NCBI GenBank assembly: GCA_030037815.1
Contig: JASHPZ010000022.1
Span: 1,782 to 65,781, forward strand
Length of the DNA stretch: 64,000 bases
Direction of reading: 5' to 3'
From: Thermoplasmata archaeon
GTDB lineage: Archaea; Thermoplasmatota; Thermoplasmata; Lutacidiplasmatales; UBA184
Shown: piece by piece, positions 1 through 64,000 of the stretch
Layout: the number at the start of each line of letters is the position of its first letter
Position numbering within the stretch: the first letter of the stretch is position 1
Translations under genes and position numbers: made by a program
Notes under the pieces: model-generated
What the model saw: the letters and a program-made list of their open reading frames with translations, nothing else
Told to the model about the DNA's origin: nothing
The model's database searches: none

Positions 1-1239
1 CGTCGCCAGAACCCGGAGTATCTCCAGTGGTTCACGGATGCGATTACGCGGGACGCGGAGTGGAGGGCGGCGCTCCAGGAGGCCGACCGCCTCCGACGGC
101 GCCGCAACGAACTCGGCCGGGCGATCGGCGCTGCCAAGGCCTCGGGCGGGGCGTCGCCCGAGCTCGAGGCCGAGGCGAAACAACTGCCGACCCAGCTGAA
201 GGCGGCGGAAGAGCGCGAGCGGGAACTCGCCGCCCTCCGGGACGCCCTGCTCCGCCGCCTGCCGAATCTGATGGACGAGTCGGTGCCGTTCGGGAAGGAC
301 GACTCGGAGAACCAGGTCGTCGCGACCTGGGGAACGCCGCAGCCCGGGGCGGAGGGTCTCCGCGCGCACGGGGAGGCGCTCGAAGCTCTCGGGATGGCGG
401 AGTTCGAGCGGGCCCAGCGCGCGAGCGGGGCGGGGTTCTACTACCTGCGCGGCGGCATCGTGCTGCTCGACCTGGCGCTCCAGCGGTTCGCCCTCGACCT
501 CCTGGTCGAGCGGGGGTTCACCCCGGTCGAGCCGCCGTACCTGCTGCGGCGGGCTCCGTACGAGGGGGTGACCGACCTCGCGGACTTTGAGAAGGTGATG
601 TACAAGATCGAAGGGGAGGACCTCTACCTGATCGCGACCAGCGAGCACCCGCTCGCGGCGCTCCATCTGGGGGAGATCCTCGACGAGGACCACCTCCCGA
701 TCCGCCTCGCCGGCATCAGTCCGTGCTTCCGGAAGGAGATCGGGGGCCACGGGGTCGACCAGAAGGGGATCTTCCGTGTCCACCAGTTCCAGAAGGTCGA
801 GCAGTTCGTCTTCGCCCGCGCCGAGGACTCGCCCGCGATCCACGAGGAGATCCGGGCGAACGCGGAGGAGGTGTTCCGCCGGCTCGAGATCCCGTACCGC
901 GTCGTCAACGTCTGCACGGGCGACCTCGGCACCGTCGCCGCGAAGAAGTACGACATCGAGGCCTGGTTCCCGCGGCAGGGAGCGTTCCGGGAGGTCGTCA
1001 GCTGCTCCAACTGCACCGACTACCAGGCCCGTCGCCTGGGGATACGGGTTGGGAAGGCCGGCCGACCGGGGAAGCTGGTACCGCATACGCTGAACTCGAC
1101 GGCCGTCGCCACGTCCCGCGCGCTGGTGGCGATCCTCGAGCAGTACCAGCAGCCGGACGGGACGATCGCCATCCCGTCGGTGCTCCGTCCGTATCTCGGC
1201 GGGCGCGCCGAGCTGACCGCGGAAACGGCGAATCGGTAA
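1..1239 (+). CDS. serS: Seryl-tRNA synthetase, 5'-truncated by the window edge. Frame 1 translates from position 1 (RRQNPEYLQWF...) into the listed ORF 271..1239.
   Basis: Frame 1 gives an N-terminal coiled-coil arm. The class II aaRS core follows (motifs around FRKEIG...GIFRVHQFQKVEQF and AVATSRALVAILEQYQ). The C-terminal tail is typical of SerRS. Confidence 0.88.
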   Translation, partial: RRQNPEYLQWFTDAITRDAEWRAALQEADRLRRRRNELGRAIGAAKASGGASPELEAEAKQLPTQLKAAEERERELAALRDALLRRLPNLMDESVPFGKDDSENQVVATWGTPQPGAEGLRAHGEALEALGMAEFERAQRASGAGFYYLRGGIVLLDLALQRFALDLLVERGFTPVEPPYLLRRAPYEGVTDLADFEKVMYKIEGEDLYLIATSEHPLAALHLGEILDEDHLPIRLAGISPCFRKEIGGHGVDQKGIFRVHQFQKVEQFVFARAEDSPAIHEEIRANAEEVFRRLEIPYRVVNVCTGDLGTVAAKKYDIEAWFPRQGAFREVVSCSNCTDYQARRLGIRVGKAGRPGKLVPHTLNSTAVATSRALVAILEQYQQPDGTIAIPSVLRPYLGGRAELTAETANR

Positions 1240-1288
1240 CGGCGTTCCGAGCCCGGAGCCCCTAAGCGCCGGGCGTCCTGACCGGGGC

Positions 1289-3004
1289 GTGCCGGGGGCC
1301 GCCCAGCGTCGCCTCGAGGAGTTCGTGGGGCCCGGCGCGGAGCCGTACGTCCCCCCCGTGCCGGCGGGACGCCCCCACCCTCCCGCCCTCGCGGGGGTCT
1401 GGGAGGTCGTCGACGGAGATGTCGTCCACCCCCTCCTCCGGCCGGGCGCGGTCCGTGCCCGTCCGTTCCAGATCGACCTCGCGCGGATCGGCCTCACCGA
1501 GGACCTGCTCGTCGTGCTGCCGACGGGGCTCGGCAAGACTGTGATCGCGGGGCTCCTCGCAGCGGAGGTCCTGCGGCGGTCGGACGGGAAGGTGCTGGTC
1601 CTCGCGCCGACTCGGCCGCTCGTCCAGCAGCACGCCGAGTCGTTCGCCCGCTGGCTGACCCCGGTCCGCACCGCACGATTCACCGGGACCGTGAAGCGGC
1701 CGGTCCGGGAGGGGACTTGGGAGACCGCCGACCTCGTGTTCGCGACTCCCGAGATCGTCGCCAACGACCTCGGGGCCGAGCGATACCGGCTGGACGACGT
1801 CGCCCTGATCGTGTTCGACGAGGCGCACCACGCGGTCGGGAAGTACGCCTACGTCCCGGTGGCGGCACGCTACCGGTCCGAGCGGCCGAGTGACGGCCGC
1901 GTGCTCGGCCTGACCGCGTCCCCCGGCGGCCAGGACGAGCGCATCGCGGAGGTGGTCGGCGCGCTCGGGGTCGCGCGGATCGAGGCGCGGACCCGCGAGG
2001 ACGAGGGGGTCCAAGAGTTCGTGCGACCGGTCGAGGTCGAAACGCGTTGGGTCGACCTCTCCCCGACCGCGGAACGGATCCGGGAGCTCCTCCAGACCGC
2101 GGCCCACGCGACCGCGCGCAAGCTCCAGAAGATGGGGTACCTTCGGAAGAAACCCATCGCCTCGCTGTCCGTGAAAGACTTGATCGCCCTGCGGTCGGAG
2201 ATCTTCGCCCGTCCGGGGCCGATGGCCCGTCGGTTCGGCCCGCTGTTTCACCAGTTGGTGCTGTTGCACCTCCATCATGCCGAGGAGCGACTCGAGACGC
2301 AGGGCCTGACGCCGTTCGTGCAGTACCTGGACCGGGTCGCCGCCAAACCGAAGCCGTCGCGCGGGGACGCCTTCTTCCTGAAACTCCCCGAGGTCGCGGA
2401 GGCCCGACGGACCGCGGAGGAGTTCCTCGAGCGCACGCACGAGCCCTCCCATCCGAAGCTCGAGGCGCTGGTCGAGTTGGTGCGCGAAACGCTCGCCGCG
2501 CCGCGCGACCACCCCCCGCGGATCCTCGTGTTCGCCCAGTATCGCGACACGATCCGTACGATCCAGTCGATGTTGGAGGCCCAGGGGTGGACCGTCGGCC
2601 GGTTCGTCGGGCAGGCGACCCGCGACGCGGACGACCAGGGGATGAGCCAGAAGGAGCAGGGCCGCGTGCTCGGGGCGTTCCGCGACGGCCGATTCCCGGT
2701 CTTGGTCGCCAGCAGCGTGGCGGAGGAGGGGTTGGACGTCCCCGACGTCGACCGGGTCGTCTTCTTCGAGTCGGTCCCGAGCGAGATCCGGGCGATCCAG
2801 CGGCGCGGCCGGACGGGCCGGACCTCGCTCGGCCAGGTGACGCTCCTCCTCACCCGCGGCACGCGGGACGTGCGCTACCAGACGGCGGAGGTGCGGCGCG
2901 AGAAGTCGATGAAGCGGATCGTGCGGCGGCTCTCTGCGGAGGCCCGACGGCGGGCGGCCGCCGAGCGCCCGGGCCCCTCCGGCCCCGCCGAAACTGGCGG
3001 ATAA
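1289..3004 (+). CDS. hef: Hef/FANCM-like SF2 helicase, helicase domains only. There is no ERCC4 nuclease domain.
   Basis: Motif I is LVVLPTGLGKT. Motif II is FDEAHHAV (DEAH). Motif VI is IQRRGRTGR. The 571-aa protein ends in a basic tail with no nuclease fold. Confidence 0.75.
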   Translation: MPGAAQRRLEEFVGPGAEPYVPPVPAGRPHPPALAGVWEVVDGDVVHPLLRPGAVRARPFQIDLARIGLTEDLLVVLPTGLGKTVIAGLLAAEVLRRSDGKVLVLAPTRPLVQQHAESFARWLTPVRTARFTGTVKRPVREGTWETADLVFATPEIVANDLGAERYRLDDVALIVFDEAHHAVGKYAYVPVAARYRSERPSDGRVLGLTASPGGQDERIAEVVGALGVARIEARTREDEGVQEFVRPVEVETRWVDLSPTAERIRELLQTAAHATARKLQKMGYLRKKPIASLSVKDLIALRSEIFARPGPMARRFGPLFHQLVLLHLHHAEERLETQGLTPFVQYLDRVAAKPKPSRGDAFFLKLPEVAEARRTAEEFLERTHEPSHPKLEALVELVRETLAAPRDHPPRILVFAQYRDTIRTIQSMLEAQGWTVGRFVGQATRDADDQGMSQKEQGRVLGAFRDGRFPVLVASSVAEEGLDVPDVDRVVFFESVPSEIRAIQRRGRTGRTSLGQVTLLLTRGTRDVRYQTAEVRREKSMKRIVRRLSAEARRRAAAERPGPSGPAETGG

Positions 3005-3086
3005 ACCTTCGTTTGGCGTGCGACGACCTGCCATTCAGGTGGCGAGGCTAAATAGCGAGGTCCGGGTCGAACGCCCCGGCGGGACG

Positions 3087-3200
3087 ATGGGGGCCCTCGA
3101 TTGGGTGACGGCCCACCTGGGGCTGGCGGTGCTGACGGTCCTCGCGTGCGGGCTGGCCGTCTACCTCGTCTACGTGATGGTGCACCCCGAGAGGTTCTGA
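3087..3200 (+). CDS. kdpF: Potassium-transporting ATPase subunit KdpF, a small single-TM peptide.
   Basis: The internal ATG of ORF 3018..3200 gives MGALDWVTAHLGLAVLTVLACGLAVYLVYVMVHPERF. It has a KdpF-like hydrophobic helix ending ...YLVY...ERF (E. coli KdpF ends ...YLVYALINAEAF). It lies directly upstream of kdpA. Confidence 0.6.
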   Translation: MGALDWVTAHLGLAVLTVLACGLAVYLVYVMVHPERF

Positions 3201-3206
3201 GGGCCC

Positions 3207-4919
3207 GTGTCCTTCGCGATCCAGTCGCTCTGGGACGTCATCGTCCTGATCGCGGTCGTCCTCGCGATCGCCCCCTGGTTCGGGAGCTACCTCGGCCGCG
3301 TGTTCATGAACCGTCCCGTCGCGGGGGACGTCGTCCTGAACCCGATCGAGAACGCCGTCTACCGGCTCCTCGGCACGTCCCCGCGGCGGTCGATGACCGC
3401 GCGCGAGTACATGGTCGCGCTCCTCTGCCTGAACGGCGCGGTCTTCGGCTTTCTGTTGGCGTTCTTCCTCCTTCAGGGGGTGCTGCCCGGGAACCCGACG
3501 GGCGTCCCCGGCATGAGCTGGGACCTCGCGTTCCACTCGGCCGCGAGCTTCACGACCAACACCGACTTCACCCACTTCACCAACGAGACCCAGGTCAGCT
3601 TCGCCTCGCTCGTGGTCGCCTGGCAGCTCGCGCTGTTCCTCTCCGCCGCGACCGGGCTCGCGGTCGCCGCCGCGATGATCCGCGGCTTCGTCCGCAAGGA
3701 CGGGACCGTCGGCAACTTCTACGTGGACGTGACGCGGGCGGTCACCCGCGTCCTGCTGCCGCTCTCCGTCGTCGGGGCGCTCGTGCTCGTCCTGATGGGC
3801 GTGCCCGAGACGTACAGCTACGTCGTCGTCGCGCACCCGCTCACCGGCGGGACCCAGACGATCCTGCTGGGACCGGTCGCGTCGTTCCAGTCGATCTCGC
3901 TCCTCGGGACGAACGGCGGCGGCTGGTACTCGGCGAACATGGCGAGCCCGCTCGCCAACCCGTCCGCGCTGTCGAACCTGTTCGGGACGTTCGTGATGAT
4001 GCTCATCCCGTTCTCGACCCCGTTCGCCTTCGGCCAGATGGTCCGGCGCCGCGGCGAGGCGTGGCCGTTCGTCGGGACGATCCTGATCGTCTTCGTGGTC
4101 GCGCTTGGGCTGTTCATCGCCTACCAGGCGGCGACCAACCCGTTCCTCGGGGGGATCTCGGGGCTGACGGTCGGGTCGAACGGCTACCCGGTCGGGCAGG
4201 AGACGCGGTGGAGCCTCTCCGAGGGCTCGCTGTTCCAGGTCGTCAGCGTCTACGCGAACGTCGGGGCGAACAACATGCAGATCGGGGCGATCTCGCCCGG
4301 GGGCCAGATGGTCCTCCTGTTCGGGATGTTCACCCAGTCGACGCCCGGTGGCGAGGGGACCGGGTTCACGACCCTCCTCCTGTTCGCGGTCCTCGCGATC
4401 TTCGTCGGCGGGCTGATGGTCGGGCGGACGCCCGAGTACCTCGGGAAGAAGATCACGACCAGCCACGTCAAGTGGTCCGCGCTCGCGGTCCTGGTCCACC
4501 CGGCGTCGATCCTGATCCCGTTCTCGGTCGCGGTCTTAGGGGGTTACGTCGACCTCTCCGGGCCGACGATCGGCGCGACCGCCCACAATTTTTCGTCCGT
4601 CCTCTACGAGTTCACGAGCGAGTCGGCGAACAACGGGAGCGCGCTCTCGGCGGCGAGCGTGAACGACACGACCGTGTTCTTCAACGTCGCCGGCGGGCTG
4701 ATCATGCTCCTCGGCCGCTTCGTCCCGATCTACGCGATGCTCCGCATCGGGGGCCTGTTCTCGAAGCAGGACGTCATCCCCCCGGGCCCGGGGACGCTCC
4801 GCACGTCGAGCGCGACGTTCACGGTCTTCCTGACGCTGTTCCTGATCATCACGACGGCGCTCCTCTTCCTGCCCGTCCTCGCCCTCGGCCCGCTCGGCCA
4901 GATCGTCGGAGGTCCGTAG
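3207..4919 (+). CDS. kdpA: Potassium-transporting ATPase subunit A (K+ channel-like subunit).
   Basis: The protein is 570 aa and polytopic. Its N-terminus MSFAIQSLWDVIVLIAVVL...WFGSYLGRVF is characteristic of KdpA. It sits in the kdpFABC order. Confidence 0.9.
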   Translation: MSFAIQSLWDVIVLIAVVLAIAPWFGSYLGRVFMNRPVAGDVVLNPIENAVYRLLGTSPRRSMTAREYMVALLCLNGAVFGFLLAFFLLQGVLPGNPTGVPGMSWDLAFHSAASFTTNTDFTHFTNETQVSFASLVVAWQLALFLSAATGLAVAAAMIRGFVRKDGTVGNFYVDVTRAVTRVLLPLSVVGALVLVLMGVPETYSYVVVAHPLTGGTQTILLGPVASFQSISLLGTNGGGWYSANMASPLANPSALSNLFGTFVMMLIPFSTPFAFGQMVRRRGEAWPFVGTILIVFVVALGLFIAYQAATNPFLGGISGLTVGSNGYPVGQETRWSLSEGSLFQVVSVYANVGANNMQIGAISPGGQMVLLFGMFTQSTPGGEGTGFTTLLLFAVLAIFVGGLMVGRTPEYLGKKITTSHVKWSALAVLVHPASILIPFSVAVLGGYVDLSGPTIGATAHNFSSVLYEFTSESANNGSALSAASVNDTTVFFNVAGGLIMLLGRFVPIYAMLRIGGLFSKQDVIPPGPGTLRTSSATFTVFLTLFLIITTALLFLPVLALGPLGQIVGGP

Positions 4920-4920
4920 C

Positions 4921-7062
4921 GTGAACGCCGAGGCGCCGTTCCTGGTCGAGCCCGGCGCGCGGGTCTCCGTCCGCCGCACGCCCCACACGTCGTGGCGGCG
5001 CGTCCTCCACGACTCGTTCGCGCACTTCAGCCCGCGCCGCCAGGTCCGCCACCCGTTGATGTTCTGCGTCTACGTGCTGTTCCTCTTCCTCGTCGTCCTG
5101 ACGCTCTACCCGCGCGCCTTTCCCGACATCGCGCGGACGTACAACGCCGGGTTCTACCTCGCCGTCACGGTCATCTTGTTCCTGACGCTCTGGTTCGCGA
5201 ACCTGTCGGACGCCATCGCGGAGGCGCAGGGCCGCGCGCAGGCGGACAGCCTCCGCACGATCCGCAGCGGGATCCGCGCCCGCCAGATCCTGCCGGACGG
5301 CTCGAGCCGCTGGGTCGCCTCCGACGTGCTCCACGTCGGCGACACGGTCGAGATCCACGCGGGAGAACCGGTCGCGTTGGACGGGGACGTCGTCCAGGGC
5401 GCGGCGCTGATCGACGAGTCGATGATGACCGGCGAGTCGGAAGCCGTCACCCGCGAGTCGGGCGGCGACAAGACGAGCGTGCTCGGGGGGACGCGGGTCC
5501 TCCAGGGGACCGTCCGCGTGCGGGTCTCGGCCGCCCGCGGCGAGTCGTTCCTCGACCGCCTGATCCAGCTCGTGGAGGGCGTCGGGCGGGAGCCGACGCC
5601 GAACGAGATCGCGCTCAGCGTGCTGCTCGCCGCGTTCACGATCACGCTGTTCATCGTCTGCGTGACGTTCCTCTACCTCGCGAACTTCTCCGGGATCGTC
5701 GAGGTCGACCTCGCGACCATCGTCGCGCTGTTCGTCTGCCTGATGCCGACCACCATCGGGGCGCTACTCCCGGCGATCGGCATCTCGGGGGTCAACCGGG
5801 TCGCCCGCGCGAACGTCATCGCGAAGTCCGGGAAGGCGGTCGAGGCGTCCGGGGATCTCGACATCCTGATCCTCGACAAGACCGGGACGATCACGGTCGG
5901 GAGCCGGCTCGCGGTCCAACTGATCGCCGCGCCGGACGTCCCGCTCCCCGAAGTGGTCGAGGCGGCGATGCTGTCGTCCACGCTGGACGACACGCCCGAG
6001 GGGCGCTCGATCGTCCGCCTCGCCGCGCGGCGGAACGTCCCGACCCGGCGGCTCGAACCGGGGAGCTTCAAGGTGATGCCGTTCACCGCCGAGCGCCGGA
6101 TGAGCGGCCTCGTGCTCAAGGACGGGACCGAGATCTTCAAGGGGTCGATCTCGGCGATGGAGGGGTACGGCGCCTACCTCGCGCCGCCGACCCGGAAGTC
6201 GGCCGCCGACGCGGCGCGGCAGGGGATGACGCCGCTCGTCATCGCGGTGAACAAGCGCGTTCTCGGCCTCGTGATCCTGAAGGACGTCGTGAAGCCCGGG
6301 ATCCGCGACCGGCTCCGCGAGCTGAAGACGATGGGGATCCGCACCGTGATGTGCACGGGCGACAACCGCCTCACCGCCGCCGCGATCGCGGAGGAGAGCG
6401 GGGTCGACGAGTTCATCGCCGAGGCGAAGCCCGAGTCGAAGCTCCAACTGATCCAGCGGGAGAAGGCGGAGGGCCGGCTGGTCGCGATGACCGGGGACGG
6501 GACGAACGACGCGCCGGCGCTCGCCCGCGCCGATGTCGGGCTCGCGATGAACTCCGGGACGAGCGCCGCCAAGGAGGCCGGCAACATGGTCGACCTGGAC
6601 AACGACCCGACGAAGCTGATCCAGGTCGTCTCGATCGGAAAGCAGCTCCTGATCACCCGCGGGGCGCTCACGACGTTCTCGATCACGAACGACGTCGCGA
6701 AGTACTTCGCCATCATCCCGGCGATCTTCCTCACCGCCGGGGCGATCGCGCTCCCCGGCATCGCGGCGCTCAACATCCTCGGGTTCACGAACCCGTACCT
6801 GGCCGTCCTCGCCGCGCTGTTGTTCAACGCGCTGATCATCCCGCTCCTGATCCCGCTCGCGATCGCGGGCGTGCCGTTCCGCCCCCGCTCGGCAATCGAC
6901 CTGTTGCGCCGCAACATGCTCGCGTGGGGCGTCGGCGGCCTCGTCAGCGCGTTCGTCGGGATCTGGGCCTGCTACCAGCTGCTCGCCTGGATGATCCCGC
7001 AGCCGTTCTTCCACGCGGTCGCGCTGGACCTCACCCGGTACCTGCCGCTCGGAGGCCTGTGA
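4921..7062 (+). CDS. kdpB: Potassium-transporting P-type ATPase subunit B.
   Basis: P-type ATPase motifs are present: DKTGTIT (phosphorylation site), MCTGDN and MTGDGTNDAPALA. The protein is 713 aa. Confidence 0.95.
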   Translation: MNAEAPFLVEPGARVSVRRTPHTSWRRVLHDSFAHFSPRRQVRHPLMFCVYVLFLFLVVLTLYPRAFPDIARTYNAGFYLAVTVILFLTLWFANLSDAIAEAQGRAQADSLRTIRSGIRARQILPDGSSRWVASDVLHVGDTVEIHAGEPVALDGDVVQGAALIDESMMTGESEAVTRESGGDKTSVLGGTRVLQGTVRVRVSAARGESFLDRLIQLVEGVGREPTPNEIALSVLLAAFTITLFIVCVTFLYLANFSGIVEVDLATIVALFVCLMPTTIGALLPAIGISGVNRVARANVIAKSGKAVEASGDLDILILDKTGTITVGSRLAVQLIAAPDVPLPEVVEAAMLSSTLDDTPEGRSIVRLAARRNVPTRRLEPGSFKVMPFTAERRMSGLVLKDGTEIFKGSISAMEGYGAYLAPPTRKSAADAARQGMTPLVIAVNKRVLGLVILKDVVKPGIRDRLRELKTMGIRTVMCTGDNRLTAAAIAEESGVDEFIAEAKPESKLQLIQREKAEGRLVAMTGDGTNDAPALARADVGLAMNSGTSAAKEAGNMVDLDNDPTKLIQVVSIGKQLLITRGALTTFSITNDVAKYFAIIPAIFLTAGAIALPGIAALNILGFTNPYLAVLAALLFNALIIPLLIPLAIAGVPFRPRSAIDLLRRNMLAWGVGGLVSAFVGIWACYQLLAWMIPQPFFHAVALDLTRYLPLGGL

Positions 7063-7709
7063 GCGCCCGCCCGCCGTTTCCGCAACTTCCCCCCGGACCG
7101 AGCGAGCCGCGAGTCCTCCCGGCCCATACCCCGGGCGGGCACGTCCGCGCGAGCGCGGTGCTGCTCGTGCTGACGCTGCTCGTCTCCGGCTTCGCCTACC
7201 CGCTCTTCGTCACCGGGGTCGCGCAGCTGATCGACCCCTCGGCCGCGAACGGCTCGCTCCTCTACTACCAGAACGGGACGGTGGCGGGTTCGAGCCTCGT
7301 CGCCGAGAACCTGAGCGCGCCGTTCCTGTTCTGGGAGCGCCCGAGCCTGACCGATTACAACCTGCTGAACGGAACGGGCACGGCGCCCGGCCCGTCGGAC
7401 CCGGCGCTCCAAGCGCTCCTCAATGAAACTCTCAACTATACCCGGGAGTATGGGGAGTTCACCGTCAATGCCTCGATCCCGTTCTGGTTCGTCGCTCCGT
7501 CCGCGTCGGGCGTCGACCCGGACCTCGTGCCGGAAGCGGTCTTGATCCAGATCCCGCGGGTCGCGAACGCGACGAACCTCTCGGTCGCCAACCTGACCGC
7601 GCTCGTGAACGCGCACATCACCCAGCCGCTCATCCCCGACCTCGGCGTCCCGTACGTGGACGTCCTCCGCCTCGACCTCGCGCTCGTCGGGATCACGGGG
7701 GAGACGTAG
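7059..7709 (+). CDS. kdpC: Potassium-transporting ATPase subunit C.
   Basis: The GTG start overlaps the kdpB stop as GTGA. There is an N-terminal TM helix (AVLLVLTLLVSGFAYPLFVTGVAQ). A KdpC-like segment follows (GSSLVAENLSAPFLFWERPS). The frame is that of the tail of listed ORF 4992..7709. The start codon is uncertain; an alternative GTG lies about 100 nt downstream. Confidence 0.72.
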   Translation: MSARPPFPQLPPGPSEPRVLPAHTPGGHVRASAVLLVLTLLVSGFAYPLFVTGVAQLIDPSAANGSLLYYQNGTVAGSSLVAENLSAPFLFWERPSLTDYNLLNGTGTAPGPSDPALQALLNETLNYTREYGEFTVNASIPFWFVAPSASGVDPDLVPEAVLIQIPRVANATNLSVANLTALVNAHITQPLIPDLGVPYVDVLRLDLALVGITGET

Positions 7710-7712
7710 GCC

Positions 7713-8522
7713 GTGTACCGCGAGATCCTCGTCCCGGTCCAGGAGCCGTCGGAGGTCGAGCCGCTCGTCCGGTTCGCCGCGCAGTTCCTGGACGCCGACG
7801 GGACGATCCGGGTGCTGCACGTCATCCCCTCGACGACCCTTCCCGAGGTGACGCGGGAGTGGCGGAACTCGGTCCACCTGGTCGTCCCGGCCCACGAGGC
7901 CGGGGCGGCGCTGGACGTGCGGGTCGACCCGGAGGTGCGGGCCGCCTCGGACGTGCCGGGCGAGATCCTCGAGAGCGCGGAGTCCCACAACGTCGACGCG
8001 ATCCTCCTGACCCTGCGTGGGTCGAAGCGCGGGCGGAACCCGCTGGTGGGGCACACCGCGAGCGGGATCCTGCAGCACGCTCCGCGGGACGTCCTGGTCG
8101 CGAACCGCCTCGCGCTCACGGCCGACCGGATCCCGCGCGTCCTGGTCGCGACGTTCCAGCCGATGCCGCCGCCGCGGGCGATGCAGGTGGCGGAGCTCGT
8201 GTCGGTGCGGAACGACAGCGCCCCGGTGGTCGCCCTGACGCTCGGGTCGCCCGGACCGGGCGACGACGGCTCTCCCGTTCATGAGGGTCGGAGCGCTCGC
8301 GGCATCCCGTTCACGCGGAAGCGTTCGTTCATCTCGGGCGCCCTCCTCGGCCGACGCGGCCGGGCCCCCGAACTGATCCTCCAAGCCGCGGCGCGCGAGC
8401 GGTTCGGACTCCTGATCGTCGGCGAGGAGGAGGACCGGGCGGGCGGCCGGCTGCTCACCCGCCGATTCCTCGAGGAGCTGTTCCGGGCCGCGCCGTGCCC
8501 GGTCGTCGCGCTCCGCATCTAG
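7713..8522 (+). CDS. Universal stress protein family protein with tandem Usp domains, a KdpQ-like partner of archaeal kdp operons.
   Basis: The Usp fold signature is present (MYREILVPVQ...VLHVIP..., ...DAILLTLRGSKRGRNPLVGHTASGILQHAPRDVLV), and a second, weaker Usp half follows. It lies immediately downstream of kdpC, as in haloarchaeal kdpFABCQ. Confidence 0.65.
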   Translation: MYREILVPVQEPSEVEPLVRFAAQFLDADGTIRVLHVIPSTTLPEVTREWRNSVHLVVPAHEAGAALDVRVDPEVRAASDVPGEILESAESHNVDAILLTLRGSKRGRNPLVGHTASGILQHAPRDVLVANRLALTADRIPRVLVATFQPMPPPRAMQVAELVSVRNDSAPVVALTLGSPGPGDDGSPVHEGRSARGIPFTRKRSFISGALLGRRGRAPELILQAAARERFGLLIVGEEEDRAGGRLLTRRFLEELFRAAPCPVVALRI

Positions 8523-8529
8523 GGGCGCC

Positions 8530-9300
8530 ATGGGCGAGCTCGCGTTCGTCGGGCTCGGACTCGGCGACGAACGGGACTTGGGGGCCCGGGCCCTGGACGC
8601 CTTGCGCGCCTCGGGAGCGGTCTTCGCCGAAGAGTACACCGCGGTGGCCGCGCCCGGGGCGATCGACCGTCTCGCCCACGCGCTCGGCCATCCGATCCGC
8701 CGGCTCTCGCGGGCGGAGCTCGAGAGCGAGACCCCGATCCTAGACGCCCTTCGCGGACACGACCGGGTCGCACTCGTGGTCGTCGGGGACCCGTTCGCCG
8801 CGACCACTCACGTCAGCCTGCGCCTCGCCGCCGAACGGACCGGCCACACGTGGCGGTACTACCCGAACGCGAGCGTCCTCACCGCCGCCGCCGGGTTCCT
8901 CGGCCTAACGCCCTATCGGTTCGGCCGCACCGTCTCGCTGCCGTTCCCGGCGCCGGGGTTCCGACCTCGGTCGCCGTTCGACCGGATCGTCGAGAACCGC
9001 GAGCGCGGGCTCCACACGCTGGTCCTGCTCGACCTCGCGCCCGACGGGGGCCGATTCCTCACCGCGCACGACGGGCTCGCCGACCTGAGGGAGATGGACC
9101 CCGAGGCGGAGCGACTCCCCGAGCACGCGTTGGTCGCGGTCGTGGCCCGCCTGGGACGCGACGACGTCGCGGGGTACGTCGGGAGCTTCGGGGCGATGCG
9201 CGCGGCCGACTTCGGGCCGCCGCTCCACGCGATTGTCGTCCCGGCGCCCGACCTCCATTTCGAGGAAGAGGCCGCGCTGGCGCGCTTTCGGATCCCTTAG
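8530..9300 (+). CDS. dphB: Diphthine synthase (diphthamide biosynthesis methyltransferase, tetrapyrrole-methylase family).
   Basis: The N-terminus is MGELAFVGLGLGDERDL. The protein is 256 aa. This length and motif pattern are typical of archaeal Dph5. Confidence 0.85.
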   Translation: MGELAFVGLGLGDERDLGARALDALRASGAVFAEEYTAVAAPGAIDRLAHALGHPIRRLSRAELESETPILDALRGHDRVALVVVGDPFAATTHVSLRLAAERTGHTWRYYPNASVLTAAAGFLGLTPYRFGRTVSLPFPAPGFRPRSPFDRIVENRERGLHTLVLLDLAPDGGRFLTAHDGLADLREMDPEAERLPEHALVAVVARLGRDDVAGYVGSFGAMRAADFGPPLHAIVVPAPDLHFEEEAALARFRIP

Positions 9301-9719
9301 GGCGTCGGGCTGGGTCCGGTGCCCTCGAGCGGCGGGGGGGCGAGCGGCTTCAGCGTAAGCGCCTCCGCGAACTGGCGGATCCGGAACGGTCGCAGGAGCA
9401 GGACGTCCGGGGCCGCCTTCGCGTCGCCCGTGTGGGGCGGGGGCCGGGCCGCCGGCGCGACCAGGATGACCTTAAGTTGTGGGTCGACCGCGCGGGCCGC
9501 CGCGACCAGCGCGGCGCTGGTCCCTTCCGCCAGGTTGACGTCCGCGACCATCAATTTCGGGCGGTGCTCCCGCAAGAGCTGGAGGGCCTGGGTGGCCCCC
9601 TCGGCCTCCCCGTCGACCCGGAAGTGATGCAGCCGGAGCAGCCCGCGCAGAAGGACCCGCGTCTCCTCGTCTCCGGCGACGACAATGGCAGTGGCGGACG
9701 AACCGCTGGCGGCGCTCAG
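9297..9719 (-). CDS. Stand-alone CheY-like receiver-domain protein, possibly degenerate. The start codon is unresolved.
   Basis: The frame is open upstream to the stop shared with ORF 9840..11561. It encodes ...AIVVAGDEETRVLLRGLLRLHHFRVDGEAEGATQALQLLREHRPKLMVADVNL...QLKVILVAPA...LLLRPF. The receiver acidic pair and the phospho-acceptor Asp are present (LMVAD). The conserved Thr and Lys positions read Ala and Arg. No ATG/GTG/TTG precedes the receiver N-terminus; the nearest in-frame candidate is a CTG. Confidence 0.4.
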   Translation of the reverse strand: MSAASGSSATAIVVAGDEETRVLLRGLLRLHHFRVDGEAEGATQALQLLREHRPKLMVADVNLAEGTSAALVAAARAVDPQLKVILVAPAARPPPHTGDAKAAPDVLLLRPFRIRQFAEALTLKPLAPPPLEGTGPSPTP

Positions 9720-9802
9720 TGTGCCCTCTCCCCCCCGTAGGGAGTCGACCCGCGGTGGGTCGATGCCGAACGTAGCGTCGGGGCAGTATTTCGTTCTACG
9801 CC

Positions 9803-11371
9803 CTAGCCCGAAGCCGGGGCGGGGGCGTCCGGAGCCCGGTCACCCCACGCGACGACCCCCGCGGCCGAGAGGAGGTGGTCGAGCGCAGCGTGGTAGCCTT
9901 CCGGTGGGGCGGTGAGGAGGTCCCGGGCCCGGGCGGAGAGCGCCTGGCCGAACTCCTGCTCGGTCGGCGTGAACTGCCAGGCGTGGGCGGCCCCCCGTCC
10001 GAGCGCCACCAGGAAGCCGAACGCGAGCCCGCGCTCCTTTCCCTCGCGCGGCAGGGCCTGGAGGATCGTCCGCTCCGCCCCCGCCTCCTTCTGGACCCGG
10101 TACGTCCGCGCGATCCGGTCGGCCCACGCCGCCTCCGGGGCGAGGCGGGCGTACCGGGGCAGGGTGTCCAGGAGCTCCTGCTCGTCGCTCCGTTTCTGGA
10201 CCCGCTTGAGGATCTCCGCGACCCGCCCGGGGGCCCCGCGCGCCTCGTCGACCAGGCGCCGGACCTCCTCCGGGTCCCGCACGATCGCAGAGAGGATCTC
10301 CTCGGCGTGCTGGCCCCACAGCCGTTCGAGAGCCCGGCTCGCCGACGGCTCGTCGACCTCGAAGTACCCCGTCCAGTGACGGAAGACGCGGTCGAGCGCC
10401 CGCCGCTCCACCGGTGACGGCTGGAGCGCCGCGACGAACGCCTCCCGCCGGTCGCCGTAGCAGGTGCCGCCCGCCACGAACGTCGGGCGGTCCGGGCGTT
10501 CGATCCGGGGCTTCAGCTCGTTCAGGTAGGCGTCGAGCAGCTCCTCGTCGGACCGTCGTCCCGCCTCGTACGCCCGCACGAGCGCGCGGGGCAGCTCCGG
10601 GAGACGTCCGTGGACGCACTCGTCGCCGTCGGAGCACTTCACGTTGAGCGCGGCCGACACGGGGAACTCGGCCGCCGGGTCGGGCACGGCCACCCCGTCG
10701 GAGAGGTGGGAGAGGAGATGGCGGTCCCCCTTCGCGCACTTGCGGCAGACGCGATACACCTGGCCCGCGCCCGGCCAGCCGACCTCGAGGTACGGCCGGG
10801 GCTCGCCCGCCTGGAGGTGCGGGCAGAGGACCTGGCCGCGGGCGTCCGGGGGGCCCATCCGGTACGGCAGCTCGGCGAGCTTCTCCTGCACGAACTCGGA
10901 CGGCGGGCGGTCGGAGCGCCCGGTGCACCAGAGGGCGCGCCGGGTCGCGAAGAAGTGGAAGCCGCGGCGGCTCCAGTCGACGTAGCCGAGCAGGAGGCGG
11001 CTCGGGTCGTCCGACTGCTGGACGGCGACCTCCGCCTCGCGTTCCGTGCGGGCGAGGGCGGCGTACGACACGTCGCCCCCGGGGAGCGGGAAGCTCACGA
11101 TCGCGGGGGTGGTCGGGTCGAGCTGGAAGTGGAGGAGGCCCGCGTATGCGCGGGCGATCGCCTCGCCCCGTTTCGCGAGCCGCTCGAGCCGACTTTCGTC
11201 GTCCCGGTTCTCCCGCACCTCCTCGAGCTCGGCGCGCAGCCGGTCGAACCGGTCCCGCGGGCAGTCCGGGGTCAGCTTCGGGAGGAGCGGGTCGACCGAC
11301 TCCCGGAGCGCTTTCGCCCGCGAGATCAGGTCCTGGGACCGGATCCCGGAGCCCCGATGGACGCGCGGCAC
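9803..11371 (-). CDS. Hypothetical protein with a central Cys cluster (CPHL...RVCRKCAKGD...VKCSDGDECVHG), a putative zinc-ribbon.
   Basis: The ORF is 522 aa with protein-like composition. It runs co-directionally from guaAA after a 63-nt gap. I recognise no family. Confidence 0.5.
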   Translation of the reverse strand: MPRVHRGSGIRSQDLISRAKALRESVDPLLPKLTPDCPRDRFDRLRAELEEVRENRDDESRLERLAKRGEAIARAYAGLLHFQLDPTTPAIVSFPLPGGDVSYAALARTEREAEVAVQQSDDPSRLLLGYVDWSRRGFHFFATRRALWCTGRSDRPPSEFVQEKLAELPYRMGPPDARGQVLCPHLQAGEPRPYLEVGWPGAGQVYRVCRKCAKGDRHLLSHLSDGVAVPDPAAEFPVSAALNVKCSDGDECVHGRLPELPRALVRAYEAGRRSDEELLDAYLNELKPRIERPDRPTFVAGGTCYGDRREAFVAALQPSPVERRALDRVFRHWTGYFEVDEPSASRALERLWGQHAEEILSAIVRDPEEVRRLVDEARGAPGRVAEILKRVQKRSDEQELLDTLPRYARLAPEAAWADRIARTYRVQKEAGAERTILQALPREGKERGLAFGFLVALGRGAAHAWQFTPTEQEFGQALSARARDLLTAPPEGYHAALDHLLSAAGVVAWGDRAPDAPAPASG

Positions 11372-11434
11372 TTCCGGAACCTCGGGCCGCCGAACGGGCG
11401 GCCCTACATATTTCGGACTCCCGTCCGGGGCCGT

Positions 11435-11998
11435 CTAGCGGTGGCAGGCGTCCAGGAACCGGCGGAAGAACTCCCGGCCTCCCTCGGTGTGCTCGACCTC
11501 GGGGTGGAACTGGACGCCCCAGATCGGGCGGTCCGGGTGCGCCATCGCCTCGACCGGGCACGACGGCGAATGGGCGAGGACCGACCAGCCCGGGGGGGCG
11601 GTCGCGACCTGGTCGTTGTGGTTCCCCCAGACGCGGAAGGCGGGCGGGGTCCCGGCGAACAGCGGGTGGTCCCGACGGTCAACGGTCAACTCGACCGAGC
11701 CGAACTCGGCCCCGCCGTGGACGACCTTCCCTCCGAAGTGCCGGCCGAGGAACTGGTGCCCGACGCAGATGGCGAAGACGGGGAACGGCGCGCGGTCGAT
11801 CCACTCCCCGACCTGCCCCAAGGGGGTGTCGGTCCCTTCGAGGCTCAGCGCGCCGCCGGAGAGGACGACCCCGTCCGCGTCCAGCTGTTCGAACGGGGTG
11901 GTGTTCGGCACGATCCGGGTCTCCGCGCCCAGGTCCCGGAGCACCCGCCACTCGCGGTGGGTCCACTGGCCGCCGTTGTCGATGACGGGGACCTTCAC
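11435..11998 (-). CDS. guaAA: GMP synthase, glutamine amidotransferase subunit A (archaeal split GuaA).
   Basis: The N-terminus is MKVPVIDNGGQWTHREWRVLRDLGAE. Class I GATase motifs are present (ICVGHQF, HPE). The protein is 187 aa. The GTG start overlaps the upstream stop as GTGA. Confidence 0.85.
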   Translation of the reverse strand: MKVPVIDNGGQWTHREWRVLRDLGAETRIVPNTTPFEQLDADGVVLSGGALSLEGTDTPLGQVGEWIDRAPFPVFAICVGHQFLGRHFGGKVVHGGAEFGSVELTVDRRDHPLFAGTPPAFRVWGNHNDQVATAPPGWSVLAHSPSCPVEAMAHPDRPIWGVQFHPEVEHTEGGREFFRRFLDACHR

Positions 11999-12345
11999 GG
12001 CGCGCCCCCCTTCGGCCGGTTCGGCGGGTCGCGGCCGCCCGCGTCCAGCGCCTCGAGCCGCCGCCGCATCTCGGTGACGTCCGACCGCATCCGGAGCATC
12101 TCCTCCTCGAACGGGGAGAACCCGGACGGGGTCAGGAGCCGGTGGGAGAGGTAGATCCCGACGAAGATCGCCCCGACCAGGGCGAGGATCGTCGTGAAGA
12201 CGAGCGCGAAGACGAACGCGAGCGGGTCGGCGAGCGCCGTCGAGATCGGGAGGGTGAACAGGTGCGTGATCTCGGCGACCTCGATCACGATCAGGATCGC
12301 GATGACGAGGACCCAGACGAGGAACCCGAGCCGGTTCGCCTTCAC
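11995..12345 (-). CDS. Small membrane protein: two TM helices with a C-terminal cytoplasmic coiled-coil tail.
   Basis: A GTG start inside ORF 11995..12627 gives VKANRLGFLVWVLVIAILIVIEV...LVGAIFVGIYLSHRLL...EEEMLRMRSDVTEMRRRLEALD. The first 90 aa of the listed ORF are Arg-rich junk. The start overlaps the upstream stop as GTGA. Confidence 0.5.
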   Translation of the reverse strand: MKANRLGFLVWVLVIAILIVIEVAEITHLFTLPISTALADPLAFVFALVFTTILALVGAIFVGIYLSHRLLTPSGFSPFEEEMLRMRSDVTEMRRRLEALDAGGRDPPNRPKGGAP

Positions 12346-12896
12346 GGCAGCGGTCCTCCCGCGTTCGGCTCGAGCAGGATCGCGAGCGGTAGGCTCGAGA
12401 CCGCCACGGAGGAGGCGGCCGAGATGCCGGACGTCGCGGGGCTGACCGCGATGTTGAGCGTCTCGCCCGCCTGGCCGATCGCGCTCACGTAGAAGGCGAA
12501 CACGCCCGAGTACGTCGTGGTCGCCCCGTTGTCGGTGTACGTCGCGGAGGCGTAGACGGCGACCGGGTTGTAGAGCGAGAAGAGCACGCTCGCCAGCACG
12601 TTGGACGAGTTCTGCCAGTCGGTCCACGCGAGGTGGTCGGTCGGAAAGCCGCCCGACCAGACGAACCCGTAGGCGACGGCCGTCGAGATCGCGTCGAAGC
12701 GGACGGTCGCCCCCACGGCGTGCACGTAGAAGTTGGTCGTGTTGCCGCCCGCGACGCGGTCGACCACGAGCTCGGCCTGCGCCAAGTACGGGCTCGGGCC
12801 GTTCGAGATCAGGACGGGGGTGAGGACGATCAGCCCGACCAGGAGGAGCGCGACGCCGACCAGCGGCCAGGGAAACAGCGCACCGAGCCGATTCAC
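12342..12896 (-). CDS. Hypothetical secreted or membrane-anchored protein (N-terminal TM or signal anchor, Thr/Ser/Ala-rich ectodomain).
   Basis: The GTG start overlaps the UbiX stop. The N-terminus is VNRLGALFPWPLVGVALLLVGLIVLTPVL. It is followed by ...NTTNFYVHAVGATVRFDAIS...YTDNGATTTYSG.... Confidence 0.45.
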   Translation of the reverse strand: MNRLGALFPWPLVGVALLLVGLIVLTPVLISNGPSPYLAQAELVVDRVAGGNTTNFYVHAVGATVRFDAISTAVAYGFVWSGGFPTDHLAWTDWQNSSNVLASVLFSLYNPVAVYASATYTDNGATTTYSGVFAFYVSAIGQAGETLNIAVSPATSGISAASSVAVSSLPLAILLEPNAGGPLP

Positions 12897-13543
12897 GTCG
12901 CCTCCGACCCCCAGCCCCGGTAGAGGGTGTGGGGGACGCCGAGGTGGTCGAGGACCTTCCCCGCGAGGTAGTTCGTCACGTCGTCGATCGTCTTCGGGTG
13001 CAGGTAGTACGCGGGCGACGCCACGAGCACCACGGTCCCGAGGTCGCTCAGCGTCGCGAGGTGCCGCAAGAGCACGGCGGAGAGCGGCGTTTCGCGGGGA
13101 ACGACGACAAGGGGACGGCGTTCCTTCAGGTGGACCTGGGCGGCCCGCGTGAGCAGCGAGTCGCCGAGGCCGAGCGCCACCTTCGCCGCGGTGTTCGCGC
13201 TGCACGGCACGACCACCATCGCGCGGGTGGGGAACGATCCGCTCGCGATCGGGGCCGCGAGGTCGGCGTCGGAGTAGGCGCGGTCGGCGTACTGCGCGAG
13301 GGTGTCGGGGGCGAGTCCCGCCTCTTCCTGCAGCACCGCGCGCGCGCCGTTCGACACGACCAGCGCGACCGGTACGCGCGCGGCGCGCAGCGACTCGAGG
13401 ACCCGCACCGCGATGGGCGCCCCGCTCGCGCCCGACACGCCGACCACGACGGGAGGTTCGTTCGGCACGAGGGGAACCCCGGAGTTAAGTGCCCCAACGA
13501 CTCGTTCGATAAGACGGTTGGCGGAGCGCGGACGGTGGGGCAT
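12893..13543 (-). CDS. ubiX: Flavin prenyltransferase UbiX/PAD1 family.
   Basis: The C-terminal 216 aa of ORF 12893..14389 carry VVVGVSGASGAPIAVRVLESL and ...MVVVPCSANTAAKVALGLGDSLLTRAA. An alternative GTG start near 13468 would remove the overlap with the divergent thiolase start. Confidence 0.8.
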   Translation of the reverse strand: MPHRPRSANRLIERVVGALNSGVPLVPNEPPVVVGVSGASGAPIAVRVLESLRAARVPVALVVSNGARAVLQEEAGLAPDTLAQYADRAYSDADLAAPIASGSFPTRAMVVVPCSANTAAKVALGLGDSLLTRAAQVHLKERRPLVVVPRETPLSAVLLRHLATLSDLGTVVLVASPAYYLHPKTIDDVTNYLAGKVLDHLGVPHTLYRGWGSEAT

Positions 13544-14698
13544 CGGGCGGCGATCATCGGCGCGGGTCACACCCGATTCGGGGCCATGCCCGACGGGCCC
13601 CGGAGCCTCCTGCGCAGCGCCGTCGACCAGGCGTTCCAGAGCGTTGACCGCGGGCTCGACCGCGCGTCGGTCACGGACGCGTACCTCGCGAGCCTCGGGT
13701 TTGGCGGCTGGCAGATCGGGAACGCGTCGACCGTGATGGCCGAGGAGGCCGGGCTGACCGGCGTGCCGACGGTCCGGGTCGAGAACGCCTGCGCCTCGGG
13801 CGGGTTCGCGCTCCGCGCCGCGGTGAACGCGGTGCGCTCGGGCGCGACCGCGCTCGCGCTGGTCGTCGGGCTCGAGAAGATGACCGACCAGCCGGCGGCC
13901 CGCCGTCGGTACTGGCTCGGCGTCTCGGGCGACACCGAGTGGGAGCGGCTCGCGGGACTCACGTTCGCCGGCGTCTACGGGCTGATCGCCGCGCGGTACC
14001 TGGCCGAGCACCACGTCGGCCGCGAGGCGCTCAGCGAAGTCGCGCGGAAGAATCACGAGAACGGCGCCCTCAACCCCAACGCCCACTTCCAGAAGCGGGT
14101 CACCCGCGAAGACGTCGAGCGGGCGGCGAAGGTCGCGTCCCCCCTCGGCCTCTACGACTGTTGCCCGGTGAGCGACGGCGCGGCGGCGCTCTTGGTGGCC
14201 CCCGCCGAGGCGGCGCGGCAGTACACCGACACTCCCGTGTACGTCGACGGGATGGGCGCGGGCTCCGACTACCTCGCCGTGCAGGAGCGGGCCGACCTCA
14301 CGCGGTTCGCCGCGACGCGCTGGGCGATGGACGGGGCCCTCCACGAAGCGGGGGTCTCCCGCGGCGCGATCTCCTTCCTCGAGGTCCACGACTGCTTCAC
14401 GATCGCCGAGCTCCTCGCGCTCGAGGACTTGGGGTTCGCGGAACCGGGCGCGGCCGGGCCGCTCACGCTCTCCGGAGCCACGGCCCGGACCGGGCGGCTA
14501 CCGGTCAACCCCGACGGCGGGCTGAAGGCGAAAGGCCACCCGATCGGCGCGACGGGTGTCTCCCAGGCGTACGAAGTGTTCCAGCAGCTCCGACGCGCCG
14601 CCGGCGCGCGCCAGGTGCCGGGCGCCGAGCGGGCCCTCACCCACAACGTGGGCGGCGCCGGTGCGACCGCCTCGGTCGCCGTCTACTCGGTGGGGTGA
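13535..14698 (+). CDS. Thiolase-family protein (acetyl-CoA C-acetyltransferase-like; archaeal thiolase that pairs with a DUF35 protein).
   Basis: The N-terminus is GHRAAIIGAGHTRFG. The active-site region is VENACASGGFALRAA, and the C-terminal thiolase region includes ...GHPIGATGVSQ. The GTG start is inferred from the conserved N-terminus. Confidence 0.8.
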   Translation: MGHRAAIIGAGHTRFGAMPDGPRSLLRSAVDQAFQSVDRGLDRASVTDAYLASLGFGGWQIGNASTVMAEEAGLTGVPTVRVENACASGGFALRAAVNAVRSGATALALVVGLEKMTDQPAARRRYWLGVSGDTEWERLAGLTFAGVYGLIAARYLAEHHVGREALSEVARKNHENGALNPNAHFQKRVTREDVERAAKVASPLGLYDCCPVSDGAAALLVAPAEAARQYTDTPVYVDGMGAGSDYLAVQERADLTRFAATRWAMDGALHEAGVSRGAISFLEVHDCFTIAELLALEDLGFAEPGAAGPLTLSGATARTGRLPVNPDGGLKAKGHPIGATGVSQAYEVFQQLRRAAGARQVPGAERALTHNVGGAGATASVAVYSVG

Positions 14699-15711
14699 CG
14701 GGCGTGGGCTGGGTCGAGGCCACGGCGTACCTGCCGCGCGGCCGAGTCGGCGGCCGCCGCCGCGCCGGCCCCGACGAGGACCCGTTCACGCTCGCCGCCA
14801 CCGTCCTCGAACGGCTTGCGGAGACGGTCCCCGAAGGAACCGAGGCGGCCACGGTATGGCTGCTCGGCGCCGCTGCGAGCGGACGCGACGAGCTCCTCGC
14901 GGCGCTGTTCGACCGCGTCCCGCGATTCGAGCGCCCGGCGCACGACGACCTGGCCGCGACCCTTCGCGCGGCGGCGTCCCGGCCCGCCGAGATACACCTG
15001 GTCGTGACGGCGACCGTGGACCCGGACTCACCCGCCGCAACCCCCGGCGACGCGGCCGCGGGGTTCCTCTACCGGCCGGGATCCGACGGGGGTCCCCTCG
15101 ACCCCGGGACCGCGCCGTCGGGCTCCAGTGTGGGCGACGCGTGGGCCCTGTACGCTCAGAGCGCAGCGGCTCCACCCGCCGGCGTGCGCTGGACGGGAGA
15201 CTGGGACGCGGGCCCCGGGTCCGCGCTCGCGGTCGACCGCTCCGGTCTCCGACGTCCCGCGGACTCGCTGACGTTCGCCGTCTCCGAGGGCGCCTACGTC
15301 CCCCGCGCCCGGTACCTCGAGGGCCTCCCCAGCCGCTGGCGGCTCCGCGCGGTCTCGTGCGGCGCGTGCGGCACGACCACGTTTCCAGCGCGCGAGGTCT
15401 GTCGGGGGTGCGGGGCCCGCACCGGCCTCTCTCCCGTGTCGCTCCCGCGGGACGGAGGCGTCGTGCTCGCCGTGACCGAGATCGGCAAGGGCGGGCAGCC
15501 CACGGAGTTCGACTACTGGGTCGACCGGGTGGGGCCGTACGGGGTCGCGCTGGTCGAACTCGTTCCGGGAGTCCGCGCCACCCTCCAGATCGCGGACGCC
15601 CCCGCGGGGTCGGTCCGCATCGGCGACCGCGTCGGCACCCGCCTCCGTCGCCTGTACCCGATGGAGGGCGAGTGGCGGTATGGCCGGAAGGCCGTGCCGC
15701 TCCCCGCCTAG
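14695..15711 (+). CDS. DUF35 OB-fold/zinc-ribbon protein fused to a degenerate, Cys-less HMG-CoA-synthase-like N-terminal region.
   Basis: The GTG start overlaps the thiolase stop (GTGA). The N-terminus GVGWVEATAYLPRGRV...EDPFTLAATVLERLAE...VWLLGAAASGRD resembles the HMGCS N-terminus (VGI.gyGAYIPryRI...ED..tMA..AA..lle...lxVGTES..D). It lacks the ACYGGT catalytic Cys. The C-terminus carries CGACGTTTFPAREVCRGCG plus a DUF35 OB-fold. Confidence 0.65.
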   Translation: MTGVGWVEATAYLPRGRVGGRRRAGPDEDPFTLAATVLERLAETVPEGTEAATVWLLGAAASGRDELLAALFDRVPRFERPAHDDLAATLRAAASRPAEIHLVVTATVDPDSPAATPGDAAAGFLYRPGSDGGPLDPGTAPSGSSVGDAWALYAQSAAAPPAGVRWTGDWDAGPGSALAVDRSGLRRPADSLTFAVSEGAYVPRARYLEGLPSRWRLRAVSCGACGTTTFPAREVCRGCGARTGLSPVSLPRDGGVVLAVTEIGKGGQPTEFDYWVDRVGPYGVALVELVPGVRATLQIADAPAGSVRIGDRVGTRLRRLYPMEGEWRYGRKAVPLPA

Positions 15712-17477
15712 CCCGGTCCTTTCTTCGCCGGTTCCCACGGCGCGCCGAGCCAGCTCGCGTAGACCTTCTTCGCAAGTTCGTCCGGGGCGTCCACCGGCGT
15801 GAACCGGTACTTCTCGGCGGGCGGCTTCCCCGTCGTCAGCGAGACGGTGCGGAGGAACCCCCGACGGAACAGCGTCAGGTCGATGGCGGTGCCCGGCGGG
15901 GTCGCCTGCATCATCTTGTCGAGGCCCGAATACGTCACCTTCGAGCCGTTCAGCGCCACGAGCTCGTCGCCGGGCGAGATCCCGGCCCGGCGACCGGGGG
16001 TGTCCGCGAGGACGACGCGGACCCGGGCGAGTCCGCCCGCGTCCTCGCACCGGATCCCGAGGTACCCGGGTTCGTCGGACGGGTCGTCGGGGTCGCGGGG
16101 CTTCGCCCCGACGTGGAGCCCCGCGTACTGGGCGAACCCGTCGAGGTCGAGCTCCTCCGTCCCCCGCACGAATCGGTCGAAGAACGGGCCCAGGTCGAGC
16201 CCGGTCGCGGCCTCGATCGCCGGCTGGAGTTCCTCCTCGCCGACCCCCTGGTCGAGCTTCCCGAAGTTCTGCCAGAGGTACCGCATCGCCGTCTCGAGCG
16301 ACTTCGCCGTCTCGGTGCGGTGCCGGACCTCGAGGTCGAGCGCCATCGAGACGAGCGCCCCCTTGAGGTAGTAGCTGATCGACTGGTTCGGGGTCTCCTC
16401 GTACGGCTGGTAGTAGTCGACCCAGGAGAGGAACGACGACTCCTCGAGGCTCTGGCGCCGGCGTCCGGGCGTCGCCTCGAACTCCTTCACCTCCTCGGCC
16501 ATGCGGTCGAGGAATTGGGGGACGGTGAGGAGGCCCGCCCGCCGCAGGACGAGGTCGGAGAAGTAGTCGGTCGTCCCCTCCATCCACCACAGGAGCCGCG
16601 TGTACATCTCGCGGGTGTAGTCGAACGGCACGATCGCCTTCGGCCGGACCCGCTTCACGTTGTAGAGGTGGAAGTACTCGTGGCTCTCGAGCCCGAGGAA
16701 CCGCCGGTACATCTCGCCCGGTTGGAAGGCGAGCCGCCGGACGACGGCGGAGTGCGAGGTGGCGTGCTCGAGGCCGCCGTCGGGCACGTCCGTCAGGTGG
16801 AGGAAGAAGGTGTACCCGGCGAGCGGCGAGTCGCCCAGCATCTGGACGGTGGCGGTGACCAGCTTCCCGAGGTCCTCCTCGAGCCGATGGGTCTCGTAGT
16901 TCCCGCCCTGTCCGCAGAGCACGATCCGGTGGGGGATCCCGAGCGGACGGATCGTCAGCACCGTGGGATGGCCCGCGTCGATCGGGCTGTCGACCAGCTC
17001 GTCGTAGTTGCGCGCCCGGTACGTCGGCGGATGCCCGGTGACCTCCTCGAGCTCGCTGACGCTCTTCCAGGAGGGGGGCAGGTGGAGCGTGACCTCCGCC
17101 GGCTCGGAGGTCCGTCCCTCCACGTACGGGAGGCAGAGCGCGGCGTTGAGGAACAGGTGCTCGGAGGTGAAGTCGAACGCCTCGGTCACGAGGTCGTGGC
17201 CGTAGACGCTGTACTCGATGTGGACCGCGGGCGCCCCGTCCGTGTGGACCCGCCACCGCGCCTTGTCGACCCGCTCGACGTTCAACGGTCGGTTCGTCGC
17301 CGGGTCCCGCGCGCGCATGTCGCGGAACCCCCGCACGTAGTTCACGATGTGATACGACCCCGGGACCCACGACGGGAGGACGAGGTCGACGGTCGGGGCG
17401 ACGCCTTCGAGGTCGAGGGTGAAGCGGGCCCGGTGCTCTTCCGGGTCGACCGCGCGGACCGAGTAGCGGACCGTCAT
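15708..17477 (-). CDS. M61 family glycyl aminopeptidase with a C-terminal PDZ domain.
   Basis: The HEYFHLYNVKRVRP HExxH zinc motif sits in an M61-like context. The protein is 589 aa with a C-terminal PDZ-like segment. It converges on the DUF35 gene with a CTAG stop overlap. Confidence 0.8.
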   Translation of the reverse strand: MTVRYSVRAVDPEEHRARFTLDLEGVAPTVDLVLPSWVPGSYHIVNYVRGFRDMRARDPATNRPLNVERVDKARWRVHTDGAPAVHIEYSVYGHDLVTEAFDFTSEHLFLNAALCLPYVEGRTSEPAEVTLHLPPSWKSVSELEEVTGHPPTYRARNYDELVDSPIDAGHPTVLTIRPLGIPHRIVLCGQGGNYETHRLEEDLGKLVTATVQMLGDSPLAGYTFFLHLTDVPDGGLEHATSHSAVVRRLAFQPGEMYRRFLGLESHEYFHLYNVKRVRPKAIVPFDYTREMYTRLLWWMEGTTDYFSDLVLRRAGLLTVPQFLDRMAEEVKEFEATPGRRRQSLEESSFLSWVDYYQPYEETPNQSISYYLKGALVSMALDLEVRHRTETAKSLETAMRYLWQNFGKLDQGVGEEELQPAIEAATGLDLGPFFDRFVRGTEELDLDGFAQYAGLHVGAKPRDPDDPSDEPGYLGIRCEDAGGLARVRVVLADTPGRRAGISPGDELVALNGSKVTYSGLDKMMQATPPGTAIDLTLFRRGFLRTVSLTTGKPPAEKYRFTPVDAPDELAKKVYASWLGAPWEPAKKGPG

Positions 17478-17482
17478 CGGGC

Positions 17483-17704
17483 CTACGCGAACCCGGGCGG
17501 GTCGGAGGCGCGGCCGCTGGACCCCTTCCGCTGGTACGGCTCCGCGGCGATCCCGAGGTGGGTCGCGAGCGAGCGGAAGGTGGTGACCAACTGATTGATC
17601 GCCTGCGCCATCTCCCGCTGCTCGGTCCGTAGCTCCTGGAGCTCCTCGCGCAACGCGCGGAGCTCGGCCTCCCAGTGGGCCTCTCGGGAATCGTCGGTCC
17701 CCAT
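17483..17704 (-). CDS. Small coiled-coil hypothetical protein.
   Basis: The ORF is 73 aa and lies 5 nt upstream of the M61 peptidase gene. It has heptad-like content (ELRALREELQELRTEQREMAQ). Confidence 0.3.
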   Translation of the reverse strand: MGTDDSREAHWEAELRALREELQELRTEQREMAQAINQLVTTFRSLATHLGIAAEPYQRKGSSGRASDPPGFA

Positions 17705-17803
17705 CCTCGCCTCGGCTGCCCAGAAGCGATGCGGCGGATTAGGTGTGCGCGGAACCGGGGCGGCTCACCGCGCGTGCGCGAACTTCAAGTAGGTGTATCG
17801 GTT

Positions 17804-17817
17804 TTCCGATATCGGAA
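17804..17817. promoter_or_regulatory. Perfect 14-bp palindrome TTCCGATATCGGAA with flanking ATCGG/CCGAT half-sites, a candidate PadR operator.
   Basis: Read directly from the sequence at about 17795-17830. It overlaps the first ATG of listed ORF 17793, which argues for the downstream ATG (17823) as the true start. Confidence 0.45.
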
Positions 17818-17822
17818 TACCG

Positions 17823-18245
17823 ATGTCGGCGTGGGGTGCTCCGTGGGTGTCGCGCAAGAAGCGAGGGTTGCGATCGTGGGTGCTCGTCATCCTCTCCCGT
17901 TCTCCCCGGACGGGGGCGGAGGTGATGGACGAGATGGAGCGGATGTCGTCCGGCTGGTGGCGGCCGTCTCCCGGCTCGGTGTATCCGCTGCTCGATGAGC
18001 TCACGCGGGAAGGGGTCACGCGGCGACGGGAGGACGGGCGCTTCGAGCTCATCGACTCCGGCATGAGCGGGGGCTCCTGGCACTTCGGGGCGCCGGGACC
18101 GCGGAGCGCGGCGGACGCGGTCCGCGAGCTCGGCGCGTTGACCGCCTATCTCGAGGACCTCGGGCGGGCCGACCCGAAGGCGCTCGGCGACACGCTCCCC
18201 GCGCTCCGCGCGACGGTCGAACGCCTTACAAGGCTGGCCCAGTGA
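17823..18245 (+). CDS. PadR-family transcriptional regulator.
   Basis: A winged-helix PadR signature is present (...GAEVMDEMERMSSGWWRPSPGSVYPLLDELTREGV...). It lies upstream of the ABC transporter, in the classic PadR-ABC arrangement. The second ATG was chosen because of the operator palindrome. Confidence 0.72.
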   Translation: MSAWGAPWVSRKKRGLRSWVLVILSRSPRTGAEVMDEMERMSSGWWRPSPGSVYPLLDELTREGVTRRREDGRFELIDSGMSGGSWHFGAPGPRSAADAVRELGALTAYLEDLGRADPKALGDTLPALRATVERLTRLAQ

Positions 18246-19276
18246 GGGGGTCGATGACGAGCACGGAAGCGATCCAGGTCACCGGCCTCTCCAAGACGTA
18301 CAACCAGACGGTGAAGGCCGTCGACCAGATCGCGTTCTCCGTCCACCCCGGCGAGGCGTTCGGGTTCCTCGGGCCGAACGGGGCGGGGAAGACCACGACC
18401 GTCGCGATGCTGACCGGACTTCTGCGGCCGACCGCGGGGACCGCGATCGTCGACGGGGTCGACGTCTTCGCGAACCCGACGCTCGTCAAGAAGAAGATCG
18501 GGCTCGTCTTCCAGGAGTCGACCGCCGACTCCGACCTCTCCGGACGCGAGAACCTCGAGCTCGCCGCGGCGCTGTTCGATGTCCCCCGAAGCGAGACCCG
18601 CGCGCGGGTCGACGGGCTTCTCGAGCGGATGCAGATCGGCGACGCCGCCGACCGCCTCACGAAGACGTACTCGGGCGGGATGCGCCGACGCCTCGAGCTC
18701 GCCGTCGGGATCATCCACTCGCCGGCCGTCCTGTTCCTCGACGAGCCGACGCTCGGCCTCGACCCGCAGGGCCGCGCCGGGTTCTGGCGGTACGTCCAGG
18801 AGCTCCGGAAGGAGCACGGGATGACCGTCTTCCTGACGACCCACTACCTCGACGAGGCGGACGGGATCTGCGACCGCCTCGCGATCATCGACCACGGCCA
18901 CATCGTCGCCACCGGTACCCCCTCCGAGCTGAAGGACCGCGTCGGCGGCGACGTCGTCACGATCCGACCGGCCCAGCCCGACCCGAAGGTCGAGACGGTC
19001 CTGGCCGCCGTCCCCGGTGTCCTGTCGGTCACCCCGCAGGACGGCGCCTACCGCGTGAAGTGTCCGAAGGGCGACGCCCTGATCCCCGTCCTGGTCGAGG
19101 CGTGCTACAAGGCCGGCTTCGGCCTCTCGGGCGTGTCGCTGAAGCGCCCGAGCCTGGACGAGGTGTTCCTCGAGTTCACCGGCCGCGAGTTCCGCGAGGA
19201 CGAGGGGGCGAGCGCGACCGACCGGGCGGTGCGGATCGGTCAGGTCGCCCAGGCGTTCGGGAGGGGCCGGCGATGA
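18242..19276 (+). CDS. ABC transporter ATP-binding protein (ABC-2/DrrA-like exporter ATPase).
   Basis: Walker A is GPNGAGKTT. The signature is YSGGMRRRL. Walker B is LFLDEPTLGLD. The H-loop is TTHYL. The start overlaps the PadR stop as GTGA. Confidence 0.9.
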   Translation: MRGSMTSTEAIQVTGLSKTYNQTVKAVDQIAFSVHPGEAFGFLGPNGAGKTTTVAMLTGLLRPTAGTAIVDGVDVFANPTLVKKKIGLVFQESTADSDLSGRENLELAAALFDVPRSETRARVDGLLERMQIGDAADRLTKTYSGGMRRRLELAVGIIHSPAVLFLDEPTLGLDPQGRAGFWRYVQELRKEHGMTVFLTTHYLDEADGICDRLAIIDHGHIVATGTPSELKDRVGGDVVTIRPAQPDPKVETVLAAVPGVLSVTPQDGAYRVKCPKGDALIPVLVEACYKAGFGLSGVSLKRPSLDEVFLEFTGREFREDEGASATDRAVRIGQVAQAFGRGRR

Positions 19277-20079
19277 TGCGCCAGCTGGTCGCCCTCACCC
19301 GTCGCGAGCTCCTGCGAATCGCCCGGAACCCCCAGGCGATCATCACGTCCTTGATGCTGCCGATCCTGTACCTCTTGCTGTTCGGCCAGGGGTTCAACTT
19401 CCCCTACCCGTCGTCCGACATCTCGGGCGCGCCGAACTACTTCAGCTACTTCGCGGCGGGAATGGCCGGGTTCGTGGCGGTCACCGCGACCCTCTTCCTT
19501 GGGGCGAACGTGATCTTCGACCGGCTGTTCGGTGTCCTGAAGCGGAACTCCGCGACCCCCGCCAGCGCGACTTCGATCTTCTCCTCCCGGCTCCTCGCCG
19601 GGTCGGTCCAGCCGATCGGGCTCGCGTTCCTGGTCCTCGGCCTCGCGGCGCTGCTCGGCCACCTCGGCCTCGCCGGCCTGACCGTGACCGCCTCGCTCGG
19701 CGTGGTCGGCGCGATCGAGATCGTCGCCGCGATCATCATCCTCTCCCTGATGTTCGCGTCCCTGTTCCTCGCGATCGGCTTCTCGCTGCAGCAGCCGCAG
19801 ACGTACTTCGCGGTCGTGAACGCGATCAACCTGCCGGTGCTCCTCACGTCGGCCGCGCTCTACCCGTTCGGGCGGCTGCCGTGGTGGCTCAAGAACATCG
19901 CGTCGTACAACCCGGTCACGCTCGCGGTGGAGGTGATCCGGCTCAACCTGTTCGCCGGGTCCGGCAGCTACTACACGTACACCGCGGGCGTCTACCTCGC
20001 CGGGCTCGGCGCGTGGGCCGTCGCGATGTTCGTGCTGGCCGTCCTGCTCGCGCGGCGCGCGCTCGCCCCGGCCAAGTAG
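19273..20079 (+). CDS. ABC-2 type transporter permease.
   Basis: ATGA overlap with the ATPase stop. The protein begins MMRQLVALTRRELLRIARNPQAII and has six predicted TM segments. Confidence 0.8.
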   Translation: MMRQLVALTRRELLRIARNPQAIITSLMLPILYLLLFGQGFNFPYPSSDISGAPNYFSYFAAGMAGFVAVTATLFLGANVIFDRLFGVLKRNSATPASATSIFSSRLLAGSVQPIGLAFLVLGLAALLGHLGLAGLTVTASLGVVGAIEIVAAIIILSLMFASLFLAIGFSLQQPQTYFAVVNAINLPVLLTSAALYPFGRLPWWLKNIASYNPVTLAVEVIRLNLFAGSGSYYTYTAGVYLAGLGAWAVAMFVLAVLLARRALAPAK

Positions 20080-20101
20080 GGGGCGCCGCGCGGACCTGGG
20101 C

Positions 20102-20611
20102 CTACGGGCGGCCGCCGTCGACCGCGCCCTTCTCGACGAACGGGCGCCACGCCTTCGCGTCGGCCGCGTAGTCGACCCGCTGGAGCTCGACCACGAACTC
20201 CTTCAAGAGCTCCGCCGGGCCCGGACGGACCGAGATCGTGTAGACGTAGATGCCGAACCCCATGAACTCTGTCACGCGGGCCAGGAGCGCTGGGAGGTCC
20301 GCGCGGGGGACCGTGACCCGGATCGACGTCTGGCCGAGCAGCGACGAGAACTCGTCCAGGTCGAACGGTCGTTCGAACGTGATCAGGGACGGCGGAGCGC
20401 CCGCCGGGCCCGCGGTTGGGAGCGGGGTCGCCGTCGGCGCGGGGGCGGAGGTCACGACGACCCGTCGGGGGGTCCCGAAGCCGGGGTCCTTCGGCGGGTA
20501 CTTCTCGAGCACCGGTGAGCCGTCGCGTCCGACAAACCCCTTCGTAGCCCGGGCGCGCGCGCGCGGCGCGGGTCGCTTCGGCGCGGAACGCTTCGACGGT
20601 CGCTTCGCCAT
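20102..20611 (-). CDS. Hypothetical protein with a basic N-terminus (MAKRPSKRSAPKRP...) and a conserved-looking C-terminal domain.
   Basis: Only the C-terminal 169 aa of ORF 20102..22318 have protein-like composition. That region includes ...LITFERPFDLDEFSSLLGQTSIRVTVP...FGIYVYTISVRPGPAELLKEF.... The rest is antisense to the radical-SAM gene. Confidence 0.45.
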   Translation of the reverse strand: MAKRPSKRSAPKRPAPRARARATKGFVGRDGSPVLEKYPPKDPGFGTPRRVVVTSAPAPTATPLPTAGPAGAPPSLITFERPFDLDEFSSLLGQTSIRVTVPRADLPALLARVTEFMGFGIYVYTISVRPGPAELLKEFVVELQRVDYAADAKAWRPFVEKGAVDGGRP

Positions 20612-20845
20612 GCGGGCGCCGGAAGGCGCTCGGTCCATAAGGGTTCGGCGCGCTCCCGCCGCAATCTCGGGCGCGGAAATTCGGCGATATACGGCGCTTG
20701 TAGCGAAGCGGACCGTGCGACTCCACGTCACGGTCCCGTCGGTTTGTCGCGTCCCCGACGACAGATGGATTATGTAGGTAGGGGTGGGTGGGCCGTGTAA
20801 GGCTCCGACCGGAACGGGACGGAGTCCAAGGAATGAGGTAAGAAC

Positions 20846-22555
20846 ATGCCGGCCCGTGTCATGAAGGACTTTCAGGCGCCCCGGGGACTGCCGCGCAAGA
20901 CCGCCTCGGTCTGCCCCGAGTGCATCAAGGTGATCCCGGCGGTCGTCCGCGAGAAGGACGGCCGGGTCATCATGGAGAAGACGTGCCGCTCGCACGGCTA
21001 CTTCTGGGACATCATCTCGAACGACGTCGACTTCTACCTCCGCATGGAGGTCTACGCGCACGACGGCGTCGGCTACGAGAACCCGTACTACGACAAGTTC
21101 ATCGGCTGCCCGACGACGTGCGGGATGTGCAGCCACCACAAGTCGCACACCGGCCTCGCGCTGGTCGACCTGACCAACCGCTGCAACCTGAAGTGCCCGG
21201 TCTGTTTCGCGAACGCCAACGCGGCCGGCTACGTCTTCGAGCCGACCCGCGAGCAGATCCACTTCATGCTGAAGACCCTCCGGGAGCAGAAGCCGGTGGG
21301 GACGGTCGCGGTCCAGTTCTCGGGCGGCGAGCCGACCCTCTCTCCGCTCTTCCTGGACGCGGTCTCGATGGCCCGTGACCTGGGCTTCAAGCAGGTCCAG
21401 GTCGCGACCAACGGGATCCGGGTCGCGAACGAGCCCGGCTTCGCCCAGCAGTGCCGGGACTCGGGGCTCCACACGCTCTACCTCCAGTTCGATGGCCTGG
21501 ACGAGGAGATCTACCGGAAGGTCCGTGGCGTGCCGCTCCTCAAGGTGAAGCAGAAGGCGATCCAGGCGGCGCGCGAGACCCACTCGCCGGCGACCGAGCT
21601 CGCCGCGGGGAAGCCCGACAAGCCGCTCTCGGTCGTGCTCGTCCCGACGCTGGTCGGCGGGTTCAACGAGAAGGAGATCTGGCCGACGGTGAAGTTCGCG
21701 ATCGACAACATCGACGTCGTCCGCGGCGTCAACTTCCAGCCGGTCGCCCTGACCGCGCGGATCCCCGACAAGGACCGGTTCCAGATGCGGTTCACCCAGT
21801 CGGACCTCGTCCGGATCCTCTGCACGGAGGGCCCGTTCGACAAGTCGGACTTCTTCCCGGTGCCGTCGGTCGCTCCGATCTCGGAGCTCGTGTCGATCAT
21901 CCACGGCGAGGAGAAGATGACCCTCACGACCCACCCCGGCTGCGGGTGCGCGACGTTCGCCTTCATCTCGAAGGACGGGCAGAAGATCACCCCGCTGCCG
22001 CGGTTCATGGACGTCGACGGGTTCTTCGAGAACGTCGAGTCGATGATCGAGAAGTACCGGGACGCGCGGTTCGCGCGGGTCCGGACGGCCGTCGCGGGCG
22101 CCCGCCTGCTCCACGACGTCGCGAAGTATTTCGACTTCTCGAAGGCGCCGGAAGGCCTGAACGAGAAGAACTGCGTCAAGGTGATTGCGGGGATCTTCAC
22201 CGAGGGCAACAAGGAGGCGCTCGCGAAGTTCACGTGGCGCACGCTCTACATCGGGAACATGCACTTCCAGGACGCGTACGACTACGACATCCAGCGCCTG
22301 ATGCGCTGCGATATCCACTACGCGGTTCCGGACGGGCGCGTCATCCCGTTCTGCTCGTACAACTCGGGCCCGATCTACCGGACGGAGGTCGAGCAGAAGT
22401 TCTCGATCCCGATCCCGGACTGGCAGGCCGCGAAGCGCTCCGGCGGCACCCCGCTCAAGACCATCGAGACGATGGGCGTGAACGGCGAGGTCGTCGTGGA
22501 CGCCGAGTACTACAAGATCCGGGCGCTCAAGGGCGCGCCGGGCATGTCGACCTAA
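20846..22555 (+). CDS. Large radical SAM enzyme with an N-terminal Cys4/rubredoxin-like ribbon and extra C-terminal Cys motifs. It may be a tetraether lipid synthase (Tes/GDGT-MAS)-like enzyme.
   Basis: CNLKCPVCF is the CxxxCxxC radical-SAM cluster motif. The N-terminus has CPECIKV...KTCRSHG. The C-terminus has HPGCGCATF and RCDIHY...FCSYNSG. The protein is 569 aa. A GAGGT ribosome-binding site lies 7 nt upstream of the ATG. Confidence 0.8.
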   Translation: MPARVMKDFQAPRGLPRKTASVCPECIKVIPAVVREKDGRVIMEKTCRSHGYFWDIISNDVDFYLRMEVYAHDGVGYENPYYDKFIGCPTTCGMCSHHKSHTGLALVDLTNRCNLKCPVCFANANAAGYVFEPTREQIHFMLKTLREQKPVGTVAVQFSGGEPTLSPLFLDAVSMARDLGFKQVQVATNGIRVANEPGFAQQCRDSGLHTLYLQFDGLDEEIYRKVRGVPLLKVKQKAIQAARETHSPATELAAGKPDKPLSVVLVPTLVGGFNEKEIWPTVKFAIDNIDVVRGVNFQPVALTARIPDKDRFQMRFTQSDLVRILCTEGPFDKSDFFPVPSVAPISELVSIIHGEEKMTLTTHPGCGCATFAFISKDGQKITPLPRFMDVDGFFENVESMIEKYRDARFARVRTAVAGARLLHDVAKYFDFSKAPEGLNEKNCVKVIAGIFTEGNKEALAKFTWRTLYIGNMHFQDAYDYDIQRLMRCDIHYAVPDGRVIPFCSYNSGPIYRTEVEQKFSIPIPDWQAAKRSGGTPLKTIETMGVNGEVVVDAEYYKIRALKGAPGMST

Positions 22556-22610
22556 GCGGCTCGGGTTCCCCCGGACCGAACCTCTTCCTTCCGACCTTTT
22601 TCGAGCCCGC

Positions 22611-23033
22611 TCAGGCGCGCACCAGCACCTGACCGGCCGCGCGGATCGCGCGGGCGGTCGACCGGGCGGTCAGCGCACCGACTTGGCGGTCGACCTCCGC
22701 CCACACCGCGGGAAAGTCCACCGCCTCGACGCGCCCCCCGAGCGGTCGGGCGTCGGGGTGGGCCGGGAGCCAGCGGGTCGCCGCTTCGACGTGCTTGCAC
22801 GTCCCGAGGTCCCGCCGCGCGAAGTCGGTGCACGTGCAGAGGGCGACCCCGGCCCGGGGGTACCCCGGCATCAGGACGAGGTAGGCGGTCCCGTGGAGCG
22901 GGTTGCGGACCTCGAGGCGGAGGAACGGCTCGCGCGCGACCAGGCGGACGTCCAGCGGCTCCTCGAGCGCGCGGGTCCGCCGCTCCCGGACGGCGTCCCG
23001 GTCGTCCGCGTTCCGTCGGGGGACGGTCGGCAT
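22611..23033 (-). CDS. Small SWIM zinc-finger domain protein.
   Basis: The C-terminal 140 aa of ORF 22611..23669 carry CTCTDFARRDLGTCKH, a CxCx(n)CxH SWIM signature. Confidence 0.5.
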   Translation of the reverse strand: MPTVPRRNADDRDAVRERRTRALEEPLDVRLVAREPFLRLEVRNPLHGTAYLVLMPGYPRAGVALCTCTDFARRDLGTCKHVEAATRWLPAHPDARPLGGRVEAVDFPAVWAEVDRQVGALTARSTARAIRAAGQVLVRA

Positions 23034-23193
23034 CGCCCCGGCGCGAGCCGTCGGGCGCACTTGAGCGCGTCCGCATTGGAGAAACGTAGTTAATGCGGGG
23101 CCGCGTCCCCGGGTCCGATGCCCTTTGGAACGGGGCCGGCCCCGCGCCGCGCGCCCGTCCGGTGAGGGCCGGGAGCACCGACCGGGAACGCCT

Positions 23194-24507
23194 GTGGACG
23201 CGACGACCCTCTTCCTCGTGGGCCTCTTCCTCCTGGTCGCCCTCGCGGTCCTCGCCGGCGAGATCGCGAGCCGGCTCGGCCAGGCCGCGCTGGTCGGGCA
23301 GCTCCTGGTCGGCGTGATCCTCGGCCCGAGCCTCCTCGGCGGACCGCTCGGTCTGAACACGCTCACCGCCCAGTTCGCGCCGATCAACGTCCTCGCGACG
23401 TTCCTGATCCTGATGCTGGCCGGGCTCAGCGTCACGCCCGACCAGATCCGGGCGACCGGACTCTCGGCGGGACTCCTCGGCGCAGCGATCTTCCTCGTGC
23501 CGTTCTTCGCCGGCGCGGCGCTCGTCCACGTCCTGTTCCCGACGATCCCGTGGCTGACGGGGCTGTTCATCGCGCTGACGATGTCGATCACCGCGCTCCC
23601 CGTGCTCGCGATCATGCTGCGCGAGTTCGGCCTCCTCGAGAGCCGGTTCGGGTCGTTCCTCCTGAACACCTCGGTCGTGAACGAGCTCGCCGCCGTCTCG
23701 GCGTTCGCGGTCCTCCTCCGTATCCGCGCCGGCTCCGACGCGCCCGGGGTCGACGCGGCGATCGCGATCCTGACGGTCGCCGTCTTCCTCGGGACGGTGC
23801 TGTCGATCCACTACATCCTCCGCGTCCTCCGCCACGTCCAGGTGTGGGACCGGCTGGTCGCGCGATTCCGCGCCAACTGGCGTTCGCGGGAGGCGTGGTT
23901 CGCGATCCTGATGGTGGTCGGCCTCGGCGCGGCGCTCTATTCGCAGTTCCTGGGCCTCACGTTCCTGGTCGGCGCCTTCTACGCGGGGCTCTTGATCACG
24001 CCCGAGAGCGCGGGGAAGCGCCAGCACCGCCAGATCACGCAGACGTTCAACATCCTCACCTGGGGGTTCTTCATCCCGTTCTTTTTCGCCTACGTCGGCT
24101 TCGAGATGAACCTCGAGACGCTCGGGTCGAACTGGGAGTTCCTCGCCGGGTTCATCGCGCTCGCGATCTTCGCGTTCTTCTCGAAGCTGTTCGTCGGGAC
24201 CGCGGTCACCCGCGTCCTCGGGTGGTCGCCGACCGAGTCGCTTTGCGCGGGATTCCTCGTCTCGAGCCGCGGCGCGGTCGAGCTCGCGATGGCCGTCATC
24301 CTCCTCTCGGACGGCGTGTTCACGACCCAGATCTTCACGATGGTCGCCGCGGTCGGCCTGATCACGACCCTCCTCGCCCCGATCGGCGCCCGCCCGTTCG
24401 TCCGGACGATCACGGACGAGCGGCGCCAGCAGGAGGAGGAGGCCCGGCGGTCGGCGATCGAGGTCCCGCCCGGGTTCCACCGGCTCCCGGACGACCCCGT
24501 GCCGTAG
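23194..24507 (+). CDS. Cation:proton antiporter (CPA1/CPA2 Na+/H+ exchanger family).
   Basis: GTG start. The protein has 12-13 TM segments. Family-typical GxxxG-rich helices are present (LVGQLLVGVILGPSLLG...). Confidence 0.8.
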   Translation: MDATTLFLVGLFLLVALAVLAGEIASRLGQAALVGQLLVGVILGPSLLGGPLGLNTLTAQFAPINVLATFLILMLAGLSVTPDQIRATGLSAGLLGAAIFLVPFFAGAALVHVLFPTIPWLTGLFIALTMSITALPVLAIMLREFGLLESRFGSFLLNTSVVNELAAVSAFAVLLRIRAGSDAPGVDAAIAILTVAVFLGTVLSIHYILRVLRHVQVWDRLVARFRANWRSREAWFAILMVVGLGAALYSQFLGLTFLVGAFYAGLLITPESAGKRQHRQITQTFNILTWGFFIPFFFAYVGFEMNLETLGSNWEFLAGFIALAIFAFFSKLFVGTAVTRVLGWSPTESLCAGFLVSSRGAVELAMAVILLSDGVFTTQIFTMVAAVGLITTLLAPIGARPFVRTITDERRQQEEEARRSAIEVPPGFHRLPDDPVP

Positions 24508-24552
24508 CCGGCGCCCGGCACGGTTATCTCCCCGGCCCCCGGTCGGCCGAAG

Positions 24553-24783
24553 GTGTCCGGCGACCCGGCGACCCCGCGGCGTCGGCGCGGGGGCGGTCCG
24601 CGACTGACCCGCATCCAGAAGATCGGCGTCGGACTCCTCCTGACCCTCGTGGGGCTGTTCCTCCTCGCGGTGCTCCTGCCGACCGCCCCCGGCGCCCAGG
24701 CGCGGGTGCTCCCCGCGGCGGCGCTCGGCATCCTCGCGCTCTGGGTCGGCGGCGTCCTGATGGGCGTCGGCAGCCGCTCGTAG
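24553..24783 (+). CDS. Small two-TM membrane protein, hypothetical.
   Basis: The ORF is 76 aa with a basic N-terminus and two hydrophobic helices. Confidence 0.3.
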   Translation: MSGDPATPRRRRGGGPRLTRIQKIGVGLLLTLVGLFLLAVLLPTAPGAQARVLPAAALGILALWVGGVLMGVGSRS

Positions 24784-24790
24784 TCCGTCG

Positions 24791-25441
24791 ATGCCGTCGC
24801 TGCCCTGGGGCCTCGTCACGTTCGACCTCGACGGGACGCTGACGCTCGGCCACGGCTGGCGCCCGATCGCCGCGGCGTTCGACCGCATGGAGGAGTTCGA
24901 CGCGACCCAGCGCAAGTTCGTCGCCCGGACGATCGGGGAGGACGAGCACCTCGCGGAACTCCTCGACCTCGCCCGGGGCCGCACGGTCGCGGAGGTCCTC
25001 CACGTCGTCGCGGCGACCCCGCGGCTGGCCGGCCTGGGCGAGGGGCTGGCCGAGCTCCGACGGGCGGGGGTCCGGTCGGCCGTCCTCTCGCACAACCCCG
25101 ACTACGTGGTCGACTGGTACCGCGCCACGTTCGGGTTCGACGACGCCGAGGGGGTGGCGGTCCCGCGGGAGCCCGACGGCCGGATCGGCCGGGCGGGCCG
25201 GATCCGGGCCGACAAGCCGGCCGGCCTTGCCCGGCTCGCCGGCCGGGCCGGCGTCGGCCTCGGTTCGGTCGTGCACGTCGGGGACGGCTGGGCGGACGCC
25301 GCGCTCTTCCCGCTGGTCGGCGGAGCGGTCGCGGTCAACTCGCGCCTTCCCGAGGTCGAGCGGGCCGCCGACCGCGCGGTCCACACGCGCGACTTCTCGG
25401 ACGTGGTGGCGGCGGTCCTCTCCCTCCCGCCCCGGCCGTGA
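24791..25441 (+). CDS. HAD-superfamily hydrolase (subfamily IB / phosphoserine-phosphatase-like).
   Basis: Motif I is FDLDGTLT. The C-terminus carries ...VHVGDGWADAALF. Confidence 0.8.
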   Translation: MPSLPWGLVTFDLDGTLTLGHGWRPIAAAFDRMEEFDATQRKFVARTIGEDEHLAELLDLARGRTVAEVLHVVAATPRLAGLGEGLAELRRAGVRSAVLSHNPDYVVDWYRATFGFDDAEGVAVPREPDGRIGRAGRIRADKPAGLARLAGRAGVGLGSVVHVGDGWADAALFPLVGGAVAVNSRLPEVERAADRAVHTRDFSDVVAAVLSLPPRP

Positions 25442-25444
25442 ACG

Positions 25445-26074
25445 GTGCCCCGTTCCGAACAGGAATCTTATACCGAGCTCCGCGTTCGCCGCGCGATGGA
25501 GTATGTCATCGTCCGGGCCACGCACCCGACGTGGCTGACGATGCAGCTCCCGGCCGAGGTCGCCGACCTGATCCGGTACCATCCGGAAGACGGCCCACAG
25601 CGGGAGGCGAGCCGGTCGGTGTCGTTCCTCGCGCGCGGGGCGGGGGTCGCGCGGGTCATCGCGACCTACCCGGCCCGCGAGGCGCTGGCGGTCGAGACGG
25701 TGCGGAACCGGCTGATCGCCACGGCCCGGCCGGGCGACCGGCTCCTGTTCACGCTGCCGGCCCCGGTCGTCCAGCACCTGGCGCTGCAAGTGTACTCCCG
25801 GGGGCCGCACCTGCGCGGGACGGACGATTCCCTCGTCTGGTTCGTGCCGGCGCCCGAGTACTACGAGTACCGCTCGGTCGTCGCCGCCGGCAAGCGGTGG
25901 GCGGCCCCCGCGAGCGGCCCGTTCGCGCACGTCTACGTCACGAAATCGCTCGTCCCGTTCCCGCGGGAGATGGCGAACTTGGCCGAGCACGACTTCCGCA
26001 TCGAGGAGGAGGAGTGGACCCCCGCGGTCGAGGCCCTCCAGCGCGTCGGCGCACGGCGGCGGGTCGTGCTCTAA
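25445..26074 (+). CDS. Hypothetical protein.
   Basis: The ORF is 209 aa with protein-like composition. The start may be the internal ATG (MEYVIVRATHP...). I recognise no family. Confidence 0.4.
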   Translation: MPRSEQESYTELRVRRAMEYVIVRATHPTWLTMQLPAEVADLIRYHPEDGPQREASRSVSFLARGAGVARVIATYPAREALAVETVRNRLIATARPGDRLLFTLPAPVVQHLALQVYSRGPHLRGTDDSLVWFVPAPEYYEYRSVVAAGKRWAAPASGPFAHVYVTKSLVPFPREMANLAEHDFRIEEEEWTPAVEALQRVGARRRVVL

Positions 26075-26142
26075 CCCCCCCGAAATTGCCGCCGCAAGTT
26101 CGTTAAGCGGAGGCCCGGTAGGTCGGGGCGAGGGGACGGAGG

Positions 26143-26934
26143 GTGAGCGGGGAACACCGGACCGGCCGGAAGCCGAAACGGCTCTACGCGCGGGTGATGC
26201 GGGTCGACCCGTCCGGAACCCCCGACCTGCCCGGTTCGAGCGCGATCCGCGGGTTCGTCGCCGGCTTCGACCGCTCCGGGCGCCTGGTCGCCCACGGCGA
26301 CCTGACGCACCCGGACGGCGACCTCCTCATCTTCCGGGCCGACGACCGCGACCAGGCCGACCGGCTCCTCCGCACCGACCCCCTGCGGGACGTGGTCGGG
26401 ACCTCCTACACGGTCCTCGAGTGGAAGGCGGGCGAGCTCGGGGCGGGCGTCAACCTGGACCCTCCGCCGGCGCTCGGTTCCGGACGCCTCACCCTCCTGA
26501 AGCGGGTCACCGTGGTGGTGCGCGACCAGGAGCGGGCGGTCGAGTGGTACCGGGAGGTGCTCGGCCTCTCGGTGATCGGGCAGGACCCCGAGACCCACTT
26601 CGTCGAGCTGGCCCTCGGCAAGGGGACGGCGGCGATCTCCCTGGTCGCGCCCGACCGGGCCTGGGGCGAACCCCACTACACCGAGGCCCTCTCCCGCATC
26701 GGCACCCCGACGGGCATCTGCTTCGAGACCGACAGCGTGACCGCGTTCGAGCTGCGGCTCCGCCACGCGGGGGCGCGGATCACCGCCCCCCCGGAGCGCC
26801 AGCCGTGGGGGGAGCGCTCCCTCCGGTTCACCGACCCCGACGGCAACGAGTTCCTGGCCTGCGAGCGGGAGGGGTGGAAGCCCCCCCGGCCGCCCGGACG
26901 CCCCCGCCTCCACCCCGTCGAGGCGGACGAATAA
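26143..26934 (+). CDS. Fusion protein: an N-terminal YciI-like domain plus a C-terminal VOC (glyoxalase/bleomycin-resistance/dioxygenase) domain.
   Basis: The N-terminal part is YciI-like (...VAHGDLTHPDGDLLIFRADDRDQADRLL...). The C-terminal part is VOC-like (HFVELALG...ISLVAP...ICFETDS...FTDPDGNEF). Confidence 0.6.
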   Translation: MSGEHRTGRKPKRLYARVMRVDPSGTPDLPGSSAIRGFVAGFDRSGRLVAHGDLTHPDGDLLIFRADDRDQADRLLRTDPLRDVVGTSYTVLEWKAGELGAGVNLDPPPALGSGRLTLLKRVTVVVRDQERAVEWYREVLGLSVIGQDPETHFVELALGKGTAAISLVAPDRAWGEPHYTEALSRIGTPTGICFETDSVTAFELRLRHAGARITAPPERQPWGERSLRFTDPDGNEFLACEREGWKPPRPPGRPRLHPVEADE

Positions 26935-27046
26935 CCTCCCGTCGGGAGGGGTCGAACGGGGCGGCCGGTCCCTGACGGAGAACCGGCCCCGTCTCCCCGA
27001 AGGATTACGGGGGTCCCGGAGGGCACCGGAACTCCCGATTTTTTAC

Positions 27047-27079
27047 GAATCTATTTATAGGGACCCCTCCGATAGATTC
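27047..27079. promoter_or_regulatory. Archaeal promoter for a leaderless transcript. A TTTATAG TATA box lies about 27 nt upstream of the ATG at 27084, bracketed by an 8-bp inverted repeat (GAATCTAT ... ATAGATTC).
   Basis: Read from the sequence (...ttttacGAATCTATTTATAGggacccctccgATAGATTCgggcATG). Confidence 0.4.
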
Positions 27080-27083
27080 GGGC

Positions 27084-27749
27084 ATGCGCGAGGGGGGGGC
27101 ACCCACGTCCAGGGCCACCGAGGCGAAGCGGTACACCCTCCGCAATCCGGTCCCCCTTCGGACGGCCGAGGACATCCGGTCGACCCGGGTCGGGATCCCG
27201 ACCGACCAGGTCATCGACTCGGCGGCCGGTCCGGTCGACTTCGACTCCCTGGCGAAGGCGATCCGCCGCTCCGTCGGCCACGACGGGATGCGCCCGGAGG
27301 ACGCCCGGTCGATCGCGGCCCACGTGCTGAACTTCTTCGGGTTCAACGAGCGGATCATCGACAACGTCCTCGAGCCCGACGACCGCGACACGTTCTACAT
27401 GCTCGAGGACACAGGGATCCTCGAGACCGAGCGGGACGAGACGACCCTCTACGACGGCCGCGAGTGGCGCATCCACTACTGGATGTTCCGCAAGGACCGC
27501 ATCTTCGAGCTCGCCCACGAGGAGACCGCCGCGATGGCCGCCGCCGGCGAGGCGGAGGTCGTCTACTCCTCGAACGCGCACCGGTCGGGGGCGTTCATCC
27601 TCCCGCACGGGGAGCTCGGGACGGGCCTCGCCGCCCACGCCGTCTACCACGAGCTCGGGGACGAGATCTGGCTGGAGCGCAAGCAGAGCCCCGCCGCGCC
27701 CGAGCCGCCGACCCCCGCCCGCGGCCGCCGCTCGCCCCTCGACGAGTAA
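27084..27749 (+). CDS. Conserved hypothetical protein.
   Basis: The ORF is 221 aa and acidic. It has a leaderless promoter. Confidence 0.5.
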   Translation: MREGGAPTSRATEAKRYTLRNPVPLRTAEDIRSTRVGIPTDQVIDSAAGPVDFDSLAKAIRRSVGHDGMRPEDARSIAAHVLNFFGFNERIIDNVLEPDDRDTFYMLEDTGILETERDETTLYDGREWRIHYWMFRKDRIFELAHEETAAMAAAGEAEVVYSSNAHRSGAFILPHGELGTGLAAHAVYHELGDEIWLERKQSPAAPEPPTPARGRRSPLDE

Positions 27750-27786
27750 GCGGAACCGTATTCTCCGCCGCCCGGTCCCCCGGGCG

Positions 27787-28404
27787 ATGCGCCGGTTCCT
27801 CCTCCTCGCGCACCGGGTCCCGGTCCGCGGCGGGTTCACGCTCAACGACCTCGCGGGCGGCGGCGGTCGGATGGACGAGGTCGCCCGGGCCGTCTCGACG
27901 GCGTTCACCCTCTCGAACGACCTCCGCCGCGACACCGAGATGACGGTCCTGTTCTCGGCCGAGCCCCCGCCGGCGGCCCGCAAGGTCCACCTGGTCGGGG
28001 CGCGGCTCCGCTACCTGAACCCGGACGAGCGGTCGACCGCCGCCCTGCTCAAGAACGCCCTCGTCCGGGCGGCCGACTTCCCGCGCGAGTTCGAGTCGTC
28101 CCCCGGGCTCCGCGTCGGTCCGGCCGACCCGCTCGACGAGCTGCGGGCGTTCCTGCGGGGACCCGGGACGGTCTGGCTGACCGAGTCGGGCCGCCCGGTC
28201 GCGGAGTGGGCGCCCCCCGGGTCGGACGTCGCCGCCGTGCTCTCGGACCCCGACGACCCGACCCCCGCGGAGGCCGAACTCCTCGGCGCGAGCGGGGTGC
28301 CGCGGTACTCGGTCGGCCCGCGATCGCTGCGCACGAGCCAGGTGGTCGACCTGTTCCACGCCGAGGTCGACCGCCGCGAGGCGGCCCGTCCCGTCACGCC
28401 GTGA
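27787..28404 (+). CDS. trmY: tRNA (pseudouridine54-N1)-methyltransferase TrmY (SPOUT, COG1901/DUF358).
   Basis: The N-terminus MRRFLLLAHRVPVRGGFTLNDLAGGGGRMDEVARAVSTAFTLSNDLRRD matches the TrmY consensus (M..F...a....t..f.L.DLpG..GRlDllcR....aFflS...RrD). Confidence 0.7.
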   Translation: MRRFLLLAHRVPVRGGFTLNDLAGGGGRMDEVARAVSTAFTLSNDLRRDTEMTVLFSAEPPPAARKVHLVGARLRYLNPDERSTAALLKNALVRAADFPREFESSPGLRVGPADPLDELRAFLRGPGTVWLTESGRPVAEWAPPGSDVAAVLSDPDDPTPAEAELLGASGVPRYSVGPRSLRTSQVVDLFHAEVDRREAARPVTP

Positions 28405-29392
28405 CGGCGTCCCGCACGGTCCGCGTGCGGAGCCCCCCGACCACGGCGGTCAGGTGGACGACCTCCCGCGGCTCGGGGCGGACCCGGGTCCCAAAGACGA
28501 GCCGCTCGGGCTCCCCGAGGCGCGTGCGCATCGCCCGCAGCACGCGGTCGAGGCAGCGGAGCGTGAAGTTCGACCCTCCCTCCAGGTGGACGAGGGCGCT
28601 CGTGCGGCCCGAGAAGTGGAAGTCGAGGAGCGAGCCCGACAGCGCCTCCTGGACGAGCCGCTCGGGCTCGGAGACGTGGTACTCCCCCGAGAGGAGGGTC
28701 GAGAGCCCCGAATCCCGGAGGTGGTTTTTGAGGGTCGCGAGGTCGACGTTCAACTGGGACGGGTGGTCGACCATGTCGACCAGGCTCGCGACCAGCGAGT
28801 GGAGGTAGGCGTTCCGCACCTGGAAGACGCGGTGGATCGGGAGCGACTCGAACCGGCGGAGCTTCTCGTTCGAAAGGGCGAGGAGGAGCCCCCCCATCTC
28901 CTCGAGCTCGTCCACGGTCGCGACCACGTTCTCCCGCCGGCTCGCGTTGGTCTCGAGCTCGACCTGGAACGGGAGGAAGACGACCGGGACGGGCAGCGTC
29001 TCGGTGCGGCGGAGCTGCCCCGCGAGGTACGGGAGCAGCGCGCTCCCGGTCCCGCCCCCGAGGCCAGCGAGCAGGAAGACGATCTCGAACGGCCGCAGCC
29101 GGCGGAGCAGCTCCTCGCGGCTCTCCTCGGCCGCCCGAAGGACCGCGTCGCGGTCGCCGCCGCTTCCGCGTCCGCGCAGTTCGCGGTGGGCGAGGAGGAT
29201 CCGCTCGTCCACGCCGACCCGCGCCAGGTGCTTCGCGTCCGTGTTGACGGCGATCGCGTGCGCGCCGGGGATCCCGAGCGCGAGGAGGTCCTGGACCGCC
29301 TCGCTGCCGGCACCGCCCAGGCCGACCACGGCGACCGACGGCGTGATCGCGAGCGAGGCCCACGCCTCGGGAGAATCGGGCTCGCCGGTCAT
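28394..29392 (-). CDS. FtsZ/tubulin-family GTPase. It is short (332 aa), divergent, has no C-terminal tail and has an altered T7 loop.
   Basis: The G-box is VAVVGLGGAGSEAV. A second motif is AVNTDAKHL. The tubulin signature is AGLGGGTGSA. The PVVFLPFQVE segment is present. The T7 loop reads QLNVDLATL where FtsZ has N.DFAD, so the second acidic residue is missing. Confidence 0.75.
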   Translation of the reverse strand: MTGEPDSPEAWASLAITPSVAVVGLGGAGSEAVQDLLALGIPGAHAIAVNTDAKHLARVGVDERILLAHRELRGRGSGGDRDAVLRAAEESREELLRRLRPFEIVFLLAGLGGGTGSALLPYLAGQLRRTETLPVPVVFLPFQVELETNASRRENVVATVDELEEMGGLLLALSNEKLRRFESLPIHRVFQVRNAYLHSLVASLVDMVDHPSQLNVDLATLKNHLRDSGLSTLLSGEYHVSEPERLVQEALSGSLLDFHFSGRTSALVHLEGGSNFTLRCLDRVLRAMRTRLGEPERLVFGTRVRPEPREVVHLTAVVGGLRTRTVRDAVTA

Positions 29393-29408
29393 CCGTCCCC
29401 CGTCCGCC

Positions 29409-29774
29409 CTACGGCGGGGGAGACCCTTCCGCGGCGACCGGCTCCCCTTCCCGGCGGTGCGTCCGGCCGGTCGGAGCGAGCTGCTCGATCCGGCTGCGGA
29501 TGTACTCGCGGACCGCGGAACGGACGGCGTCGTCCAGGCTGACGGACGCCCCCTCGCGGACGAACTCCTCGAGCCGGCTGTTGTCCTGCCGGGAGAGCTC
29601 GACCACGACCTTGCGGATGTTCTGCGGCGGCAGGTGGAGCTCGATGTACTGCTCGAGTCCCTCCCGGATCGTGTCGGAGATCGTCGGCGTGCCCTTCGCC
29701 TGCTGGATCTGCTTCAGCTTCTCGAGGAGATCCTGCGGGATCCGGACCGTCACCCGCTCCGACGTGTCGACCAT
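29409..29774 (-). CDS. Ribbon-helix-helix (CopG/Arc-like) DNA-binding protein, apparently with two RHH-like halves.
   Basis: The first half is VTVRIPQDLLEKLKQIQQAKG...REGLEQYIE. The second half is VVVELSRQDNSRLEEFVREG...VREYIRSR. It lies 16 nt upstream of the FtsZ-like gene. Confidence 0.7.
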   Translation of the reverse strand: MVDTSERVTVRIPQDLLEKLKQIQQAKGTPTISDTIREGLEQYIELHLPPQNIRKVVVELSRQDNSRLEEFVREGASVSLDDAVRSAVREYIRSRIEQLAPTGRTHRREGEPVAAEGSPPP

Positions 29775-29776
29775 GC

Positions 29777-29809
29777 TCGTCAGACAACACCCCTACCTTT
29801 GTCTGACGA
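29777..29809. promoter_or_regulatory. Perfect 11-bp inverted repeat TCGTCAGACAA-N11-TTGTCTGACGA. It sits immediately upstream of the RHH gene start and is a candidate auto-operator.
   Basis: Read from the sequence (ccATGctcgTCAGACAAcacccctacctTTGTCTGACGAac). RHH proteins typically bind such inverted repeats at their own promoters. Confidence 0.5.
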
Positions 29810-29952
29810 ACGACATATCGGGTTCCGACTATATCAAATCAGGGGAGCCGCGGGGCTTCGGGATTTAATCGGGCCCATCAGCCCTCGTGTGATTCTATTC
29901 GGGAGACTGTGATTTATTTGGCTACACCCGGCAACCGACAGTAGGGAGGCCG

Positions 29953-31029
29953 CTAGAGGGGTCTCCCCCCCTCAGTTGAGGGGGGTCTGGATGCCCTCAA
30001 TCTGAGTCCTACGTATCTGCGCAGGGCCAGTGCGATCGATAGTGCCATTTCTGCATCTGGTCGCTCTACGAGTTCATCCGGCCGCTCTGGGTGGGCACCA
30101 GCAGCGAGTAAGGACTTGACCGAACCTTGGTAAGCGAGCATGGCTTGAACTAAGTCCCCGAACGCATCAGTCATCTTCCGAGCTTTCTTCTCTGCTGATC
30201 CGAATCGATCCCCGAACGCGGAGTTCGAATTTGCCCCCAACTCGCGTTCCAAGGTCTCGACGACATCTCGGGACGCCGCTATCGAGAGCTTGTACTCCCC
30301 CGAAAGGAATTGCTTGACGGCATTTCTCAAGTAGACGTCCACTTGAGCAGAATTCTCAAAATTCTCTACGGGGACCTCATAGATCAACCAGTTACCATAC
30401 CCTAGGCCAGGGAGAAGTTTCTCAACCCATTTGCTCCTCTCGATTGTCAGAGTATGCATCCTTTCGTCGTGGCTCACGACTTCCAGGTCTTCCGTGTTGA
30501 ATGGGACCAGGTACGGCATCTTCCCCACGGGAAGGGCTCCCTCGTCGAACTCGTACCGGGCGATCCCCCCAAACCTGACTTGAATCCCAAAAGAGGGTTC
30601 GTTACCGGCTCGAGCGTCCTCGAGACCCTCGAGAACCGTTGGTTGGAGCGGAAACTGGAACTCGAACTCTACTTCGTAGCCCGCGTTGAGCACAAGGTTG
30701 GAAGTCCGAAGGGTGCGGGCGTACCCCTTCGCCACTAACGGCATGTTAACGAGGGACCCCTGAGGGCCAGCGGTCCACCTCAACCAGGCATCGGCCTGAA
30801 GGACCACAAACTGGACAGACTTGGCGTCGGTTCGCTCGATCTGAACGTTCGTACCTCCACCACTCGATGAAACTTGTACCAGGACTACCGCAGAGAGTAC
30901 TGGCATGAATCCGCTGTTGCCAGTGTCGAAGGACTTGAGCTCGAGATGGAAGAAACACTGCGGATTGAGTACCATCTTCCCACCCGCCGCTCGACCTGTA
31001 ACCTCTGCAGGCTTTGAGCCCCATCCCAT
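29953..31029 (-). CDS. Island hypothetical protein A.
   Basis: The ORF is 358 aa with protein-like composition. It lies downstream of the operon after a 455-nt gap. I recognise no family. Confidence 0.45.
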   Translation of the reverse strand: MGWGSKPAEVTGRAAGGKMVLNPQCFFHLELKSFDTGNSGFMPVLSAVVLVQVSSSGGGTNVQIERTDAKSVQFVVLQADAWLRWTAGPQGSLVNMPLVAKGYARTLRTSNLVLNAGYEVEFEFQFPLQPTVLEGLEDARAGNEPSFGIQVRFGGIARYEFDEGALPVGKMPYLVPFNTEDLEVVSHDERMHTLTIERSKWVEKLLPGLGYGNWLIYEVPVENFENSAQVDVYLRNAVKQFLSGEYKLSIAASRDVVETLERELGANSNSAFGDRFGSAEKKARKMTDAFGDLVQAMLAYQGSVKSLLAAGAHPERPDELVERPDAEMALSIALALRRYVGLRLRASRPPSTEGGRPL

Positions 31030-31484
31030 ACCGAGTTCCGCTAGTTTGTGCCCAGCCTATCGGAGCTATGGAAGCGCGAGCCGACCCCAGTCCGTTGGTA
31101 AAGTTAGACCATTTGCGTCCTCCTTACGGTTGAACTGCAGAAGTTTGCCTAACGTCATGGCCGAATGGACCGCCAGATGCCGATGCTCAGAGACCTCCCG
31201 ATGCTCGGGCCACGGGTGTGACAGGCATACAATTCAGAGGATCGACCTTAGCGGCAGGTTGTCCGTTCGACCCTCCCAATGCATCTCAGGTGGCCCTCGG
31301 CTGCTACTTCGGAATCCTGCACCGCAGGGCATGAGTTCCCCGCGCGTGCGCCTGCGAGAAGACAGCGGTCGGAATCGAGTCGGCATATTCCTTAGCGAGC
31401 CCCGGGTAGTTGCGGGAGCACCGGGCCGCAAGGCCTCCTTGAGCTCAGTGTCCGTTCATGAACCGGAACGTGGTGGAACCCACC

Positions 31485-32264
31485 CTACGGCCGCCCAGGC
31501 CTCGCCGTGGGATACCAGAGCGGTGCCTGGATGGGTCGGCTTGTGCCCAGCCGTTTCCCGATTGGATAGCAAGGCATCACGGGCATCTTTTCTACGATTG
31601 CAACCATTTCGGGCGGCCAACCTCCTTCGACAATGGTCGGGAAGTGATCGCTAAGTATCCCGTATACGACCGCCGGCAGATCGAGCGGGGGCGTTGGAAC
31701 CCGCGGGACTCCAGATTTTATTTGCGACTGCCGCTGAACGCATCTAGTACCGATCGCCTGCTCGGAAATACCGCCGAAGTCTATCTGTGCATGGAAGAGC
31801 GGATGATCTCTTTGGAAGTGCTTGTCGGGGTCGAATGCCATGTCGTAGTGGAGCCCCGCAAGGACTTGGGATGGTGCCCAGCGGGCCGGTGGTAGGTCAG
31901 GGCGGTCCGTGTCCGTTCGACGATAGTGGACCCGAACGACGGACGCTATGACCTCATAATTTCCGCCAGTCGCACCCCGTGTGGACTGTCTTATCTCCTG
32001 CTCAAATTGGATCGAAATCTCGCATGTTGACTTGCCGAGGCTCTGCGGCTTGATGGGGACCTGCAAGAAATGCAACGCGCAATCTCCTCCGCACGTAGCG
32101 GTTAGACAACCGACTCTTCCCTCCGGGTCGAAGTCTACTTGAATTTCGCCTGGTGTCGAGGGTCGAGCGTTCGGCAGCAATCCGCTGAGTCGTGTCCAAA
32201 ACTCTGAGTAACGTGAGAGGAGGACTGGCTTGTCCCTGAGACTCAGCCCGCCCGTCCTAAACAT
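31485..32264 (-). CDS. Island hypothetical protein B, His-rich (HYDMAFDPDKHFQRDHPLFH). It may be a metal-dependent enzyme.
   Basis: The ORF is 259 aa and lies 16 nt downstream of the receiver-like gene, so it is probably co-transcribed. Confidence 0.45.
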   Translation of the reverse strand: MFRTGGLSLRDKPVLLSRYSEFWTRLSGLLPNARPSTPGEIQVDFDPEGRVGCLTATCGGDCALHFLQVPIKPQSLGKSTCEISIQFEQEIRQSTRGATGGNYEVIASVVRVHYRRTDTDRPDLPPARWAPSQVLAGLHYDMAFDPDKHFQRDHPLFHAQIDFGGISEQAIGTRCVQRQSQIKSGVPRVPTPPLDLPAVVYGILSDHFPTIVEGGWPPEMVAIVEKMPVMPCYPIGKRLGTSRPIQAPLWYPTARPGRP

Positions 32265-32280
32265 GAACTCAATGACCTTT

Positions 32281-33357
32281 TCACAACGTGAGCCACGGGG
32301 GGAGCCGGGCGAACTCTCGTTTTCTAATTCGCGAGCGGTCCGCGCCCAACGGTATCAGCGCCATCGGACGTACCGAGTGTCTCTCGCAAACTGGTCGCTC
32401 GGACACGATACAAAAGTACCCCGCCCCTTCATGACCCTCCGCGCAACGACAGTGCGAGATTCCCCCTAACTTGCTCTGCGCGAGGTCGTATCCGGTGCCG
32501 TGGGTCGACGACGCCGGACTCCCGGTGGCGATGATCCGATCTAACTCGCAGGTCCACCAGTAGGGCCCTGTTTCTGAGAAGGGTCCCCGATAGACCGCGT
32601 CATCGAACAATCCCCGAACTTCAGCTCGTTCATTGAACTGTTGGTCGTCGATGTCAAGGTAGGATGCGGCCGCGGTCGCATTTAGAAGAACTCCCGCGAA
32701 ATGTAGCAGCTCGTTTACAACCCAGTATCCAAGTGTCGAAGCGACGATTCGAGTCTTCCGAGCCGAATCTAGCTTCCTGCTCGCCCTCACCACGGCGACG
32801 GGAGTCTTTGGGCCCCAGCGATACCGTTGCAGTGCGAGCGCTGCTTCGGCAGGGGCCTTCAACACGCTCTTGGCAAACTGATCCATCCTCTGAGTGGACG
32901 AGAGGTTCGAATTAGCGACCAGTTGGTCGAATCCCGAGGCATACGAAATCAAGAGTTGGGGTACACGTGACGACTGCTCAGCGACGTCAATCGATATCTC
33001 CCGATCTCGACTCCTTAGAAGATATTCAGTCCTCGTCGCCGCCCCAGGTTGAAAAGTATAGACGCAGACCGGGACGCCGATTTGCTGGCAGACCGTCTGC
33101 ACGCCGTCCCGGTCAACCAGCGGGTCGTACATTGTGAGGTCATAGTCCAACACGGCGAGACTCGCCACTCTGGGGGAGCTTAGAAAACGTCGAATCTGAC
33201 TGCGAAGTCGCATATCATAGGACTGCGCCGGTTCGTTTGGCCGTCTGGGCGGGGGGACGAAGCGAGCGGCGTTGGGCGTCGTCGCAACTTGAGATTCCAG
33301 CTGCTCGTGTAGCTCTTCATAGGGCTGCGGATCATCTTCAAAGAAAACTATGCGCAT
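32281..33357 (-). CDS. Receiver-like (REC) domain protein with a C-terminal Cys/His-rich effector domain of unknown function.
   Basis: The start is taken at the internal ATG (MRIVFFEDDP...). REC-like landmarks are the acidic pair (EDD), a candidate phospho-acceptor Asp (LAVLDYDL) and a Thr (VCVYT), with a loop insertion. The C-terminal cluster is HCRCAEGHEGAGYFCIVSERPVCERH. It lies 10 nt downstream of the GHKL/HK gene. Confidence 0.5.
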   Translation of the reverse strand: MRIVFFEDDPQPYEELHEQLESQVATTPNAARFVPPPRRPNEPAQSYDMRLRSQIRRFLSSPRVASLAVLDYDLTMYDPLVDRDGVQTVCQQIGVPVCVYTFQPGAATRTEYLLRSRDREISIDVAEQSSRVPQLLISYASGFDQLVANSNLSSTQRMDQFAKSVLKAPAEAALALQRYRWGPKTPVAVVRASRKLDSARKTRIVASTLGYWVVNELLHFAGVLLNATAAASYLDIDDQQFNERAEVRGLFDDAVYRGPFSETGPYWWTCELDRIIATGSPASSTHGTGYDLAQSKLGGISHCRCAEGHEGAGYFCIVSERPVCERHSVRPMALIPLGADRSRIRKREFARLPPWLTL

Positions 33358-33367
33358 ATCCTCTGAC

Positions 33368-35623
33368 CTAAAGTGGGAAGGCAACCTCAAATGCCGTGAC
33401 AAAGCCCTCAGGAGGTGCAGCGACCCTAATCTTCCCACCGACGGCCGTAACAGCACGCTTTACGATGAACAGCCCGAGCCCCAACCCGCCGGCTAGTGGT
33501 CCTGCAAGCTCTCGGGTTGTGGATACAAATGGGTCGAAAATGTAGTCCTTGATTTCCGGCGGTATTCCTGGTCCGGTGTCAGCGACACGAAGGATGTGCT
33601 CACCCTCAGTGTTCCGGGCCTCAATTCGGATCACGCGCGTGCCATCCTCTTTTGAGTGCATTAGTGCCTTGAGGGCATTCGTATAGAGGTTCAGAACGAC
33701 TGCCGAGTAGAGACCCCCCCAGACCTTCGGCGGGCGCATCCCTTCCTCCACCTTGTTCTCGGACTGAATCCTGCGCTTCGTAGCGATGTCCGAGAAGAGT
33801 CCCACTACGTGTTCAACAAGATCATACGGGCTGAACGGCTCTGGACCGACATCTGGTAGCCTGTGGAGGAATGTCTGCGAGTAGTCCATAAATGATCTGA
33901 GGCGATAAATCGAATCCTCCACCGACGTTCGGGCTTTCTCCATAGCAGCAGCGCGTCCGTCTGACTCGGCTCGTTTAAGCGCACTGACGGAATCCCTCAA
34001 AGAAGTCATCAAGGTCTTGGTCTCATGGGTCATGAAACTCGCGAGAACTCCGAGAAGTGAAGCAGACTCGACGGCAGCCAGCGCCTTTGACCTGGCCTCG
34101 TCGGTCCGGGTGTAACGTTCGGCAAGTTCCCTGAATGCGGCAAGAACCACGGTTTTTTCCGACGGGACAATGTCTCTACTCCGCTGAACTCGGAGGGCGG
34201 CGGCCGCGAGCGATTCACGGAAATCCTTGGCCTCAGTTTCGGCCTCTTCTCGGTCAATCTCTTGAACCCCACGGGCGTCGACAACTGCAAGGAGTTCGAC
34301 GGCGGTGATTACGAGTTGACGGAGTAGTCTGAACCCCTCGTTTTGGACAAGCCCCTGCCGGTCCATGGAGGGTTGAATTCTATCGATCTGGACGGCTCCC
34401 ACGGTCGACCGCTCACGAAAAGTTTCGATCGAGACCCAGCCGAGGACTTGGTGGTTCGCCGGGACGCGAAGATACGGGCTGTAACGGCCATCCGTCTCAA
34501 AAGTCGAGTCGGCGAGTAACTCGTCAGTTACAGGCGAGACCCATCGACGGAGGTTTCTTGCCATTCGGCCGGAAAGGTAGAGCCAGTCATCCTCGGGTTC
34601 CCCGTAGGGCTTAACCCGGATGCCCCGATCAACCAATCTAACGCCGCCCTGCTCCTGGAGGTAGGCGTGCGCCCGCCTCCCATCTGCGGTCGTGAGTCCA
34701 GAGAACACACCCGAGCGGTGCGGATAGAAACCTATCTCGCCTTGGAGGGGCCCAATCAACGCCTCCAATTTCGGAATTGTAGCAGTCCACTTGGAACTGA
34801 ACCGAGTCTCTTGGGTTTCCGGATTGCGGTAAGTAACCCGGTAGGTCAGCTTGCCGCCCTTGCTTGAGAACCGAACTCTGGCCAGCCATCGGTCCACTAT
34901 CTCACTGGTGGCGGTCTGAAGTTCAGTGCCGGATCCTGGCTCTCCGAAATACACTCGTAGGCCTGGGTCCTCTTCGGTCGACGAGGACGCTCGAGCTAGC
35001 CATTCTGGAATCGCTGGAGTGACTACGTCCAAAACCTGATTTGTGACTCTAGCCAACCTGGCCGAGTCCCAGTCGTCGGCGAGTTTTCCAATGCTCAGGT
35101 GGGTGTAACTCGCGTTGTCGGGCCGTGGCGAAAGAATACGGTAGTGTACCTTGATGTCCTTCAGCTCACGTCCCGGTTTGAATTTGGCCCAATCGAAATC
35201 CGAAGACAACCGAAGACGCTTCCCCGCCTCCCCAGAATCCGCTGTTGTGTCCAAGTTGAGAGTCAGGCCGAGACGCCGGACAGCAAAGCGTCCGACTCCC
35301 TTCGACCCGGTGAGTGGGCGTTTGAAGATTCGAGACGCGTCCGAGCCAAGTTTTGACGTGGTTCCGATGCGCATCCATCCAGAGAGAAATTCCCGTTCAT
35401 TCATCCCGGTCCCGTTGTCTTGTATGTGCAACTTTGGCGACGCACCCCCCTCGAGCCACAGATAGACTTCCGTCGCATCGGCATCAAACGAATTCTTAAT
35501 CAGCTCAGAAAGCGCGGTGTTTGGATCGACAATCAGTCGCTCTCCGAGCTCAGACAGAATTTGCGCGTCACCTGAGAACGTCGCGTCAGCTTCCCGTAGA
35601 GGGGGGCCCTCCGACTGAGCCAT
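33368..35623 (-). CDS. Dual-GHKL protein: an N-terminal MORC/MutL-like GHKL ATPase plus a C-terminal histidine kinase (HisKA + HATPase_c).
   Basis: N-terminal GHKL motifs are ELIKNSFDADATEV (motif I), IQDNGTGMNEREF (motif II) and GSKGVGRFAVRRLG (motif III). The C-terminal kinase has an H-box (SFMTHETKTLMTSL), an N-box (VVLNLYTNALKA), G1 (VADTGPGIPPE), an F-box (IFDPF) and G2 (GGLGLGLFIV). The protein is 751 aa. Confidence 0.8.
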   Translation of the reverse strand: MAQSEGPPLREADATFSGDAQILSELGERLIVDPNTALSELIKNSFDADATEVYLWLEGGASPKLHIQDNGTGMNEREFLSGWMRIGTTSKLGSDASRIFKRPLTGSKGVGRFAVRRLGLTLNLDTTADSGEAGKRLRLSSDFDWAKFKPGRELKDIKVHYRILSPRPDNASYTHLSIGKLADDWDSARLARVTNQVLDVVTPAIPEWLARASSSTEEDPGLRVYFGEPGSGTELQTATSEIVDRWLARVRFSSKGGKLTYRVTYRNPETQETRFSSKWTATIPKLEALIGPLQGEIGFYPHRSGVFSGLTTADGRRAHAYLQEQGGVRLVDRGIRVKPYGEPEDDWLYLSGRMARNLRRWVSPVTDELLADSTFETDGRYSPYLRVPANHQVLGWVSIETFRERSTVGAVQIDRIQPSMDRQGLVQNEGFRLLRQLVITAVELLAVVDARGVQEIDREEAETEAKDFRESLAAAALRVQRSRDIVPSEKTVVLAAFRELAERYTRTDEARSKALAAVESASLLGVLASFMTHETKTLMTSLRDSVSALKRAESDGRAAAMEKARTSVEDSIYRLRSFMDYSQTFLHRLPDVGPEPFSPYDLVEHVVGLFSDIATKRRIQSENKVEEGMRPPKVWGGLYSAVVLNLYTNALKALMHSKEDGTRVIRIEARNTEGEHILRVADTGPGIPPEIKDYIFDPFVSTTRELAGPLAGGLGLGLFIVKRAVTAVGGKIRVAAPPEGFVTAFEVAFPL

Positions 35624-37018
35624 CTATCGGCCCGCGGATCGTGGCGACTCGGTATAGGCCGATAGAATTGAGTTCATTTGGCCCACTTCGATGCGTCTCA
35701 TGCCCCCGACCCAGGGGACGCTACCGCGAGCGAAGTTCCAAGACTTAAGGTAGTTCACCAGGCGGCTAGGGGACTGCCTCGGAGTCCCAATGTGTATCGC
35801 GTGGACGGTACCGAGGTGGACAACCCCGCTCGGATTGCTCACAACTTTGAGGCCGCGAGAACTCGAGTACGCGCTGGAATAGAGGACTTTCCCGGGGATC
35901 GGCACGGTGTAGTCGTACCAAACCGCTCGAGCCCCGCAAGTACTGTTCTCTTGAATCGATTTGGGCACCGAATCCAACCATGCCCGTACGGCAGAATCGA
36001 GCCCTGGCGAGTCCGTCCTCAAGAGCCAACACCGAAGTCCGGCACGGACGTACCTAGCCGTGAATGCAGCTCGAGTGAGAGTGGTGAAGGTGTTTGGGAG
36101 TGGCCGAAGGGTGCCCACCGCTGGCCAAACCGCGTCAAGCGGAATTCGCGCCTCAATACGTTCCGCCTCTGTCAAGACGAACCAGTTTCGTGAGCCTGGG
36201 CTCAGCCCTCTGAAGGCATACAGGTGATCCGATCGTGGCGAGTGCCCTCTCGTGGAAATCAATCGCCTCGAGCCGCCACCCTTTCTTGGGCGAAGGTCGG
36301 CGCGCAGTTTCACCAAGCTGACAGTGGAGCATGACTCGTTTTTTTCGATCAGAGTGATCCCTGCGTTCGCCCTCTTTCCGATGTCAAAATCCACCGTGGA
36401 AGGGAGCTCGAATAGTGTAACCTTCCACTTGTGTTTCAGAATGTAACTCCTTAGTGCTCGGGTAGCAGCTTTCTGGATCCAGTCAGACGGTAAGACCATG
36501 CAGACTCTCCCATCTGCCGACGTCCTCAGAGTTGCGAACCAAAGAAAGTAGCAGGCGAGGTTTCCCAGCGGGCCAGGGTCAACCCCAGCTTCCTGTTTTA
36601 TCAATCGACGTGCGCGATCACGCCACAGCGAGTCCAAGTCTTGCACTCGCATGAAGGGCGGATTTCCTATTGCTAATTCGAACTCGCCCTTCGCTTCCAG
36701 GGCGTCCCGACACCGAATCTTTGCATTCCGAGGAAGAGTGAGGGTTCGTACTTTGGGGTCCAGCTCATACCCTAGGTACGACCCATACTTTCCGTAGAGC
36801 GCGAATCGGCCGTCCCCCGCACCCAGATCGAGGACAGTGTGCGGCTTGAACCGACCTTTCGTACACAGCCGCCAAGCCGCCGAGACTACGGGATATGGAG
36901 TCACAACCTGGCACCGTCGAAGGCTCGGCAAGTTACCCCGCGTCCCGGGTCGGCTGGAAACCTGTCCGGGAATAGTCTTCACCGGAAATGGTCGGGGGTT
37001 AGACTTTGAACTGATCAT
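35624..37018 (-). CDS. N6-adenine-type DNA methyltransferase (gamma-like order: motif I precedes NPPF) with a large C-terminal presumptive target-recognition region.
   Basis: Motif I is VLDLGAGDGRF. Motif IV is IGNPPF. The protein is 464 aa. Its stop abuts the GHKL/HK start. Confidence 0.78.
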   Translation of the reverse strand: MISSKSNPRPFPVKTIPGQVSSRPGTRGNLPSLRRCQVVTPYPVVSAAWRLCTKGRFKPHTVLDLGAGDGRFALYGKYGSYLGYELDPKVRTLTLPRNAKIRCRDALEAKGEFELAIGNPPFMRVQDLDSLWRDRARRLIKQEAGVDPGPLGNLACYFLWFATLRTSADGRVCMVLPSDWIQKAATRALRSYILKHKWKVTLFELPSTVDFDIGKRANAGITLIEKNESCSTVSLVKLRADLRPRKGGGSRRLISTRGHSPRSDHLYAFRGLSPGSRNWFVLTEAERIEARIPLDAVWPAVGTLRPLPNTFTTLTRAAFTARYVRAGLRCWLLRTDSPGLDSAVRAWLDSVPKSIQENSTCGARAVWYDYTVPIPGKVLYSSAYSSSRGLKVVSNPSGVVHLGTVHAIHIGTPRQSPSRLVNYLKSWNFARGSVPWVGGMRRIEVGQMNSILSAYTESPRSAGR

Positions 37019-37168
37019 GAGCCCCGAAACCCCAAGACGCGCATCTACGTAGACTTACCGACGTCGACGTCGGGTCTCCCCTGTGAACTACATGAGCTGC
37101 CCCTCGGAACCGGAGGGTGGGCGCCCCGCAATGGGGGCCGCGGGTAGACGCGCCGCTCTGCCTGTTTG

Positions 37169-37513
37169 CTATTTACGGTGTGGGAAGTCGATTGCCTTCA
37201 GCGCCTGATTTCTGACCGATTCGGGAACGGAGCCGTCGCCCCCGATTTCTGCGAGTAGTTGGAGTCCTGCTGCTCCAGTCTTCGCCAGGGCTGTGACCGC
37301 GTGTTCTTTGACGCTGGACGGAGATTGAGGATCCCTGATGGTCTTCGATAGCGACTTTGCCAACTTGGCGGCCTCGTCAGTCTGCACCCAAGCCTCGATT
37401 GCCTCGACCAAGCCCTTGCTGAGGTCTCCCTTCCGGCCGCCGAACCGCTGGGCCACGGTAATCCGCAGCCGTTTGGCCAGTGCGTCTGGGATAACCGCGT
37501 CAATTCGAGCCAT
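37169..37513 (-). CDS. RHH (CopG/MetJ/Arc-like) transcriptional regulator with a C-terminal HEAT-like helical repeat. It is the first gene of the island operon.
   Basis: The start is taken at the internal ATG (MARIDAVIPDALAKRLRITVAQRFGGRKGDLSKGLVEAIEAW is an RHH). The longer listed start (37579) would overlap the divergent transposase start. Confidence 0.55.
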   Translation of the reverse strand: MARIDAVIPDALAKRLRITVAQRFGGRKGDLSKGLVEAIEAWVQTDEAAKLAKSLSKTIRDPQSPSSVKEHAVTALAKTGAAGLQLLAEIGGDGSVPESVRNQALKAIDFPHRK

Positions 37514-37550
37514 TGGTAATCTCTCAGAGTCACCCCATAGATGAACATTT

Positions 37551-38957
37551 GTGTCTACCCACTTATCCGAGTTGCTCATATACTTCCGTGATATGTGTGT
37601 AAGTGGTTACACACGCAATATGACGAAACTCGGCGAGGGCGATATGGTTGCACGCCTGCGGGCGTTCGAGCTCATCGCTGCTAACGAAGAGCCGATCATT
37701 CCTGTCAGCCGGTCGACCTACAGGGTGCACTCCCAATCGCGGGACAGCTACTACACGATTTCTCGTAAGCAGGGTCACTGGTGGTGTACCTGCGACGGGT
37801 TTGACGCTGCCCGGGGGCGGTGCAAACACATCTGGGCGGTCGAGATTTGGCGGGAGCCGGCGAAACACTATGTTCAGAACTCGTCCGAATCGTCTTCCCA
37901 CAAGAGTTACGGTCAGGATTGGCCCGCATACGACGCCGGCCAGCAGGATGAACACCGACTCTTCGATCGCCTACTTTGGGGACTCCTCGAAGACGTAGTC
38001 GAGCCCGTCCGCCCAGTAGGCAAGCGCGGGCGGCCTCCAATCCCGCTCCGTGTTCAGCTGCTTCACTCGATCCGGAAAGTTCACCTGAACAAGGCAGCGC
38101 GGGAGGTCAAGGGACTGCTCGACACGATCTATGCGGGCGGGCTTGGAATCGTGGAAGGGATACCAAACTACGCGACCCCATCCCGCCTTTTCAACCAGCC
38201 CTTCGTCTCAGAGATTCTTGTTGGCTTGATAGAGCGCTCTAGCCTTCCCCTGAAGGACATCGAGGAGACTCGAACTGTCGCGATCGACTCATCAGGTTTC
38301 TGCCTCACCTGCATGAGTGCCTATTGCACCGAGAAGCACGATCCGACTCGGAAGCACAAGTGGATCAAGGCTCACGTCATCATCGGGGTGAAAACTCACA
38401 TCATACTGGACGTCCGGATCACAGATGAACACGGTGCGGACTGCCCGCAGCTTATCCCGATGCTGGAGGACCTGGTTCGCCGAGGATTCCGACCCAGGAA
38501 AGTGCTCGGCGACAAGGCCTACCTGTCACGGGAGAACTACCGGGTCGCCCGGACCATCGGAGCCGACGCTTACTTTCCGTTCAAGCCGAACAGTGTCGGA
38601 ACCTCGAAAGGGAGCTGCGAGTGGGCCCGAAAGTACCACCAATTCCAACTAAAACGCGAGGAGTTCGACCACGAGTATCGCCAACGGAGCAACGTCGAGG
38701 CGGTCTTCTCCGCCATAAAGAGAAAGCTTGGTGAGCCCCTCTTCTCGAAGAACGTCCTTTCACAATTCAACGAGCTCCTCGCCAAGCTGCTCGCCTACAA
38801 CATCGGTATCGTAATCCACGAGATGCACGAGCATGGGATTGATCCCGAGGTCAACTGCCCACCGGATCCCCCCTATGTCCCACCTGTCCCGGTCTTCGAG
38901 CCCGCTCCCTGTGATTCAAATGGGGAGGTTGTGATTGAATTCGAGGTAGTATCCTAG
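37551..38957 (+). CDS. Transposase: an N-terminal SWIM zinc finger plus a DDE domain of the IS4/IS5 superfamily.
   Basis: The SWIM motif is WWCTCDGFDAARGRCKH. The DDE residues lie in AIDSSGF and LGDKAY. HEYRQRSNVEAVFSAIK matches the Y-(2)-R-(3)-E-(6)-K signature. The start is GTG. Confidence 0.8.
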   Translation: MSTHLSELLIYFRDMCVSGYTRNMTKLGEGDMVARLRAFELIAANEEPIIPVSRSTYRVHSQSRDSYYTISRKQGHWWCTCDGFDAARGRCKHIWAVEIWREPAKHYVQNSSESSSHKSYGQDWPAYDAGQQDEHRLFDRLLWGLLEDVVEPVRPVGKRGRPPIPLRVQLLHSIRKVHLNKAAREVKGLLDTIYAGGLGIVEGIPNYATPSRLFNQPFVSEILVGLIERSSLPLKDIEETRTVAIDSSGFCLTCMSAYCTEKHDPTRKHKWIKAHVIIGVKTHIILDVRITDEHGADCPQLIPMLEDLVRRGFRPRKVLGDKAYLSRENYRVARTIGADAYFPFKPNSVGTSKGSCEWARKYHQFQLKREEFDHEYRQRSNVEAVFSAIKRKLGEPLFSKNVLSQFNELLAKLLAYNIGIVIHEMHEHGIDPEVNCPPDPPYVPPVPVFEPAPCDSNGEVVIEFEVVS

Positions 38958-39067
38958 TAAAATCCCAAAGCCGGAGCCGCGGATGCGGGGGCGTCGCGCG
39001 CTCGTCGCCATCCGTACGGATCGACCCGAGCGGGGCCGCGTCCGCCGGGCCGTCCGTCTCTCGGGCG

Positions 39068-40108
39068 GTGGGCAACGCCTTACCTGCGAGCGGCACGGCC
39101 TCCCGATCGCGAGTGAACGCCCTCGACCCGGCGCAGTACCGCCTGCGCGCGCTTCGCCTCGACGACCTGCCGGCCGTCGCGGCGATCGGCAATCGGATCC
39201 ACCCGGTCCACCGGACGACCGAGGAGGTCGCGGAGTGGCGGACCGCGTTCGACTCCCCGACCCACTTCCGGCAGGAGCTCGTCGCGGTCCACGTGCCCAC
39301 CGACGCGGTGGTCGCGTTCGCCTCCATCGAGCACCACCCGCACATGCAGCACCCCCAGAAGTTCTGGGTCGGGGTCGAGGTCGACCCGGACCACCGCGGG
39401 CACGGCGTCGGCTCCGCCCTCTACGAGGAGCTCGACCGGACCGCCCGCTCCCTCCACGCCGTCCGGCTCTGGTGCTCGACGCAGGAGGCCGACCGGGGCG
39501 CGGTCGCGTTCGGCGACCGCCGCGGATTCCGCACCGTACGGAGGGTCTGGACCTCCCGGCTCGACGTCGCGTCGGCCCACCTCGAGCGGTTTCCCGACCG
39601 CACGGCGTCGCTCGAACGCGACGGGGTCCGGTTCACGACGCTCGAAGCGGAAGGGTTCGACCGGCCGGAAGTGCGCCGGGAGATGTACGAGCTCTACCGG
39701 GCGACGCACCGCGACATCCCGTCGATCGGGACGCGGTCGGACGTGACCTACGAGGAGTTCGAGCGTTCGGAGGTCGACCGGCCGGGGGTGCGGGCGGGGA
39801 CCGTCCTGCTCGCCGCCCGGGGCGACCGGTACGTCGGCGTCTCGAGCATCGAGCCGCTCGCCGCGGACGCGTCCACGCTCGTGGTCGGGTTCACGGGCAC
39901 GTTGAAGGAGCTCCGGGGACGGGGCGTGGCGACCGAACTGAAGCGACGCGCGGTCGAGTTCGCGCGGGCGCGGGGGTTCCGTTCGATCCTGACGAACAAC
40001 GACTCCCTGAACGCCCCGATCTGGTCGATCAACGAGCGCCTCGGCTTCCGTCCCGAGGCGACGTACCTCCAGCGCGAGCGGCGGTTGGACGCGGAGACGA
40101 CCGCCTAA
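39068..40108 (+). CDS. GNAT-family N-acetyltransferase with tandem GNAT domains.
   Basis: The acetyl-CoA-binding motifs are HRGHGVGSALY and LRGRGVATELKRRAVEFARARG. The start may be a downstream GTG (VNALDP...). Confidence 0.72.
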   Translation: MGNALPASGTASRSRVNALDPAQYRLRALRLDDLPAVAAIGNRIHPVHRTTEEVAEWRTAFDSPTHFRQELVAVHVPTDAVVAFASIEHHPHMQHPQKFWVGVEVDPDHRGHGVGSALYEELDRTARSLHAVRLWCSTQEADRGAVAFGDRRGFRTVRRVWTSRLDVASAHLERFPDRTASLERDGVRFTTLEAEGFDRPEVRREMYELYRATHRDIPSIGTRSDVTYEEFERSEVDRPGVRAGTVLLAARGDRYVGVSSIEPLAADASTLVVGFTGTLKELRGRGVATELKRRAVEFARARGFRSILTNNDSLNAPIWSINERLGFRPEATYLQRERRLDAETTA

Positions 40109-41742
40109 TGGACCCCGACGACCCGTCCGTCCGGAGTGACGTCGATCCCCTCGGACGCGGGGTGGGTCGGTAGGCCGGGCATCAACTCGACCGTCCCGAG
40201 CTGGGCGACCGTGAACCCCGCGCCGGCCGAGCGCAAGAACCGGTCGACGTGGACCCGGTACCCGGGCGGGGGCCGGTTGCGCAGCTTCGGGTCGTCCGAG
40301 AGTGAGAGTGGGGTCTTCGCGACGCACACCGGGCCCGACCGTTCCCCGATGCGCGCCCACGTCGCGAGGTCGGCAGCGGCCTCCTCGAGTGTTTCGACTC
40401 CGGACGCCGCGTAGAGCATCCGGGCGATGATCTCGAGCTGACGCTCCGGCGCCGTGTCGGGGGGGTAGAGCGGGCGACTCCTCCGGCCGAGTCCGGCCGC
40501 CGCTTCGACCGCGCGGGCCAGCTCGACCGTCCCGGCGCCTCCCTCCTCGAATCCCCGGGAGACCGCGAGTTCCACCCCGTGCGCCCGACAGCCGGTGCGG
40601 ATGGCCTCCGCTTCGGCGTCCGAGTCTCCGGGAAACCGGTTGAGCGCGACCACCCCGGCGAGCCCCAGCGCCTCCAGGTTGGCGAGGTGCTGTTCCAGGC
40701 TCTCGAGCCCGCGCGCGAGGGCGGCGGGAGCCGGCTGCTCCGCTTCGGCCTCGGTCGCGCCTCCCTGCACCCGGAGGCTCCGCTGGGTGACGACCAGCAC
40801 CGCCGCGTCCACCGGCACCCCGAGGACCGGGGTGACGATGTCGACGAACTTCTCCGCCCCCAGGTCGGTCGCGAACCCGGCCTCCACGACGCAGTACTCC
40901 GACGTCGCCAGTCCGAGCTCGATGGCGAGCCGGCTGCACGTGCCGTGGGCGATGTTCCCGAACGGACCCGCGTGCACGAGGGCGGGGACGCCCTCGGACG
41001 TCTGGACGAGGTTCGGCTCGAGCGCGTCCCGGAGTACCGCCGCCATCGCGCCCTCCGCCTTCAGGTCGGTCGCGCGGACGGCCGCGCCGGCCCGGTCGAA
41101 CGCGACGAGCATCCGGCCGAGCCGCTGCTTCAGGTCGGCGTAGTCCCGCGCAAGCGCGAGGATCGCCATCACCTCCGAGGCCGCCGTGATCACGAACGGG
41201 TTGTCGTGGACGACCGACCGCGGGTCCGGGAGCTTCCCGACGGTGACGTGGCGGAGCGCCCGGTCCTCGGTGTCCGTCGTGCGCGGCCAGAGGATCCGAG
41301 CGGGGTCGATCCCGAGCGCGTTCCCGTGGAACAGGTGGTTGTCGACGAGCGCGGAGAGGAGGTTGTGCGCCGCCGCGACCGCGTGGATGTCGCCGGTGAA
41401 GCCGAGGTTGATCTCCGCGGCCGGCTCGACGGTCGCGCGTCCCCCGCCCGTCGCCCCGCCCTTGACGCCGAACGTCGGGCCGAGCGACGGCTGACGGAGG
41501 CAGGCGACCGCGCGGCGTCCGGCGCGGGCGAGCCCGTCGGCGAGCCCGATGACGGTGACGGTCTTTCCCTCGCCGTGCCGCGTCGGGGTGACGCCGGTGA
41601 CGAGGACCAGCTTCCCGCGGGGACCCCGTTCCGCCCAGGCGCGGACGACGGAGACCGGGACCTTGCCGACGGTGCCGAGGGCGGGGCGGAGTTCCTCGGG
41701 CCCGAGGCCGAGCGCGCGGCCGAGTTCCGGGAGCGACCGCAT
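40105..41742 (-). CDS. fhs: Formate--tetrahydrofolate ligase.
   Basis: The P-loop is TPTRHGEGKTVTVIGL (consensus PTPaGEGKtTttIGL). The protein is 545 aa with FTHFS-typical regions throughout. Confidence 0.9.
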   Translation of the reverse strand: MRSLPELGRALGLGPEELRPALGTVGKVPVSVVRAWAERGPRGKLVLVTGVTPTRHGEGKTVTVIGLADGLARAGRRAVACLRQPSLGPTFGVKGGATGGGRATVEPAAEINLGFTGDIHAVAAAHNLLSALVDNHLFHGNALGIDPARILWPRTTDTEDRALRHVTVGKLPDPRSVVHDNPFVITAASEVMAILALARDYADLKQRLGRMLVAFDRAGAAVRATDLKAEGAMAAVLRDALEPNLVQTSEGVPALVHAGPFGNIAHGTCSRLAIELGLATSEYCVVEAGFATDLGAEKFVDIVTPVLGVPVDAAVLVVTQRSLRVQGGATEAEAEQPAPAALARGLESLEQHLANLEALGLAGVVALNRFPGDSDAEAEAIRTGCRAHGVELAVSRGFEEGGAGTVELARAVEAAAGLGRRSRPLYPPDTAPERQLEIIARMLYAASGVETLEEAAADLATWARIGERSGPVCVAKTPLSLSDDPKLRNRPPPGYRVHVDRFLRSAGAGFTVAQLGTVELMPGLPTHPASEGIDVTPDGRVVGVH

Positions 41743-41844
41743 GCGATGAGCGCACTCCCGCGCGCGGCTTCAAGATGCCGGCAGTTCCGGGCGCGCGCCG
41801 GGTCCGGGCGGCGGACCTAAGACCGCGCGCGGGCTTCCGGCGCC

Positions 41845-42837
41845 GTGGGAGAGCTGGTCGCGTTCCCCGACGACCGGGGGCGCGCGGTCGAACTGGTGCG
41901 CGCGGCCGTCGCCGCGCGGGGGATCCCCGGCGAGGACCCGGCGGAAGTACGGGCGTTCGTGGAGGAGGTCGTGCGTACTCCGGCCGCCCCCGGACGGCTC
42001 TACCGCGTCGACGGGACCGACCTCGGGATCGTGCTCTGGCACCCGGCGACGCCCCTGGGCGTGGGAATCGCGCTCGCCCATCTCGAGCGCCCGGCCGCGG
42101 ACGCGGAGGGATACCGGGACCTCCTCGAGCGGTGCCGCGCCCTGCTCGGCCCGGTGCCGTTCCTTCCCGGCGGACTCGCCGGCCTCACTCCACGGGAGGA
42201 GGACGCGCTGCTCGCGTCGTTCGGGTACGCGCCGTTCGGACGGCTCGAGATGCGCCGAGCGCTCGACGGCGAGGTCGACGCCGTCCCGGCTCCCGCCGGC
42301 GCGGTCGTGCGTACCCCCCGTCCGAACGACGAGCCCGCCCTTGCGCGGCTCCACGCGGCGGCGTACTTCGGGCAGTTCGACCGGTATCTCTTCTACGCCG
42401 ACCCGGATCCGGCCCGCGACGCCGAGATCCAGCTCCGCGAGGTGTTCAGCGGAGTGCACGGCGACTTCCTGCCCGAGGCGTCCGCGGTGGTCGACCGGGA
42501 CGGCCGGCTGGACGGCGCCTGCCTGGTCGTCCGCCGGCCGTACGGCCCGCTAATCGTGGACGTGATGGTCGACCCGGCTGCGCGGGGACACGGGGTGGGA
42601 CGCGCCGTGGTCCTCGGCGCGCTCGACCGGCTCGGCCGACTCGGCGAGCGCGTCGCCGTCCTGAACGTCACCGTCGGCAACGACCCGGCGCTCGGCCTCT
42701 ACCGGTCGCTCGGGTTCCGCGCGACCATCGGACCGAGCCGCGAGTGGTTCGACCGTTCGCTCATCCCGACGCGGCCGGGCGCCGGCTACGAGCCCTCGGC
42801 GGCCTCGCGCGATTCCGCGCCGCGGTCGGTCGAGTAG
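41845..42837 (+). CDS. GNAT-family acetyltransferase.
   Basis: The C-terminal GNAT motif is AARGHGVGRAVVLGALDRL...YRSLGF. Confidence 0.65.
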   Translation: MGELVAFPDDRGRAVELVRAAVAARGIPGEDPAEVRAFVEEVVRTPAAPGRLYRVDGTDLGIVLWHPATPLGVGIALAHLERPAADAEGYRDLLERCRALLGPVPFLPGGLAGLTPREEDALLASFGYAPFGRLEMRRALDGEVDAVPAPAGAVVRTPRPNDEPALARLHAAAYFGQFDRYLFYADPDPARDAEIQLREVFSGVHGDFLPEASAVVDRDGRLDGACLVVRRPYGPLIVDVMVDPAARGHGVGRAVVLGALDRLGRLGERVAVLNVTVGNDPALGLYRSLGFRATIGPSREWFDRSLIPTRPGAGYEPSAASRDSAPRSVE

Positions 42838-43925
42838 CCGAGCTGGCGGAGCGCGCCGAACCCGACCGCCATCACGACCCCGAGGACGAGGATCGACCCG
42901 CCGGCCGTCAGGAAGACGCCCTGGACGCCGAGGATCAGCGTCAGCAGCCCGCCCGTGTACTGGCCGACCGGCACGAGCGCGTAGCTCCCGACCTCGTCCG
43001 CGGCGAAGACGCGGCCCATCATCTCGTCCGGGACGGTCGCCTGGACGGTCGACAGGAACACGGTCGTGACCATGCCGGGCATCATCCCGTAGACGAACAC
43101 GATCGGCAGCGCGAGCCAGACCGAGCGGACGAGTCCGAGCGCGAGCAGCGAGAGCCCCATCACGACGATCAGGAGGATGATCACCCGGCCCGCCCGGTGC
43201 TCGAACTTCCACCGGGCGATCGAGAGGAACCCGACGGCCCCGCCGACCGTCGACGTCGCGATCACCGCCCCGTACCAGAACCCCTGAGCGAGGTTGAGCC
43301 AGGTCGCGACGTAGAGGGCGAGCTCGACCAGCGCGACCGCGGAGAGGAAGTTGATGACGAGCGCCCCGACGGTGATCTCGAGCAGCGCCTTCCGCCGGAC
43401 GAGGAACCGGAACCCCTCCCGCGCCTCCGCCCCGAGGGCGCGGGGCGGCCCCGAGCGGCGGACGGCGAGGTCGGCGTCCATCCGGACGAGCGCGACCTGG
43501 GTCGCGAAGAACAGGACGAACGGGATCGCGAGCGCCTCGACCAGCGGCCGGTACGTCAGCACGACGCCGACCGCGACCGTGCCGGCCGCGCTCGCGAGCG
43601 CGGCGGCCGCGTAGATCAGCCCGTTCGCCCGCCCGAGGAGCGCGCGGTCGACCAGCCGCGGCACCGAGGTGTTGAACGCCGGGCGGAAGAGGGTGGACGT
43701 CACCGTGACGAGCGCCCACATCGGATAGAGGAGGAGCACCCACATCGGGAGGTAGAACCCCGCGACGCCGGGCACCGGGACGTGGGTGGACGGCACGTAG
43801 TAGACGTCGACCGCGAGCAGGGCGACCGCGACCAGCGCGACCAGGTTGACGACCCGCATCAGCGCGGCGCGGTCGTGGCGGTCCGCGATCGCGCCCGCGA
43901 AGAACGCGCAGGCGAGGGTTGGCAC
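42786..43925 (-). CDS. MFS transporter. The N-terminus probably extends upstream, but there is no canonical in-frame start.
   Basis: Eleven TM segments are predicted from the listed GTG start. The same frame stays open upstream for 64 codons of TM-like sequence (TLSRYGELFAARSFPALLTAGALQFAAP...) back to a TGA, with no ATG/GTG/TTG in that stretch. Confidence 0.7.
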   Translation of the reverse strand: MPTLACAFFAGAIADRHDRAALMRVVNLVALVAVALLAVDVYYVPSTHVPVPGVAGFYLPMWVLLLYPMWALVTVTSTLFRPAFNTSVPRLVDRALLGRANGLIYAAAALASAAGTVAVGVVLTYRPLVEALAIPFVLFFATQVALVRMDADLAVRRSGPPRALGAEAREGFRFLVRRKALLEITVGALVINFLSAVALVELALYVATWLNLAQGFWYGAVIATSTVGGAVGFLSIARWKFEHRAGRVIILLIVVMGLSLLALGLVRSVWLALPIVFVYGMMPGMVTTVFLSTVQATVPDEMMGRVFAADEVGSYALVPVGQYTGGLLTLILGVQGVFLTAGGSILVLGVVMAVGFGALRQLGYSTDRGAESREAAEGS

Positions 43926-44236
43926 CGCGGAGGAGAGTCCGAGGAACGTGAGCGAGAGCGCGCCGTACGTCGACTGGTCGGCGTGCGGGTAGGCGAAGAC
44001 GACCGAGAAGAGGAGGACGGCCAGGACCGTCGAGGGGGCGGCGAACTGGAGGGCGCCGGCCGTCAGGAGGGCGGGAAACGACCGGGCGGCGAACAGTTCG
44101 CCATACCGACTCAGGGTTCAACACCCCCGAACGCCGCGGGAGCGCCGGGAGGGGGATTAAGCCTCGCGTGGCCCGGGGCGCCGGACGGGCGATGCGGCCC
44201 CCGGATTATTAACCGGGCCCGACCTCACCGCGTTCC

Positions 44237-45355
44237 GTGCGCGTGATCCACCGGGACGACGCGACGGGGCTCCTCAAGCTCCGCCTCGAGACCCCGAGCG
44301 ACCTCTGGCGGATCGCGCGGTTCGTCCGGCCGGGCGACCGCGCCGGCGCGTCCACCACGCGGCGCGACCCCGAGGCCCCCGAGGACGTCGCCGGCGCCGA
44401 GCGCAGCCGCCGGCGGGTGTTCCTCACCGTCCGGGTCGAGCAGGTCGAGTTCCACGGCTTCTCGAAGCACGTCCGCCTCACGGGACCGATCGTCGAAGGA
44501 CCGTTCGACATCGGTCGCCACCACACGCTCGACCTGACGGAGGGCGACGACGTGGCGGTCACGAAGGCGCGGCTCACCGCCGCGGACCGGACAATCCTCG
44601 AGGAGGGGCTCCGCCGCGAGGGGGAGCCGACGGTCCTCCTGGCCGCCGTCGACTGGGGGGACTCGTCCGTCGTCCGCCTGCGCGGCCGGTCGGTCGAGCC
44701 GGTGGTCGACCTCCGCCGCACGATCGCCGGGAAGCAGTACGCGGTCGCCCAGGCGGAGAAGGACCGACGCACCTACCTCGAGGAGCTCGTCACCGTCCTT
44801 CGGCGCGAGGGCGCGGGCGCCGCGGCGGTCGTCCTCGCCGGACCGGGGTTCCTCAAGGAGCAGCTCCTCCGCCAGCTCGCCGAGGTCGACCCGCCGCTCG
44901 CCGGGAAGACCCGCGTCTACCCCGCGTCGGAATCCGGCCGCGTCGGCGTGAACGAGATCCTGAAGAGCGGCCGCGCGACCGAGGCGCTCCGGGGGAACGT
45001 CGCGGCCGAGGAGGCCGCGGTCGTCGAGCGGCTCGTCCGCGCGCTCGCGGGCGGCGTGCGGGCCGCGGTCGGCCCGGCCGAGGCGGCGGAAGCGGTCGAG
45101 GCCGGCGCGGTCGAGACGCTGCTCGTCTCGGAAAGTCGCTTGGTCGACCCGGCCGTCGAACCGACCCTCGAAGCCGCGCGCGCCGCGCGGCTCGCCGTGT
45201 TCGTGGTGCGCGACGAAGGAGAGGCGGGGGCCCGGCTGGCCGCGCTGGGGGGCGTCGGCGCGATCCTGCGGTACGACTGGGTCAGTCCGACCCGCGCTAC
45301 GCGATCGCCTGGATCGCCTCGCGCAGTTCCTCGTACCGACGCTTCAGGTCCTTGA
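44237..45355 (+). CDS. pelA: Pelota/Dom34 homologue (aPelota, mRNA surveillance / ribosome rescue).
   Basis: The N-terminus is MRVIHRDDATGLLKLRLETPSDLWRIARFV. The central and eRF1-like C-terminal domains are present (...GGVGAILRY). The 3' end overlaps convergent rpoD by about 58 nt. Confidence 0.85.
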   Translation: MRVIHRDDATGLLKLRLETPSDLWRIARFVRPGDRAGASTTRRDPEAPEDVAGAERSRRRVFLTVRVEQVEFHGFSKHVRLTGPIVEGPFDIGRHHTLDLTEGDDVAVTKARLTAADRTILEEGLRREGEPTVLLAAVDWGDSSVVRLRGRSVEPVVDLRRTIAGKQYAVAQAEKDRRTYLEELVTVLRREGAGAAAVVLAGPGFLKEQLLRQLAEVDPPLAGKTRVYPASESGRVGVNEILKSGRATEALRGNVAAEEAAVVERLVRALAGGVRAAVGPAEAAEAVEAGAVETLLVSESRLVDPAVEPTLEAARAARLAVFVVRDEGEAGARLAALGGVGAILRYDWVSPTRATRSPGSPRAVPRTDASGP

Positions 45356-46142
45356 GGGCGAACCGGAGCGCCTCGCGCGCGGAGAGCGAGCCGTCGGTCT
45401 CGAATCGGAGGAAGAAGTGGTCGGGGTCCTCCTCGACCTTGACCGACCCGTGCGGGCAGCTCGTCTCGCACGCGCCGCAGTAGATGCACTTCACCTCGTC
45501 CGTGACGGTGAGCTTCCCCCCGCCGAACTCGAGGATGTTGACCGGACAGACGCCGGCGGTGCGCTTCAGGCAGGCGTCCGAGCACCCTTCCTTCTTCGCG
45601 ATCCGCACGTGGGGGCGCGGGAACATCCCGACCCCGTGCGCGACCTGCCACTTCGCGTGCTCGCGGGCGGAGCCGACGACCGCGGTCGCGTAGGTGAGGA
45701 GCGCCTGGCGGGCGCCGAGACGCACGATCGGCACGTCCGGTTCGAGGGTCGCCAGCCCCGCGTCCCCGAGGGGAACGACGTCCTTCGCGTAGACCGTGCA
45801 GGGGCCCTTCTTGTCGATCGAGTACATCACCTGGCAGTGCGGGCACCCCGCGCCGCCGCACTCGCATTCCGCCTTCCGACGGAACTGCGAGAGGTCCGTC
45901 GGGATCGGGAGGAGCCCGAGCCGCAGCGCGATCGCCTCGTCGAACATGCTGGTGGAGGAGTCGTAGTCCTTCCCGGTCGCCTCGTCCCGGATCGGACCCA
46001 GGTGGAACTCGACGTCCTCGATCGCGAGCTTCGGGACGTCCGAGAGCAGCACGCGGCGGATCGCGTTCACCTGAGAGGCGGTCGCCCCGTCCACCTCGAG
46101 GAGGACCGAGCGCGGCTTCAGTTCGGCGAGCGAGACGCCCAC
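45297..46142 (-). CDS. rpoD: DNA-directed RNA polymerase subunit D (Rpo3) with a ferredoxin-like 4Fe-4S insertion.
   Basis: Conserved regions are ...VLLSDVPKLAIEDVEF... and ...CPVNILEFGGGKLTVTDEVKCIYCGACETSCPHG. It lies directly downstream of the uS11 gene. Confidence 0.9.
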   Translation of the reverse strand: MGVSLAELKPRSVLLEVDGATASQVNAIRRVLLSDVPKLAIEDVEFHLGPIRDEATGKDYDSSTSMFDEAIALRLGLLPIPTDLSQFRRKAECECGGAGCPHCQVMYSIDKKGPCTVYAKDVVPLGDAGLATLEPDVPIVRLGARQALLTYATAVVGSAREHAKWQVAHGVGMFPRPHVRIAKKEGCSDACLKRTAGVCPVNILEFGGGKLTVTDEVKCIYCGACETSCPHGSVKVEEDPDHFFLRFETDGSLSAREALRFALKDLKRRYEELREAIQAIA

Positions 46143-46143
46143 G

Positions 46144-46527
46144 CTACACCCTCCGCCCGCGCCGCCCGCCCTTCGGCTTCGTGCCGTCGTGCGGGATCGG
46201 GGTGACGTCCTCGATGCGCTGGATCTTGACGCCGGCCCGCGCGAGCGCGCGGATCGCGGCCTGCGCGCCCGGCCCGGGGGAGCGCGAGCGGTTCCCGCCC
46301 GGGGCGCGGACCCGGACGTGGAGCGTCGCGTACCCCTTCTCCTTCAGGGTCGCGGCGATCTGGTCGGCGGCCTTCATCGCGGCGTACGGGCTCGACTCGT
46401 CCCGCGCCGCCTTGACGACCATGCCGCCGGTCGCCTTCGCGAGCGTCTCCGCGCCGGTGATGTCGGTGACGGTGATGTGGATGTTGTTGTAGCTCGCGAA
46501 GATGTGCGCGATGCCGATCTTCGTCAT
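46144..46527 (-). CDS. rps11: 30S ribosomal protein S11 (uS11).
   Basis: The N-terminus is [22 protein letters not shown] and the C-terminus is ...[24 protein letters not shown]. Confidence 0.95.
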
Positions 46528-46534
46528 CTCGGCC

Positions 46535-47125
46535 TCACGCCCCCTCGTCCGCCGCCGGGGCGGCCTCGACCGGGGCCGGCTTCGCCTCGAGCCGCTCGCG
46601 GAGCGCGACGCGCATCGAGTGGGCGTCGTCCGAGAGCGGGCTCGTGGGCGAGTAGGCGATGCGCACCTCGTCCGCGGACGGGACGAGGTACCCCGGCCGC
46701 GTCACGCGGTGGTCTCCGATCGCGAAGTGGCCGTGGACGATCCACTGGCGGGCGCCGAACGCCGTCGGCGCGAGTCCCTTCGTGAAGACGATCCATTCGA
46801 ACCGCCGGCGGAGGATCTCCTCCGTCGTCAGCGCGAGGACGTCGTCCAGCGTGGGCGTGCCCGTCGGTAGGACCCCGAGCCGCGTCAGCCGCCCGAGGAG
46901 CTGGTCGGTCTCGCGGCGCGCCTGCGGCTCGCCGGCCCGCAGCCGGGCCTGGAGCTCGCGCGCCTGGCCGCGGAACCCGCGGAGGATCGACTGCGCCTTC
47001 CACAGCTCCCGCTTGTTCTTCAGGCCGTACTTGTCGAGGAGCTTGCGCTCCTCCTCCATCCGGCTCGCCTCCCACGGGTGCTTCGGCGTGTCGTAGGTGC
47101 GGCGGAGGAACTTCGGATCGCCCAT
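46535..47125 (-). CDS. rps4: 30S ribosomal protein S4 (uS4).
   Basis: The internal ATG gives [45 protein letters not shown]. The Arg-rich upstream extension in the listed ORF is out of context. Confidence 0.9.
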
Positions 47126-47138
47126 CGTTCGACCGCTC

Positions 47139-47882
47139 CTACTTCGCCGCCGGCTTCGCGGGGGCCGCCGGCGCCGCCGGGGCGGCCGCGGGCGCCGGGG
47201 CACTCTCTTCCTTGCCGGCCGCCGCGGCCGCTTCCTTGGCGGTCTTCTTCAGCACGCCCGCGGCCATGCCCGTCCGGCCGTTCGAGCGCGTGCGCTGCCC
47301 GCGGACCTTCTGTCCGCGTTCGTGGCGGACGCCGCGGTAGCTCCGGATCATCTTCATCTGGTTCACGTCGTCGCGCCGGCGCGTCTCCAGGTCCGGCCCG
47401 AAGTAGTGCGGCGACTCGCCGAGCATCGGCTCGCGCACGTGGTTGACCATCCACCCCGGCAGCTTGGTCGGGAGCGAGGCGAGCGTCGTCTCGATCCCCT
47501 CGACCGAGGCCTCGGGGAGCTCGCCGATCCGTTCGGACGGGTCGACGTTCGCGAGGCGGAGCGTCGCCTCGGCGATGCGGAGCCCGACGCCCCGCACGCC
47601 CGTCAGCGCGAGCGCGGCCGGTCGGGTCCCGTCGAGGTCCGTGTTGGCGAGACGGACGATGTAGCGGAAGTTGGGGTTCTTCGAGACGTACTTCGCGGCC
47701 TTCGCCGGGGCACCGGCCTTCGCCTTGCCCTTCGTCTCCTTCGGTTCCTTCGCGTCCTTGGAGCCCTTCGCGCCCTTCTCCTTCTTGGCCCCCTTCTCGG
47801 TCGAGGCCTCCGGCTCGGCGGCGGCCGCCGGCGCGGCTTCGGGCGTCTTCGGCTCCTTCGCTTCCTTGGGCGCGGGACTCAC
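47139..47882 (-). CDS. rps13: 30S ribosomal protein S13 (uS13) with Lys/Ala/Pro/Glu-rich low-complexity N- and C-terminal extensions.
   Basis: The core is NFRYIVRLANTDLDGTRPAALALTGVRGVGLRIAEA. A GTG start is proposed, preceded by GAGGG. The N-terminal tail is PKEAKEPKTPEAAPAAAAEPEASTEKGAKKEKGAKGSKDAKEPKETKGKAKAGAPAKAAK. The C-terminal tail is ...KKTAKEAAAAAGKEESAPAPAAAPAAPAAPAKPAAK. Confidence 0.75.
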   Translation of the reverse strand: MSPAPKEAKEPKTPEAAPAAAAEPEASTEKGAKKEKGAKGSKDAKEPKETKGKAKAGAPAKAAKYVSKNPNFRYIVRLANTDLDGTRPAALALTGVRGVGLRIAEATLRLANVDPSERIGELPEASVEGIETTLASLPTKLPGWMVNHVREPMLGESPHYFGPDLETRRRDDVNQMKMIRSYRGVRHERGQKVRGQRTRSNGRTGMAAGVLKKTAKEAAAAAGKEESAPAPAAAPAAPAAPAKPAAK

Positions 47883-47981
47883 TCCCCTCTGAGGTGGTAC
47901 CCTCGCGGCGGTCGACGGCGAGCGGACGCCCGCGCAACGACCCCCGCACCGAGGGTGCGGGCGCCGAGCCACCCCCACTTT

Positions 47982-48623
47982 TTAAGCGCTTCGGACCGCG
48001 GTCCCGCCGCGGCGCGCCTCGACGACCCGGTACCCCGACGCGCGGCCGAGGACCGACACCGGGCCGTCCCAGTGCTCCTCGAGCCACGTCTGGTAGTACC
48101 GGATCCCCTGGCTCCCCTTCCCGACGAGGACGAGGCGGCCGGCCGGTGCGAGGTGGGGACTGGCGCCGCCCAGGATCTCGAGGACGGTCGCACGGCCCGC
48201 GCGGAACGGCGGGTTGGTCGCGATCACGTCGAACGTCTCCCGGGCGACGGGCTCGAACAGCTTCCCGACGCGGACCTCCGCGTTCGTGATCCCGTTCCGA
48301 CCGAGGTTCTCGCGGGCGAGGCGCGCCGCGCGCCGGTTGACCTCGGTGAGCACGACGTGGCCGCGGTCGGCCGCCTTCGCCGCGGCGGCGCCGACCGGCC
48401 CCCACCCGCACCCCAGGTCGAGGACGCGGTCGCTCCGTCCCAGCGCGAGATTCTCGATCAGGAGCGCCGTTCCCGGGTCGAGGCCGTGGGCCGCGAAGAC
48501 GCCCGCGTCGACCTTGAACGTGAGGAGCTCGCCCCGGTAGAGAAAACGGAGCGACCGCGGAGCCGAGCGCGCGCGGGGACGCTCCGCGAAGTACTGGTCG
48601 GGAGCGAGCGACTCCTCGTCCAT
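47982..48623 (-). CDS. Class I SAM-dependent methyltransferase, MTS/RsmC-like small-domain family (NPPF type).
   Basis: The C-terminal 213 aa of ORF 47982..49310 carry motif I VLDLGCGWGPVG and motif IV DVIATNPPF. Confidence 0.7.
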   Translation of the reverse strand: MDEESLAPDQYFAERPRARSAPRSLRFLYRGELLTFKVDAGVFAAHGLDPGTALLIENLALGRSDRVLDLGCGWGPVGAAAAKAADRGHVVLTEVNRRAARLARENLGRNGITNAEVRVGKLFEPVARETFDVIATNPPFRAGRATVLEILGGASPHLAPAGRLVLVGKGSQGIRYYQTWLEEHWDGPVSVLGRASGYRVVEARRGGTAVRSA

Positions 48624-48631
48624 CGCCGGCG

Positions 48632-49771
48632 CTACCCTCGCCGGCGGAACAGGGACTCGCGGCGGGTCGCCGCGCCCTTGGCCCCCGTGCCGAGCGCCTC
48701 GCGGACGAGGTCCTTCTCGTGCCCCGAGAGCGCGCGGGGGATCTCGACGTGCACGGTGACTAGGAGGTCCCCCCGGCCGGACCGTCCGAGCCGCGGGAAG
48801 CCGTTCCCCTTGAGGCGGAACTGCGTCTCGGGTTGAGTGCCCGCCGGGACCTTCAGGCTGGCGTGGCCGTCCAGGGTCGGGATCGTGACCTCGCCGCCGA
48901 GGAGCGCGATCGGCAGCGCGATCGTCGCCTCGGAGAAGACGTCGGTCCCGTCGCGGCGGAACTCGGGCGGCATCTCGAGGAGGACCTGGACGAACAGGTC
49001 GCCGGGCCGACCGCCCGCGCGCTCGAGCGCCCCGTGGCCGGGGACGCGGAACACCGCCCCGTCCTCCACGCCCGGCGGCACGGTGATCTCGATCCGCTCG
49101 ACCGTCCGCCGGAGCCCGGACCCGGCGCAGGTCGGGCACCGGTCGAGGATGCGGCGGCCGGTGCCGTTGCAGCGCGGGCAGGCGCCGACCGTGATGAACT
49201 GGCTGTAGCCGCGGTTCTGGACGCGCCGGACGCGGCCCGAGCCGTTGCAGTCGGGGCACGTCTCGAACGCGGTCCCGCCCCGGGCCCCGGTGCCGCGGCA
49301 GTCCGGGCACGGCGTGGTCTGCGGCACCTCGACCGTCGGGCGCGCCCCGTGGAGCGCCGCCGCGATCGGGAGCCGCACGCCGACCTCGACGTCCCGCCCC
49401 CGGCCGGCGCTGCGGCCGCCCGCGAACGGCATGCCGAAGTTCGCGAACAGCTGCTCGAAGAGCGGCGACTGGCCGATCAGGTCCTCGAGGTCGCCCGCGT
49501 GCGTGAAGTTCTGCCAGCTGAATCCGCCGGGGCCGAAGTCGGTCTCGACCCCCTGGAACCCCATCTGGTCGTACCGGCGGCGCTTCTCGGGGTCCGCGAG
49601 GACCTCGTACGCCTCGCTGACCTCCTTGAACTTCTCCTCGGCCGCCTTCGGGTTCTCCTTCGCGACGTCGGGGTGGTACTGGCGCACCAGGCGTCGGTAC
49701 GCCGACTTGATGTCGTCGGCCGACGCGGTCTTGGGGAGGCCCAAGACGTCGTAGTAGTCCCGCTTCGCCAT
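48632..49771 (-). CDS. dnaJ: Molecular chaperone DnaJ (Hsp40).
   Basis: The J-domain is MAKRDYYDVLGLPKTASADDIKSAYRRLVRQYHPD. The G/F region is present. The zinc-finger repeats are CPDCRGTG...CPDCNGSG...CPRCNGTG...CPTCAGSG. Confidence 0.92.
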   Translation of the reverse strand: MAKRDYYDVLGLPKTASADDIKSAYRRLVRQYHPDVAKENPKAAEEKFKEVSEAYEVLADPEKRRRYDQMGFQGVETDFGPGGFSWQNFTHAGDLEDLIGQSPLFEQLFANFGMPFAGGRSAGRGRDVEVGVRLPIAAALHGARPTVEVPQTTPCPDCRGTGARGGTAFETCPDCNGSGRVRRVQNRGYSQFITVGACPRCNGTGRRILDRCPTCAGSGLRRTVERIEITVPPGVEDGAVFRVPGHGALERAGGRPGDLFVQVLLEMPPEFRRDGTDVFSEATIALPIALLGGEVTIPTLDGHASLKVPAGTQPETQFRLKGNGFPRLGRSGRGDLLVTVHVEIPRALSGHEKDLVREALGTGAKGAATRRESLFRRRG

Positions 49772-49795
49772 CGATGGAGCACCGGGCCCGAGGAA

Positions 49796-50644
49796 CTAGC
49801 GCCGCCTAGGTCGGTCGCTATTTACCGTCCTAGTGGCGCGGACGCGACCGGGTCGCCAACGGAGCGCGACCGGGTCTCCGACCGCCCACTCCAGGCGGCG
49901 TTCGGCCGAACCCTCGCGGACGGCCAACTCGACCGTGCCGAAGCTCGAGCCGAGCGCTCCGAGTCGAGCGAGACCGAGGGCGGCATAATGGTCCACCCAC
50001 GGGACCGCGCCCCGTCGTCCGGCCACCCGGACGTGCCGGGCCGTCCCCGGGACCCACTCCGAGGGGATGTTGGAGATCAGGTTCCCGAACCGGTCGACGT
50101 GGACGACCGCCCCGTCCGCTCCGGCGGCCCGTCGTCGGGGCTCGGGAAGGACGAGGTCAACCGGACGGATCGTCGGTCCGAGCTGGGAGACCGGGCGGCC
50201 GGCCGCCACCTCGGCGGCGGCCGGTGCGAACAAGTCCCGCCCGTCGAACGTGCGACCGACGCGGGGACGGGAGCGCAGCCGTCCCGGGTCGATGCGGTGG
50301 GCCGACCCGAACCCGAGCTCGCGGGCAAGCGGGAGCAGGACGCCGTTGTCCGGGCCGACCAGGACCGAGCCGTCGCGGCAGCCCACCGCGATCGGGGCAC
50401 GGGCGCTCCCGACCCCGGGGTCGACGATCACGACGTGAACGGTCCCCGCCGGGAACGCCGCCGCCATCGTCCGGACGACGAACGCCGCCTCCGAGACGGC
50501 GTGAGGAGGCAAATCGTGCGTGAGATCGACCACGTGGCCCGGCGGCAGCGTGCGGAGGAGCACCCCCTTCATCTGGGCGGCGTACGCGCTCCCGACGTCG
50601 CTCGTCAGGGTGACGAGACGCGGCCGCCGCGCCCGCGGCGCCAC
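49796..50644 (-). CDS. SAM hydroxide adenosyltransferase family protein (DUF62; fluorinase/chlorinase-like fold).
   Basis: The N-terminus is VTLTSDVGSAYAAQMKGVLL (family consensus LTSDFG..d.Y...mKGv.l). A second motif is ...VDRFGNLISNI. Confidence 0.72.
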   Translation of the reverse strand: MAPRARRPRLVTLTSDVGSAYAAQMKGVLLRTLPPGHVVDLTHDLPPHAVSEAAFVVRTMAAAFPAGTVHVVIVDPGVGSARAPIAVGCRDGSVLVGPDNGVLLPLARELGFGSAHRIDPGRLRSRPRVGRTFDGRDLFAPAAAEVAAGRPVSQLGPTIRPVDLVLPEPRRRAAGADGAVVHVDRFGNLISNIPSEWVPGTARHVRVAGRRGAVPWVDHYAALGLARLGALGSSFGTVELAVREGSAERRLEWAVGDPVALRWRPGRVRATRTVNSDRPRRR

Positions 50645-50666
50645 GGACCTTCCGCGGACGGGCCGC

Positions 50667-51002
50667 CTACGACTTCATGATCGCGACCAGGAAGATCCCG
50701 ACCGCGACCAGGGCGCCGATGACCGCCGCGACGATGACGAGGAACGTCTGCCAGATGAGGCCGCCGAGCTCGTTCGACTTCGCCCCGAAGTGGCCGTCGT
50801 GGTAGAGGAACCCGATCAGGATCCCGACGACGAGGCCGACCACGAGGAGCACGACGCCGATCGTGCGGCTCTTGCCGCTGCCGAAGTACGCCGTGAAGAT
50901 GCCCGCGAGGATCAGGAACAGCGAGAACACCAAGAGCAGGACCGTGACGAAGTTGTACCACTGCGCGTAGTCCACCGACGCCATCTCCGCGATGCCTAGC
51001 AT
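50667..51002 (-). CDS. Small three-TM membrane protein, hypothetical.
   Basis: The ORF is 111 aa and strongly hydrophobic. Confidence 0.4.
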   Translation of the reverse strand: MLGIAEMASVDYAQWYNFVTVLLLVFSLFLILAGIFTAYFGSGKSRTIGVVLLVVGLVVGILIGFLYHDGHFGAKSNELGGLIWQTFLVIVAAVIGALVAVGIFLVAIMKS

Positions 51003-51020
51003 GTTTGTGTGCTCCGTGAT

Positions 51021-51263
51021 TCAGAACTTGATGCCCGTCAGCGTCTTCGTGTCGATGACGCCCGCGACGGACCGGATCTTGTCGACGACCAGCTGGCCCA
51101 GGGCGTTGAAGTCCTCGGCCTCGACCTTCGCGATCAGGTCGTACTCTCCGAACAGGGGGTGCAGCTCGACGATTCCCTTCACGCGCAGGAGTTCGGTGTA
51201 GACTTCGTGCTCCTTCGCGGGGGCTGTACTGATGAGGACGAACCCAATGGCCACGCCGAGCAC
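51021..51263 (-). CDS. Stand-alone Lrp/AsnC C-terminal (RAM) ligand-binding domain protein.
   Basis: The RAM-domain signature is ...EVYTELLRVKGIVELHPLFGEYDLIAKVEAEDFNALGQLVVDKIRSVAGVIDTKTL. The protein is 80 aa. Confidence 0.6.
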   Translation of the reverse strand: MLGVAIGFVLISTAPAKEHEVYTELLRVKGIVELHPLFGEYDLIAKVEAEDFNALGQLVVDKIRSVAGVIDTKTLTGIKF

Positions 51264-51409
51264 TCCCTCGAAGGGCGGCCAGAAGTGGCCCCCTTAATAA
51301 GCGTGTCGAGGACGCGGGCGCGCCACCGGCGAGCGAACGCCGTCCCGGCGGTCCGGTTGCCAGTCGAATCGATGCGACTTAAGTAACGCGCCCGTAGCGC
51401 CCGATTCGC

Positions 51410-52819
51410 ATGGCGTTCGCGGTCCGGACCTGGCCCCGTCGCCTCGTCGCCCGCCCGTGGCTGCTCGGGTTCGTGCCGATCAACGCCGCGACGGCGGGGT
51501 TCGGCGTCGTCCTGCCGCTGCTGATCCTGATCACGCTCAGGGGGTCGTGGGCCGAGGTCGCGGTCGCCGCGACGATCTACAACTCGGCCGTCATCCTGAT
51601 GTCGGTCGTCTGGGGGCACCTCTCCGACCGGTACCGCCACCGCCGCACGTTCCTCGTCGTGAACTTCGGCGGCTACGGCATGCTCTACGCGCTGCTCACC
51701 CAGATCCACACGGTCGCCGAGCTGTACGCGATCTACCTCGTCATCGGGGTGCTGGCGCCCGCCGGCGCGAGCGCGTCGAACCTCCTCATCCTCGAGAAGT
51801 TCACCGAGGAGGAGCGCCCGAACGCGTTCGCGTCGTTCCAGGAGATGAGCATGGTCGGCTCCCTCGTCGGCCTGCTGATCGGCTACTTCTGGACGCTCCG
51901 GGACGACGCGCTGCTCACCCTGCTATACCTGCTGGGAGCCCTCGCGCTCGCGAGCGCGGTCGCGCTCTGGTTCGGGATTCGCGAGGCGCCCCGGCAGCTC
52001 ACGACCGCGAGCGTCGCCCGGCACCCCGAGAGCCTCTTCTCGCGGATCCGCACGTTCACGGAGACGCGGATCGCGGTGCCGTTCTTCCCGCACCGCCCGC
52101 CGGTCACGCGCGACTCCCTCCGGCGGCTCCGCACCTGGGCCCGCGAGGAGATGCGGCACGAACTGCCGCTCGTGTTCGTCGCCGGGTTCCTGTTCAACCT
52201 CGCGTCCAACCTCTACAACATCTCGTACACGCCCTACCTGTACTCGGCGGGCCTCGCCACGGCCTCGATCTTCCTCGTCAACCTGTCGAACAACTTCGTC
52301 CAGACTCTCGTCTTCCCGCTAACCGGAGGGCTCTCCCGCCGGTTCGGCCCGGACCGCTTGGTCCAGCACGCCACCTACCTGCGCGCGGTCGGCTACCTCG
52401 CGACGGCCGGGCTGACGTTCGCGGTCCTCGCGCGGAACGGCGTCTACTCGTCCAACCTCGCGATCTACGCGGTGCTCGGCGGCGCGATCGCCGTCTACAC
52501 GACCGCCAGCTCGCTGATGCTGTTCCGCGGCCTCGAGGGGCGCGACGCGGGGAGCCTCCTCGGCGTCAACAGCGCGCTCGGCGGCGGAGCGGCGGTCGCG
52601 GGCGCGGGGCTCGCGGGGATCCTCGCGGTGTTCGGGAGCTTCCGGCTCGTCTTCCTCGTGTCGGGCGGGGCGCTCCTCGTCTCGCTCCCGATCTGGACCG
52701 CGGCGTCGGTCGCCTACCACCGCCGCCGTCACGGTCGGCCGCAGCCGACCCCGCCCGCCGCACCGTCCTCGGCCCCGAGCGCGCTCGGAGAGGCGTCAGC
52801 GGCCGCGAAAACCCCATAA
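51410..52819 (+). CDS. MFS transporter.
   Basis: The protein is 469 aa with 12-14 predicted TM segments. An MFS motif (GHLSDRYRHRRTF) follows TM2. Confidence 0.8.
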   Translation: MAFAVRTWPRRLVARPWLLGFVPINAATAGFGVVLPLLILITLRGSWAEVAVAATIYNSAVILMSVVWGHLSDRYRHRRTFLVVNFGGYGMLYALLTQIHTVAELYAIYLVIGVLAPAGASASNLLILEKFTEEERPNAFASFQEMSMVGSLVGLLIGYFWTLRDDALLTLLYLLGALALASAVALWFGIREAPRQLTTASVARHPESLFSRIRTFTETRIAVPFFPHRPPVTRDSLRRLRTWAREEMRHELPLVFVAGFLFNLASNLYNISYTPYLYSAGLATASIFLVNLSNNFVQTLVFPLTGGLSRRFGPDRLVQHATYLRAVGYLATAGLTFAVLARNGVYSSNLAIYAVLGGAIAVYTTASSLMLFRGLEGRDAGSLLGVNSALGGGAAVAGAGLAGILAVFGSFRLVFLVSGGALLVSLPIWTAASVAYHRRRHGRPQPTPPAAPSSAPSALGEASAAAKTP

Positions 52820-52850
52820 CCTCGGGCCCGTCCTCGGGCGCGAAGGGACC

Positions 52851-53981
52851 ATGCCCGAGGCGTCCGATGTGCAGCGGGGCCTCGAAGACGTGGTCGCGCT
52901 CGAGTCGCGCATCTGCTTCATCGACGGCCGCCAGGGACGGTTGATCTACCAGGGGTACGACATCCGGGACCTCGCCGCGCGCTCGACGTTCGAGGAGGTC
53001 GCCTACCTGCTCTGGTACGGCCGGCTTCCGAGCGCGCAGCAGCTCGCCGACTTGAAGAGCCGCCTGAGCGAGCTGCGCGCCCTCCCCGACCCGCTCGCGC
53101 GCCAGATCGACGCGCTGCCGGCGGACGCGACCCCGATGGACATCCTCCGGACCGCCGTCAGCGCCCTCGCGCTCCTCGAGCCGGAGGAGACGAAGCCGGG
53201 CGCGAGCTCGATCGGTGGCGCTCAGCGGCTGACCGCCGTGCTCCCCACGATCCTGGGCCATTTCCACCGGCGTCGCGCGGGGAAGCCCGCCCTGCGCCCG
53301 CGGCCCGAGCTCTCCGCGGCGGCGTACCTGGTCTACGCGCTCCTCGACCGCGAGCCGACCGAGCTCGAGGCGAAGGTCGTGGACGTCTGCCTGATCCTCC
53401 ACGCCGACCACGAGTTGAACGCCTCGACGTTCGCGGCCCGGGTCACCGCGTCGACCCTGAGCGACCTCTACAGCGCCGTGACGAGCGCGATCGGGACGCT
53501 CAAGGGCCCGCTCCACGGCGGTGCGAACGAGCGGGTGATGGAGCTGCTCGCCGAGATCCAGTCGGTCGACCGGGTCGAGGAGGTCGTGAAGGGGAAGCTC
53601 GCCCGCCACGAGCGGATCATGGGGTTCGGCCACCGCGTCTACAAGGTCGAGGACCCGCGCGCCACCATCCTTCGCGAGTGGTCGCGCCGGATGGGCGAGG
53701 AGGAGGGGAACCTCCACTACTACGAACTGCTCCGCAAGGTGGAGGAGGTCGTCCACCGCGAGAAGGGCCTCTACCCGAACGTCGACCTCTACTCGGGTTC
53801 GGTCTACTCCCTGCTCGGGATCCCGCCCGACCTGTTCACCCCGATCTTCGCCGCCAGCCGGGTCGCCGGCTGGACGGCGCACGTGCTCGAGGAGTACCAG
53901 GACCTTCGCCTGATCCGTCCGACCGCGAAGTACGTCGGGGCGATCGACCTCACGTACGTGCCGGTCGGGCAGCGCAGCTAG
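52851..53981 (+). CDS. gltA: Citrate synthase.
   Basis: The catalytic region is GFGHRVYKVEDPRA. A second conserved segment is ...DHELNASTF.... The protein is 376 aa. Confidence 0.9.
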   Translation: MPEASDVQRGLEDVVALESRICFIDGRQGRLIYQGYDIRDLAARSTFEEVAYLLWYGRLPSAQQLADLKSRLSELRALPDPLARQIDALPADATPMDILRTAVSALALLEPEETKPGASSIGGAQRLTAVLPTILGHFHRRRAGKPALRPRPELSAAAYLVYALLDREPTELEAKVVDVCLILHADHELNASTFAARVTASTLSDLYSAVTSAIGTLKGPLHGGANERVMELLAEIQSVDRVEEVVKGKLARHERIMGFGHRVYKVEDPRATILREWSRRMGEEEGNLHYYELLRKVEEVVHREKGLYPNVDLYSGSVYSLLGIPPDLFTPIFAASRVAGWTAHVLEEYQDLRLIRPTAKYVGAIDLTYVPVGQRS

Positions 53982-54373
53982 ATCCGGCCCCGACCGCGCG
54001 GGGACGAGACCCGCTCGACGTGCATCAGCACGTAACGGAGGTCGGGCCGGTGGGCGAGCCGCGCGACCACCTCCGTGCCGCGGTCGGCGAGGCGGACCGT
54101 CACGTCCAGCATCTCGGCGGTCAAGTACCGGTAGGCGAACTCCCCGCGCCCGGCGGGCGCCCCCCTCCCGAGGTCGATCCGGACCCGCACCGCGCGGACG
54201 AACGGCTGGAGCGCGACCGCGGCCTCGATCGCGCGGGCGAGCGCCGGCGCGGTCCGGGCCGCGACGGGCGTCCCGACGTACTGGTGGAACACCCCGCCGA
54301 GCTTGATGCCCGCCTCGAACAGGAGCGCCTCGCGGGTCGTGAGGCGCGCGCGGTGGACGGGACGGGTCGTCAC
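53978..54373 (-). CDS. Hypothetical small protein; possibly a pterin-related enzyme, but I cannot confirm the family.
   Basis: The C-terminal 131 aa of ORF 53978..55027 begin at a GTG that overlaps the pssA stop (VTTRPVHRARLTTREALLFEAGIKLGGVF...). Confidence 0.35.
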   Translation of the reverse strand: MTTRPVHRARLTTREALLFEAGIKLGGVFHQYVGTPVAARTAPALARAIEAAVALQPFVRAVRVRIDLGRGAPAGRGEFAYRYLTAEMLDVTVRLADRGTEVVARLAHRPDLRYVLMHVERVSSPRGRGRI

Positions 54374-55125
54374 GGGGCCCTCGACGCGGCCGGGCGTCGG
54401 TCGACGGTGAACGGCCCGACCAAGTAGTAGGCCGCGACCCCGACCAGCATCCCCAGCGCGGCGACGTCCGCGACGAGGTAGAGCGCGGAGCCGGTCGGCG
54501 GTCGGAACTGGAGCGGCACGAGCGCGACGGCGGCGAAGACGGCGGTCGCGGCCATCGCCCACCGGAGCTTCGACCCGCGACGGACCTTCGGGTACGGCAC
54601 CGGGACGACCATCATCCCGGCGAGGACGACCACGCCGACCCCGAGGCCGATCGGCTGCACGGTCTGGAACGCGGGCGTGTCGTGGAAGAGCAGCGCGACC
54701 ACGAGCGCGAGAGCGCTCTCGGGCGTCGGCACGCCGAGGAAGTAGGGCAAGGCGTGGGCGCGGGCGGTGAAGTAGACGAGCCGGGCGAGCGCGGCCGCGA
54801 GGTAGGCGGCCCCCAGGAGGAGGAACACGGTGGCGTACGGCTGCCAGGCGGCGACGTTCGTCGTGTGGACCGCGATCATCACCGCCGGCGCGACCCCGAA
54901 CGTCGTCGCGTCCGCGACCGAGTCGGCGACCCGCCCGAAGGCGCTCGGCGGCAGCGGGCTCTTGCGGGAGAGGAGCCCGTCCAGCCCGTCGAACCCGATG
55001 GCGATCACCACGAGCAACATCGCCCACACCTTGTTGCCGGCGAGCGTGTAGAGGACGGCGCCGACGCCGAGGAGCCCGTTCGCGAGCGTGGCGAGGTTGG
55101 CCGCGACGCGGAACCGGTCCGTCAC
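54370..55125 (-). CDS. pssA: CDP-alcohol phosphatidyltransferase, probably archaetidylserine synthase.
   Basis: The motif is GFDGLDGLLSR...RVADSVAD (D-G-x2-A-R...G-x3-D-x3-D). The protein has multiple TM segments. It lies directly upstream of the psd-like gene. Confidence 0.78.
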   Translation of the reverse strand: MTDRFRVAANLATLANGLLGVGAVLYTLAGNKVWAMLLVVIAIGFDGLDGLLSRKSPLPPSAFGRVADSVADATTFGVAPAVMIAVHTTNVAAWQPYATVFLLLGAAYLAAALARLVYFTARAHALPYFLGVPTPESALALVVALLFHDTPAFQTVQPIGLGVGVVVLAGMMVVPVPYPKVRRGSKLRWAMAATAVFAAVALVPLQFRPPTGSALYLVADVAALGMLVGVAAYYLVGPFTVDRRPAASRAP

Positions 55126-55745
55126 GATCGCTCCACGGCGATCGAGGTCGCCCCGGCCCGGACGCGGTCCCCGACGTTCACGACGGGCCGGAAGCGGTCC
55201 GCCGGCAGGTGGACGTCCACCCGCGAGCCGAGGATGATCATGCCGAACCGCTCCCCCTTCCGGAGGATCCGACCCGGGCCGACGAACGGGACGAGCCTCC
55301 GCGCGAGGACTCCCGTGATCTGGACGACCTCGACCGGCCCGTACTCGGTCGCGAGCGCGTAGTGGCGGCGGACGTTCTCGCCCGCGTCCGGTCGGTACGC
55401 GGCCCGGTGGCCGGCCCCCGCGACCCGGGTCGCGTCGACCCGCGCGTCCACCGGGGTCCGGTTCACGTGGACGTTGGTGACGTTCATGAACACCGAGACG
55501 ACCAGGCGGCCGTCGACCTGCTCGACGGAACGGACCCGCCCGTCCGCGGCGGAGACGACCCCGGGACCGACCGGTCGCTCCGGGTCCCGGAAGAACACCG
55601 CGAGGAACGCGAACAGCGCGAGGAGGAGCGCGACCACGACGAGGCCGGGGACGCGCTCGACCCAGCCGCCGGCGACGAGCGCCGCGAACAGGACGAGCAC
55701 CGCGGCGACCGGGCCCAAGAAACGGCCCGCCCCGGGGGCGAACAC
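55122..55745 (-). CDS. psd: Archaetidylserine (phosphatidylserine) decarboxylase-related protein.
   Basis: It has an N-terminal TM segment and a C-terminal Psd-like region with the LGSRVD processing-site-like motif. It is operonic with pssA. Confidence 0.7.
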   Translation of the reverse strand: MFAPGAGRFLGPVAAVLVLFAALVAGGWVERVPGLVVVALLLALFAFLAVFFRDPERPVGPGVVSAADGRVRSVEQVDGRLVVSVFMNVTNVHVNRTPVDARVDATRVAGAGHRAAYRPDAGENVRRHYALATEYGPVEVVQITGVLARRLVPFVGPGRILRKGERFGMIILGSRVDVHLPADRFRPVVNVGDRVRAGATSIAVERS

Positions 55746-55749
55746 GCGC

Positions 55750-56061
55750 CTAACCGGTCAGGACGATCTCGATGTTGACGCCGTCGGGCACCTGGATGCG
55801 CATCACCTGGCGCAGCGCCCGCTCGTCGGCGTCGATGTCGATGAGGCGCTTGTGGATCCGCATCTCCCAGTGGTCGATCGTGCTCGTCCCGCCGCCGTCC
55901 GGCCCCTTGCGGACCGGCACCTTGAGCTTCTTCGTCGGGAGCGGGATCGGGCCGGCGATCGCGACGCCCGTCTTGGAGGAGATGTCGCGGATCTGCTTGC
56001 AGATCGTGTCGACCTTGCGGGAGTCGGTGCCCGACAGCGAGATCCGCGCCTTCTGCACCAT
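55750..56061 (-). CDS. rps10: 30S ribosomal protein S10 (uS10).
   Basis: The sequence is ...[48 protein letters not shown].... It lies downstream of tuf, the archaeal tuf-rps10 arrangement. Confidence 0.9.
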
Positions 56062-56106
56062 CGATAGCCCCTCCCCTCGGTCGACCGCGGATCCCGTTCG
56101 GCGCGA

Positions 56107-57384
56107 TTACTCGCGCTTCTTGACCTCGACGACGACGCCCGCCGCGACCGTCTGTCCCATGTCGCGGACGGCGAACCGCCCGAGCTGCGGGAACTCTTTG
56201 TACTTCTCGATGACGAGCGGCCGCTTCGGCGTGATCTTCACGACCGCCGCGTCCCCGGTCTTGAGCGTCTGCGGGTTCTCCTCGGCGACCTGCCCGGTCT
56301 TCGGGTCGAGGCGCTTCTGGAGCTCCGTGAACTCGCAGGCGACCTGGGCGGTGTGGCAGTGGAACACCGGCGTGTACCCGACCGTGATGACGCTCGGGTG
56401 GTTCAAGACCTGGATGTTCGCGATGAAGCTCTCGACCACCGTCGGCGGCGCGGACGTGGGGCCCGCGACGTCGCCGCGGCGGATGTCGTTCTTGTCGATG
56501 CCGCGGACGTTGAACCCGACGTTGTCGCCGGGGATCGCCTCGGTCACTGACTCGTGGTGCATCTCGATCGACTTCACTTCGCCCGACTTCCCGCTCGGGA
56601 GGAAGGTGATCTTGTCGCCGATCTTGAGCGTCCCGGTCTCGACCCGGCCGACCGGCACGGTGCCGATCCCGGTGATTGTGTAGACGTCCTGGATCGGGAG
56701 CCGGAGCGGCTTTCCCGTCGGCTTCTCGGGGACCTTCAGGTTGTCGAGCGCCTGGAGGAGCGTCGGGCCCTTGAACCACGGCATGTTCGGGCTCGCCTTG
56801 TTGATGTTGTCGTCCTTGAACGCCGAGATGGGGACGAAGACGACCTGCTCCGCGACCTTGAAGCCGACGTTCTTGAGGAGCTTCGTCAGCTCCTCCTTCA
56901 GGTCGTTGAACTTCGCCTCGGAGTACGCGACCTCCTGCCGGTCCATCTTGTTGACCGCGCAGATCAGCTGCGTCACGCCGAGCGTCCGCGAGAGGAAGAT
57001 GTGCTCGCGGGTCTGCTCCTGGATCCCCTCCGCGGCCGAACAGACGAGCACGGCCGCGTCGGCCTGGCTCGTCCCCGTGATCATGTTCTTGACGAAGTCG
57101 CGGTGGCCGGGCGCGTCGATGATGGTGAAGTAGTACTTCTGCGTGTCAAAGCGGCGGTGCGCGATGTCGATCGTGACGCCGCGCTCGCGCTCCTCCTTCA
57201 AGTCGTCCATCACCCAGGCGAACTCGAACGTCGCCTTTCCCTTCGACTCCGCCTCGGCGCGGAACTTGTCGATCTCTTCCTGGCGGATGTAGCCGGTATC
57301 GAGCAGGAGGCGGCCGACGGTCGTCGACTTTCCGTGGTCCACGTGTCCGATGAACACGATGTTGAGGTGGGGCTTCTGCGCCAT
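56107..57384 (-). CDS. tuf: Translation elongation factor 1-alpha (aEF-1A).
   Basis: The N-terminus is [28 protein letters not shown] second motif is DAPGHRDF. The third is NKMD. Confidence 0.95.
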
Positions 57385-57511
57385 AGCGGAGTCTTTCTCC
57401 GGGCGCGGCCAAAAGGTGCCCCTATTTAGGCGTTCGTGCGCCGGGCCGCCGAGAGCGGCCGCGCCCGTCGGGCGGAAGGGGTTCGGGTCGACGCCGGGGG
57501 CACCGGACCGT

Positions 57512-57922
57512 TCAGCTCGCGGGCCCGACCGTGAACTCGTTCCCGTCCGGGTCGCGGATCGACGCCCACCAGCCCCAGTCGGCCTTCTCGGGCTCGGTGA
57601 CGAACTCGACGCCCTGCGCCTTCAACGCGTCGCACGCGGCGACGAAGTCCTTGCCGGGCAGGAGGAGCGCGATCCCGGTGTTGCCGGGCTCGAGCTTCCC
57701 GTTCGGGTCGAACTCGGTCGTCTGGCAGAGGTGGAGGACCCCGGGACGGCCCTTCCGCCCGACCGTCACCCAGTGCTCCATCCGGTCGATGACGTCGAGC
57801 CCGAGCTTCTCCGTGTACCACTTCGTGGCGTTCTCGCGGTCGGCGACGACGACGGCGACGCTCGACACGATCGGCTTCGCGGCCGCGGCGCGCGCCGCGG
57901 CCGGCTTCTTCTTGGCGGGCAT
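57512..57922 (-). CDS. VOC/glyoxalase-family protein.
   Basis: The internal ATG gives [11 protein letters not shown]... followed by a VOC fold (...[19 protein letters not shown]...IRDPDGNEF). The upstream part of the listed ORF is out of context. Confidence 0.65.
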
Positions 57923-58040
57923 GGATTCCTCGGCCGGGAACCGTCCCGGGGTCCCTTCAACCCTCCCGGTAGGGTGCTGAAACGCCCCGCGTCGGAGCAA
58001 GCGCTTTTAGGCCGCCCACGGTCCCGACTCCGTCCTCCTT

Positions 58041-58535
58041 TTGCGCGCTGTGCCGGCCTCCACCTCGCCCCCGTCGACCGTGTCGCAGAGCCGCGCGTCG
58101 GTCGTCCGCCTGATGGTCCCGACGGACGCGAACTTCACCGGGAACGTGTTCGGCGGCGAGATCCTCGCCGAGGTGGACCGGGTCGCGTACATCACCGCCA
58201 CGCGCCACGCCCGCTTGCAAGTCGTCACCGCGTCGTTCGACCGGGTCGACTTCCTCGCGCCGGTGCACGTCGGCGAGGTGGTCGGGTTCGATGCCCAGGT
58301 GACGTGGGTCGGGCGCACCTCGATGGAGGTCTGGGTCCAGGTCCACGCCGAGCCCGCGACGGGAGGGACCTCCCGCCGCGTCGCCGAGGCGTTCATCACG
58401 ATGGTCGCGCTGGACGCCGACGGACGGCCGGCACCGGTCCCCCCGCTCGCGCTCGAGTCCGACGAGGAGCGGACCCGGTTCGCCGAGGGGGAGCGGCGCG
58501 CGGAGGGCCGGCGACGGTCCCGCCGACCGAACTAG
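58041..58535 (+). CDS. Acyl-CoA thioesterase (hotdog fold, YciA/4HBT-like).
   Basis: The hotdog-fold region is VRLMVPTDANFTGNVFGGEILAEVDRVAYITA...DFLAPVHVGEVV. Confidence 0.75.
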   Translation: MRAVPASTSPPSTVSQSRASVVRLMVPTDANFTGNVFGGEILAEVDRVAYITATRHARLQVVTASFDRVDFLAPVHVGEVVGFDAQVTWVGRTSMEVWVQVHAEPATGGTSRRVAEAFITMVALDADGRPAPVPPLALESDEERTRFAEGERRAEGRRRSRRPN

Positions 58536-58545
58536 GAGACGAACG

Positions 58546-58995
58546 ATGCTGTGCGAGATGTGCGGGAAGGACGTCGACGTGGTGAGCCGGGTGCGGGTCG
58601 AGGCCTCGGTGCTGTCGCTCTGCTCCGACTGCGCGCGGTTCGGGACCCTCCTCGACCCGCCGAAACCGGCCGGCGCGGGGGGCGGCGGCGCGATGCGCCC
58701 CGGGGGGACCGCCACGCGGCCGGGCGGACCGGGACGCCGACTCGAGGAGCGCGACCTCTACACGGACATCGGCGAGCTCGAGCTCGCGCCGGACTGGCCG
58801 AAGCGCGTCCGCACGGCGCGGGACGCGCTCGGGTGGACGCCGGACCAGCTCGGCCAGAAGCTGAACGAGAAGAAGTCGGTCGTGCTCAAGATCGAGAGCG
58901 GCAACTTTCACCCGCCGGACGCGCTCGTGCGGAAGCTCGAGCGCCTGCTGAAGGTCCGGCTCCGGGCCGACCCGGAGTCGATGCCGTCCGGCTGA
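58546..58995 (+). CDS. Archaeal multiprotein-bridging factor 1 (aMBF1): an N-terminal zinc ribbon plus a C-terminal XRE-type HTH.
   Basis: The N-terminus is MLCEMCGKDVD...LCSDCARFG. The HTH region is ...ARDALGWTPDQLGQKLNEKKSVVLKIESGNFHP. Confidence 0.7.
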   Translation: MLCEMCGKDVDVVSRVRVEASVLSLCSDCARFGTLLDPPKPAGAGGGGAMRPGGTATRPGGPGRRLEERDLYTDIGELELAPDWPKRVRTARDALGWTPDQLGQKLNEKKSVVLKIESGNFHPPDALVRKLERLLKVRLRADPESMPSG

Positions 58996-59002
58996 TCCCG
59001 CT

Positions 59003-59374
59003 TCACCGGTCCGGGCGCCGGGAGTCCGGGCGTCGGCCGACCCGCCGGTGGTGCGGGGACGGCGGGGCGCGGTGGGGCGTCGTCAGGCCGACCGAACTGC
59101 CGACCTCCGCGCGCGCGAACGCGGCAGGCCCCTCCGGGTCCGCGGCGACGCGAAGGTCGTCCCGGTAGAGGGCGAGGAGGGAGTTCCCCCACAGCGCGTA
59201 CGCCCCGCCGAGGGCCGCGAGGGCGGCGATCGCCGCGAGCGAGAGGTCGGCGTCCCCCGCGACGAGCGCGAGCGCGCTCAGGCCGACGACCGCGACCAGC
59301 ATCCCGACGGCCGCCCGGTCGATGTCGCGGTGCGCGCGGCGGTCCCGGTGCGAGTACGTCTCGACCCGGGGCAT
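59003..59374 (-). CDS. Small two-TM membrane protein, hypothetical.
   Basis: The ORF is 123 aa with hydrophobic segments (VGMLVAVVGLSALALVAG, AAIAALAALGGAYAL). Confidence 0.3.
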   Translation of the reverse strand: MPRVETYSHRDRRAHRDIDRAAVGMLVAVVGLSALALVAGDADLSLAAIAALAALGGAYALWGNSLLALYRDDLRVAADPEGPAAFARAEVGSSVGLTTPHRAPPSPHHRRVGRRPDSRRPDR

Positions 59375-59389
59375 CGACGGACCCCGCGG

Positions 59390-60382
59390 TCAGCGCCGCC
59401 CGCGCCGTCCCCGAGGGCGGCCGCCGAGCAGGAGTTCGAGGATCGCCTTCTGGGCGTGGAGCCGGTTCTCCGCCTGGTCCCAGACGACGGAGTGCGGCCC
59501 GTCCATCACCGAGTCGGTGATCTCCTGGCCGCGGTGCGCCGGGAGGTCGTGCAGGACGACCGCGGTCGGTTTCGCCCGCGCGACCAGCGCGTCGTCGAGG
59601 CAGAAGCCGCGGAACGCGGCCTCGCGCGCGGCCGCCTCCGCCTCGTCCCCCATCGACACCCAGACGTCGGTGTAGAGGGCGTCCGCGCCTCGCGCAGCGT
59701 CGGCCGGTCGGTCGGTGAACGCGAGATTCGCGCCCGTCCGCCGTGCGAGCGCCTGCGCCGCCTCGACCACCTCCGGCCGGGGCCGGTACGCGGCCGGGGT
59801 CGCCGCGACGAGGTCGAGGCCGACGGCGGCCGCCCCGAGGAGCAGCGAGTGGAGGACGTTGTTCCCGTCCCCGACCCAGGCGAGCCGGCGGCCGGAGAAG
59901 TCGCCGTCCCACTGTTCGTGGAGCGTCAGGAGGTCGGCGGCGATCTGGCACGGGTGCTCGAGGTCGTCGAGCGCGTTGACGACGGGCACGCTCGCGTGGC
60001 GCGCGAGTTCCACCACGTCCGCGTGCCGGAACGCGCGGTAGACGATCCCGTCGACGTACCGGGAGAGCACCCGCGCCGTGTCGGCGATCGTCTCCCCGCG
60101 GCCGAGCTGGAGGTCCTTCGGCGACAGGTAGAGCGCGTGGCCCCCGAGGTCGTTCACCCCGACCTCGAACGACGTGCGCGTGCGCGTGGACGGCTTCTCG
60201 AAGATCATCGCCACGTTCGCACCGGCGAGCAGCGGCTCGCGCCGGCCGCGGCGGCGGGCCGCCTTCAACTCCCGCGCACGCGCGAGGAGGTGGGGGAGGT
60301 CGTCCGCGAGGTCGGTCACCGAGAGCACGTCGCGCTTCGCCGGGGTCGGGCCCATGGGCGACGTCATCGGTCCGTCGGCCAA
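59390..60382 (-). CDS. argF: Ornithine carbamoyltransferase family. The conserved HCLP motif reads HDLP.
   Basis: The carbamoyl-phosphate site is STRTRTSFEVG. Other conserved motifs are HPCQIAADLLT and DVWVSMG. The C-terminal segment is ...VVLHDLPAHRGQEITDSVMDGPHSVVWDQAENRLHAQKAILELL. Confidence 0.82.
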   Translation of the reverse strand: MADGPMTSPMGPTPAKRDVLSVTDLADDLPHLLARARELKAARRRGRREPLLAGANVAMIFEKPSTRTRTSFEVGVNDLGGHALYLSPKDLQLGRGETIADTARVLSRYVDGIVYRAFRHADVVELARHASVPVVNALDDLEHPCQIAADLLTLHEQWDGDFSGRRLAWVGDGNNVLHSLLLGAAAVGLDLVAATPAAYRPRPEVVEAAQALARRTGANLAFTDRPADAARGADALYTDVWVSMGDEAEAAAREAAFRGFCLDDALVARAKPTAVVLHDLPAHRGQEITDSVMDGPHSVVWDQAENRLHAQKAILELLLGGRPRGRRGRR

Positions 60383-60458
60383 AACAACTGCGCGCGCCCG
60401 CGTCCGCCTGAGCGCACGTTATCAACGCGACCGCGCTGGCCGCGCCCGAGGAAGCTGG

Positions 60459-61880
60459 ATGCCGGCACGAACGAAGTCGACGGCGAAGACCCCCTCCGAC
60501 GATGCGGCGCCCCGACCGAAGGCGCGCACGGGGGGACGGAAGGTCTACATGGTGGCGGGCGGCGTGACAAAGTTCGCGAAGGCCCACCCGTCGATGGACT
60601 TCCGCCTGATGGTGAAGCGCGCGTACGACGCGGCGATGCAGGAGGTCCCGAACCTGACGCCGGACCGGATCGACGGGACGCGCATCTCCTACTTCTCCGA
60701 CCACTTCTCGCGCCAGTTGAAGGCCGCGAGCATGGTCCAGGACTACCTCGGGATGAACCCGAAGGGCTCGGTCCGGATCGAGTGGGGCGGCGCGACCGGC
60801 GGCGAGTGCTTCCAGGCCGGCTACGAGGCCGTCGCGAGCGGACGGATGGACGTCTGCCTCGCCGCCGGCTACGAGACGATGAGCCGGGTCGCGACGTGGA
60901 AGGGGAACGAGTTCATCGCCCTCGCGTCCGACACGAACTTCGACTTCCCGCTCGGCGGGTTCTACACGGGCTACTACGCCCTGATGGTCGTCCGCCACAT
61001 CTACGAGTACCTGCGGCTCGGCAAGTTCGCGCACGTCAAGGACGAGCGCGAGGCGCAGCGGCTCGCGATCGCGGAGGGGAGCCGGATCATGAGCATGGTT
61101 TCGGTGAAGAACCACCTGAACGCGCTCCACAATCCGTACGCGCAGTACCCGAAGCGGCTCACCGTCGACCAGGTGCTCCGGTCGGAGATGATCAGCTACC
61201 CGGTGACGCGCGAGCAGATCTGCACGATGTCGGACGGCGCCGCGGCGGTCATCCTGTGCGACGAGTCGACCGCGCGCGAGCTCACCGACAATCCGGTCCG
61301 CGTGATCGGGGTCGGCTGCGGGACCGACACGATGCGGCTGGCCGACCGCCCGTTCGGGAAGGTGCCGTTGATGGCGCACGAGAAGGCGGCCGACTACGAG
61401 CACCTCCGCTACCCGGGCGTCCACTCGTTCCGCGCCGGTCGCGCCGCCGGGCTCGAGGCGTACCGGATGGCCGGCATCGAGAACCCGAACCGCGACCTCG
61501 ACTTCATCGAGCTTCATGACGCGTACGCCTCGAGCGAGATCCAGACGTACGAGGACCTCGGCCTCTGCCGGTACGGCGAGGGGTACTCGTTCGTCGAGCG
61601 GGGCGACCCGTTCCTGAAGGGCGTCGACTACGGGTTCCCGACGCCCCAGGCGGGCGCGATCCCGGTCAACCCGTCGGGCGGCCTGATCGCGTGCGGCCAC
61701 CCCGTCGGCGCGACCGGGCTGATGCAGGGCGTCTTCGCTTTCTGGCAGCTGCAGGGCACGATCCCCACGCACTTCCGCGACCCCGCGCTCCAGCTCGACC
61801 ACCCGAAGCGCGGCGCGATCCACAGCCACGCCGGGACGGGATCGTCCGTGACCGTCTCGATCCTCGAGCGGGGGTTCTGA
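60459..61880 (+). CDS. Thiolase-family protein (archaeal acetoacetyl-CoA thiolase / SCP-x-type).
   Basis: The internal ATG gives MPARTKST...KVYMVAGGVTKFAKAHPS. The active-site region is ...GGECFQAGYEA... and the C-terminal thiolase region includes ...CGHPVGATG. The sequence upstream of that ATG in the listed ORF is Arg-rich junk. Confidence 0.85.
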   Translation: MPARTKSTAKTPSDDAAPRPKARTGGRKVYMVAGGVTKFAKAHPSMDFRLMVKRAYDAAMQEVPNLTPDRIDGTRISYFSDHFSRQLKAASMVQDYLGMNPKGSVRIEWGGATGGECFQAGYEAVASGRMDVCLAAGYETMSRVATWKGNEFIALASDTNFDFPLGGFYTGYYALMVVRHIYEYLRLGKFAHVKDEREAQRLAIAEGSRIMSMVSVKNHLNALHNPYAQYPKRLTVDQVLRSEMISYPVTREQICTMSDGAAAVILCDESTARELTDNPVRVIGVGCGTDTMRLADRPFGKVPLMAHEKAADYEHLRYPGVHSFRAGRAAGLEAYRMAGIENPNRDLDFIELHDAYASSEIQTYEDLGLCRYGEGYSFVERGDPFLKGVDYGFPTPQAGAIPVNPSGGLIACGHPVGATGLMQGVFAFWQLQGTIPTHFRDPALQLDHPKRGAIHSHAGTGSSVTVSILERGF

Positions 61881-62407
61881 TGCGCGCGCGCCCCCCGACG
61901 TACTCGAAGTTCCGGGACGCTCAGGCGGAGCTCGAGAAGAACGGCGCGGCGATCTTCCGCGACGCCGAGGGCGTCGAGAGCCTGATCATCCGGTACCCGT
62001 ACTCGATCAATTACATCCACAGCTACGCGGAGGATTCGCCGTTCTTCCTCGCCCTCGCCGAGGGGAAGCTCAAGGGCTCGCGTTGCACGAAGAAGGGGTG
62101 CGCGTTCGTCTTCGCGACGCCGCGCTCGCACTGCATGGTCTGCGGCTCGCCGACCGAGTGGGTCGACCTCCCCAACGAGGGGCGCGTCCACTCCTGGACG
62201 ACCTGCCACTTCGGCAGCGAGGCGTTCCTGAAGGAGACGCCGTACAACCTGGCGATGGTCGAGTTCGACGGCGTCGGGAGCCTGCTCCTCGTCCGCCTGA
62301 AGGACGCCGTCGAGAAGGACCTCTTTGTCGGGATGCCGGTGGTCGCGCGGTACGACCCGAAGCCGAAGTACTCGATCACGGACGTCTGGTTCGTCCCGAA
62401 GAAGTAG
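61880..62407 (+). CDS. DUF35 OB-fold/zinc-ribbon protein (thiolase partner / scaffold).
   Basis: The ATG overlaps the thiolase stop by 1 nt (TGATG). The zinc ribbon is CTKKGCAFVFATPRSHCMVCGS. The C-terminal OB fold includes ...VGMPVVARY. Confidence 0.8.
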   Translation: MRARPPTYSKFRDAQAELEKNGAAIFRDAEGVESLIIRYPYSINYIHSYAEDSPFFLALAEGKLKGSRCTKKGCAFVFATPRSHCMVCGSPTEWVDLPNEGRVHSWTTCHFGSEAFLKETPYNLAMVEFDGVGSLLLVRLKDAVEKDLFVGMPVVARYDPKPKYSITDVWFVPKK

Positions 62408-62419
62408 CGGGCGCGGGGC

Positions 62420-62977
62420 CTACGGCGCCGGACTGAGTCCGACGAGCTCGAGCACGTCCGCCTGGGCCCGCGCGATCTGCGCGCGCGCCGTGCGGGCGAC
62501 GTCGACGAAGGCGAGCTCGACGAACGCGCGCGACGGGGGAAACCTCTCCTCCGGCCACCGGCCCTCGAACACGAAGTGGAGGTCCCAGTGCGGGTCCGTC
62601 TTCCCGGACTCCGGTCGGGCGTACGGGTCGCTGAACACCGCCGGCCCGCGCAGGTCGGAGACGGACGTGCCGAGCTGCTCGCGGACGATTCGCCGCGCCG
62701 CGTCGGCCGGCGACTCGAACAGGAGGAGCTGACTCGACGGCAACATCCAGCGCTCGCCGATCCGTCCGACCCGCTCCGCGTCCAGCCCGCCGATCTCCTC
62801 CCACGGCGCCTTCGGGTCGATCCGGCCCATCAGCACCCGGCCGGCGTGGCCGGCGGGGCGCAGGACGAGGAACGCGTTGAGGCACATCCCGTCGTCCGGG
62901 AGCGGCGAGCGGCCGCCGCCCGGCTCGAGCGCGAGGCGCGCGAACCGCCGGGGCCGGGAGGGCGGAGGGGCGCTCAT
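62420..62977 (-). CDS. NUDIX-family hydrolase (probable).
   Basis: A Nudix-box-like segment is present (...LLLFESPADAARRIVREQLG). The protein is 185 aa. The call is tentative. Confidence 0.5.
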   Translation of the reverse strand: MSAPPPSRPRRFARLALEPGGGRSPLPDDGMCLNAFLVLRPAGHAGRVLMGRIDPKAPWEEIGGLDAERVGRIGERWMLPSSQLLLFESPADAARRIVREQLGTSVSDLRGPAVFSDPYARPESGKTDPHWDLHFVFEGRWPEERFPPSRAFVELAFVDVARTARAQIARAQADVLELVGLSPAP

Positions 62978-63005
62978 CGGCCGGTACGCGCGTTCATGCG
63001 GGGGA

Positions 63006-63079
63006 TGCCGCGGGCCGGGCTTGAACCGGCGGCTTCAAGATCTTCAGTCTTGCACTCTCCCAAACTGAGTTACCGCGGC
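63006..63079 (-). tRNA. tRNA-Phe (anticodon GAA); no CCA is encoded.
   Basis: The minus-strand read is GCCGCGGTAACTCAGTTTGGGAGAGTGCAAGACTGAAGATCTTGAAGCCGCCGGTTCAAGCCCGGCCCGCGGCA. The acceptor stem is GCCGCGG/CCGCGGC. The anticodon loop is CTGAAGA. The T-loop is GGTTCAAGCC. Coordinates are approximate by 1-2 nt. Confidence 0.8.
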
Positions 63080-63221
63080 GTCGCCCGCCCGACCGTCGGG
63101 CCCGTATAAAGTGTGGAGGGCCGACGCGCCCGGCCGAACGCGCGCGCCCACGTTCTCGGCGGTCCGAACGCCCGCGCCGCCCGGGAGTTTTATCTAGGGC
63201 CCGCCGCCTCGGAGGGGTCCC

Positions 63222-64000
63222 GTGACCCGCACGCTCGTCGTGGCCGAGAAGTTCAACACGGCGCTCCGCATCGCGGTCGTCCTCTCCGACGGCCGGATGA
63301 AGCGGAGCCGCATCGCCGGGACGAACGTCTTCGAGTTCGAGCGGCCCGAGGGGCCGTATGCGGTCGCCGGGCTCCGCGGCCATATCGTCGAGCTCGACTA
63401 CCCGAACGAGCTCCGCGAGTGGAGCCTCGAGGGGCTGCCGCGGCTCCTCGAGACGGTCCCCGAGAAGCGGGTGACCGAGGGCGGGATCGTCGGGGCGCTC
63501 CAGTCCATCGTCCGGCAGTACGACCGCGTCATCATCGCCACCGACTTCGACCGCGAAGGGGAACTGATCGGGCTCGAGTGCCTCGAGCTCCTCCTGAAGG
63601 TCCACCCGACGATCGAGGTGAAGCGCGCGCGGTACAGCGCGCTCACCCGCGAGGCGATCTCCGACAGCTTCGCGAACCTGCAGGAACTCGACCACGCGCT
63701 CGCGGAGGCGGCCGAGGCGCGCCAGGAGATCGACCTCGTCTGGGGCGCCCTCCTCACGCGGTACCTCTCGCTGACGGCCGGCCAGCGCGGCCGCGGGTTC
63801 CTCTCGGTCGGGCGCGTGCAGACCCCGACGCTCGCCCTCCTGGTCGAACGGGACCAGGCGATCAAGGAGTTCGTCCCGTCCCCGTACTGGGAGCTGTTCG
63901 CCACCGGCGCGAAGGGCGGGGAGGAGTTCCGGCTCCACCACGCGCACGGGATCTTCGAGTCGAAGGCGGACGCCGAACGGGTCCACGCGCGCGTGCAGGG
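63222..64000 (+). CDS. topA: Type IA DNA topoisomerase (Topo I / Topo III), 3'-truncated by the window edge.
   Basis: The GTG start has GGAGG 7 nt upstream. The Toprim domain is LVVAEKFNTALRIA...IIATDFDREGELIG. The DNA-gate region is FLSVGRVQTPTLALLVERDQAIKEFVPSPYWEL. There is no N-terminal helicase domain, so it is not reverse gyrase. Confidence 0.85.
   Translation, partial: MTRTLVVAEKFNTALRIAVVLSDGRMKRSRIAGTNVFEFERPEGPYAVAGLRGHIVELDYPNELREWSLEGLPRLLETVPEKRVTEGGIVGALQSIVRQYDRVIIATDFDREGELIGLECLELLLKVHPTIEVKRARYSALTREAISDSFANLQELDHALAEAAEARQEIDLVWGALLTRYLSLTAGQRGRGFLSVGRVQTPTLALLVERDQAIKEFVPSPYWELFATGAKGGEEFRLHHAHGIFESKADAERVHARVQ

Follow-up and report, generated by a model that had tools for sequence, protein, structure and literature searches.

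The window, by which we mean the whole 64,000-nt stretch of Thermoplasmata DNA that was analysed, contains a thiolase gene followed immediately by a gene designated X. The features considered, all on the forward strand, are as follows. HMGCS stands for HMG-CoA synthase.

13,535–14,698, + strand: archaeal SCP2-type thiolase of 387 aa, the putative catalytic subunit (Pfam, NCBIfam and PDB matches)
14,695–15,711, + strand: X, a putative fusion of the N-half of a pseudo-HMGCS to a DUF35 protein (338 aa plus stop; GTG start)
14,695–15,093, + strand: residues 1–133 of X, remnant of the thiolase-fold N-half of HMGCS (6esq_I alignment, hhalign, PDB profile, Foldseek)
15,094–15,279, + strand: residues 134–195 of X, connector (alignments; pLDDT 71–94)
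15,280–15,708, + strand: residues 196–338 of X, DUF35 module (Pfam, 6esq_E profile, Foldseek)
60,459–62,407, + strand: thiolase-like/DUF35 pair, a system separate from X (PRK06365 family thiolase-like protein plus DUF35)

An earlier, sequence-only reading of this DNA had placed X at 14,695–15,711 in translational overlap with the thiolase. The reading frame was verified and encodes 338 aa, and its GTG start and the TGA stop of the gene before it (13,535–14,698) share a GTGA. In every locus of this type that was examined, the thiolase lay directly upstream of X, either overlapping it or a few nucleotides away. We designated this arrangement locus B.

The window thiolase matched Thiolase_N and Thiolase_C_1 in Pfam, PRK06064 in NCBIfam (420.7 bits), and 7yvy, 4yzo and 6esq_A in the PDB. 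It carries the motifs NACASG (residue 84, nt 13,784–13,801), HDCF (residue 285, nt 14,387–14,398) and GHPIG (residue 334, nt 14,534–14,548). NACASG, HDCF and GHP were intact in the locus B thiolases of all the loci examined.

The C-terminal part of X was a canonical DUF35, as had been read from the letters. The Pfam model zf-ChsH2 (PF12172) matched residues 216–242 with 30 bits, above its cutoff of 23.2. The four cysteines of the zinc ribbon (C222, C225, C236 and C239; nt 15,358–15,411) were invariant in 120 sequences. OB_ChsH2_C (PF01796) scored 23.4 bits at residues 279–313, slightly below its cutoff of 27.1. Despite this score, a C-terminal OB fold is present, and it carries GGQPTEFD; the C-terminal motif is RLRRLYPMEGEWRYGRKAVP. 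The module begins with a conserved lead-in, VSEGAYVPRxRYLExLPSRWR. The family profile matched the DUF35 chain 6esq_E with E=2.4e-14, covering 218–342. Foldseek searches with the model of X returned PhlB at the top, together with 6esq_E to 6esq_G, MucC-type chains, BbsA and ChsH2-DUF35, at 1e-10 to 1e-6. The target-normalised TM-scores against the solved DUF35 chains were 0.7–0.84.

The AlphaFold (AF2) model of X had a pLDDT of 91 and a pTM of 0.90, with pLDDT above 90 over most of the N-terminal domain. Residues 1–133 form the strand-helix pattern b-a-b-a-b-a-b-b, in which strand 3 and helix 3 of the thiolase-fold N-half are kept. This is the sole part of X that aligns with HMGCS. It covers residues ~1–170 of the enzyme and has lost the N-terminal insert of 22 aa that HMGCS contains. 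Three N-terminal motifs had been likened to HMGCS, and each aligned with its counterpart: AYLPRGRV with SYIPKYRI, PDEDPFTLAATVLERL with PDEDTATIAVEAARNA, and VWLLGAAAS with VYVGSESH. PDEDxFT is conserved at residues 26–32 (DED at nt 14,773–14,781). The catalytic Glu of HMGCS sits not in the DED motif but in the GSES motif, where X has Ala (GAAA).

Below the DUF35 matches, the best Foldseek matches of the model were all HMG-CoA synthases (MvaS at 1.6e-5, PksG and CurD; ~170 columns). The family profile likewise found MvaS in the PDB at 1.5e-4 (profile 8–136 against chain 35–174), and PhlA at 5.5e-3. The direct hhalign comparison of the N-domain with an alignment of 103 true HMGCS sequences was weak (55%, P=1.2e-4, 56 columns), and the homology argument therefore rests on intermediates and structure. 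Residues 1–133 matched the N region of the long forms described below at 98.3% (E=1.3e-14), and the long form matched HMGCS at 100% (5.6e-40). An HMM of the N-domain alone matched the intermediates and the long forms in register. The N-half of X shares ancestry with HMGCS. With thiolase-fold similarity found in this region and HMGCS as its best match, a disordered extension is excluded.

X does not qualify as an HMG-CoA synthase (EC 2.3.3.10) by its tetrad, by the two-half fold of ~350 aa or by the family models. The Glu-Cys-His-Asn tetrad is E82, C114, H238 and N270 in the M. thermolithotrophicus HMGCS. The first Cys of X is C222, in agreement with the claim that none precedes the ribbon, and the position of the nucleophile is absent or non-Cys. 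The N-domain was wholly free of Cys in 100 of the 120 aligned family members, and no column of conserved Cys was seen across the 120. The fast-evolving connector stands in for the entire C-terminal half of HMGCS, which bears the His and the Asn. It contains one helix (145–156) and a conserved W(V/T)GDW (residues 166–170, nt 15,190–15,204). The part preceding DUF35 is ~195 aa long in X, compared with ~350 aa in archaeal HMGCS and ~320–340 aa in the long forms, and the proposed shortfall of about 150 aa thus holds.

No HMGCS model matched X (HMG_CoA_synt and ACP_syn_III in Pfam; TIGR00748 / NF003274 in NCBIfam), and neither database recognized anything in residues 1–215. In the longer relatives, they recognized only the DUF35 parts. 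For contrast, the L130 HMGCS scored 533.8 and 521.7 bits in NCBIfam. A frameshift hiding a full HMGCS was argued against by the length of X, which is constant in more than 100 homologues from independent assemblies, and by a six-frame search of the 64-kb window with a real archaeal HMGCS, which gave no match. The reading of the N-terminal region as a pseudo-enzyme remnant was thus supported: the fold is linked to HMGCS, neither Glu nor Cys remains, and X has lost the half with His and Asn.

Uncultured high-GC Thermoplasmata, many of them from soil and sediment, encode hundreds of proteins of the X family, with 1077 representatives at E<=1e-3. The architecture of X is kept in more than 400 full-length homologues and is no product of chance. 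Intermediates of 417–509 aa keep progressively more of the C-terminal half of HMGCS. The long forms, of 455–496 aa, are full-length dead HMGS-DUF35 fusions, and match PhlA (the best PDB match, 4e-21), 6esq_I and 6esq_E within one chain. A 509-aa relative (P0235) lies in identical synteny (Kdp, Usp, diphthine synthase, GATase, UbiX, thiolase, X, radical SAM), and is a positional orthologue with a longer HMGS-like region. Judged from these sequences, the reduction of the HMGCS part is graded and occurred at one genomic place. No HMGCS was found in the ±10 kb flanks of six family members, and no other mevalonate genes were found near locus B in the loci examined.

A canonical HMGCS-thiolase-DUF35 operon, designated locus A, was found separate from locus B in two related MAGs that share the gene order of the window. 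Both loci are present in GCA_022749935.1, where locus A lies on JAKIWQ010000005.1, and in GCA_035623855.1 / ERZ27251322. The true HMGCS, which the sequence-only reading had left to be found, thus lies apart from locus B in related genomes. This HMGCS clears the NCBIfam equivalog cutoffs, and is 85–96% identical across the clade. 6esq_A has its closest relative in the locus A thiolase (359 bits, compared with 223 bits for the window thiolase, a paralogue), yet this thiolase has EGGGASG and GRP, and lacks both the nucleophilic Cys and the His of GHP. The locus B thiolases form a clade apart from the operon-linked thiolases, and this clade reaches bacteria-like contexts (L009, with a Pup ligase neighbour).

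Between two MAGs, identity was 84% for HMGCS, 80% for the dead thiolase and 73% for the active thiolase. Within X, it was 65% for the DUF35 part and 30% for the N-domain, which, at 30–37% identity, is the fastest-evolving part. The two-locus picture is extrapolated from these relatives, whose X is only 45–50% identical to that of the window; locus A would be expected in the window's own organism as well.

The window also contains the pair at 60,459–62,407. The thiolase-like protein (60,459–61,880) has IEWGGATGG (residue 107) where the nucleophilic Cys would be expected, and the DUF35 gene (61,880–62,407) begins in an ATGA overlap. The pair had been described as conventional. Its existence was confirmed, but it is not conventional, because the catalytic Cys is missing from the thiolase-like protein.

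The 6esq complex is built from the same parts as the products of locus B: an SCP2-type thiolase, a thiolase-fold domain of HMGCS type and a Zn-ribbon/OB DUF35. The DUF35 of X is nearest to 6esq_E in sequence (2.4e-14), and its partner thiolase matches 6esq_A. In X, however, the HMGCS part shares one polypeptide with DUF35 and is devoid of the Glu, the Cys and the half with His and Asn. X cannot form a second active site or complete the fused CoA-binding site. Channelling is the rationale given for the archaeal complex (bioRxiv 10.1101/2024.07.05.601840; PMC12960953).

The ACAT/HMGS-DUF35 system of P. fluorescens combines a dead fused HMGS with an active thiolase (Nat Commun 2026, PMC12960953). 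It cleaves acetoacetyl-CoA in vitro without making HMG-CoA, and was called an 'evolutionary intermediate' (PMC12960953). As in X, an HMGS-like domain without the tetrad is N-terminal to DUF35 in one polypeptide, and the adjacent ACAT keeps Cys, HDxF and GHx (in the window, NACASG, HDCF and GHPIG). Its architecture is that of the long forms of 455–496 aa, which profile comparisons connect with the X family. The HMGS fold is full-length there and in the long forms, whereas X has the N-half only, minus the 22-aa insert. Also, X is archaeal, and its lineage additionally has an operon in which a real HMGCS is accompanied by a dead thiolase.

In PhlA/PhlB/PhlC (PpATase) and MucA/MucC/MucB, a Cys-bearing thiolase-like catalytic subunit similarly keeps two structural partners, a DUF35 subunit and an HMGS-like one that is catalytically dead (PhlA, MucA). 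They differ in being three separate full-length proteins, of which the thiolase-like subunit lacks HDxF, and in serving Friedel-Crafts C-acylation in secondary metabolism. The X locus retains HDCF and does not lie in a biosynthetic cluster. When expressed without its partners, MucB, the ACAT unit of MucABC, was insoluble, and catalysis by MucABC needed full assembly (PMC12960953). In the benzoylsuccinyl-CoA thiolase BbsAB (7PXP), Saci_1121/1120 and Ltp2-ChsH2(DUF35) (6OK1), DUF35 also adjoins an SCP2-type thiolase-fold gene, and an alpha2-beta2-type assembly either depends on it or contains it. To be soluble, the S. acidocaldarius thiolase needed co-expression with its DUF35 (bioRxiv 10.1101/2024.07.05.601840). 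A DUF35 fused to another domain is also seen in ChsH2 (a hydratase), but none of these systems has an HMGCS-derived domain on DUF35.

Given the homology, the missing catalytic residues, the gene adjacency and synteny, and the co-occurrence of both loci in two MAGs, we propose that X is a non-catalytic partner of the adjoining thiolase, made of a DUF35 scaffold and a dead half-HMGCS, and that locus A is complementary to it (probability about 0.75). To our knowledge, DUF35 binds the thiolase in every characterised thiolase/DUF35 assembly. By analogy, the DUF35 module (196–338) would bind the locus B thiolase; the thiolase and X would form a physical complex, with X as the scaffold.

The N-domain (1–195) would have originated from an HMGCS that was fused to DUF35, lost the Glu and the Cys, and later shrank to the thiolase-fold N-half. 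Going by its residues, it is unable to make HMG-CoA. It is most likely kept as a structural piece packing against the DUF35 module and the thiolase. The fast evolution of this domain (30–37% identity) means that its role may be minimal.

In locus B, the thiolase alone would be catalytic, interconverting 2 acetyl-CoA and acetoacetyl-CoA. The acetoacetyl-CoA would be converted by locus A to HMG-CoA and enter the mevalonate pathway, the flux presumably running in this direction. With the HMGCS part of X dead and the locus A thiolase lacking its Cys, the ancestral complex seemingly persists in two complementary half-dead copies, and the two loci look like reciprocal pseudoenzyme complexes. Counting against this, active sites split between complexes would abolish the presumed channelling. 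A wider version, to which we would give somewhat less than even odds, is that in a large uncultured Thermoplasmata clade the channelling complex has been partitioned into two obligately complementary half-dead complexes, both needed for entry into the mevalonate pathway, and that the half-HMGCS stub may dock them.

Locus B might instead encode a catabolic or mevalonate-independent complex for thiolysis of acetoacetyl-CoA or short acyl-CoA, while another thiolase feeds HMGCS. The P. fluorescens complex gave only thiolytic cleavage in vitro (PMC12960953), and by this analogue locus B could be catabolic. The separation of its thiolase clade from the thiolases of mevalonate complexes, the reach of that clade into bacteria-like contexts (L009), and the lack of other mevalonate genes near locus B point the same way. 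We nevertheless consider this unlikely. With the HMGCS-linked thiolase dead in the genomes examined, HMGCS must be fed by a different thiolase. The obvious one, being conserved, is that of locus B, and the other thiolase-like gene of the window is also Cys-less. Moreover, thiolases are reversible, so the direction seen in vitro does not settle the role in vivo. Another role for X would be that of a bridge in a mixed super-complex, its half-HMGCS pairing through the dimer interface (strand 3 and helix 3) with the locus A HMGCS or the dead thiolase, so that the active thiolase is tethered to the active HMGCS and channelling is kept between the products of both loci. Strand 3 and helix 3 are retained in the model, both dead partners are under selection (the dead thiolase is 80% identical between two MAGs), loci A and B co-occur, and the complex is generally explained by channelling. 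Even so, an N-domain of 30% identity is hard to square with a specific interface to an HMGCS conserved at 84–96%. In the canonical architecture, each thiolase cleft faces the HMGCS bound via its own DUF35, which also counts against a bridge, and we regard such a role as quite improbable.

Two further explanations were refuted. That the N-region is an active, divergent HMGCS, or an assembly or frameshift artefact hiding a full-length one, might be suggested by the JGI pipeline, which labels some longer relatives of X 'hydroxymethylglutaryl-CoA synthase', and by the placement of X where related operons have HMGCS-like genes. The missing Glu and Cys, the deleted half with His and Asn, the constant length among independent assemblies, the lack of HMGCS-like sequence in any frame of the window, and the bona fide HMGCS elsewhere in relatives make this barely credible. 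The remaining explanation, that the region is an unrelated or disordered extension resembling HMGCS by chance, could draw on the blank Pfam and NCBIfam results over residues 1–215 and on the 55% of the direct hhalign. Its chance is negligible in view of the pLDDT above 90 over most of the domain, the Foldseek and PDB profile matches specifically to HMGCS, the strong in-register links via the intermediates, and the positional orthologue with its longer HMGS-like region.

The DUF35-scaffolded thiolase/HMGCS complex is thought to pull the endergonic thiolase step by channelling into HMGCS. In our proposal for X, the HMGCS half of one copy is a fused stub and the thiolase half of the other is dead in relatives, which suggests that either enzymatic subunit can survive as a purely structural part. 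This raises the questions of whether channelling is dispensable, what minimal piece of HMGCS a thiolase/DUF35 pair requires, and whether pseudoenzyme subunits link both complexes. If true, such partitioning would provide an example from nature of duplication-degeneration-complementation in a channelling machine of several enzymes.

Bacteria are already known to have dead HMGS-like subunits (PhlA, MucA), one of them fused to DUF35 (P. fluorescens), and X is a new truncated archaeal variant of these. In literature searches, neither the truncated archaeal form nor any Cys-less operon thiolase of Thermoplasmata was found to be described. Members of the X family are currently annotated as 'OB-fold protein', 'hypothetical' or, wrongly, 'HMG-CoA synthase', and the Cys-less operon thiolases as acetyl-CoA acetyltransferases.

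The ORF at 14695-15711 on the + strand was real and codes for 338 aa, as the sequence-only reading had proposed, and the claimed GTGA overlap was present: the last two bases of the GTG start of this gene, whose product is called X here, are also the first two of the upstream gene's TGA stop. That upstream gene proved to be the expected thiolase, of the archaeal SCP2 type (Pfam Thiolase_N and Thiolase_C_1; NCBIfam PRK06064, 420.7 bits), with its nucleophile motif, NACASG, intact, as well as HDCF and GHPIG. The G+C content of the window is 72%, and both its genes and their nearest homologues assign it to uncultured Thermoplasmata.

13535-14698, + strand: SCP2-type thiolase (Pfam, NCBIfam PRK06064), stop overlapped by the start of X
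14695-15711, + strand: X, 338 aa, GTG start, DUF35 by Pfam

The C-terminus of X was indeed a DUF35, with zf-ChsH2 at residues 216-242 and OB_ChsH2_C at 279-313, and the Pfam scan of the 338 aa matched nothing beyond these parts. The earliest Cys was C222, the first zinc-ribbon ligand, in agreement with the claimed absence of Cys before the ribbon.

The AlphaFold2 model of X, built on a 120-sequence alignment, had a mean pLDDT of 91.1, a pTM of 0.90 and no low-confidence segments, and residues 1-128 formed a b-a-b-a-b-a-b-b unit. The best Foldseek matches in the PDB were DUF35 chains (PhlB, 6ESQ E-G, MucABC, BbsA and ChsH2-DUF35). The second block consisted exclusively of HMG-CoA synthases over 165-178 columns each: MvaS 5HWP (1.6e-5), PksG, the MvaS of S. 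aureus and E. faecalis, CurD and Brassica HMGS; FabH and thiolases ranked below them. Against PDB sequences, the profile of the X family matched the 6esq_E DUF35 (2.4e-14, profile positions 218-342), MvaS (1.5e-4, profile 8-136 on chain 35-174) and PhlA (5.5e-3).

X was aligned with the true HMGCS of M. thermolithotrophicus (6esq_I; sequence verified). The N-terminal strand and the PDEDxxT motif were retained. The 22-residue insert following the first strand was missing, the catalytic Glu of GSES was replaced by Ala, nothing cysteine-like aligned with the nucleophile, and the entire C-terminal half, which bears the catalytic His and Asn, was absent. Model, structure search, profile and alignment bore out the claimed HMGCS-like N-terminus, which we interpreted as a predicted folded half of HMG-CoA synthase.

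X is a family, not an accident. More than 400 homologues were found among about 5.8 billion proteins. The best 120 were nearly all 320-370 aa long, most aligned over >90% of the query with about 45-52% identity, and those with names were from Thermoplasmata MAGs, among them Ca. Lutacidiplasmatales. When 1.84 billion representatives were searched exhaustively with a profile, 1077 proteins scored E<=1e-3, and 180 reached E<=1e-30. AAYxP, PDEDxFTLAATAxER, LxG, LLG, GAGAVAF and WVGDW were conserved in the N-terminal 195 residues; among the 120 members, Cys reached 5% in no column of this region and was entirely missing from it in 100.

In all loci examined (L001, L003-L009 and L134), X was directly downstream of the thiolase, overlapping or a few bases apart, and the thiolase kept NACASG, HDCF and GHP. 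No HMGCS was found in the 10-kb flanks of X in six family members, or anywhere in the window. The gene order of window positions 8530-22555 was conserved in L001, L003-L008 and L134, whose X is about 45-50% identical to that of the window: diphthine synthase, an unknown 520-aa protein, GATase (GMP synthase subunit A-like), two small ORFs, UbiX, thiolase, X, M61 peptidase and a radical SAM gene with a Zn ribbon. Kdp and Usp genes lie upstream of this block in the relatives.

The exhaustive search also recovered long forms (455-496 aa), in which a complete HMGS-like domain is joined to DUF35. Among them, P0242 matched PhlA (4e-21), 6esq_I over nearly its full length (5.5e-16) and 6esq_E (2.7e-17). 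The Glu and Cys were likewise lost in the long forms and, as in PhlA and MucA, Asp occupied the position of the catalytic Asn. Intermediates (417-509 aa) had the short N-terminus of X and part of the C-terminal half. An N-domain-only HMM matched the N-termini of the intermediates (1e-28 to 1e-11) and of the long forms (1e-10 to 1e-3; both Z=1e6), in register every time; among the window ORFs it matched X and no other. In profile-profile comparison, the short N-domain (1-133) matched the long-form N-region (1-157) at 98.3% (E=1.3e-14), and the long forms matched an alignment of 103 true HMGCS at 100% (E=5.6e-40); the direct match of the short N-domain to true HMGCS was weak (55%, P=1.2e-4). By these sequence comparisons, the intermediates make the HMGCS ancestry of X clear.

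The neighborhood of the 509-aa intermediate P0235 was exactly that of window X: Kdp ATPase, Usp, diphthine synthase, GATase, UbiX, thiolase, X, radical SAM. This indicated that the shrinkage took place in situ, within one orthologous locus. Elsewhere (L009:8747-11431), an active thiolase is followed by P0269, a full-length dead HMGS::DUF35 long form of 476 aa with the JGI name 'HMG-CoA synthase'. A Pup ligase and a proteasomal-type AAA ATPase on the same contig suggest that the host is a bacterium; the module of thiolase and dead HMGS-DUF35 is therefore apparently not limited to archaea.

True HMGCS was sought in one genome per GTDB species with a DNA pattern for DFWR...FHxPN in G+C-rich codons. 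All 120 loci listed hold bona fide archaeal-type HMGCS; 19 are from Thermoplasmata, many at ~70% G+C, and there HMGCS is the first gene of a canonical HMGCS-thiolase-DUF35 operon, has GSES, FACKAG, FHQPNG and GNTYS, and clears the NCBIfam equivalog cutoffs. GCA_022749935.1 directly showed both loci, the operon on JAKIWQ010000005.1 and thiolase-X on JAKIWQ010000013.1. GCA_035623855.1 / ERZ27251322 also has both, from adjacent protein accessions (HXY46580.1 and HXY46867.1) in the same ENA assembly, and accessions HTP55410.1 and HTP56111.1 suggest a third pair. The true HMGCS was located at a separate locus in relatives, and co-occurrence with X was seen in two or three of them, whose X is 45-50% identical to window X. 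The HMGCS of these Thermoplasmata (P0275-P0394) was unusually conserved, at 85-96% identity among the best 120 cluster representatives, against only about 45% for the X-DUF35 family of the same lineages.

The operon thiolase was the closest relative of the thiolase of the 6ESQ complex (359 bits, against 223 for the window thiolase). It reads V/IEGGGASG in place of VEAACASG of 6esq_A, and GRP in place of GHx, and so lacks both the nucleophile and one catalytic His. The Cys was absent from 16 of 17 Thermoplasmata operon thiolases in the sample, where EGGGASG or EGGGACG replaces EAACASG and, in all loci but one, the GHP His is also gone (GRP or GQP). Operon thiolases with Cys/HDxF/GHP (n=59) came from outside Thermoplasmata in 58 cases, the exception being L080.

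Cys-less operon thiolases, Thermoplasmata: L130:7056-8225; L133:4056-5225; L010, L016, L017, L022, L035, L036, L046, L053, L055, L066, L090, L100, L121, L129
Cys-less, Chloroflexota MAGs: L025, L028, L047, L061, L071, L076, L083, L099, L105, L115, L120, L124
Cys-less, uncultured Halobacteriales: L043, L084

In a neighbor-joining tree of operon thiolases, 6esq_A and the thiolases paired with short, intermediate and long X, the operon thiolases grouped with 6esq_A, and those without the Cys formed a derived subclade among them. The X-paired thiolases formed a separate clade with 'active' motifs throughout. Between two MAGs, HMGCS was 84% identical and the dead thiolase 80%, followed by the active thiolase at 73% and the DUF35 part of X at 65%; the N-domain of X reached only 30%. 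The dead thiolase is thus under strong constraint and, from its sequence, looks like a pseudo-thiolase maintained by selection. Constraint is weakest on the HMGS stub, which is nevertheless predicted to fold. We infer that the thiolase and the HMGS are dead from their lost residues, which, to our knowledge, are required in all characterised thiolases and HMGCS. The main interest of the finding is this reciprocal-pseudoenzyme arrangement.

Cys-less thiolase-like genes adjoin archaeal-type HMGCS outside Thermoplasmata too, with EAADASG or EAAGASG. GNP, GFP, GDP or GAP stands where GHP is expected in Chloroflexota, and GHP is kept in the two Halobacteriales loci. With 30 of the 88 sampled operons affected, in several groups, catalytic death of the operon thiolase seems recurrent. 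Hoshino and Gaucher (2018) go no further than stating that the catalytic motif is absent from many archaeal AACT paralogues.

DUF35 proteins bind SCP2-type thiolases in 6ESQ, BbsAB, Ltp2-ChsH2 and Saci_1121/1120. A thiolase-type subunit may need its partners: MucB expressed alone was insoluble (PMC12960953), and the Saci thiolase was obtainable solely by co-expression with its DUF35 (bioRxiv 10.1101/2024.07.05.601840). The closest precedent for thiolase-X is the P. fluorescens ACAT/HMGS-DUF35 complex, in which the fused HMGS is inactive and only acetoacetyl-CoA thiolysis occurs (PMC12960953). X would be a partner that the upstream thiolase requires but that has no catalytic role, and its DUF35 module would clamp the thiolase. 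The half-HMGS domain is predicted to sit in a fixed orientation against this module (pTM 0.90) and may be a vestige with a retained structural role. Since relatives have a dead HMGCS-linked thiolase, the best candidate supplier of acetoacetyl-CoA for the mevalonate pathway is the thiolase linked to X. The two assemblies could be either separate or docked to one another.

The dead HMGS-like subunits PhlA and MucA, and dead HMGS fused to DUF35 beside an active ACAT, were described from bacteria in January 2026 (PMC12960953). X is of the same broad kind but lacks the full-length HMGS fold; it is a half-sized derivative from archaea whose reduction can be followed through a series of forms. In the literature searched, no description was found of this archaeal form or of Cys-less operon thiolases in Thermoplasmata.

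A second pair in the window (60459-62407) had been called conventional, but its thiolase-like protein reads IEWGGATGG instead of the catalytic Cys motif. This protein is a PRK06365 family member (613.8 bits; cutoff 695) with a K/R-rich N-terminal extension, and an ATGA overlap contains the start of its DUF35 partner (61880-62407). Rather than a thiolase, the thiolase-like protein may be an aldolase-like or structural protein with a thiolase fold.

The region ~30000-39000 has a G+C content of 57-58%, against 72% for the window, and four of its ORFs gave no family match. The region is probably a restriction-modification or defence island gained by horizontal transfer. The sole Rfam or ARAGORN match in the window was a tRNA gene.

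33368-35623, - strand: 750-aa protein with two HATPase_c-type domains (island)
35624-37018, - strand: Eco57I-like type II methyltransferase (island)
37551-38957, + strand: DDE transposase with SWIM finger (island)
63006-63079, - strand: tRNA-Phe (GAA)

What the first reader, a model, noticed from the sequence alone, without database searches (positions are those of the whole stretch)
28394..29812. An RHH protein with a perfect 11-bp inverted-repeat operator, followed by a short, divergent FtsZ/tubulin-family GTPase: a candidate partition-like or cytomotive module at the island edge.
The 332-aa FtsZ-family protein keeps the GTP-binding boxes (GLGGAGS, GGGTGSA, NTDAKHL). Its T7 synergy loop reads NVDLAT where FtsZ has NxDFAD, so the catalytic Asp that activates GTP hydrolysis in the neighbouring subunit is absent. 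It also lacks the C-terminal linker and tail of canonical FtsZ1/FtsZ2. The combination suggests a slowly hydrolysing, filament-stabilised paralogue.

The protein is encoded 16 nt downstream of a double-RHH DNA-binding protein. That protein's own start is immediately preceded by TCGTCAGACAA-N11-TTGTCTGACGA.

An RHH DNA-binding adaptor plus a tubulin-like filament former resembles bacterial type III (TubZ/TubR-like) segregation cassettes, even though the adaptor fold here is RHH rather than wHTH. The pair directly abuts a mobile island.

Alternatively it is a chromosomal non-canonical FtsZ paralogue with a dedicated RHH repressor.
Basis: partly seen in the sequence, partly recalled or inferred. 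Interest (0 to 1): 0.6.

Follow-up and report, generated by a model that had tools for sequence, protein, structure and literature searches.

The report
Divergent archaeal cdrS–ftsZ2 cell-division operon
This is not a plasmid-style DNA-segregation cassette but the chromosomal cell-division operon known from other archaea (a small DNA-binding regulator followed by the FtsZ2 division protein), here in a fast-evolving form whose FtsZ2 has lost the residue that normally triggers GTP hydrolysis.

Summary

The partition-module reading is not supported. The pair sits in the core chromosome of a high-GC Thermoplasmata lineage. Its gene order is conserved in more than 80 related loci that lack the neighbouring island, and it has no plasmid or virus relatives.

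It is the counterpart of the known cdrS–ftsZ2 operon:
- Both RHH halves match CdrS in profile comparisons.
- A Methanomassiliicoccales genome has the same GNAT–tandem-RHH–ftsZ2 arrangement with a canonical FtsZ2.
- The protein scores best on FtsZ2 profiles.

The variant features are:
- The catalytic T7 Asp, equivalent to H. volcanii FtsZ2 D231, is Ser or Thr in every family sequence examined (120 database proteins, 83 loci).
- The signature motif reads GGGTGSA instead of GGGTG[TS]G.
- The C-terminal tail is very short, and absent in this genome.
- The regulator is a tandem duplication.
- A 9-bp-arm operator, invariant in 66 of 66 loci, lies where the transcription start is predicted.

At least one related genome also carries a canonical FtsZ1.

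Verdict: a new variant of a known kind, of moderate interest.

The parts
28394..29392 (-). Divergent FtsZ2-type gene (332 aa). The T7 loop reads NVDLAT, so the catalytic Asp is Thr220. The T4 signature reads GGGTGSA. There is no C-terminal tail.
   Evidence: ORF. Pfam Tubulin 3.6e-24 and FtsZ_C 4e-10. TIGR00065 scores 177.8 bits against a cut-off of 295.2. FtsZ2 profile about 250 bits versus about 210-220 for FtsZ1 and bacterial profiles. hhalign score 382 versus 325 and 329. AlphaFold pLDDT 85, with best fold matches to FtsZ.
29393..29408 (-). 16-nt intergenic spacer GGCGGACGGGGGACGG, with a Shine-Dalgarno-like GGGGGA 4 nt before the ftsZ start. This suggests co-transcription and coupled expression.
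   Evidence: Sequence. Gaps of 12-16 nt in relatives L001, L003 and L085.
29409..29774 (-). Tandem (double) ribbon-helix-helix protein, CdrS-like, 121 aa. RHH domain 1 covers about residues 6-48, RHH domain 2 about residues 53-97, followed by a conserved tail HRREGEPVAAEGSPPP.
   Evidence: Pfam RHH_1 on residues 7-45. NCBIfam best hit is CdrS at 29.9 bits. hhalign of the N-half versus a CdrS set gives 98% probability, the C-half versus CdrS 96%, and N-half versus C-half 92%. An ortholog in Methanomassiliicoccales locus L006 scores 58 bits on the CdrS model.
29777..29809 (-). Putative operator. In the window it is the inverted repeat TCGTCAGACAA-N11-TTGTCTGACGA. The conserved core is GTCAGACAA-N11-TTGTCTGAC, which is two GTCNGAC palindromes 22 bp apart. 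It lies at -35 to -3 relative to the ATG and overlaps the predicted transcription start.
   Evidence: Invariant in 66 of 66 family loci. The same 22-bp register of GTCAGAC boxes follows a TATA box in L006.
29814..29819 (-). Conserved GATATG box between the TATA box and the operator. Its role is unknown; it may be an initiator or an extension of the operator.
   Evidence: Conserved in nearly all 66 loci. In some lineages the embedded ATG is followed by an in-frame stop, so it is not the start codon.
29829..29838 (-). TATA-box-like element TTTGATATAG (family consensus TTCATATAC) at -64 to -55 from the ATG. This places the predicted transcription start at the left operator arm.
   Evidence: Sequence conservation stops immediately upstream of this element.

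Best explanation
The locus is the Thermoplasmata version of the archaeal cdrS-ftsZ2 cell-division operon, vertically inherited in the core chromosome.

Regulator. The first gene encodes a tandem duplication of a CdrS-like RHH domain. One chain can therefore form the two-stranded beta-sheet 'dimer' by itself. I infer that two such chains bind the two GTCNGAC palindromes, 22 bp (two helical turns) apart, which overlap the predicted transcription start about 21 nt downstream of the TATA box. Binding there would repress the operon's own promoter (autoregulation).

FtsZ2-type protein. The second gene, 16 nt downstream and probably co-transcribed, is the lineage's FtsZ2 orthologue after accelerated divergence. 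It keeps the FtsZ fold and most nucleotide-contacting residues, so it probably still binds GTP and joins filaments. Its T7 loop has Thr or Ser where the catalytic Asp should be (E. coli D212, H. volcanii FtsZ2 D231). It therefore probably cannot activate GTP hydrolysis in the subunit below it.

Predicted role. The lineage also has a canonical FtsZ1. The most likely role is a slowly hydrolysing or non-hydrolysing, filament-stabilising partner of FtsZ1 in the division ring. Most family members keep a short FtsZ2-like C-terminal peptide, which is the likely SepF-binding tail. The sub-clade of this window has lost it.

Shown: homology, gene order, motif states, operator conservation, purifying selection. 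Inferred: DNA binding and repression, co-transcription, GTP binding, loss of GTPase activation, co-assembly with FtsZ1.
For: Chromosomal and vertically inherited:
- RHH-FtsZ-(convergent TrmY)-DUF6015 lies near ribosomal protein genes on 2.3-Mb and 1.8-Mb contigs.
- 79 of 86 family loci have the RHH gene upstream.
- The region has host GC of 71-72%, against 57% for the island.

cdrS-ftsZ2 identity:
- The literature describes RHH cdrS co-transcribed with ftsZ2 and conserved across Euryarchaeota (PMC7439475, PMC8406309).
- In named genomes an RHH gene sits directly upstream of FtsZ2-type genes and of none of the 17 FtsZ1-type genes examined. The genomes are Haloferax, whose CdrS scores 123.9 bits and whose FtsZ2 ends ..NNGLDVIR as published, plus MG-IV, Methanoculleus and Borrarchaeum.
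- Both halves of the RHH protein match CdrS (hhalign 98% and 96% probability).
- Methanomassiliicoccales UBA280 has the same GNAT(-)/tandem-RHH/FtsZ2 order, with a canonical FtsZ2 (TIGR00065 356 bits, T7 NLDFAD).

FtsZ2 affinity:
- HMM about 250 bits versus about 210-220 bits.
- hhalign score 382 versus 325 and 329.
- Of 6 diagnostic columns, 3 match FtsZ2 and none matches FtsZ1.
- Tails ending P[LIVA][FLV][VA][HRD] resemble FtsZ2 tails.

Variant features are fixed and the gene is under selection:
- T7 is Ser or Thr in 120 of 120 database relatives and 83 of 83 loci.
- GGGTGSA occurs in 118 of 120.
- dN/dS is 0.15-0.28.

Other support:
- The catalytic position equals D231 of Haloferax FtsZ2.
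- The operator is invariant in 66 of 66 loci, and conservation ends at the TATA box.
- A canonical FtsZ1-type protein (P0407) and a family member (P0060) share a longest-contig length of 283,637 bp.
- The structure model is a confident FtsZ fold, TM 0.85 and rmsd 2.0 A to S. aureus FtsZ.
Against: - The family is a very long branch, only 30-34% identical to any other FtsZ. A neighbour-joining tree could not place it. The FtsZ2 assignment therefore rests on profiles, gene order and the tail motif, not on a resolved phylogeny.
- I could not inventory a whole genome, so a second, canonical FtsZ2 elsewhere is not excluded.
- The RHH protein scores far below the halophile-specific CdrS cut-off (29.9 versus 100 bits).
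- H. volcanii CdrS was not reported to bind its own promoter, so autoregulation here is a departure, not an inheritance.
- The operator arms never vary, so neither DNA-level nor RNA-level function is demonstrated. The repeat also folds as a -19.5 kcal/mol RNA hairpin.
- The AlphaFold model of the RHH protein was of low confidence (pLDDT 51).
- No biochemical data exist. Ser or Thr might retain some catalytic assistance, and the first T7 Asp (D217) is kept.
Confidence: 0.72

Rival explanations
1. Type III (TubZ/TubR-like) segregation or cytomotive module. The RHH protein would be a centromere-binding adaptor on the inverted repeat, and the FtsZ-like filament would move DNA of the adjacent mobile island or of a plasmid or virus.
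For: An adaptor-like DNA-binding protein is encoded directly upstream of a tubulin-superfamily GTPase. A T7 change that would stabilise filaments is present. A 57%-GC island starts about 100 nt upstream of the promoter.
Against: - The pair has host GC content and the same neighbours in relatives that have no island. In relatives FTHFS lies 140-690 nt upstream of the RHH gene (next gene but one), so the island is an insertion between them.
- The protein is FtsZ-type: FtsZ_C domain present, Tubulin_2 only 15.9 bits against a cut-off of 27, and the best PDB matches are FtsZ with no TubZ among them.
- There are no plasmid, phage or viral-contig relatives closer than generic FtsZ at under 30% identity.
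- There is only one operator copy, and no repeat array, in the window or in 474 kb of family loci.
- The RHH protein is homologous to the transcription factor CdrS.
Confidence: 0.03
2. An extra, neofunctionalised FtsZ paralogue rather than the FtsZ2 orthologue. It would be a GTP-binding but non-polymerising or capping protein that antagonises or regulates the FtsZ1 (and a separate FtsZ2) ring, or serves another scaffold role.
For: - Both superfamily signature motifs are broken, and the TIGR00065 score is only 178-198 bits against more than 355 for canonical FtsZ1 and FtsZ2.
- The branch is very long.
- The tail is lost in this sub-clade.
- T7-dead FtsZ2 is dominant-negative in H. volcanii (bioRxiv 10.1101/2020.06.04.133736).
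- The genome inventory is incomplete.
Against: - Positional orthology with the canonical FtsZ2 of Methanomassiliicoccales UBA280: the same GNAT and tandem-RHH neighbours.
- FtsZ2 profile preference and an FtsZ2-like tail.
- Polymer-interface and nucleotide-binding residues are largely conserved, and the predicted fold matches the open (T-state) FtsZ conformation.
- No second FtsZ2-type gene was seen in any family locus.
Confidence: 0.2
3. The inverted repeat acts at the RNA level, as a 5'-UTR hairpin controlling translation or mRNA stability of the RHH gene, rather than as a DNA operator for the RHH protein.
For: The repeat folds into a 13-bp stem of -19.5 kcal/mol, z = -3.6. It ends 2 nt before the start codon. 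The 11-nt loop (AAGATAGGGGTC-like, with a GGGG run) is itself conserved. The Methanomassiliicoccales counterpart can also form a weaker hairpin, -12.2 kcal/mol, z = -2.0.
Against: - No compensatory changes are seen. The only variable stem positions, the outer 2 bp, change on one side without compensation.
- The left arm plus its flank TCGTCAGACAAAG is invariant beyond the symmetric part.
- In L006 the boxes keep their distance from the TATA box (about 19-21 nt) and their 22-bp register, but not their distance from the start codon: 15 nt against 4 nt.
- Whether the left arm is transcribed at all depends on an unmapped transcription start.
- RHH proteins typically bind such short repeats in their own promoters (general knowledge of the CopG, Arc and MetJ families).
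Confidence: 0.15

Closest known systems
cdrS-ftsZ2 operon of Halobacterium salinarum and Haloferax volcanii (PMC7439475, PMC8406309)
   Same: A small RHH regulator gene lies immediately upstream of, and in the same orientation as, the FtsZ2-type gene, in the core chromosome. Both RHH domains are homologous to CdrS. The arrangement was seen here in Haloferax, MG-IV, Methanoculleus and Borrarchaeum.
   Different: - The regulator is a 121-aa tandem duplication, not a 55-61-aa single domain, and scores 29.9 bits against the 100-bit CdrS cut-off.
- A strictly conserved operator sits on its own promoter. In haloarchaea the operon is controlled by CdrL, and CdrS ChIP sites did not include its own promoter.
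- No CdrL is present.
- The FtsZ2 lacks the catalytic T7 Asp and has almost no linker or tail.
Archaeal FtsZ2 family (reference H. volcanii HVO_0581)
   Same: FtsZ fold with an FtsZ_C domain. Best profile match is FtsZ2. FtsZ2-diagnostic residues are present (PS before T7, H269, A109). Most family members have a terminal hydrophobic-basic peptide. Positional orthology to a canonical Thermoplasmata FtsZ2.
   Different: - NxDxx[D/E] reads NVDLA[T/S].
- GGGTG[T/S]G reads GGGTGSA.
- There is a 4-residue insertion after the T5 region.
- The linker is 11-13 aa instead of about 50-70 aa, and absent in the window.
- Only 30-34% identity to any other FtsZ, and TIGR00065 scores 178 bits against 356-403 for canonical FtsZ2.
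FtsZ T7-loop point mutants (E. coli D212 substitutions from general knowledge; H. volcanii FtsZ1 D250A and FtsZ2 D231A, bioRxiv 10.1101/2020.06.04.133736)
   Same: The same position is altered. Such mutants bind GTP and assemble, but hydrolysis and disassembly are blocked.
   Different: Those are laboratory mutants that are non-functional and dominant-inhibitory. Here the substitution is fixed and under purifying selection in a whole lineage, presumably with compensating changes.
Alpha/beta-tubulin heterodimer (beta-tubulin has Lys where alpha-tubulin has the catalytic Glu254; from general knowledge)
   Same: Two paralogous subunits, of which only one keeps a catalytic T7 residue. Here the lineage has a canonical FtsZ1 plus a T7-deficient FtsZ2.
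   Different: No evidence here of an obligate heterodimer or alternating polymer. This is an analogy only.
TubZ/TubR/tubC type III plasmid and phage partition systems
   Same: A DNA-binding protein gene lies next to a tubulin-superfamily GTPase gene.
   Different: - TubZ belongs to a different family (Tubulin_2 or TubZ type), and TubR is a winged helix-turn-helix protein.
- tubC is a repeat array.
- Those systems sit on plasmids or phages.
- None of these features holds here.
Tandem-RHH single-chain proteins such as F-plasmid TraY (from memory, not tested here), and classical RHH autorepressors CopG, Arc, MetJ and omega
   Same: Two RHH motifs in one chain could form the DNA-binding beta-sheet intramolecularly. 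Short repeated operator boxes lie in the protein's own promoter.
   Different: No detectable specific sequence relationship beyond the RHH superfamily. The function here is linked to cell division, not plasmid biology.

Membership tests
Tubulin/FtsZ superfamily, FtsZ branch | Tubulin/FtsZ GTPase domain plus FtsZ-type C-terminal domain | tested here: met
   Pfam PF00091 scores 86.5 bits (cut-off 33) and PF12327 scores 40.3 bits (cut-off 27). AlphaFold model pLDDT 85, TM 0.85 to S. aureus FtsZ, with best E-values to M. jannaschii FtsZ.
Tubulin/FtsZ superfamily, FtsZ branch | GTP-binding signature GGGTG[T/S]G (as cited in PMC12583498) | tested here: not met
   The sequence reads GGGTGSA, with the last Gly replaced by Ala118. 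This form occurs in 118 of 120 relatives.
Tubulin/FtsZ superfamily, FtsZ branch | GTP-hydrolysis (T7) motif NxDxx[D/E] | tested here: not met
   The motif reads NVDLAT. It is Ser or Thr in 120 of 120 database relatives and 83 of 83 loci.
Tubulin/FtsZ superfamily, FtsZ branch | NCBIfam TIGR00065 (ftsZ equivalog) trusted cut-off | tested here: not met
   177.8 bits against a cut-off of 295.2. Canonical FtsZ1 and FtsZ2 controls score 356-403 bits.
Archaeal FtsZ2 | Groups with FtsZ2 rather than FtsZ1, bacterial FtsZ or CetZ | tested here: inconclusive
   Profiles favour FtsZ2 by 30-40 bits, and hhalign gives 382 against 325 and 329. Group labels were validated with Haloferax FtsZ2 and haloarchaeal FtsZ1. 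The neighbour-joining tree is dominated by the long branch, and no maximum-likelihood tree was possible.
Archaeal FtsZ2 | Gene order: cdrS-type RHH gene immediately upstream | tested here: met
   16-nt gap. The same arrangement was found in named FtsZ2 loci and in none of the FtsZ1 loci. The GNAT/tandem-RHH/FtsZ2 order is shared with Methanomassiliicoccales UBA280.
Archaeal FtsZ2 | C-terminal tail that mediates SepF binding (PMC12583498) | tested here: not met
   The window protein ends at the globular domain (..VRDAVTA). Most relatives keep an 11-13-aa tail ending P[LIVA][FLV][VA][HRD]. SepF binding itself cannot be tested with these tools.
CdrS (RHH cell-division regulator) | RHH domain homologous to CdrS | tested here: met
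   hhalign of the N-half gives 98% probability (E 3e-13) and the C-half 96% (E 2e-9) against a CdrS alignment. CdrS is the best NCBIfam hit.
CdrS (RHH cell-division regulator) | NCBIfam NF058555 equivalog cut-off; small single-domain protein of about 55-61 aa | tested here: not met
   29.9 bits against a cut-off of 100. The protein is a 121-aa tandem RHH. The model is specific to halophiles; the Methanomassiliicoccales ortholog scores 58 bits.
CdrS (RHH cell-division regulator) | Co-transcription with ftsZ2 and control of division genes | not testable with these tools
   Only the 12-16-nt spacing and an SD-like motif are available. Operator-like boxes upstream of ftsZ1 in some relatives are a hint.
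TubZ/TubR/tubC type III partition system | TubZ-family GTPase | tested here: not met
   Pfam Tubulin_2 scores 15.9 bits against a cut-off of 27. No TubZ appears among the 52 PDB sequence hits or the top 50 fold hits.
TubZ/TubR/tubC type III partition system | Location on a plasmid, phage or other mobile replicon | tested here: not met
   Core-chromosome gene order. No close relatives in plasmid, phage or viral collections.
TubZ/TubR/tubC type III partition system | Centromere made of repeat arrays bound by a winged helix-turn-helix adaptor | tested here: not met
   A single two-box operator with no further copies. The adaptor is an RHH protein.
CetZ | Closer to CetZ and tubulin than to FtsZ | tested here: not met
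   PDB CetZ chains 4b46, 4b45 and 3zid give E values of 5e-8 to 6e-7, against 5e-44 for FtsZ.

The most novel reading that the evidence does not exclude
In this soil and peat Thermoplasmata lineage the division ring may be built from a tubulin-like division of labour. A canonical FtsZ1 would supply the only catalytic T7 loop. The T7-deficient FtsZ2 would form interfaces at which GTP is not hydrolysed, giving an alpha/beta-tubulin-style heteropolymer, or a GTP-locked FtsZ2 scaffold, that evolved independently within FtsZ. Its dosage would be set by a self-repressing single-chain (tandem) CdrS.
Probability: 0.15. Interest if true: 0.75.

Novelty: new variant of a known kind. Interest (0 to 1): 0.42.

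Why it matters
FtsZ2 is thought to drive constriction in wall-less archaea. In H. volcanii its T7 Asp is essential, and the D231A mutant is dominant-inhibitory. A whole, environmentally abundant lineage has fixed Ser or Thr at that position under purifying selection, while keeping a canonical FtsZ1. That is a natural experiment on whether FtsZ2 needs its own GTPase-activating loop, and on how two FtsZ paralogues share work.

Three practical points follow:
- The tandem-RHH regulator with an invariant operator gives a simple, directly testable regulatory circuit for archaeal division outside the halophiles.
- NCBI names the family members it labels 'hypothetical protein' because they miss the FtsZ model cut-off, so they are easy to overlook in division-gene surveys.
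- RHH plus FtsZ adjacency in archaea should be read as cdrS-ftsZ2 before a partition system is proposed.

Tried and rejected
- Neighbour-joining tree of 156 FtsZ cores. The family is a long branch attaching near the midpoint root, which is uninformative. I replaced it with profile-HMM, hhalign and diagnostic-site comparisons.
- AlphaFold model of the RHH protein from a shallow alignment. pLDDT was 51, so it was not used for a fold search. Only the helix pattern was noted.
- Genome-collection scan with a broad FtsZ2 alignment. It still gave named FtsZ1 and FtsZ2 references.
- The one family member found there (L005, a nanopore MAG) has a frameshifted gene, probably from assembly errors. It was not used.
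- Attempt to show FtsZ1 and the family gene on one contig. Success came only through the identical longest-contig length of 283,637 bp for P0060 and P0407. The ENA record for P0407 was hidden as a 'similar place'. The 2.3-Mb and 1.8-Mb contigs could not be searched as a whole.
- Search for further operator copies in the window and in 474 kb of family loci: none found.
- AATCAC-type repeats upstream of the promoter in the window and in L001 are not conserved in other loci and were dropped.
- Search for direct repeats flanking the island: nothing convincing.
- Supplementary tables of PMC7439475, which would show whether Thermoplasmata were in their gene-order list, are not held.
- P0246 and P0247, apparent 46-64% relatives, are frameshifted copies of the same family and not intermediates.

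Full report
**Observation.**
The minus strand of the window carries a 332-aa ORF (28394-29392) and, 16 nt upstream of it, a 121-aa ORF (29409-29774).
- The larger protein matches Pfam Tubulin (3.6e-24) and FtsZ_C (4e-10).
- It reaches only 177.8 bits on the NCBIfam ftsZ equivalog TIGR00065, whose cut-off is 295.2.
- Its best solved relative is M. jannaschii FtsZ1 (5e-44). In that alignment LNVDLATLK pairs with INVDFADVK.
- The smaller protein matches RHH_1 over residues 7-45, and its best NCBIfam hit is the haloarchaeal regulator CdrS at 29.9 bits.
- TCGTCAGACAA-N11-TTGTCTGACGA lies at 29777-29809, 2 nt before the RHH start codon.

Two qualifications apply.
- GGGTGSA is a broken version of the superfamily signature GGGTG[T/S]G.
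- A perfect 11-bp inverted repeat with a short spacer is expected about 1.9 times in shuffled versions of this 72%-GC window, and one is observed. The repeat is therefore not significant on its own.

**Where the window comes from.**
The window is 72% GC with a 57%-GC block at about 29.9-39 kb. The FtsZ-like protein is 100% identical to a protein on a 67-kb NCBI contig. Its named relatives are all 'Thermoplasmata archaeon' MAGs, mostly from peat and soil metagenomes.

**The pair is chromosomal, not mobile.**
- On 2.3-Mb and 1.8-Mb contigs of relatives the order is RHH, FtsZ-like, convergent TrmY, DUF6015. It lies a few kilobases from ribosomal protein S13/S4/S11, RNA polymerase subunit and Pelota genes, with no island. 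The order recurs in L085.
- In a metagenome scan, 79 of 86 family loci had the RHH gene upstream of the FtsZ-like gene.
- In relatives the formate-tetrahydrofolate ligase gene lies 140-690 nt upstream of the RHH gene, separated by one gene. In the window it is at 40105-41742, beyond the low-GC block.
- That block carries three unknown ORFs, a MORC-like ATPase, an Eco57I-like methyltransferase, a small RHH_6 protein and a DDE transposase. The island is therefore an insertion next to the operon's promoter.
- tblastn against plasmid and phage collections gave only generic FtsZ matches below 30% identity. A viral-contig scan gave nothing.

**It is the cdrS-ftsZ2 arrangement.**
Published work shows that in Halobacterium and Haloferax a small RHH protein, CdrS, is co-transcribed with ftsZ2. 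The same work reports that the gene pair is conserved across Euryarchaeota (PMC7439475, PMC8406309).

I recovered named reference loci from a genome scan and classified their FtsZ genes with profile HMMs built from three clades of a representative search. The labels were validated against the literature.
- The Haloferax protein ending EVEKNNGLDVIR carries the FtsZ2 peptide used for antibodies in bioRxiv 10.1101/2020.06.04.133736. It scores FtsZ2 above FtsZ1.
- Haloarchaeal proteins ending DIDYVE or DIDFV[DG], matching or resembling the FtsZ1 antibody peptide (..EDIDYVE), score FtsZ1 above FtsZ2.
- An RHH ORF lies directly upstream of the FtsZ2-type gene in Haloferax, where the 61-aa protein scores 123.9 bits on the CdrS model. 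The same is true in Marine Group IV, Methanoculleus and the Asgard archaeon Borrarchaeum. It was found upstream of none of the 17 FtsZ1-type genes examined.

The Methanomassiliicoccales MAG UBA280 (locus L006) is the key comparison.
- It has an approximately 106-aa tandem RHH protein clearly collinear with ours: SERVT[IV]RIP ... P..I.K..VEL ... S[IV]S[VL]DDAVR[NS]AVREY[VI]R.
- That protein lies upstream of a canonical FtsZ2 (TIGR00065 356 bits, T7 NLDFAD).
- The same divergent GNAT acetyltransferase lies on the other side, as in the family loci.
- Profile-profile comparison shows that both halves of our protein are CdrS-like RHH domains: N-half 98% probability, C-half 96%, N-half against C-half 92%.

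The AlphaFold model of the RHH protein was poor (pLDDT 51). It does show the expected helix-helix pattern twice.

**What kind of FtsZ it is.**
- The family forms a single isolated 50%-identity cluster. The next genuine relatives are only 30-34% identical. The apparent intermediates P0246 and P0247 are frameshifted copies of the same family.
- A neighbour-joining tree merely shows a long branch.
- Family members score about 250 bits on the FtsZ2 profile, against 210-220 bits on the FtsZ1 and bacterial profiles.
- hhalign gives 382 against 325 and 329.
- Three of six FtsZ1/FtsZ2-diagnostic columns match FtsZ2, and none matches FtsZ1.
- The 340-344-aa majority of the family ends in an 11-13-aa tail, P[LIVA][FLV][VA][HRD]. 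This resembles FtsZ2 termini such as ..LDVIR.
- The AlphaFold model is a confident FtsZ fold (pLDDT 85). It has TM 0.85 and rmsd 2.0 A to S. aureus FtsZ, and its best E-values are to M. jannaschii FtsZ. No TubZ or CetZ appears among the top matches.

Together with the positional evidence, I conclude it is the lineage's FtsZ2 orthologue after accelerated divergence. A robust phylogeny is still missing.

**The unusual features are real and fixed.**
- The second T7 Asp is Ser or Thr in all 120 database relatives and all 83 loci. Nearly all of about 145 other FtsZ representatives keep Asp.
- In Haloferax FtsZ2 the motif NLDYAD places that Asp at position 231. This is exactly the residue whose D231A mutant fails to complement and disturbs division in H. 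volcanii.
- GGGTGSA replaces GGGTG[TS]G in 118 of 120 relatives.
- Other nucleotide-contact positions stay invariant between the family and the lineage's FtsZ1: the T1 glycines, NTD, the T3 glycines, PF..E, N175 and D217.
- dN/dS against relatives is 0.15-0.28, so the gene is under purifying selection.
- The window's protein and four other loci lack the C-terminal tail altogether.
- A canonical FtsZ1-type protein (P0407; TIGR00065 374 bits, intact T7) and a family member (P0060) share a longest-contig length of 283,637 bp. The lineage therefore has at least FtsZ1 plus this protein.

**The operator.**
In 66 of 66 family loci with enough upstream sequence, the region from a TATA-like box to the start codon is nearly invariant. 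Its layout is:
- TATA-like box, consensus TTCATATAC, at -64 to -55.
- Then 21 nt.
- GTCAGACAA at -33 to -25.
- Then 11 nt.
- TTGTCTGAC at -13 to -5.
- Then 4 nt and the ATG.

Conservation stops immediately upstream of the TATA box. The outer two base pairs that make the window's arms 11 bp long vary on one side only, so the conserved arms are 9 bp.

Each arm contains the palindrome GTCNGAC, and the two copies are 22 bp apart. L006 has GTCAGAC-N15-GTCAGAC in the same register, about 19 nt after TTTATATA, but at a different distance from its start codon.

With an archaeal TATA box centred about 26 nt upstream of the transcription start, the left box overlaps the predicted start. That is a typical repressor position, although this step is an inference.

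The repeat would also form a -19.5 kcal/mol RNA hairpin. Because the arms never vary there is no covariation test, so an RNA-level role stays open as a minority alternative.

**Mechanism proposed.**
A single-chain, tandem-RHH CdrS homologue binds the two GTCNGAC boxes and represses its own operon. The operon also encodes the lineage's FtsZ2.

That FtsZ2 probably still binds GTP and assembles. It probably cannot activate hydrolysis in the neighbouring subunit. It would therefore act as a slowly turning-over or stabilising component alongside the canonical FtsZ1.

The most novel reading not excluded is an alpha/beta-tubulin-like division of catalytic labour between FtsZ1 and FtsZ2.

**Verdict.**
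- The partition-module interpretation is rejected.
- It is a new variant of a known kind. I found no description of a T7-deficient FtsZ2 lineage or of a tandem CdrS in the papers I could search, but that search was limited.

Noticed in passing
window 29900-39000: A 57%-GC island is inserted between the formate-tetrahydrofolate ligase gene (40105-41742) and the RHH promoter. It holds:
- three ORFs without any family match (29953-31029, 31485-32264, 32281-33456);
- a 751-aa MORC-like protein with two HATPase domains (33368-35623);
- an Eco57I-like methyltransferase (35624-37018);
- a small RHH_6 protein (37169-37579);
- a DDE_Tnp_1 plus SWIM transposase (37551-38957).

It is possibly a defence island. 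No flanking direct repeats were found.
   Followed up: partly
L168:1380-1503, L169:1380-1503, L077:3745-3868: The ftsZ1 promoters of three high-GC Thermoplasmata relatives carry GAGCGTCNGACGCTC followed by (G)CAGACAAAC or GTCTGACAAAC, about 25 nt after a TATA box. This resembles the cdrS-like operator half-site TCGTCAGACAAAG. Two lower-GC relatives (L086, L167) lack it. It hints that the RHH regulator also controls ftsZ1, as CdrS binds upstream of ftsZ1 in H. volcanii.
   Followed up: partly
window 29409-29474 (RHH residues 100-121): The C-terminal tail of the RHH protein, HRREGEPVAAEGSPPP, is almost invariant across the family although it lies outside both RHH domains. Its function is unknown; it may be a partner-binding peptide.
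   Followed up: no
window 28394-28404: The 3' ends of the FtsZ-like gene and the convergent tRNA pseudouridine methyltransferase TrmY gene (27787-28404) overlap by 11 nt. In tail-bearing relatives the overlap is larger (38 nt in L001). There is no room for a terminator between them.
   Followed up: no
proteins P0245, P0248, P0249 (representative search): These proteins of 744-840 aa contain two complete FtsZ domains in tandem, that is, single-chain FtsZ 'dimers'. They were among the best non-family hits.
   Followed up: no
proteins P0297, P0331, P0335, P0278: FtsZ1-type proteins of 700-889 aa with long, low-complexity, Pro/Ala-rich linkers and a conserved helical C-terminal module.
   Followed up: no
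L034:2588-4981: A Thermoplasmata MAG (RS_5_45, 54% GC) has two FtsZ genes in tandem: a 373-aa FtsZ directly upstream of its FtsZ1-type gene.
   Followed up: no
L005:3900-5100: The family gene in the nanopore-derived complete chromosome OY970259.1 is broken by several frameshifts, while the adjacent RHH gene is intact. This is most likely assembly error rather than a pseudogene.
   Followed up: partly
window 29850-29915 and L001:9470-9540: Three copies of an AAT(A/C)AAATCAC-like motif, spaced about 20-25 nt apart, lie upstream of the TATA box in the window and in L001. They are absent from the other family loci, so they are lineage-specific or chance.
   Followed up: partly
family members in NCBI records: NCBI labels the family members that carry a name 'hypothetical protein', because they score 178-198 bits against the 295-bit ftsZ cut-off. 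JGI calls them FtsZ. Surveys of archaeal division genes that rely on NCBI names would miss this FtsZ2.
   Followed up: yes
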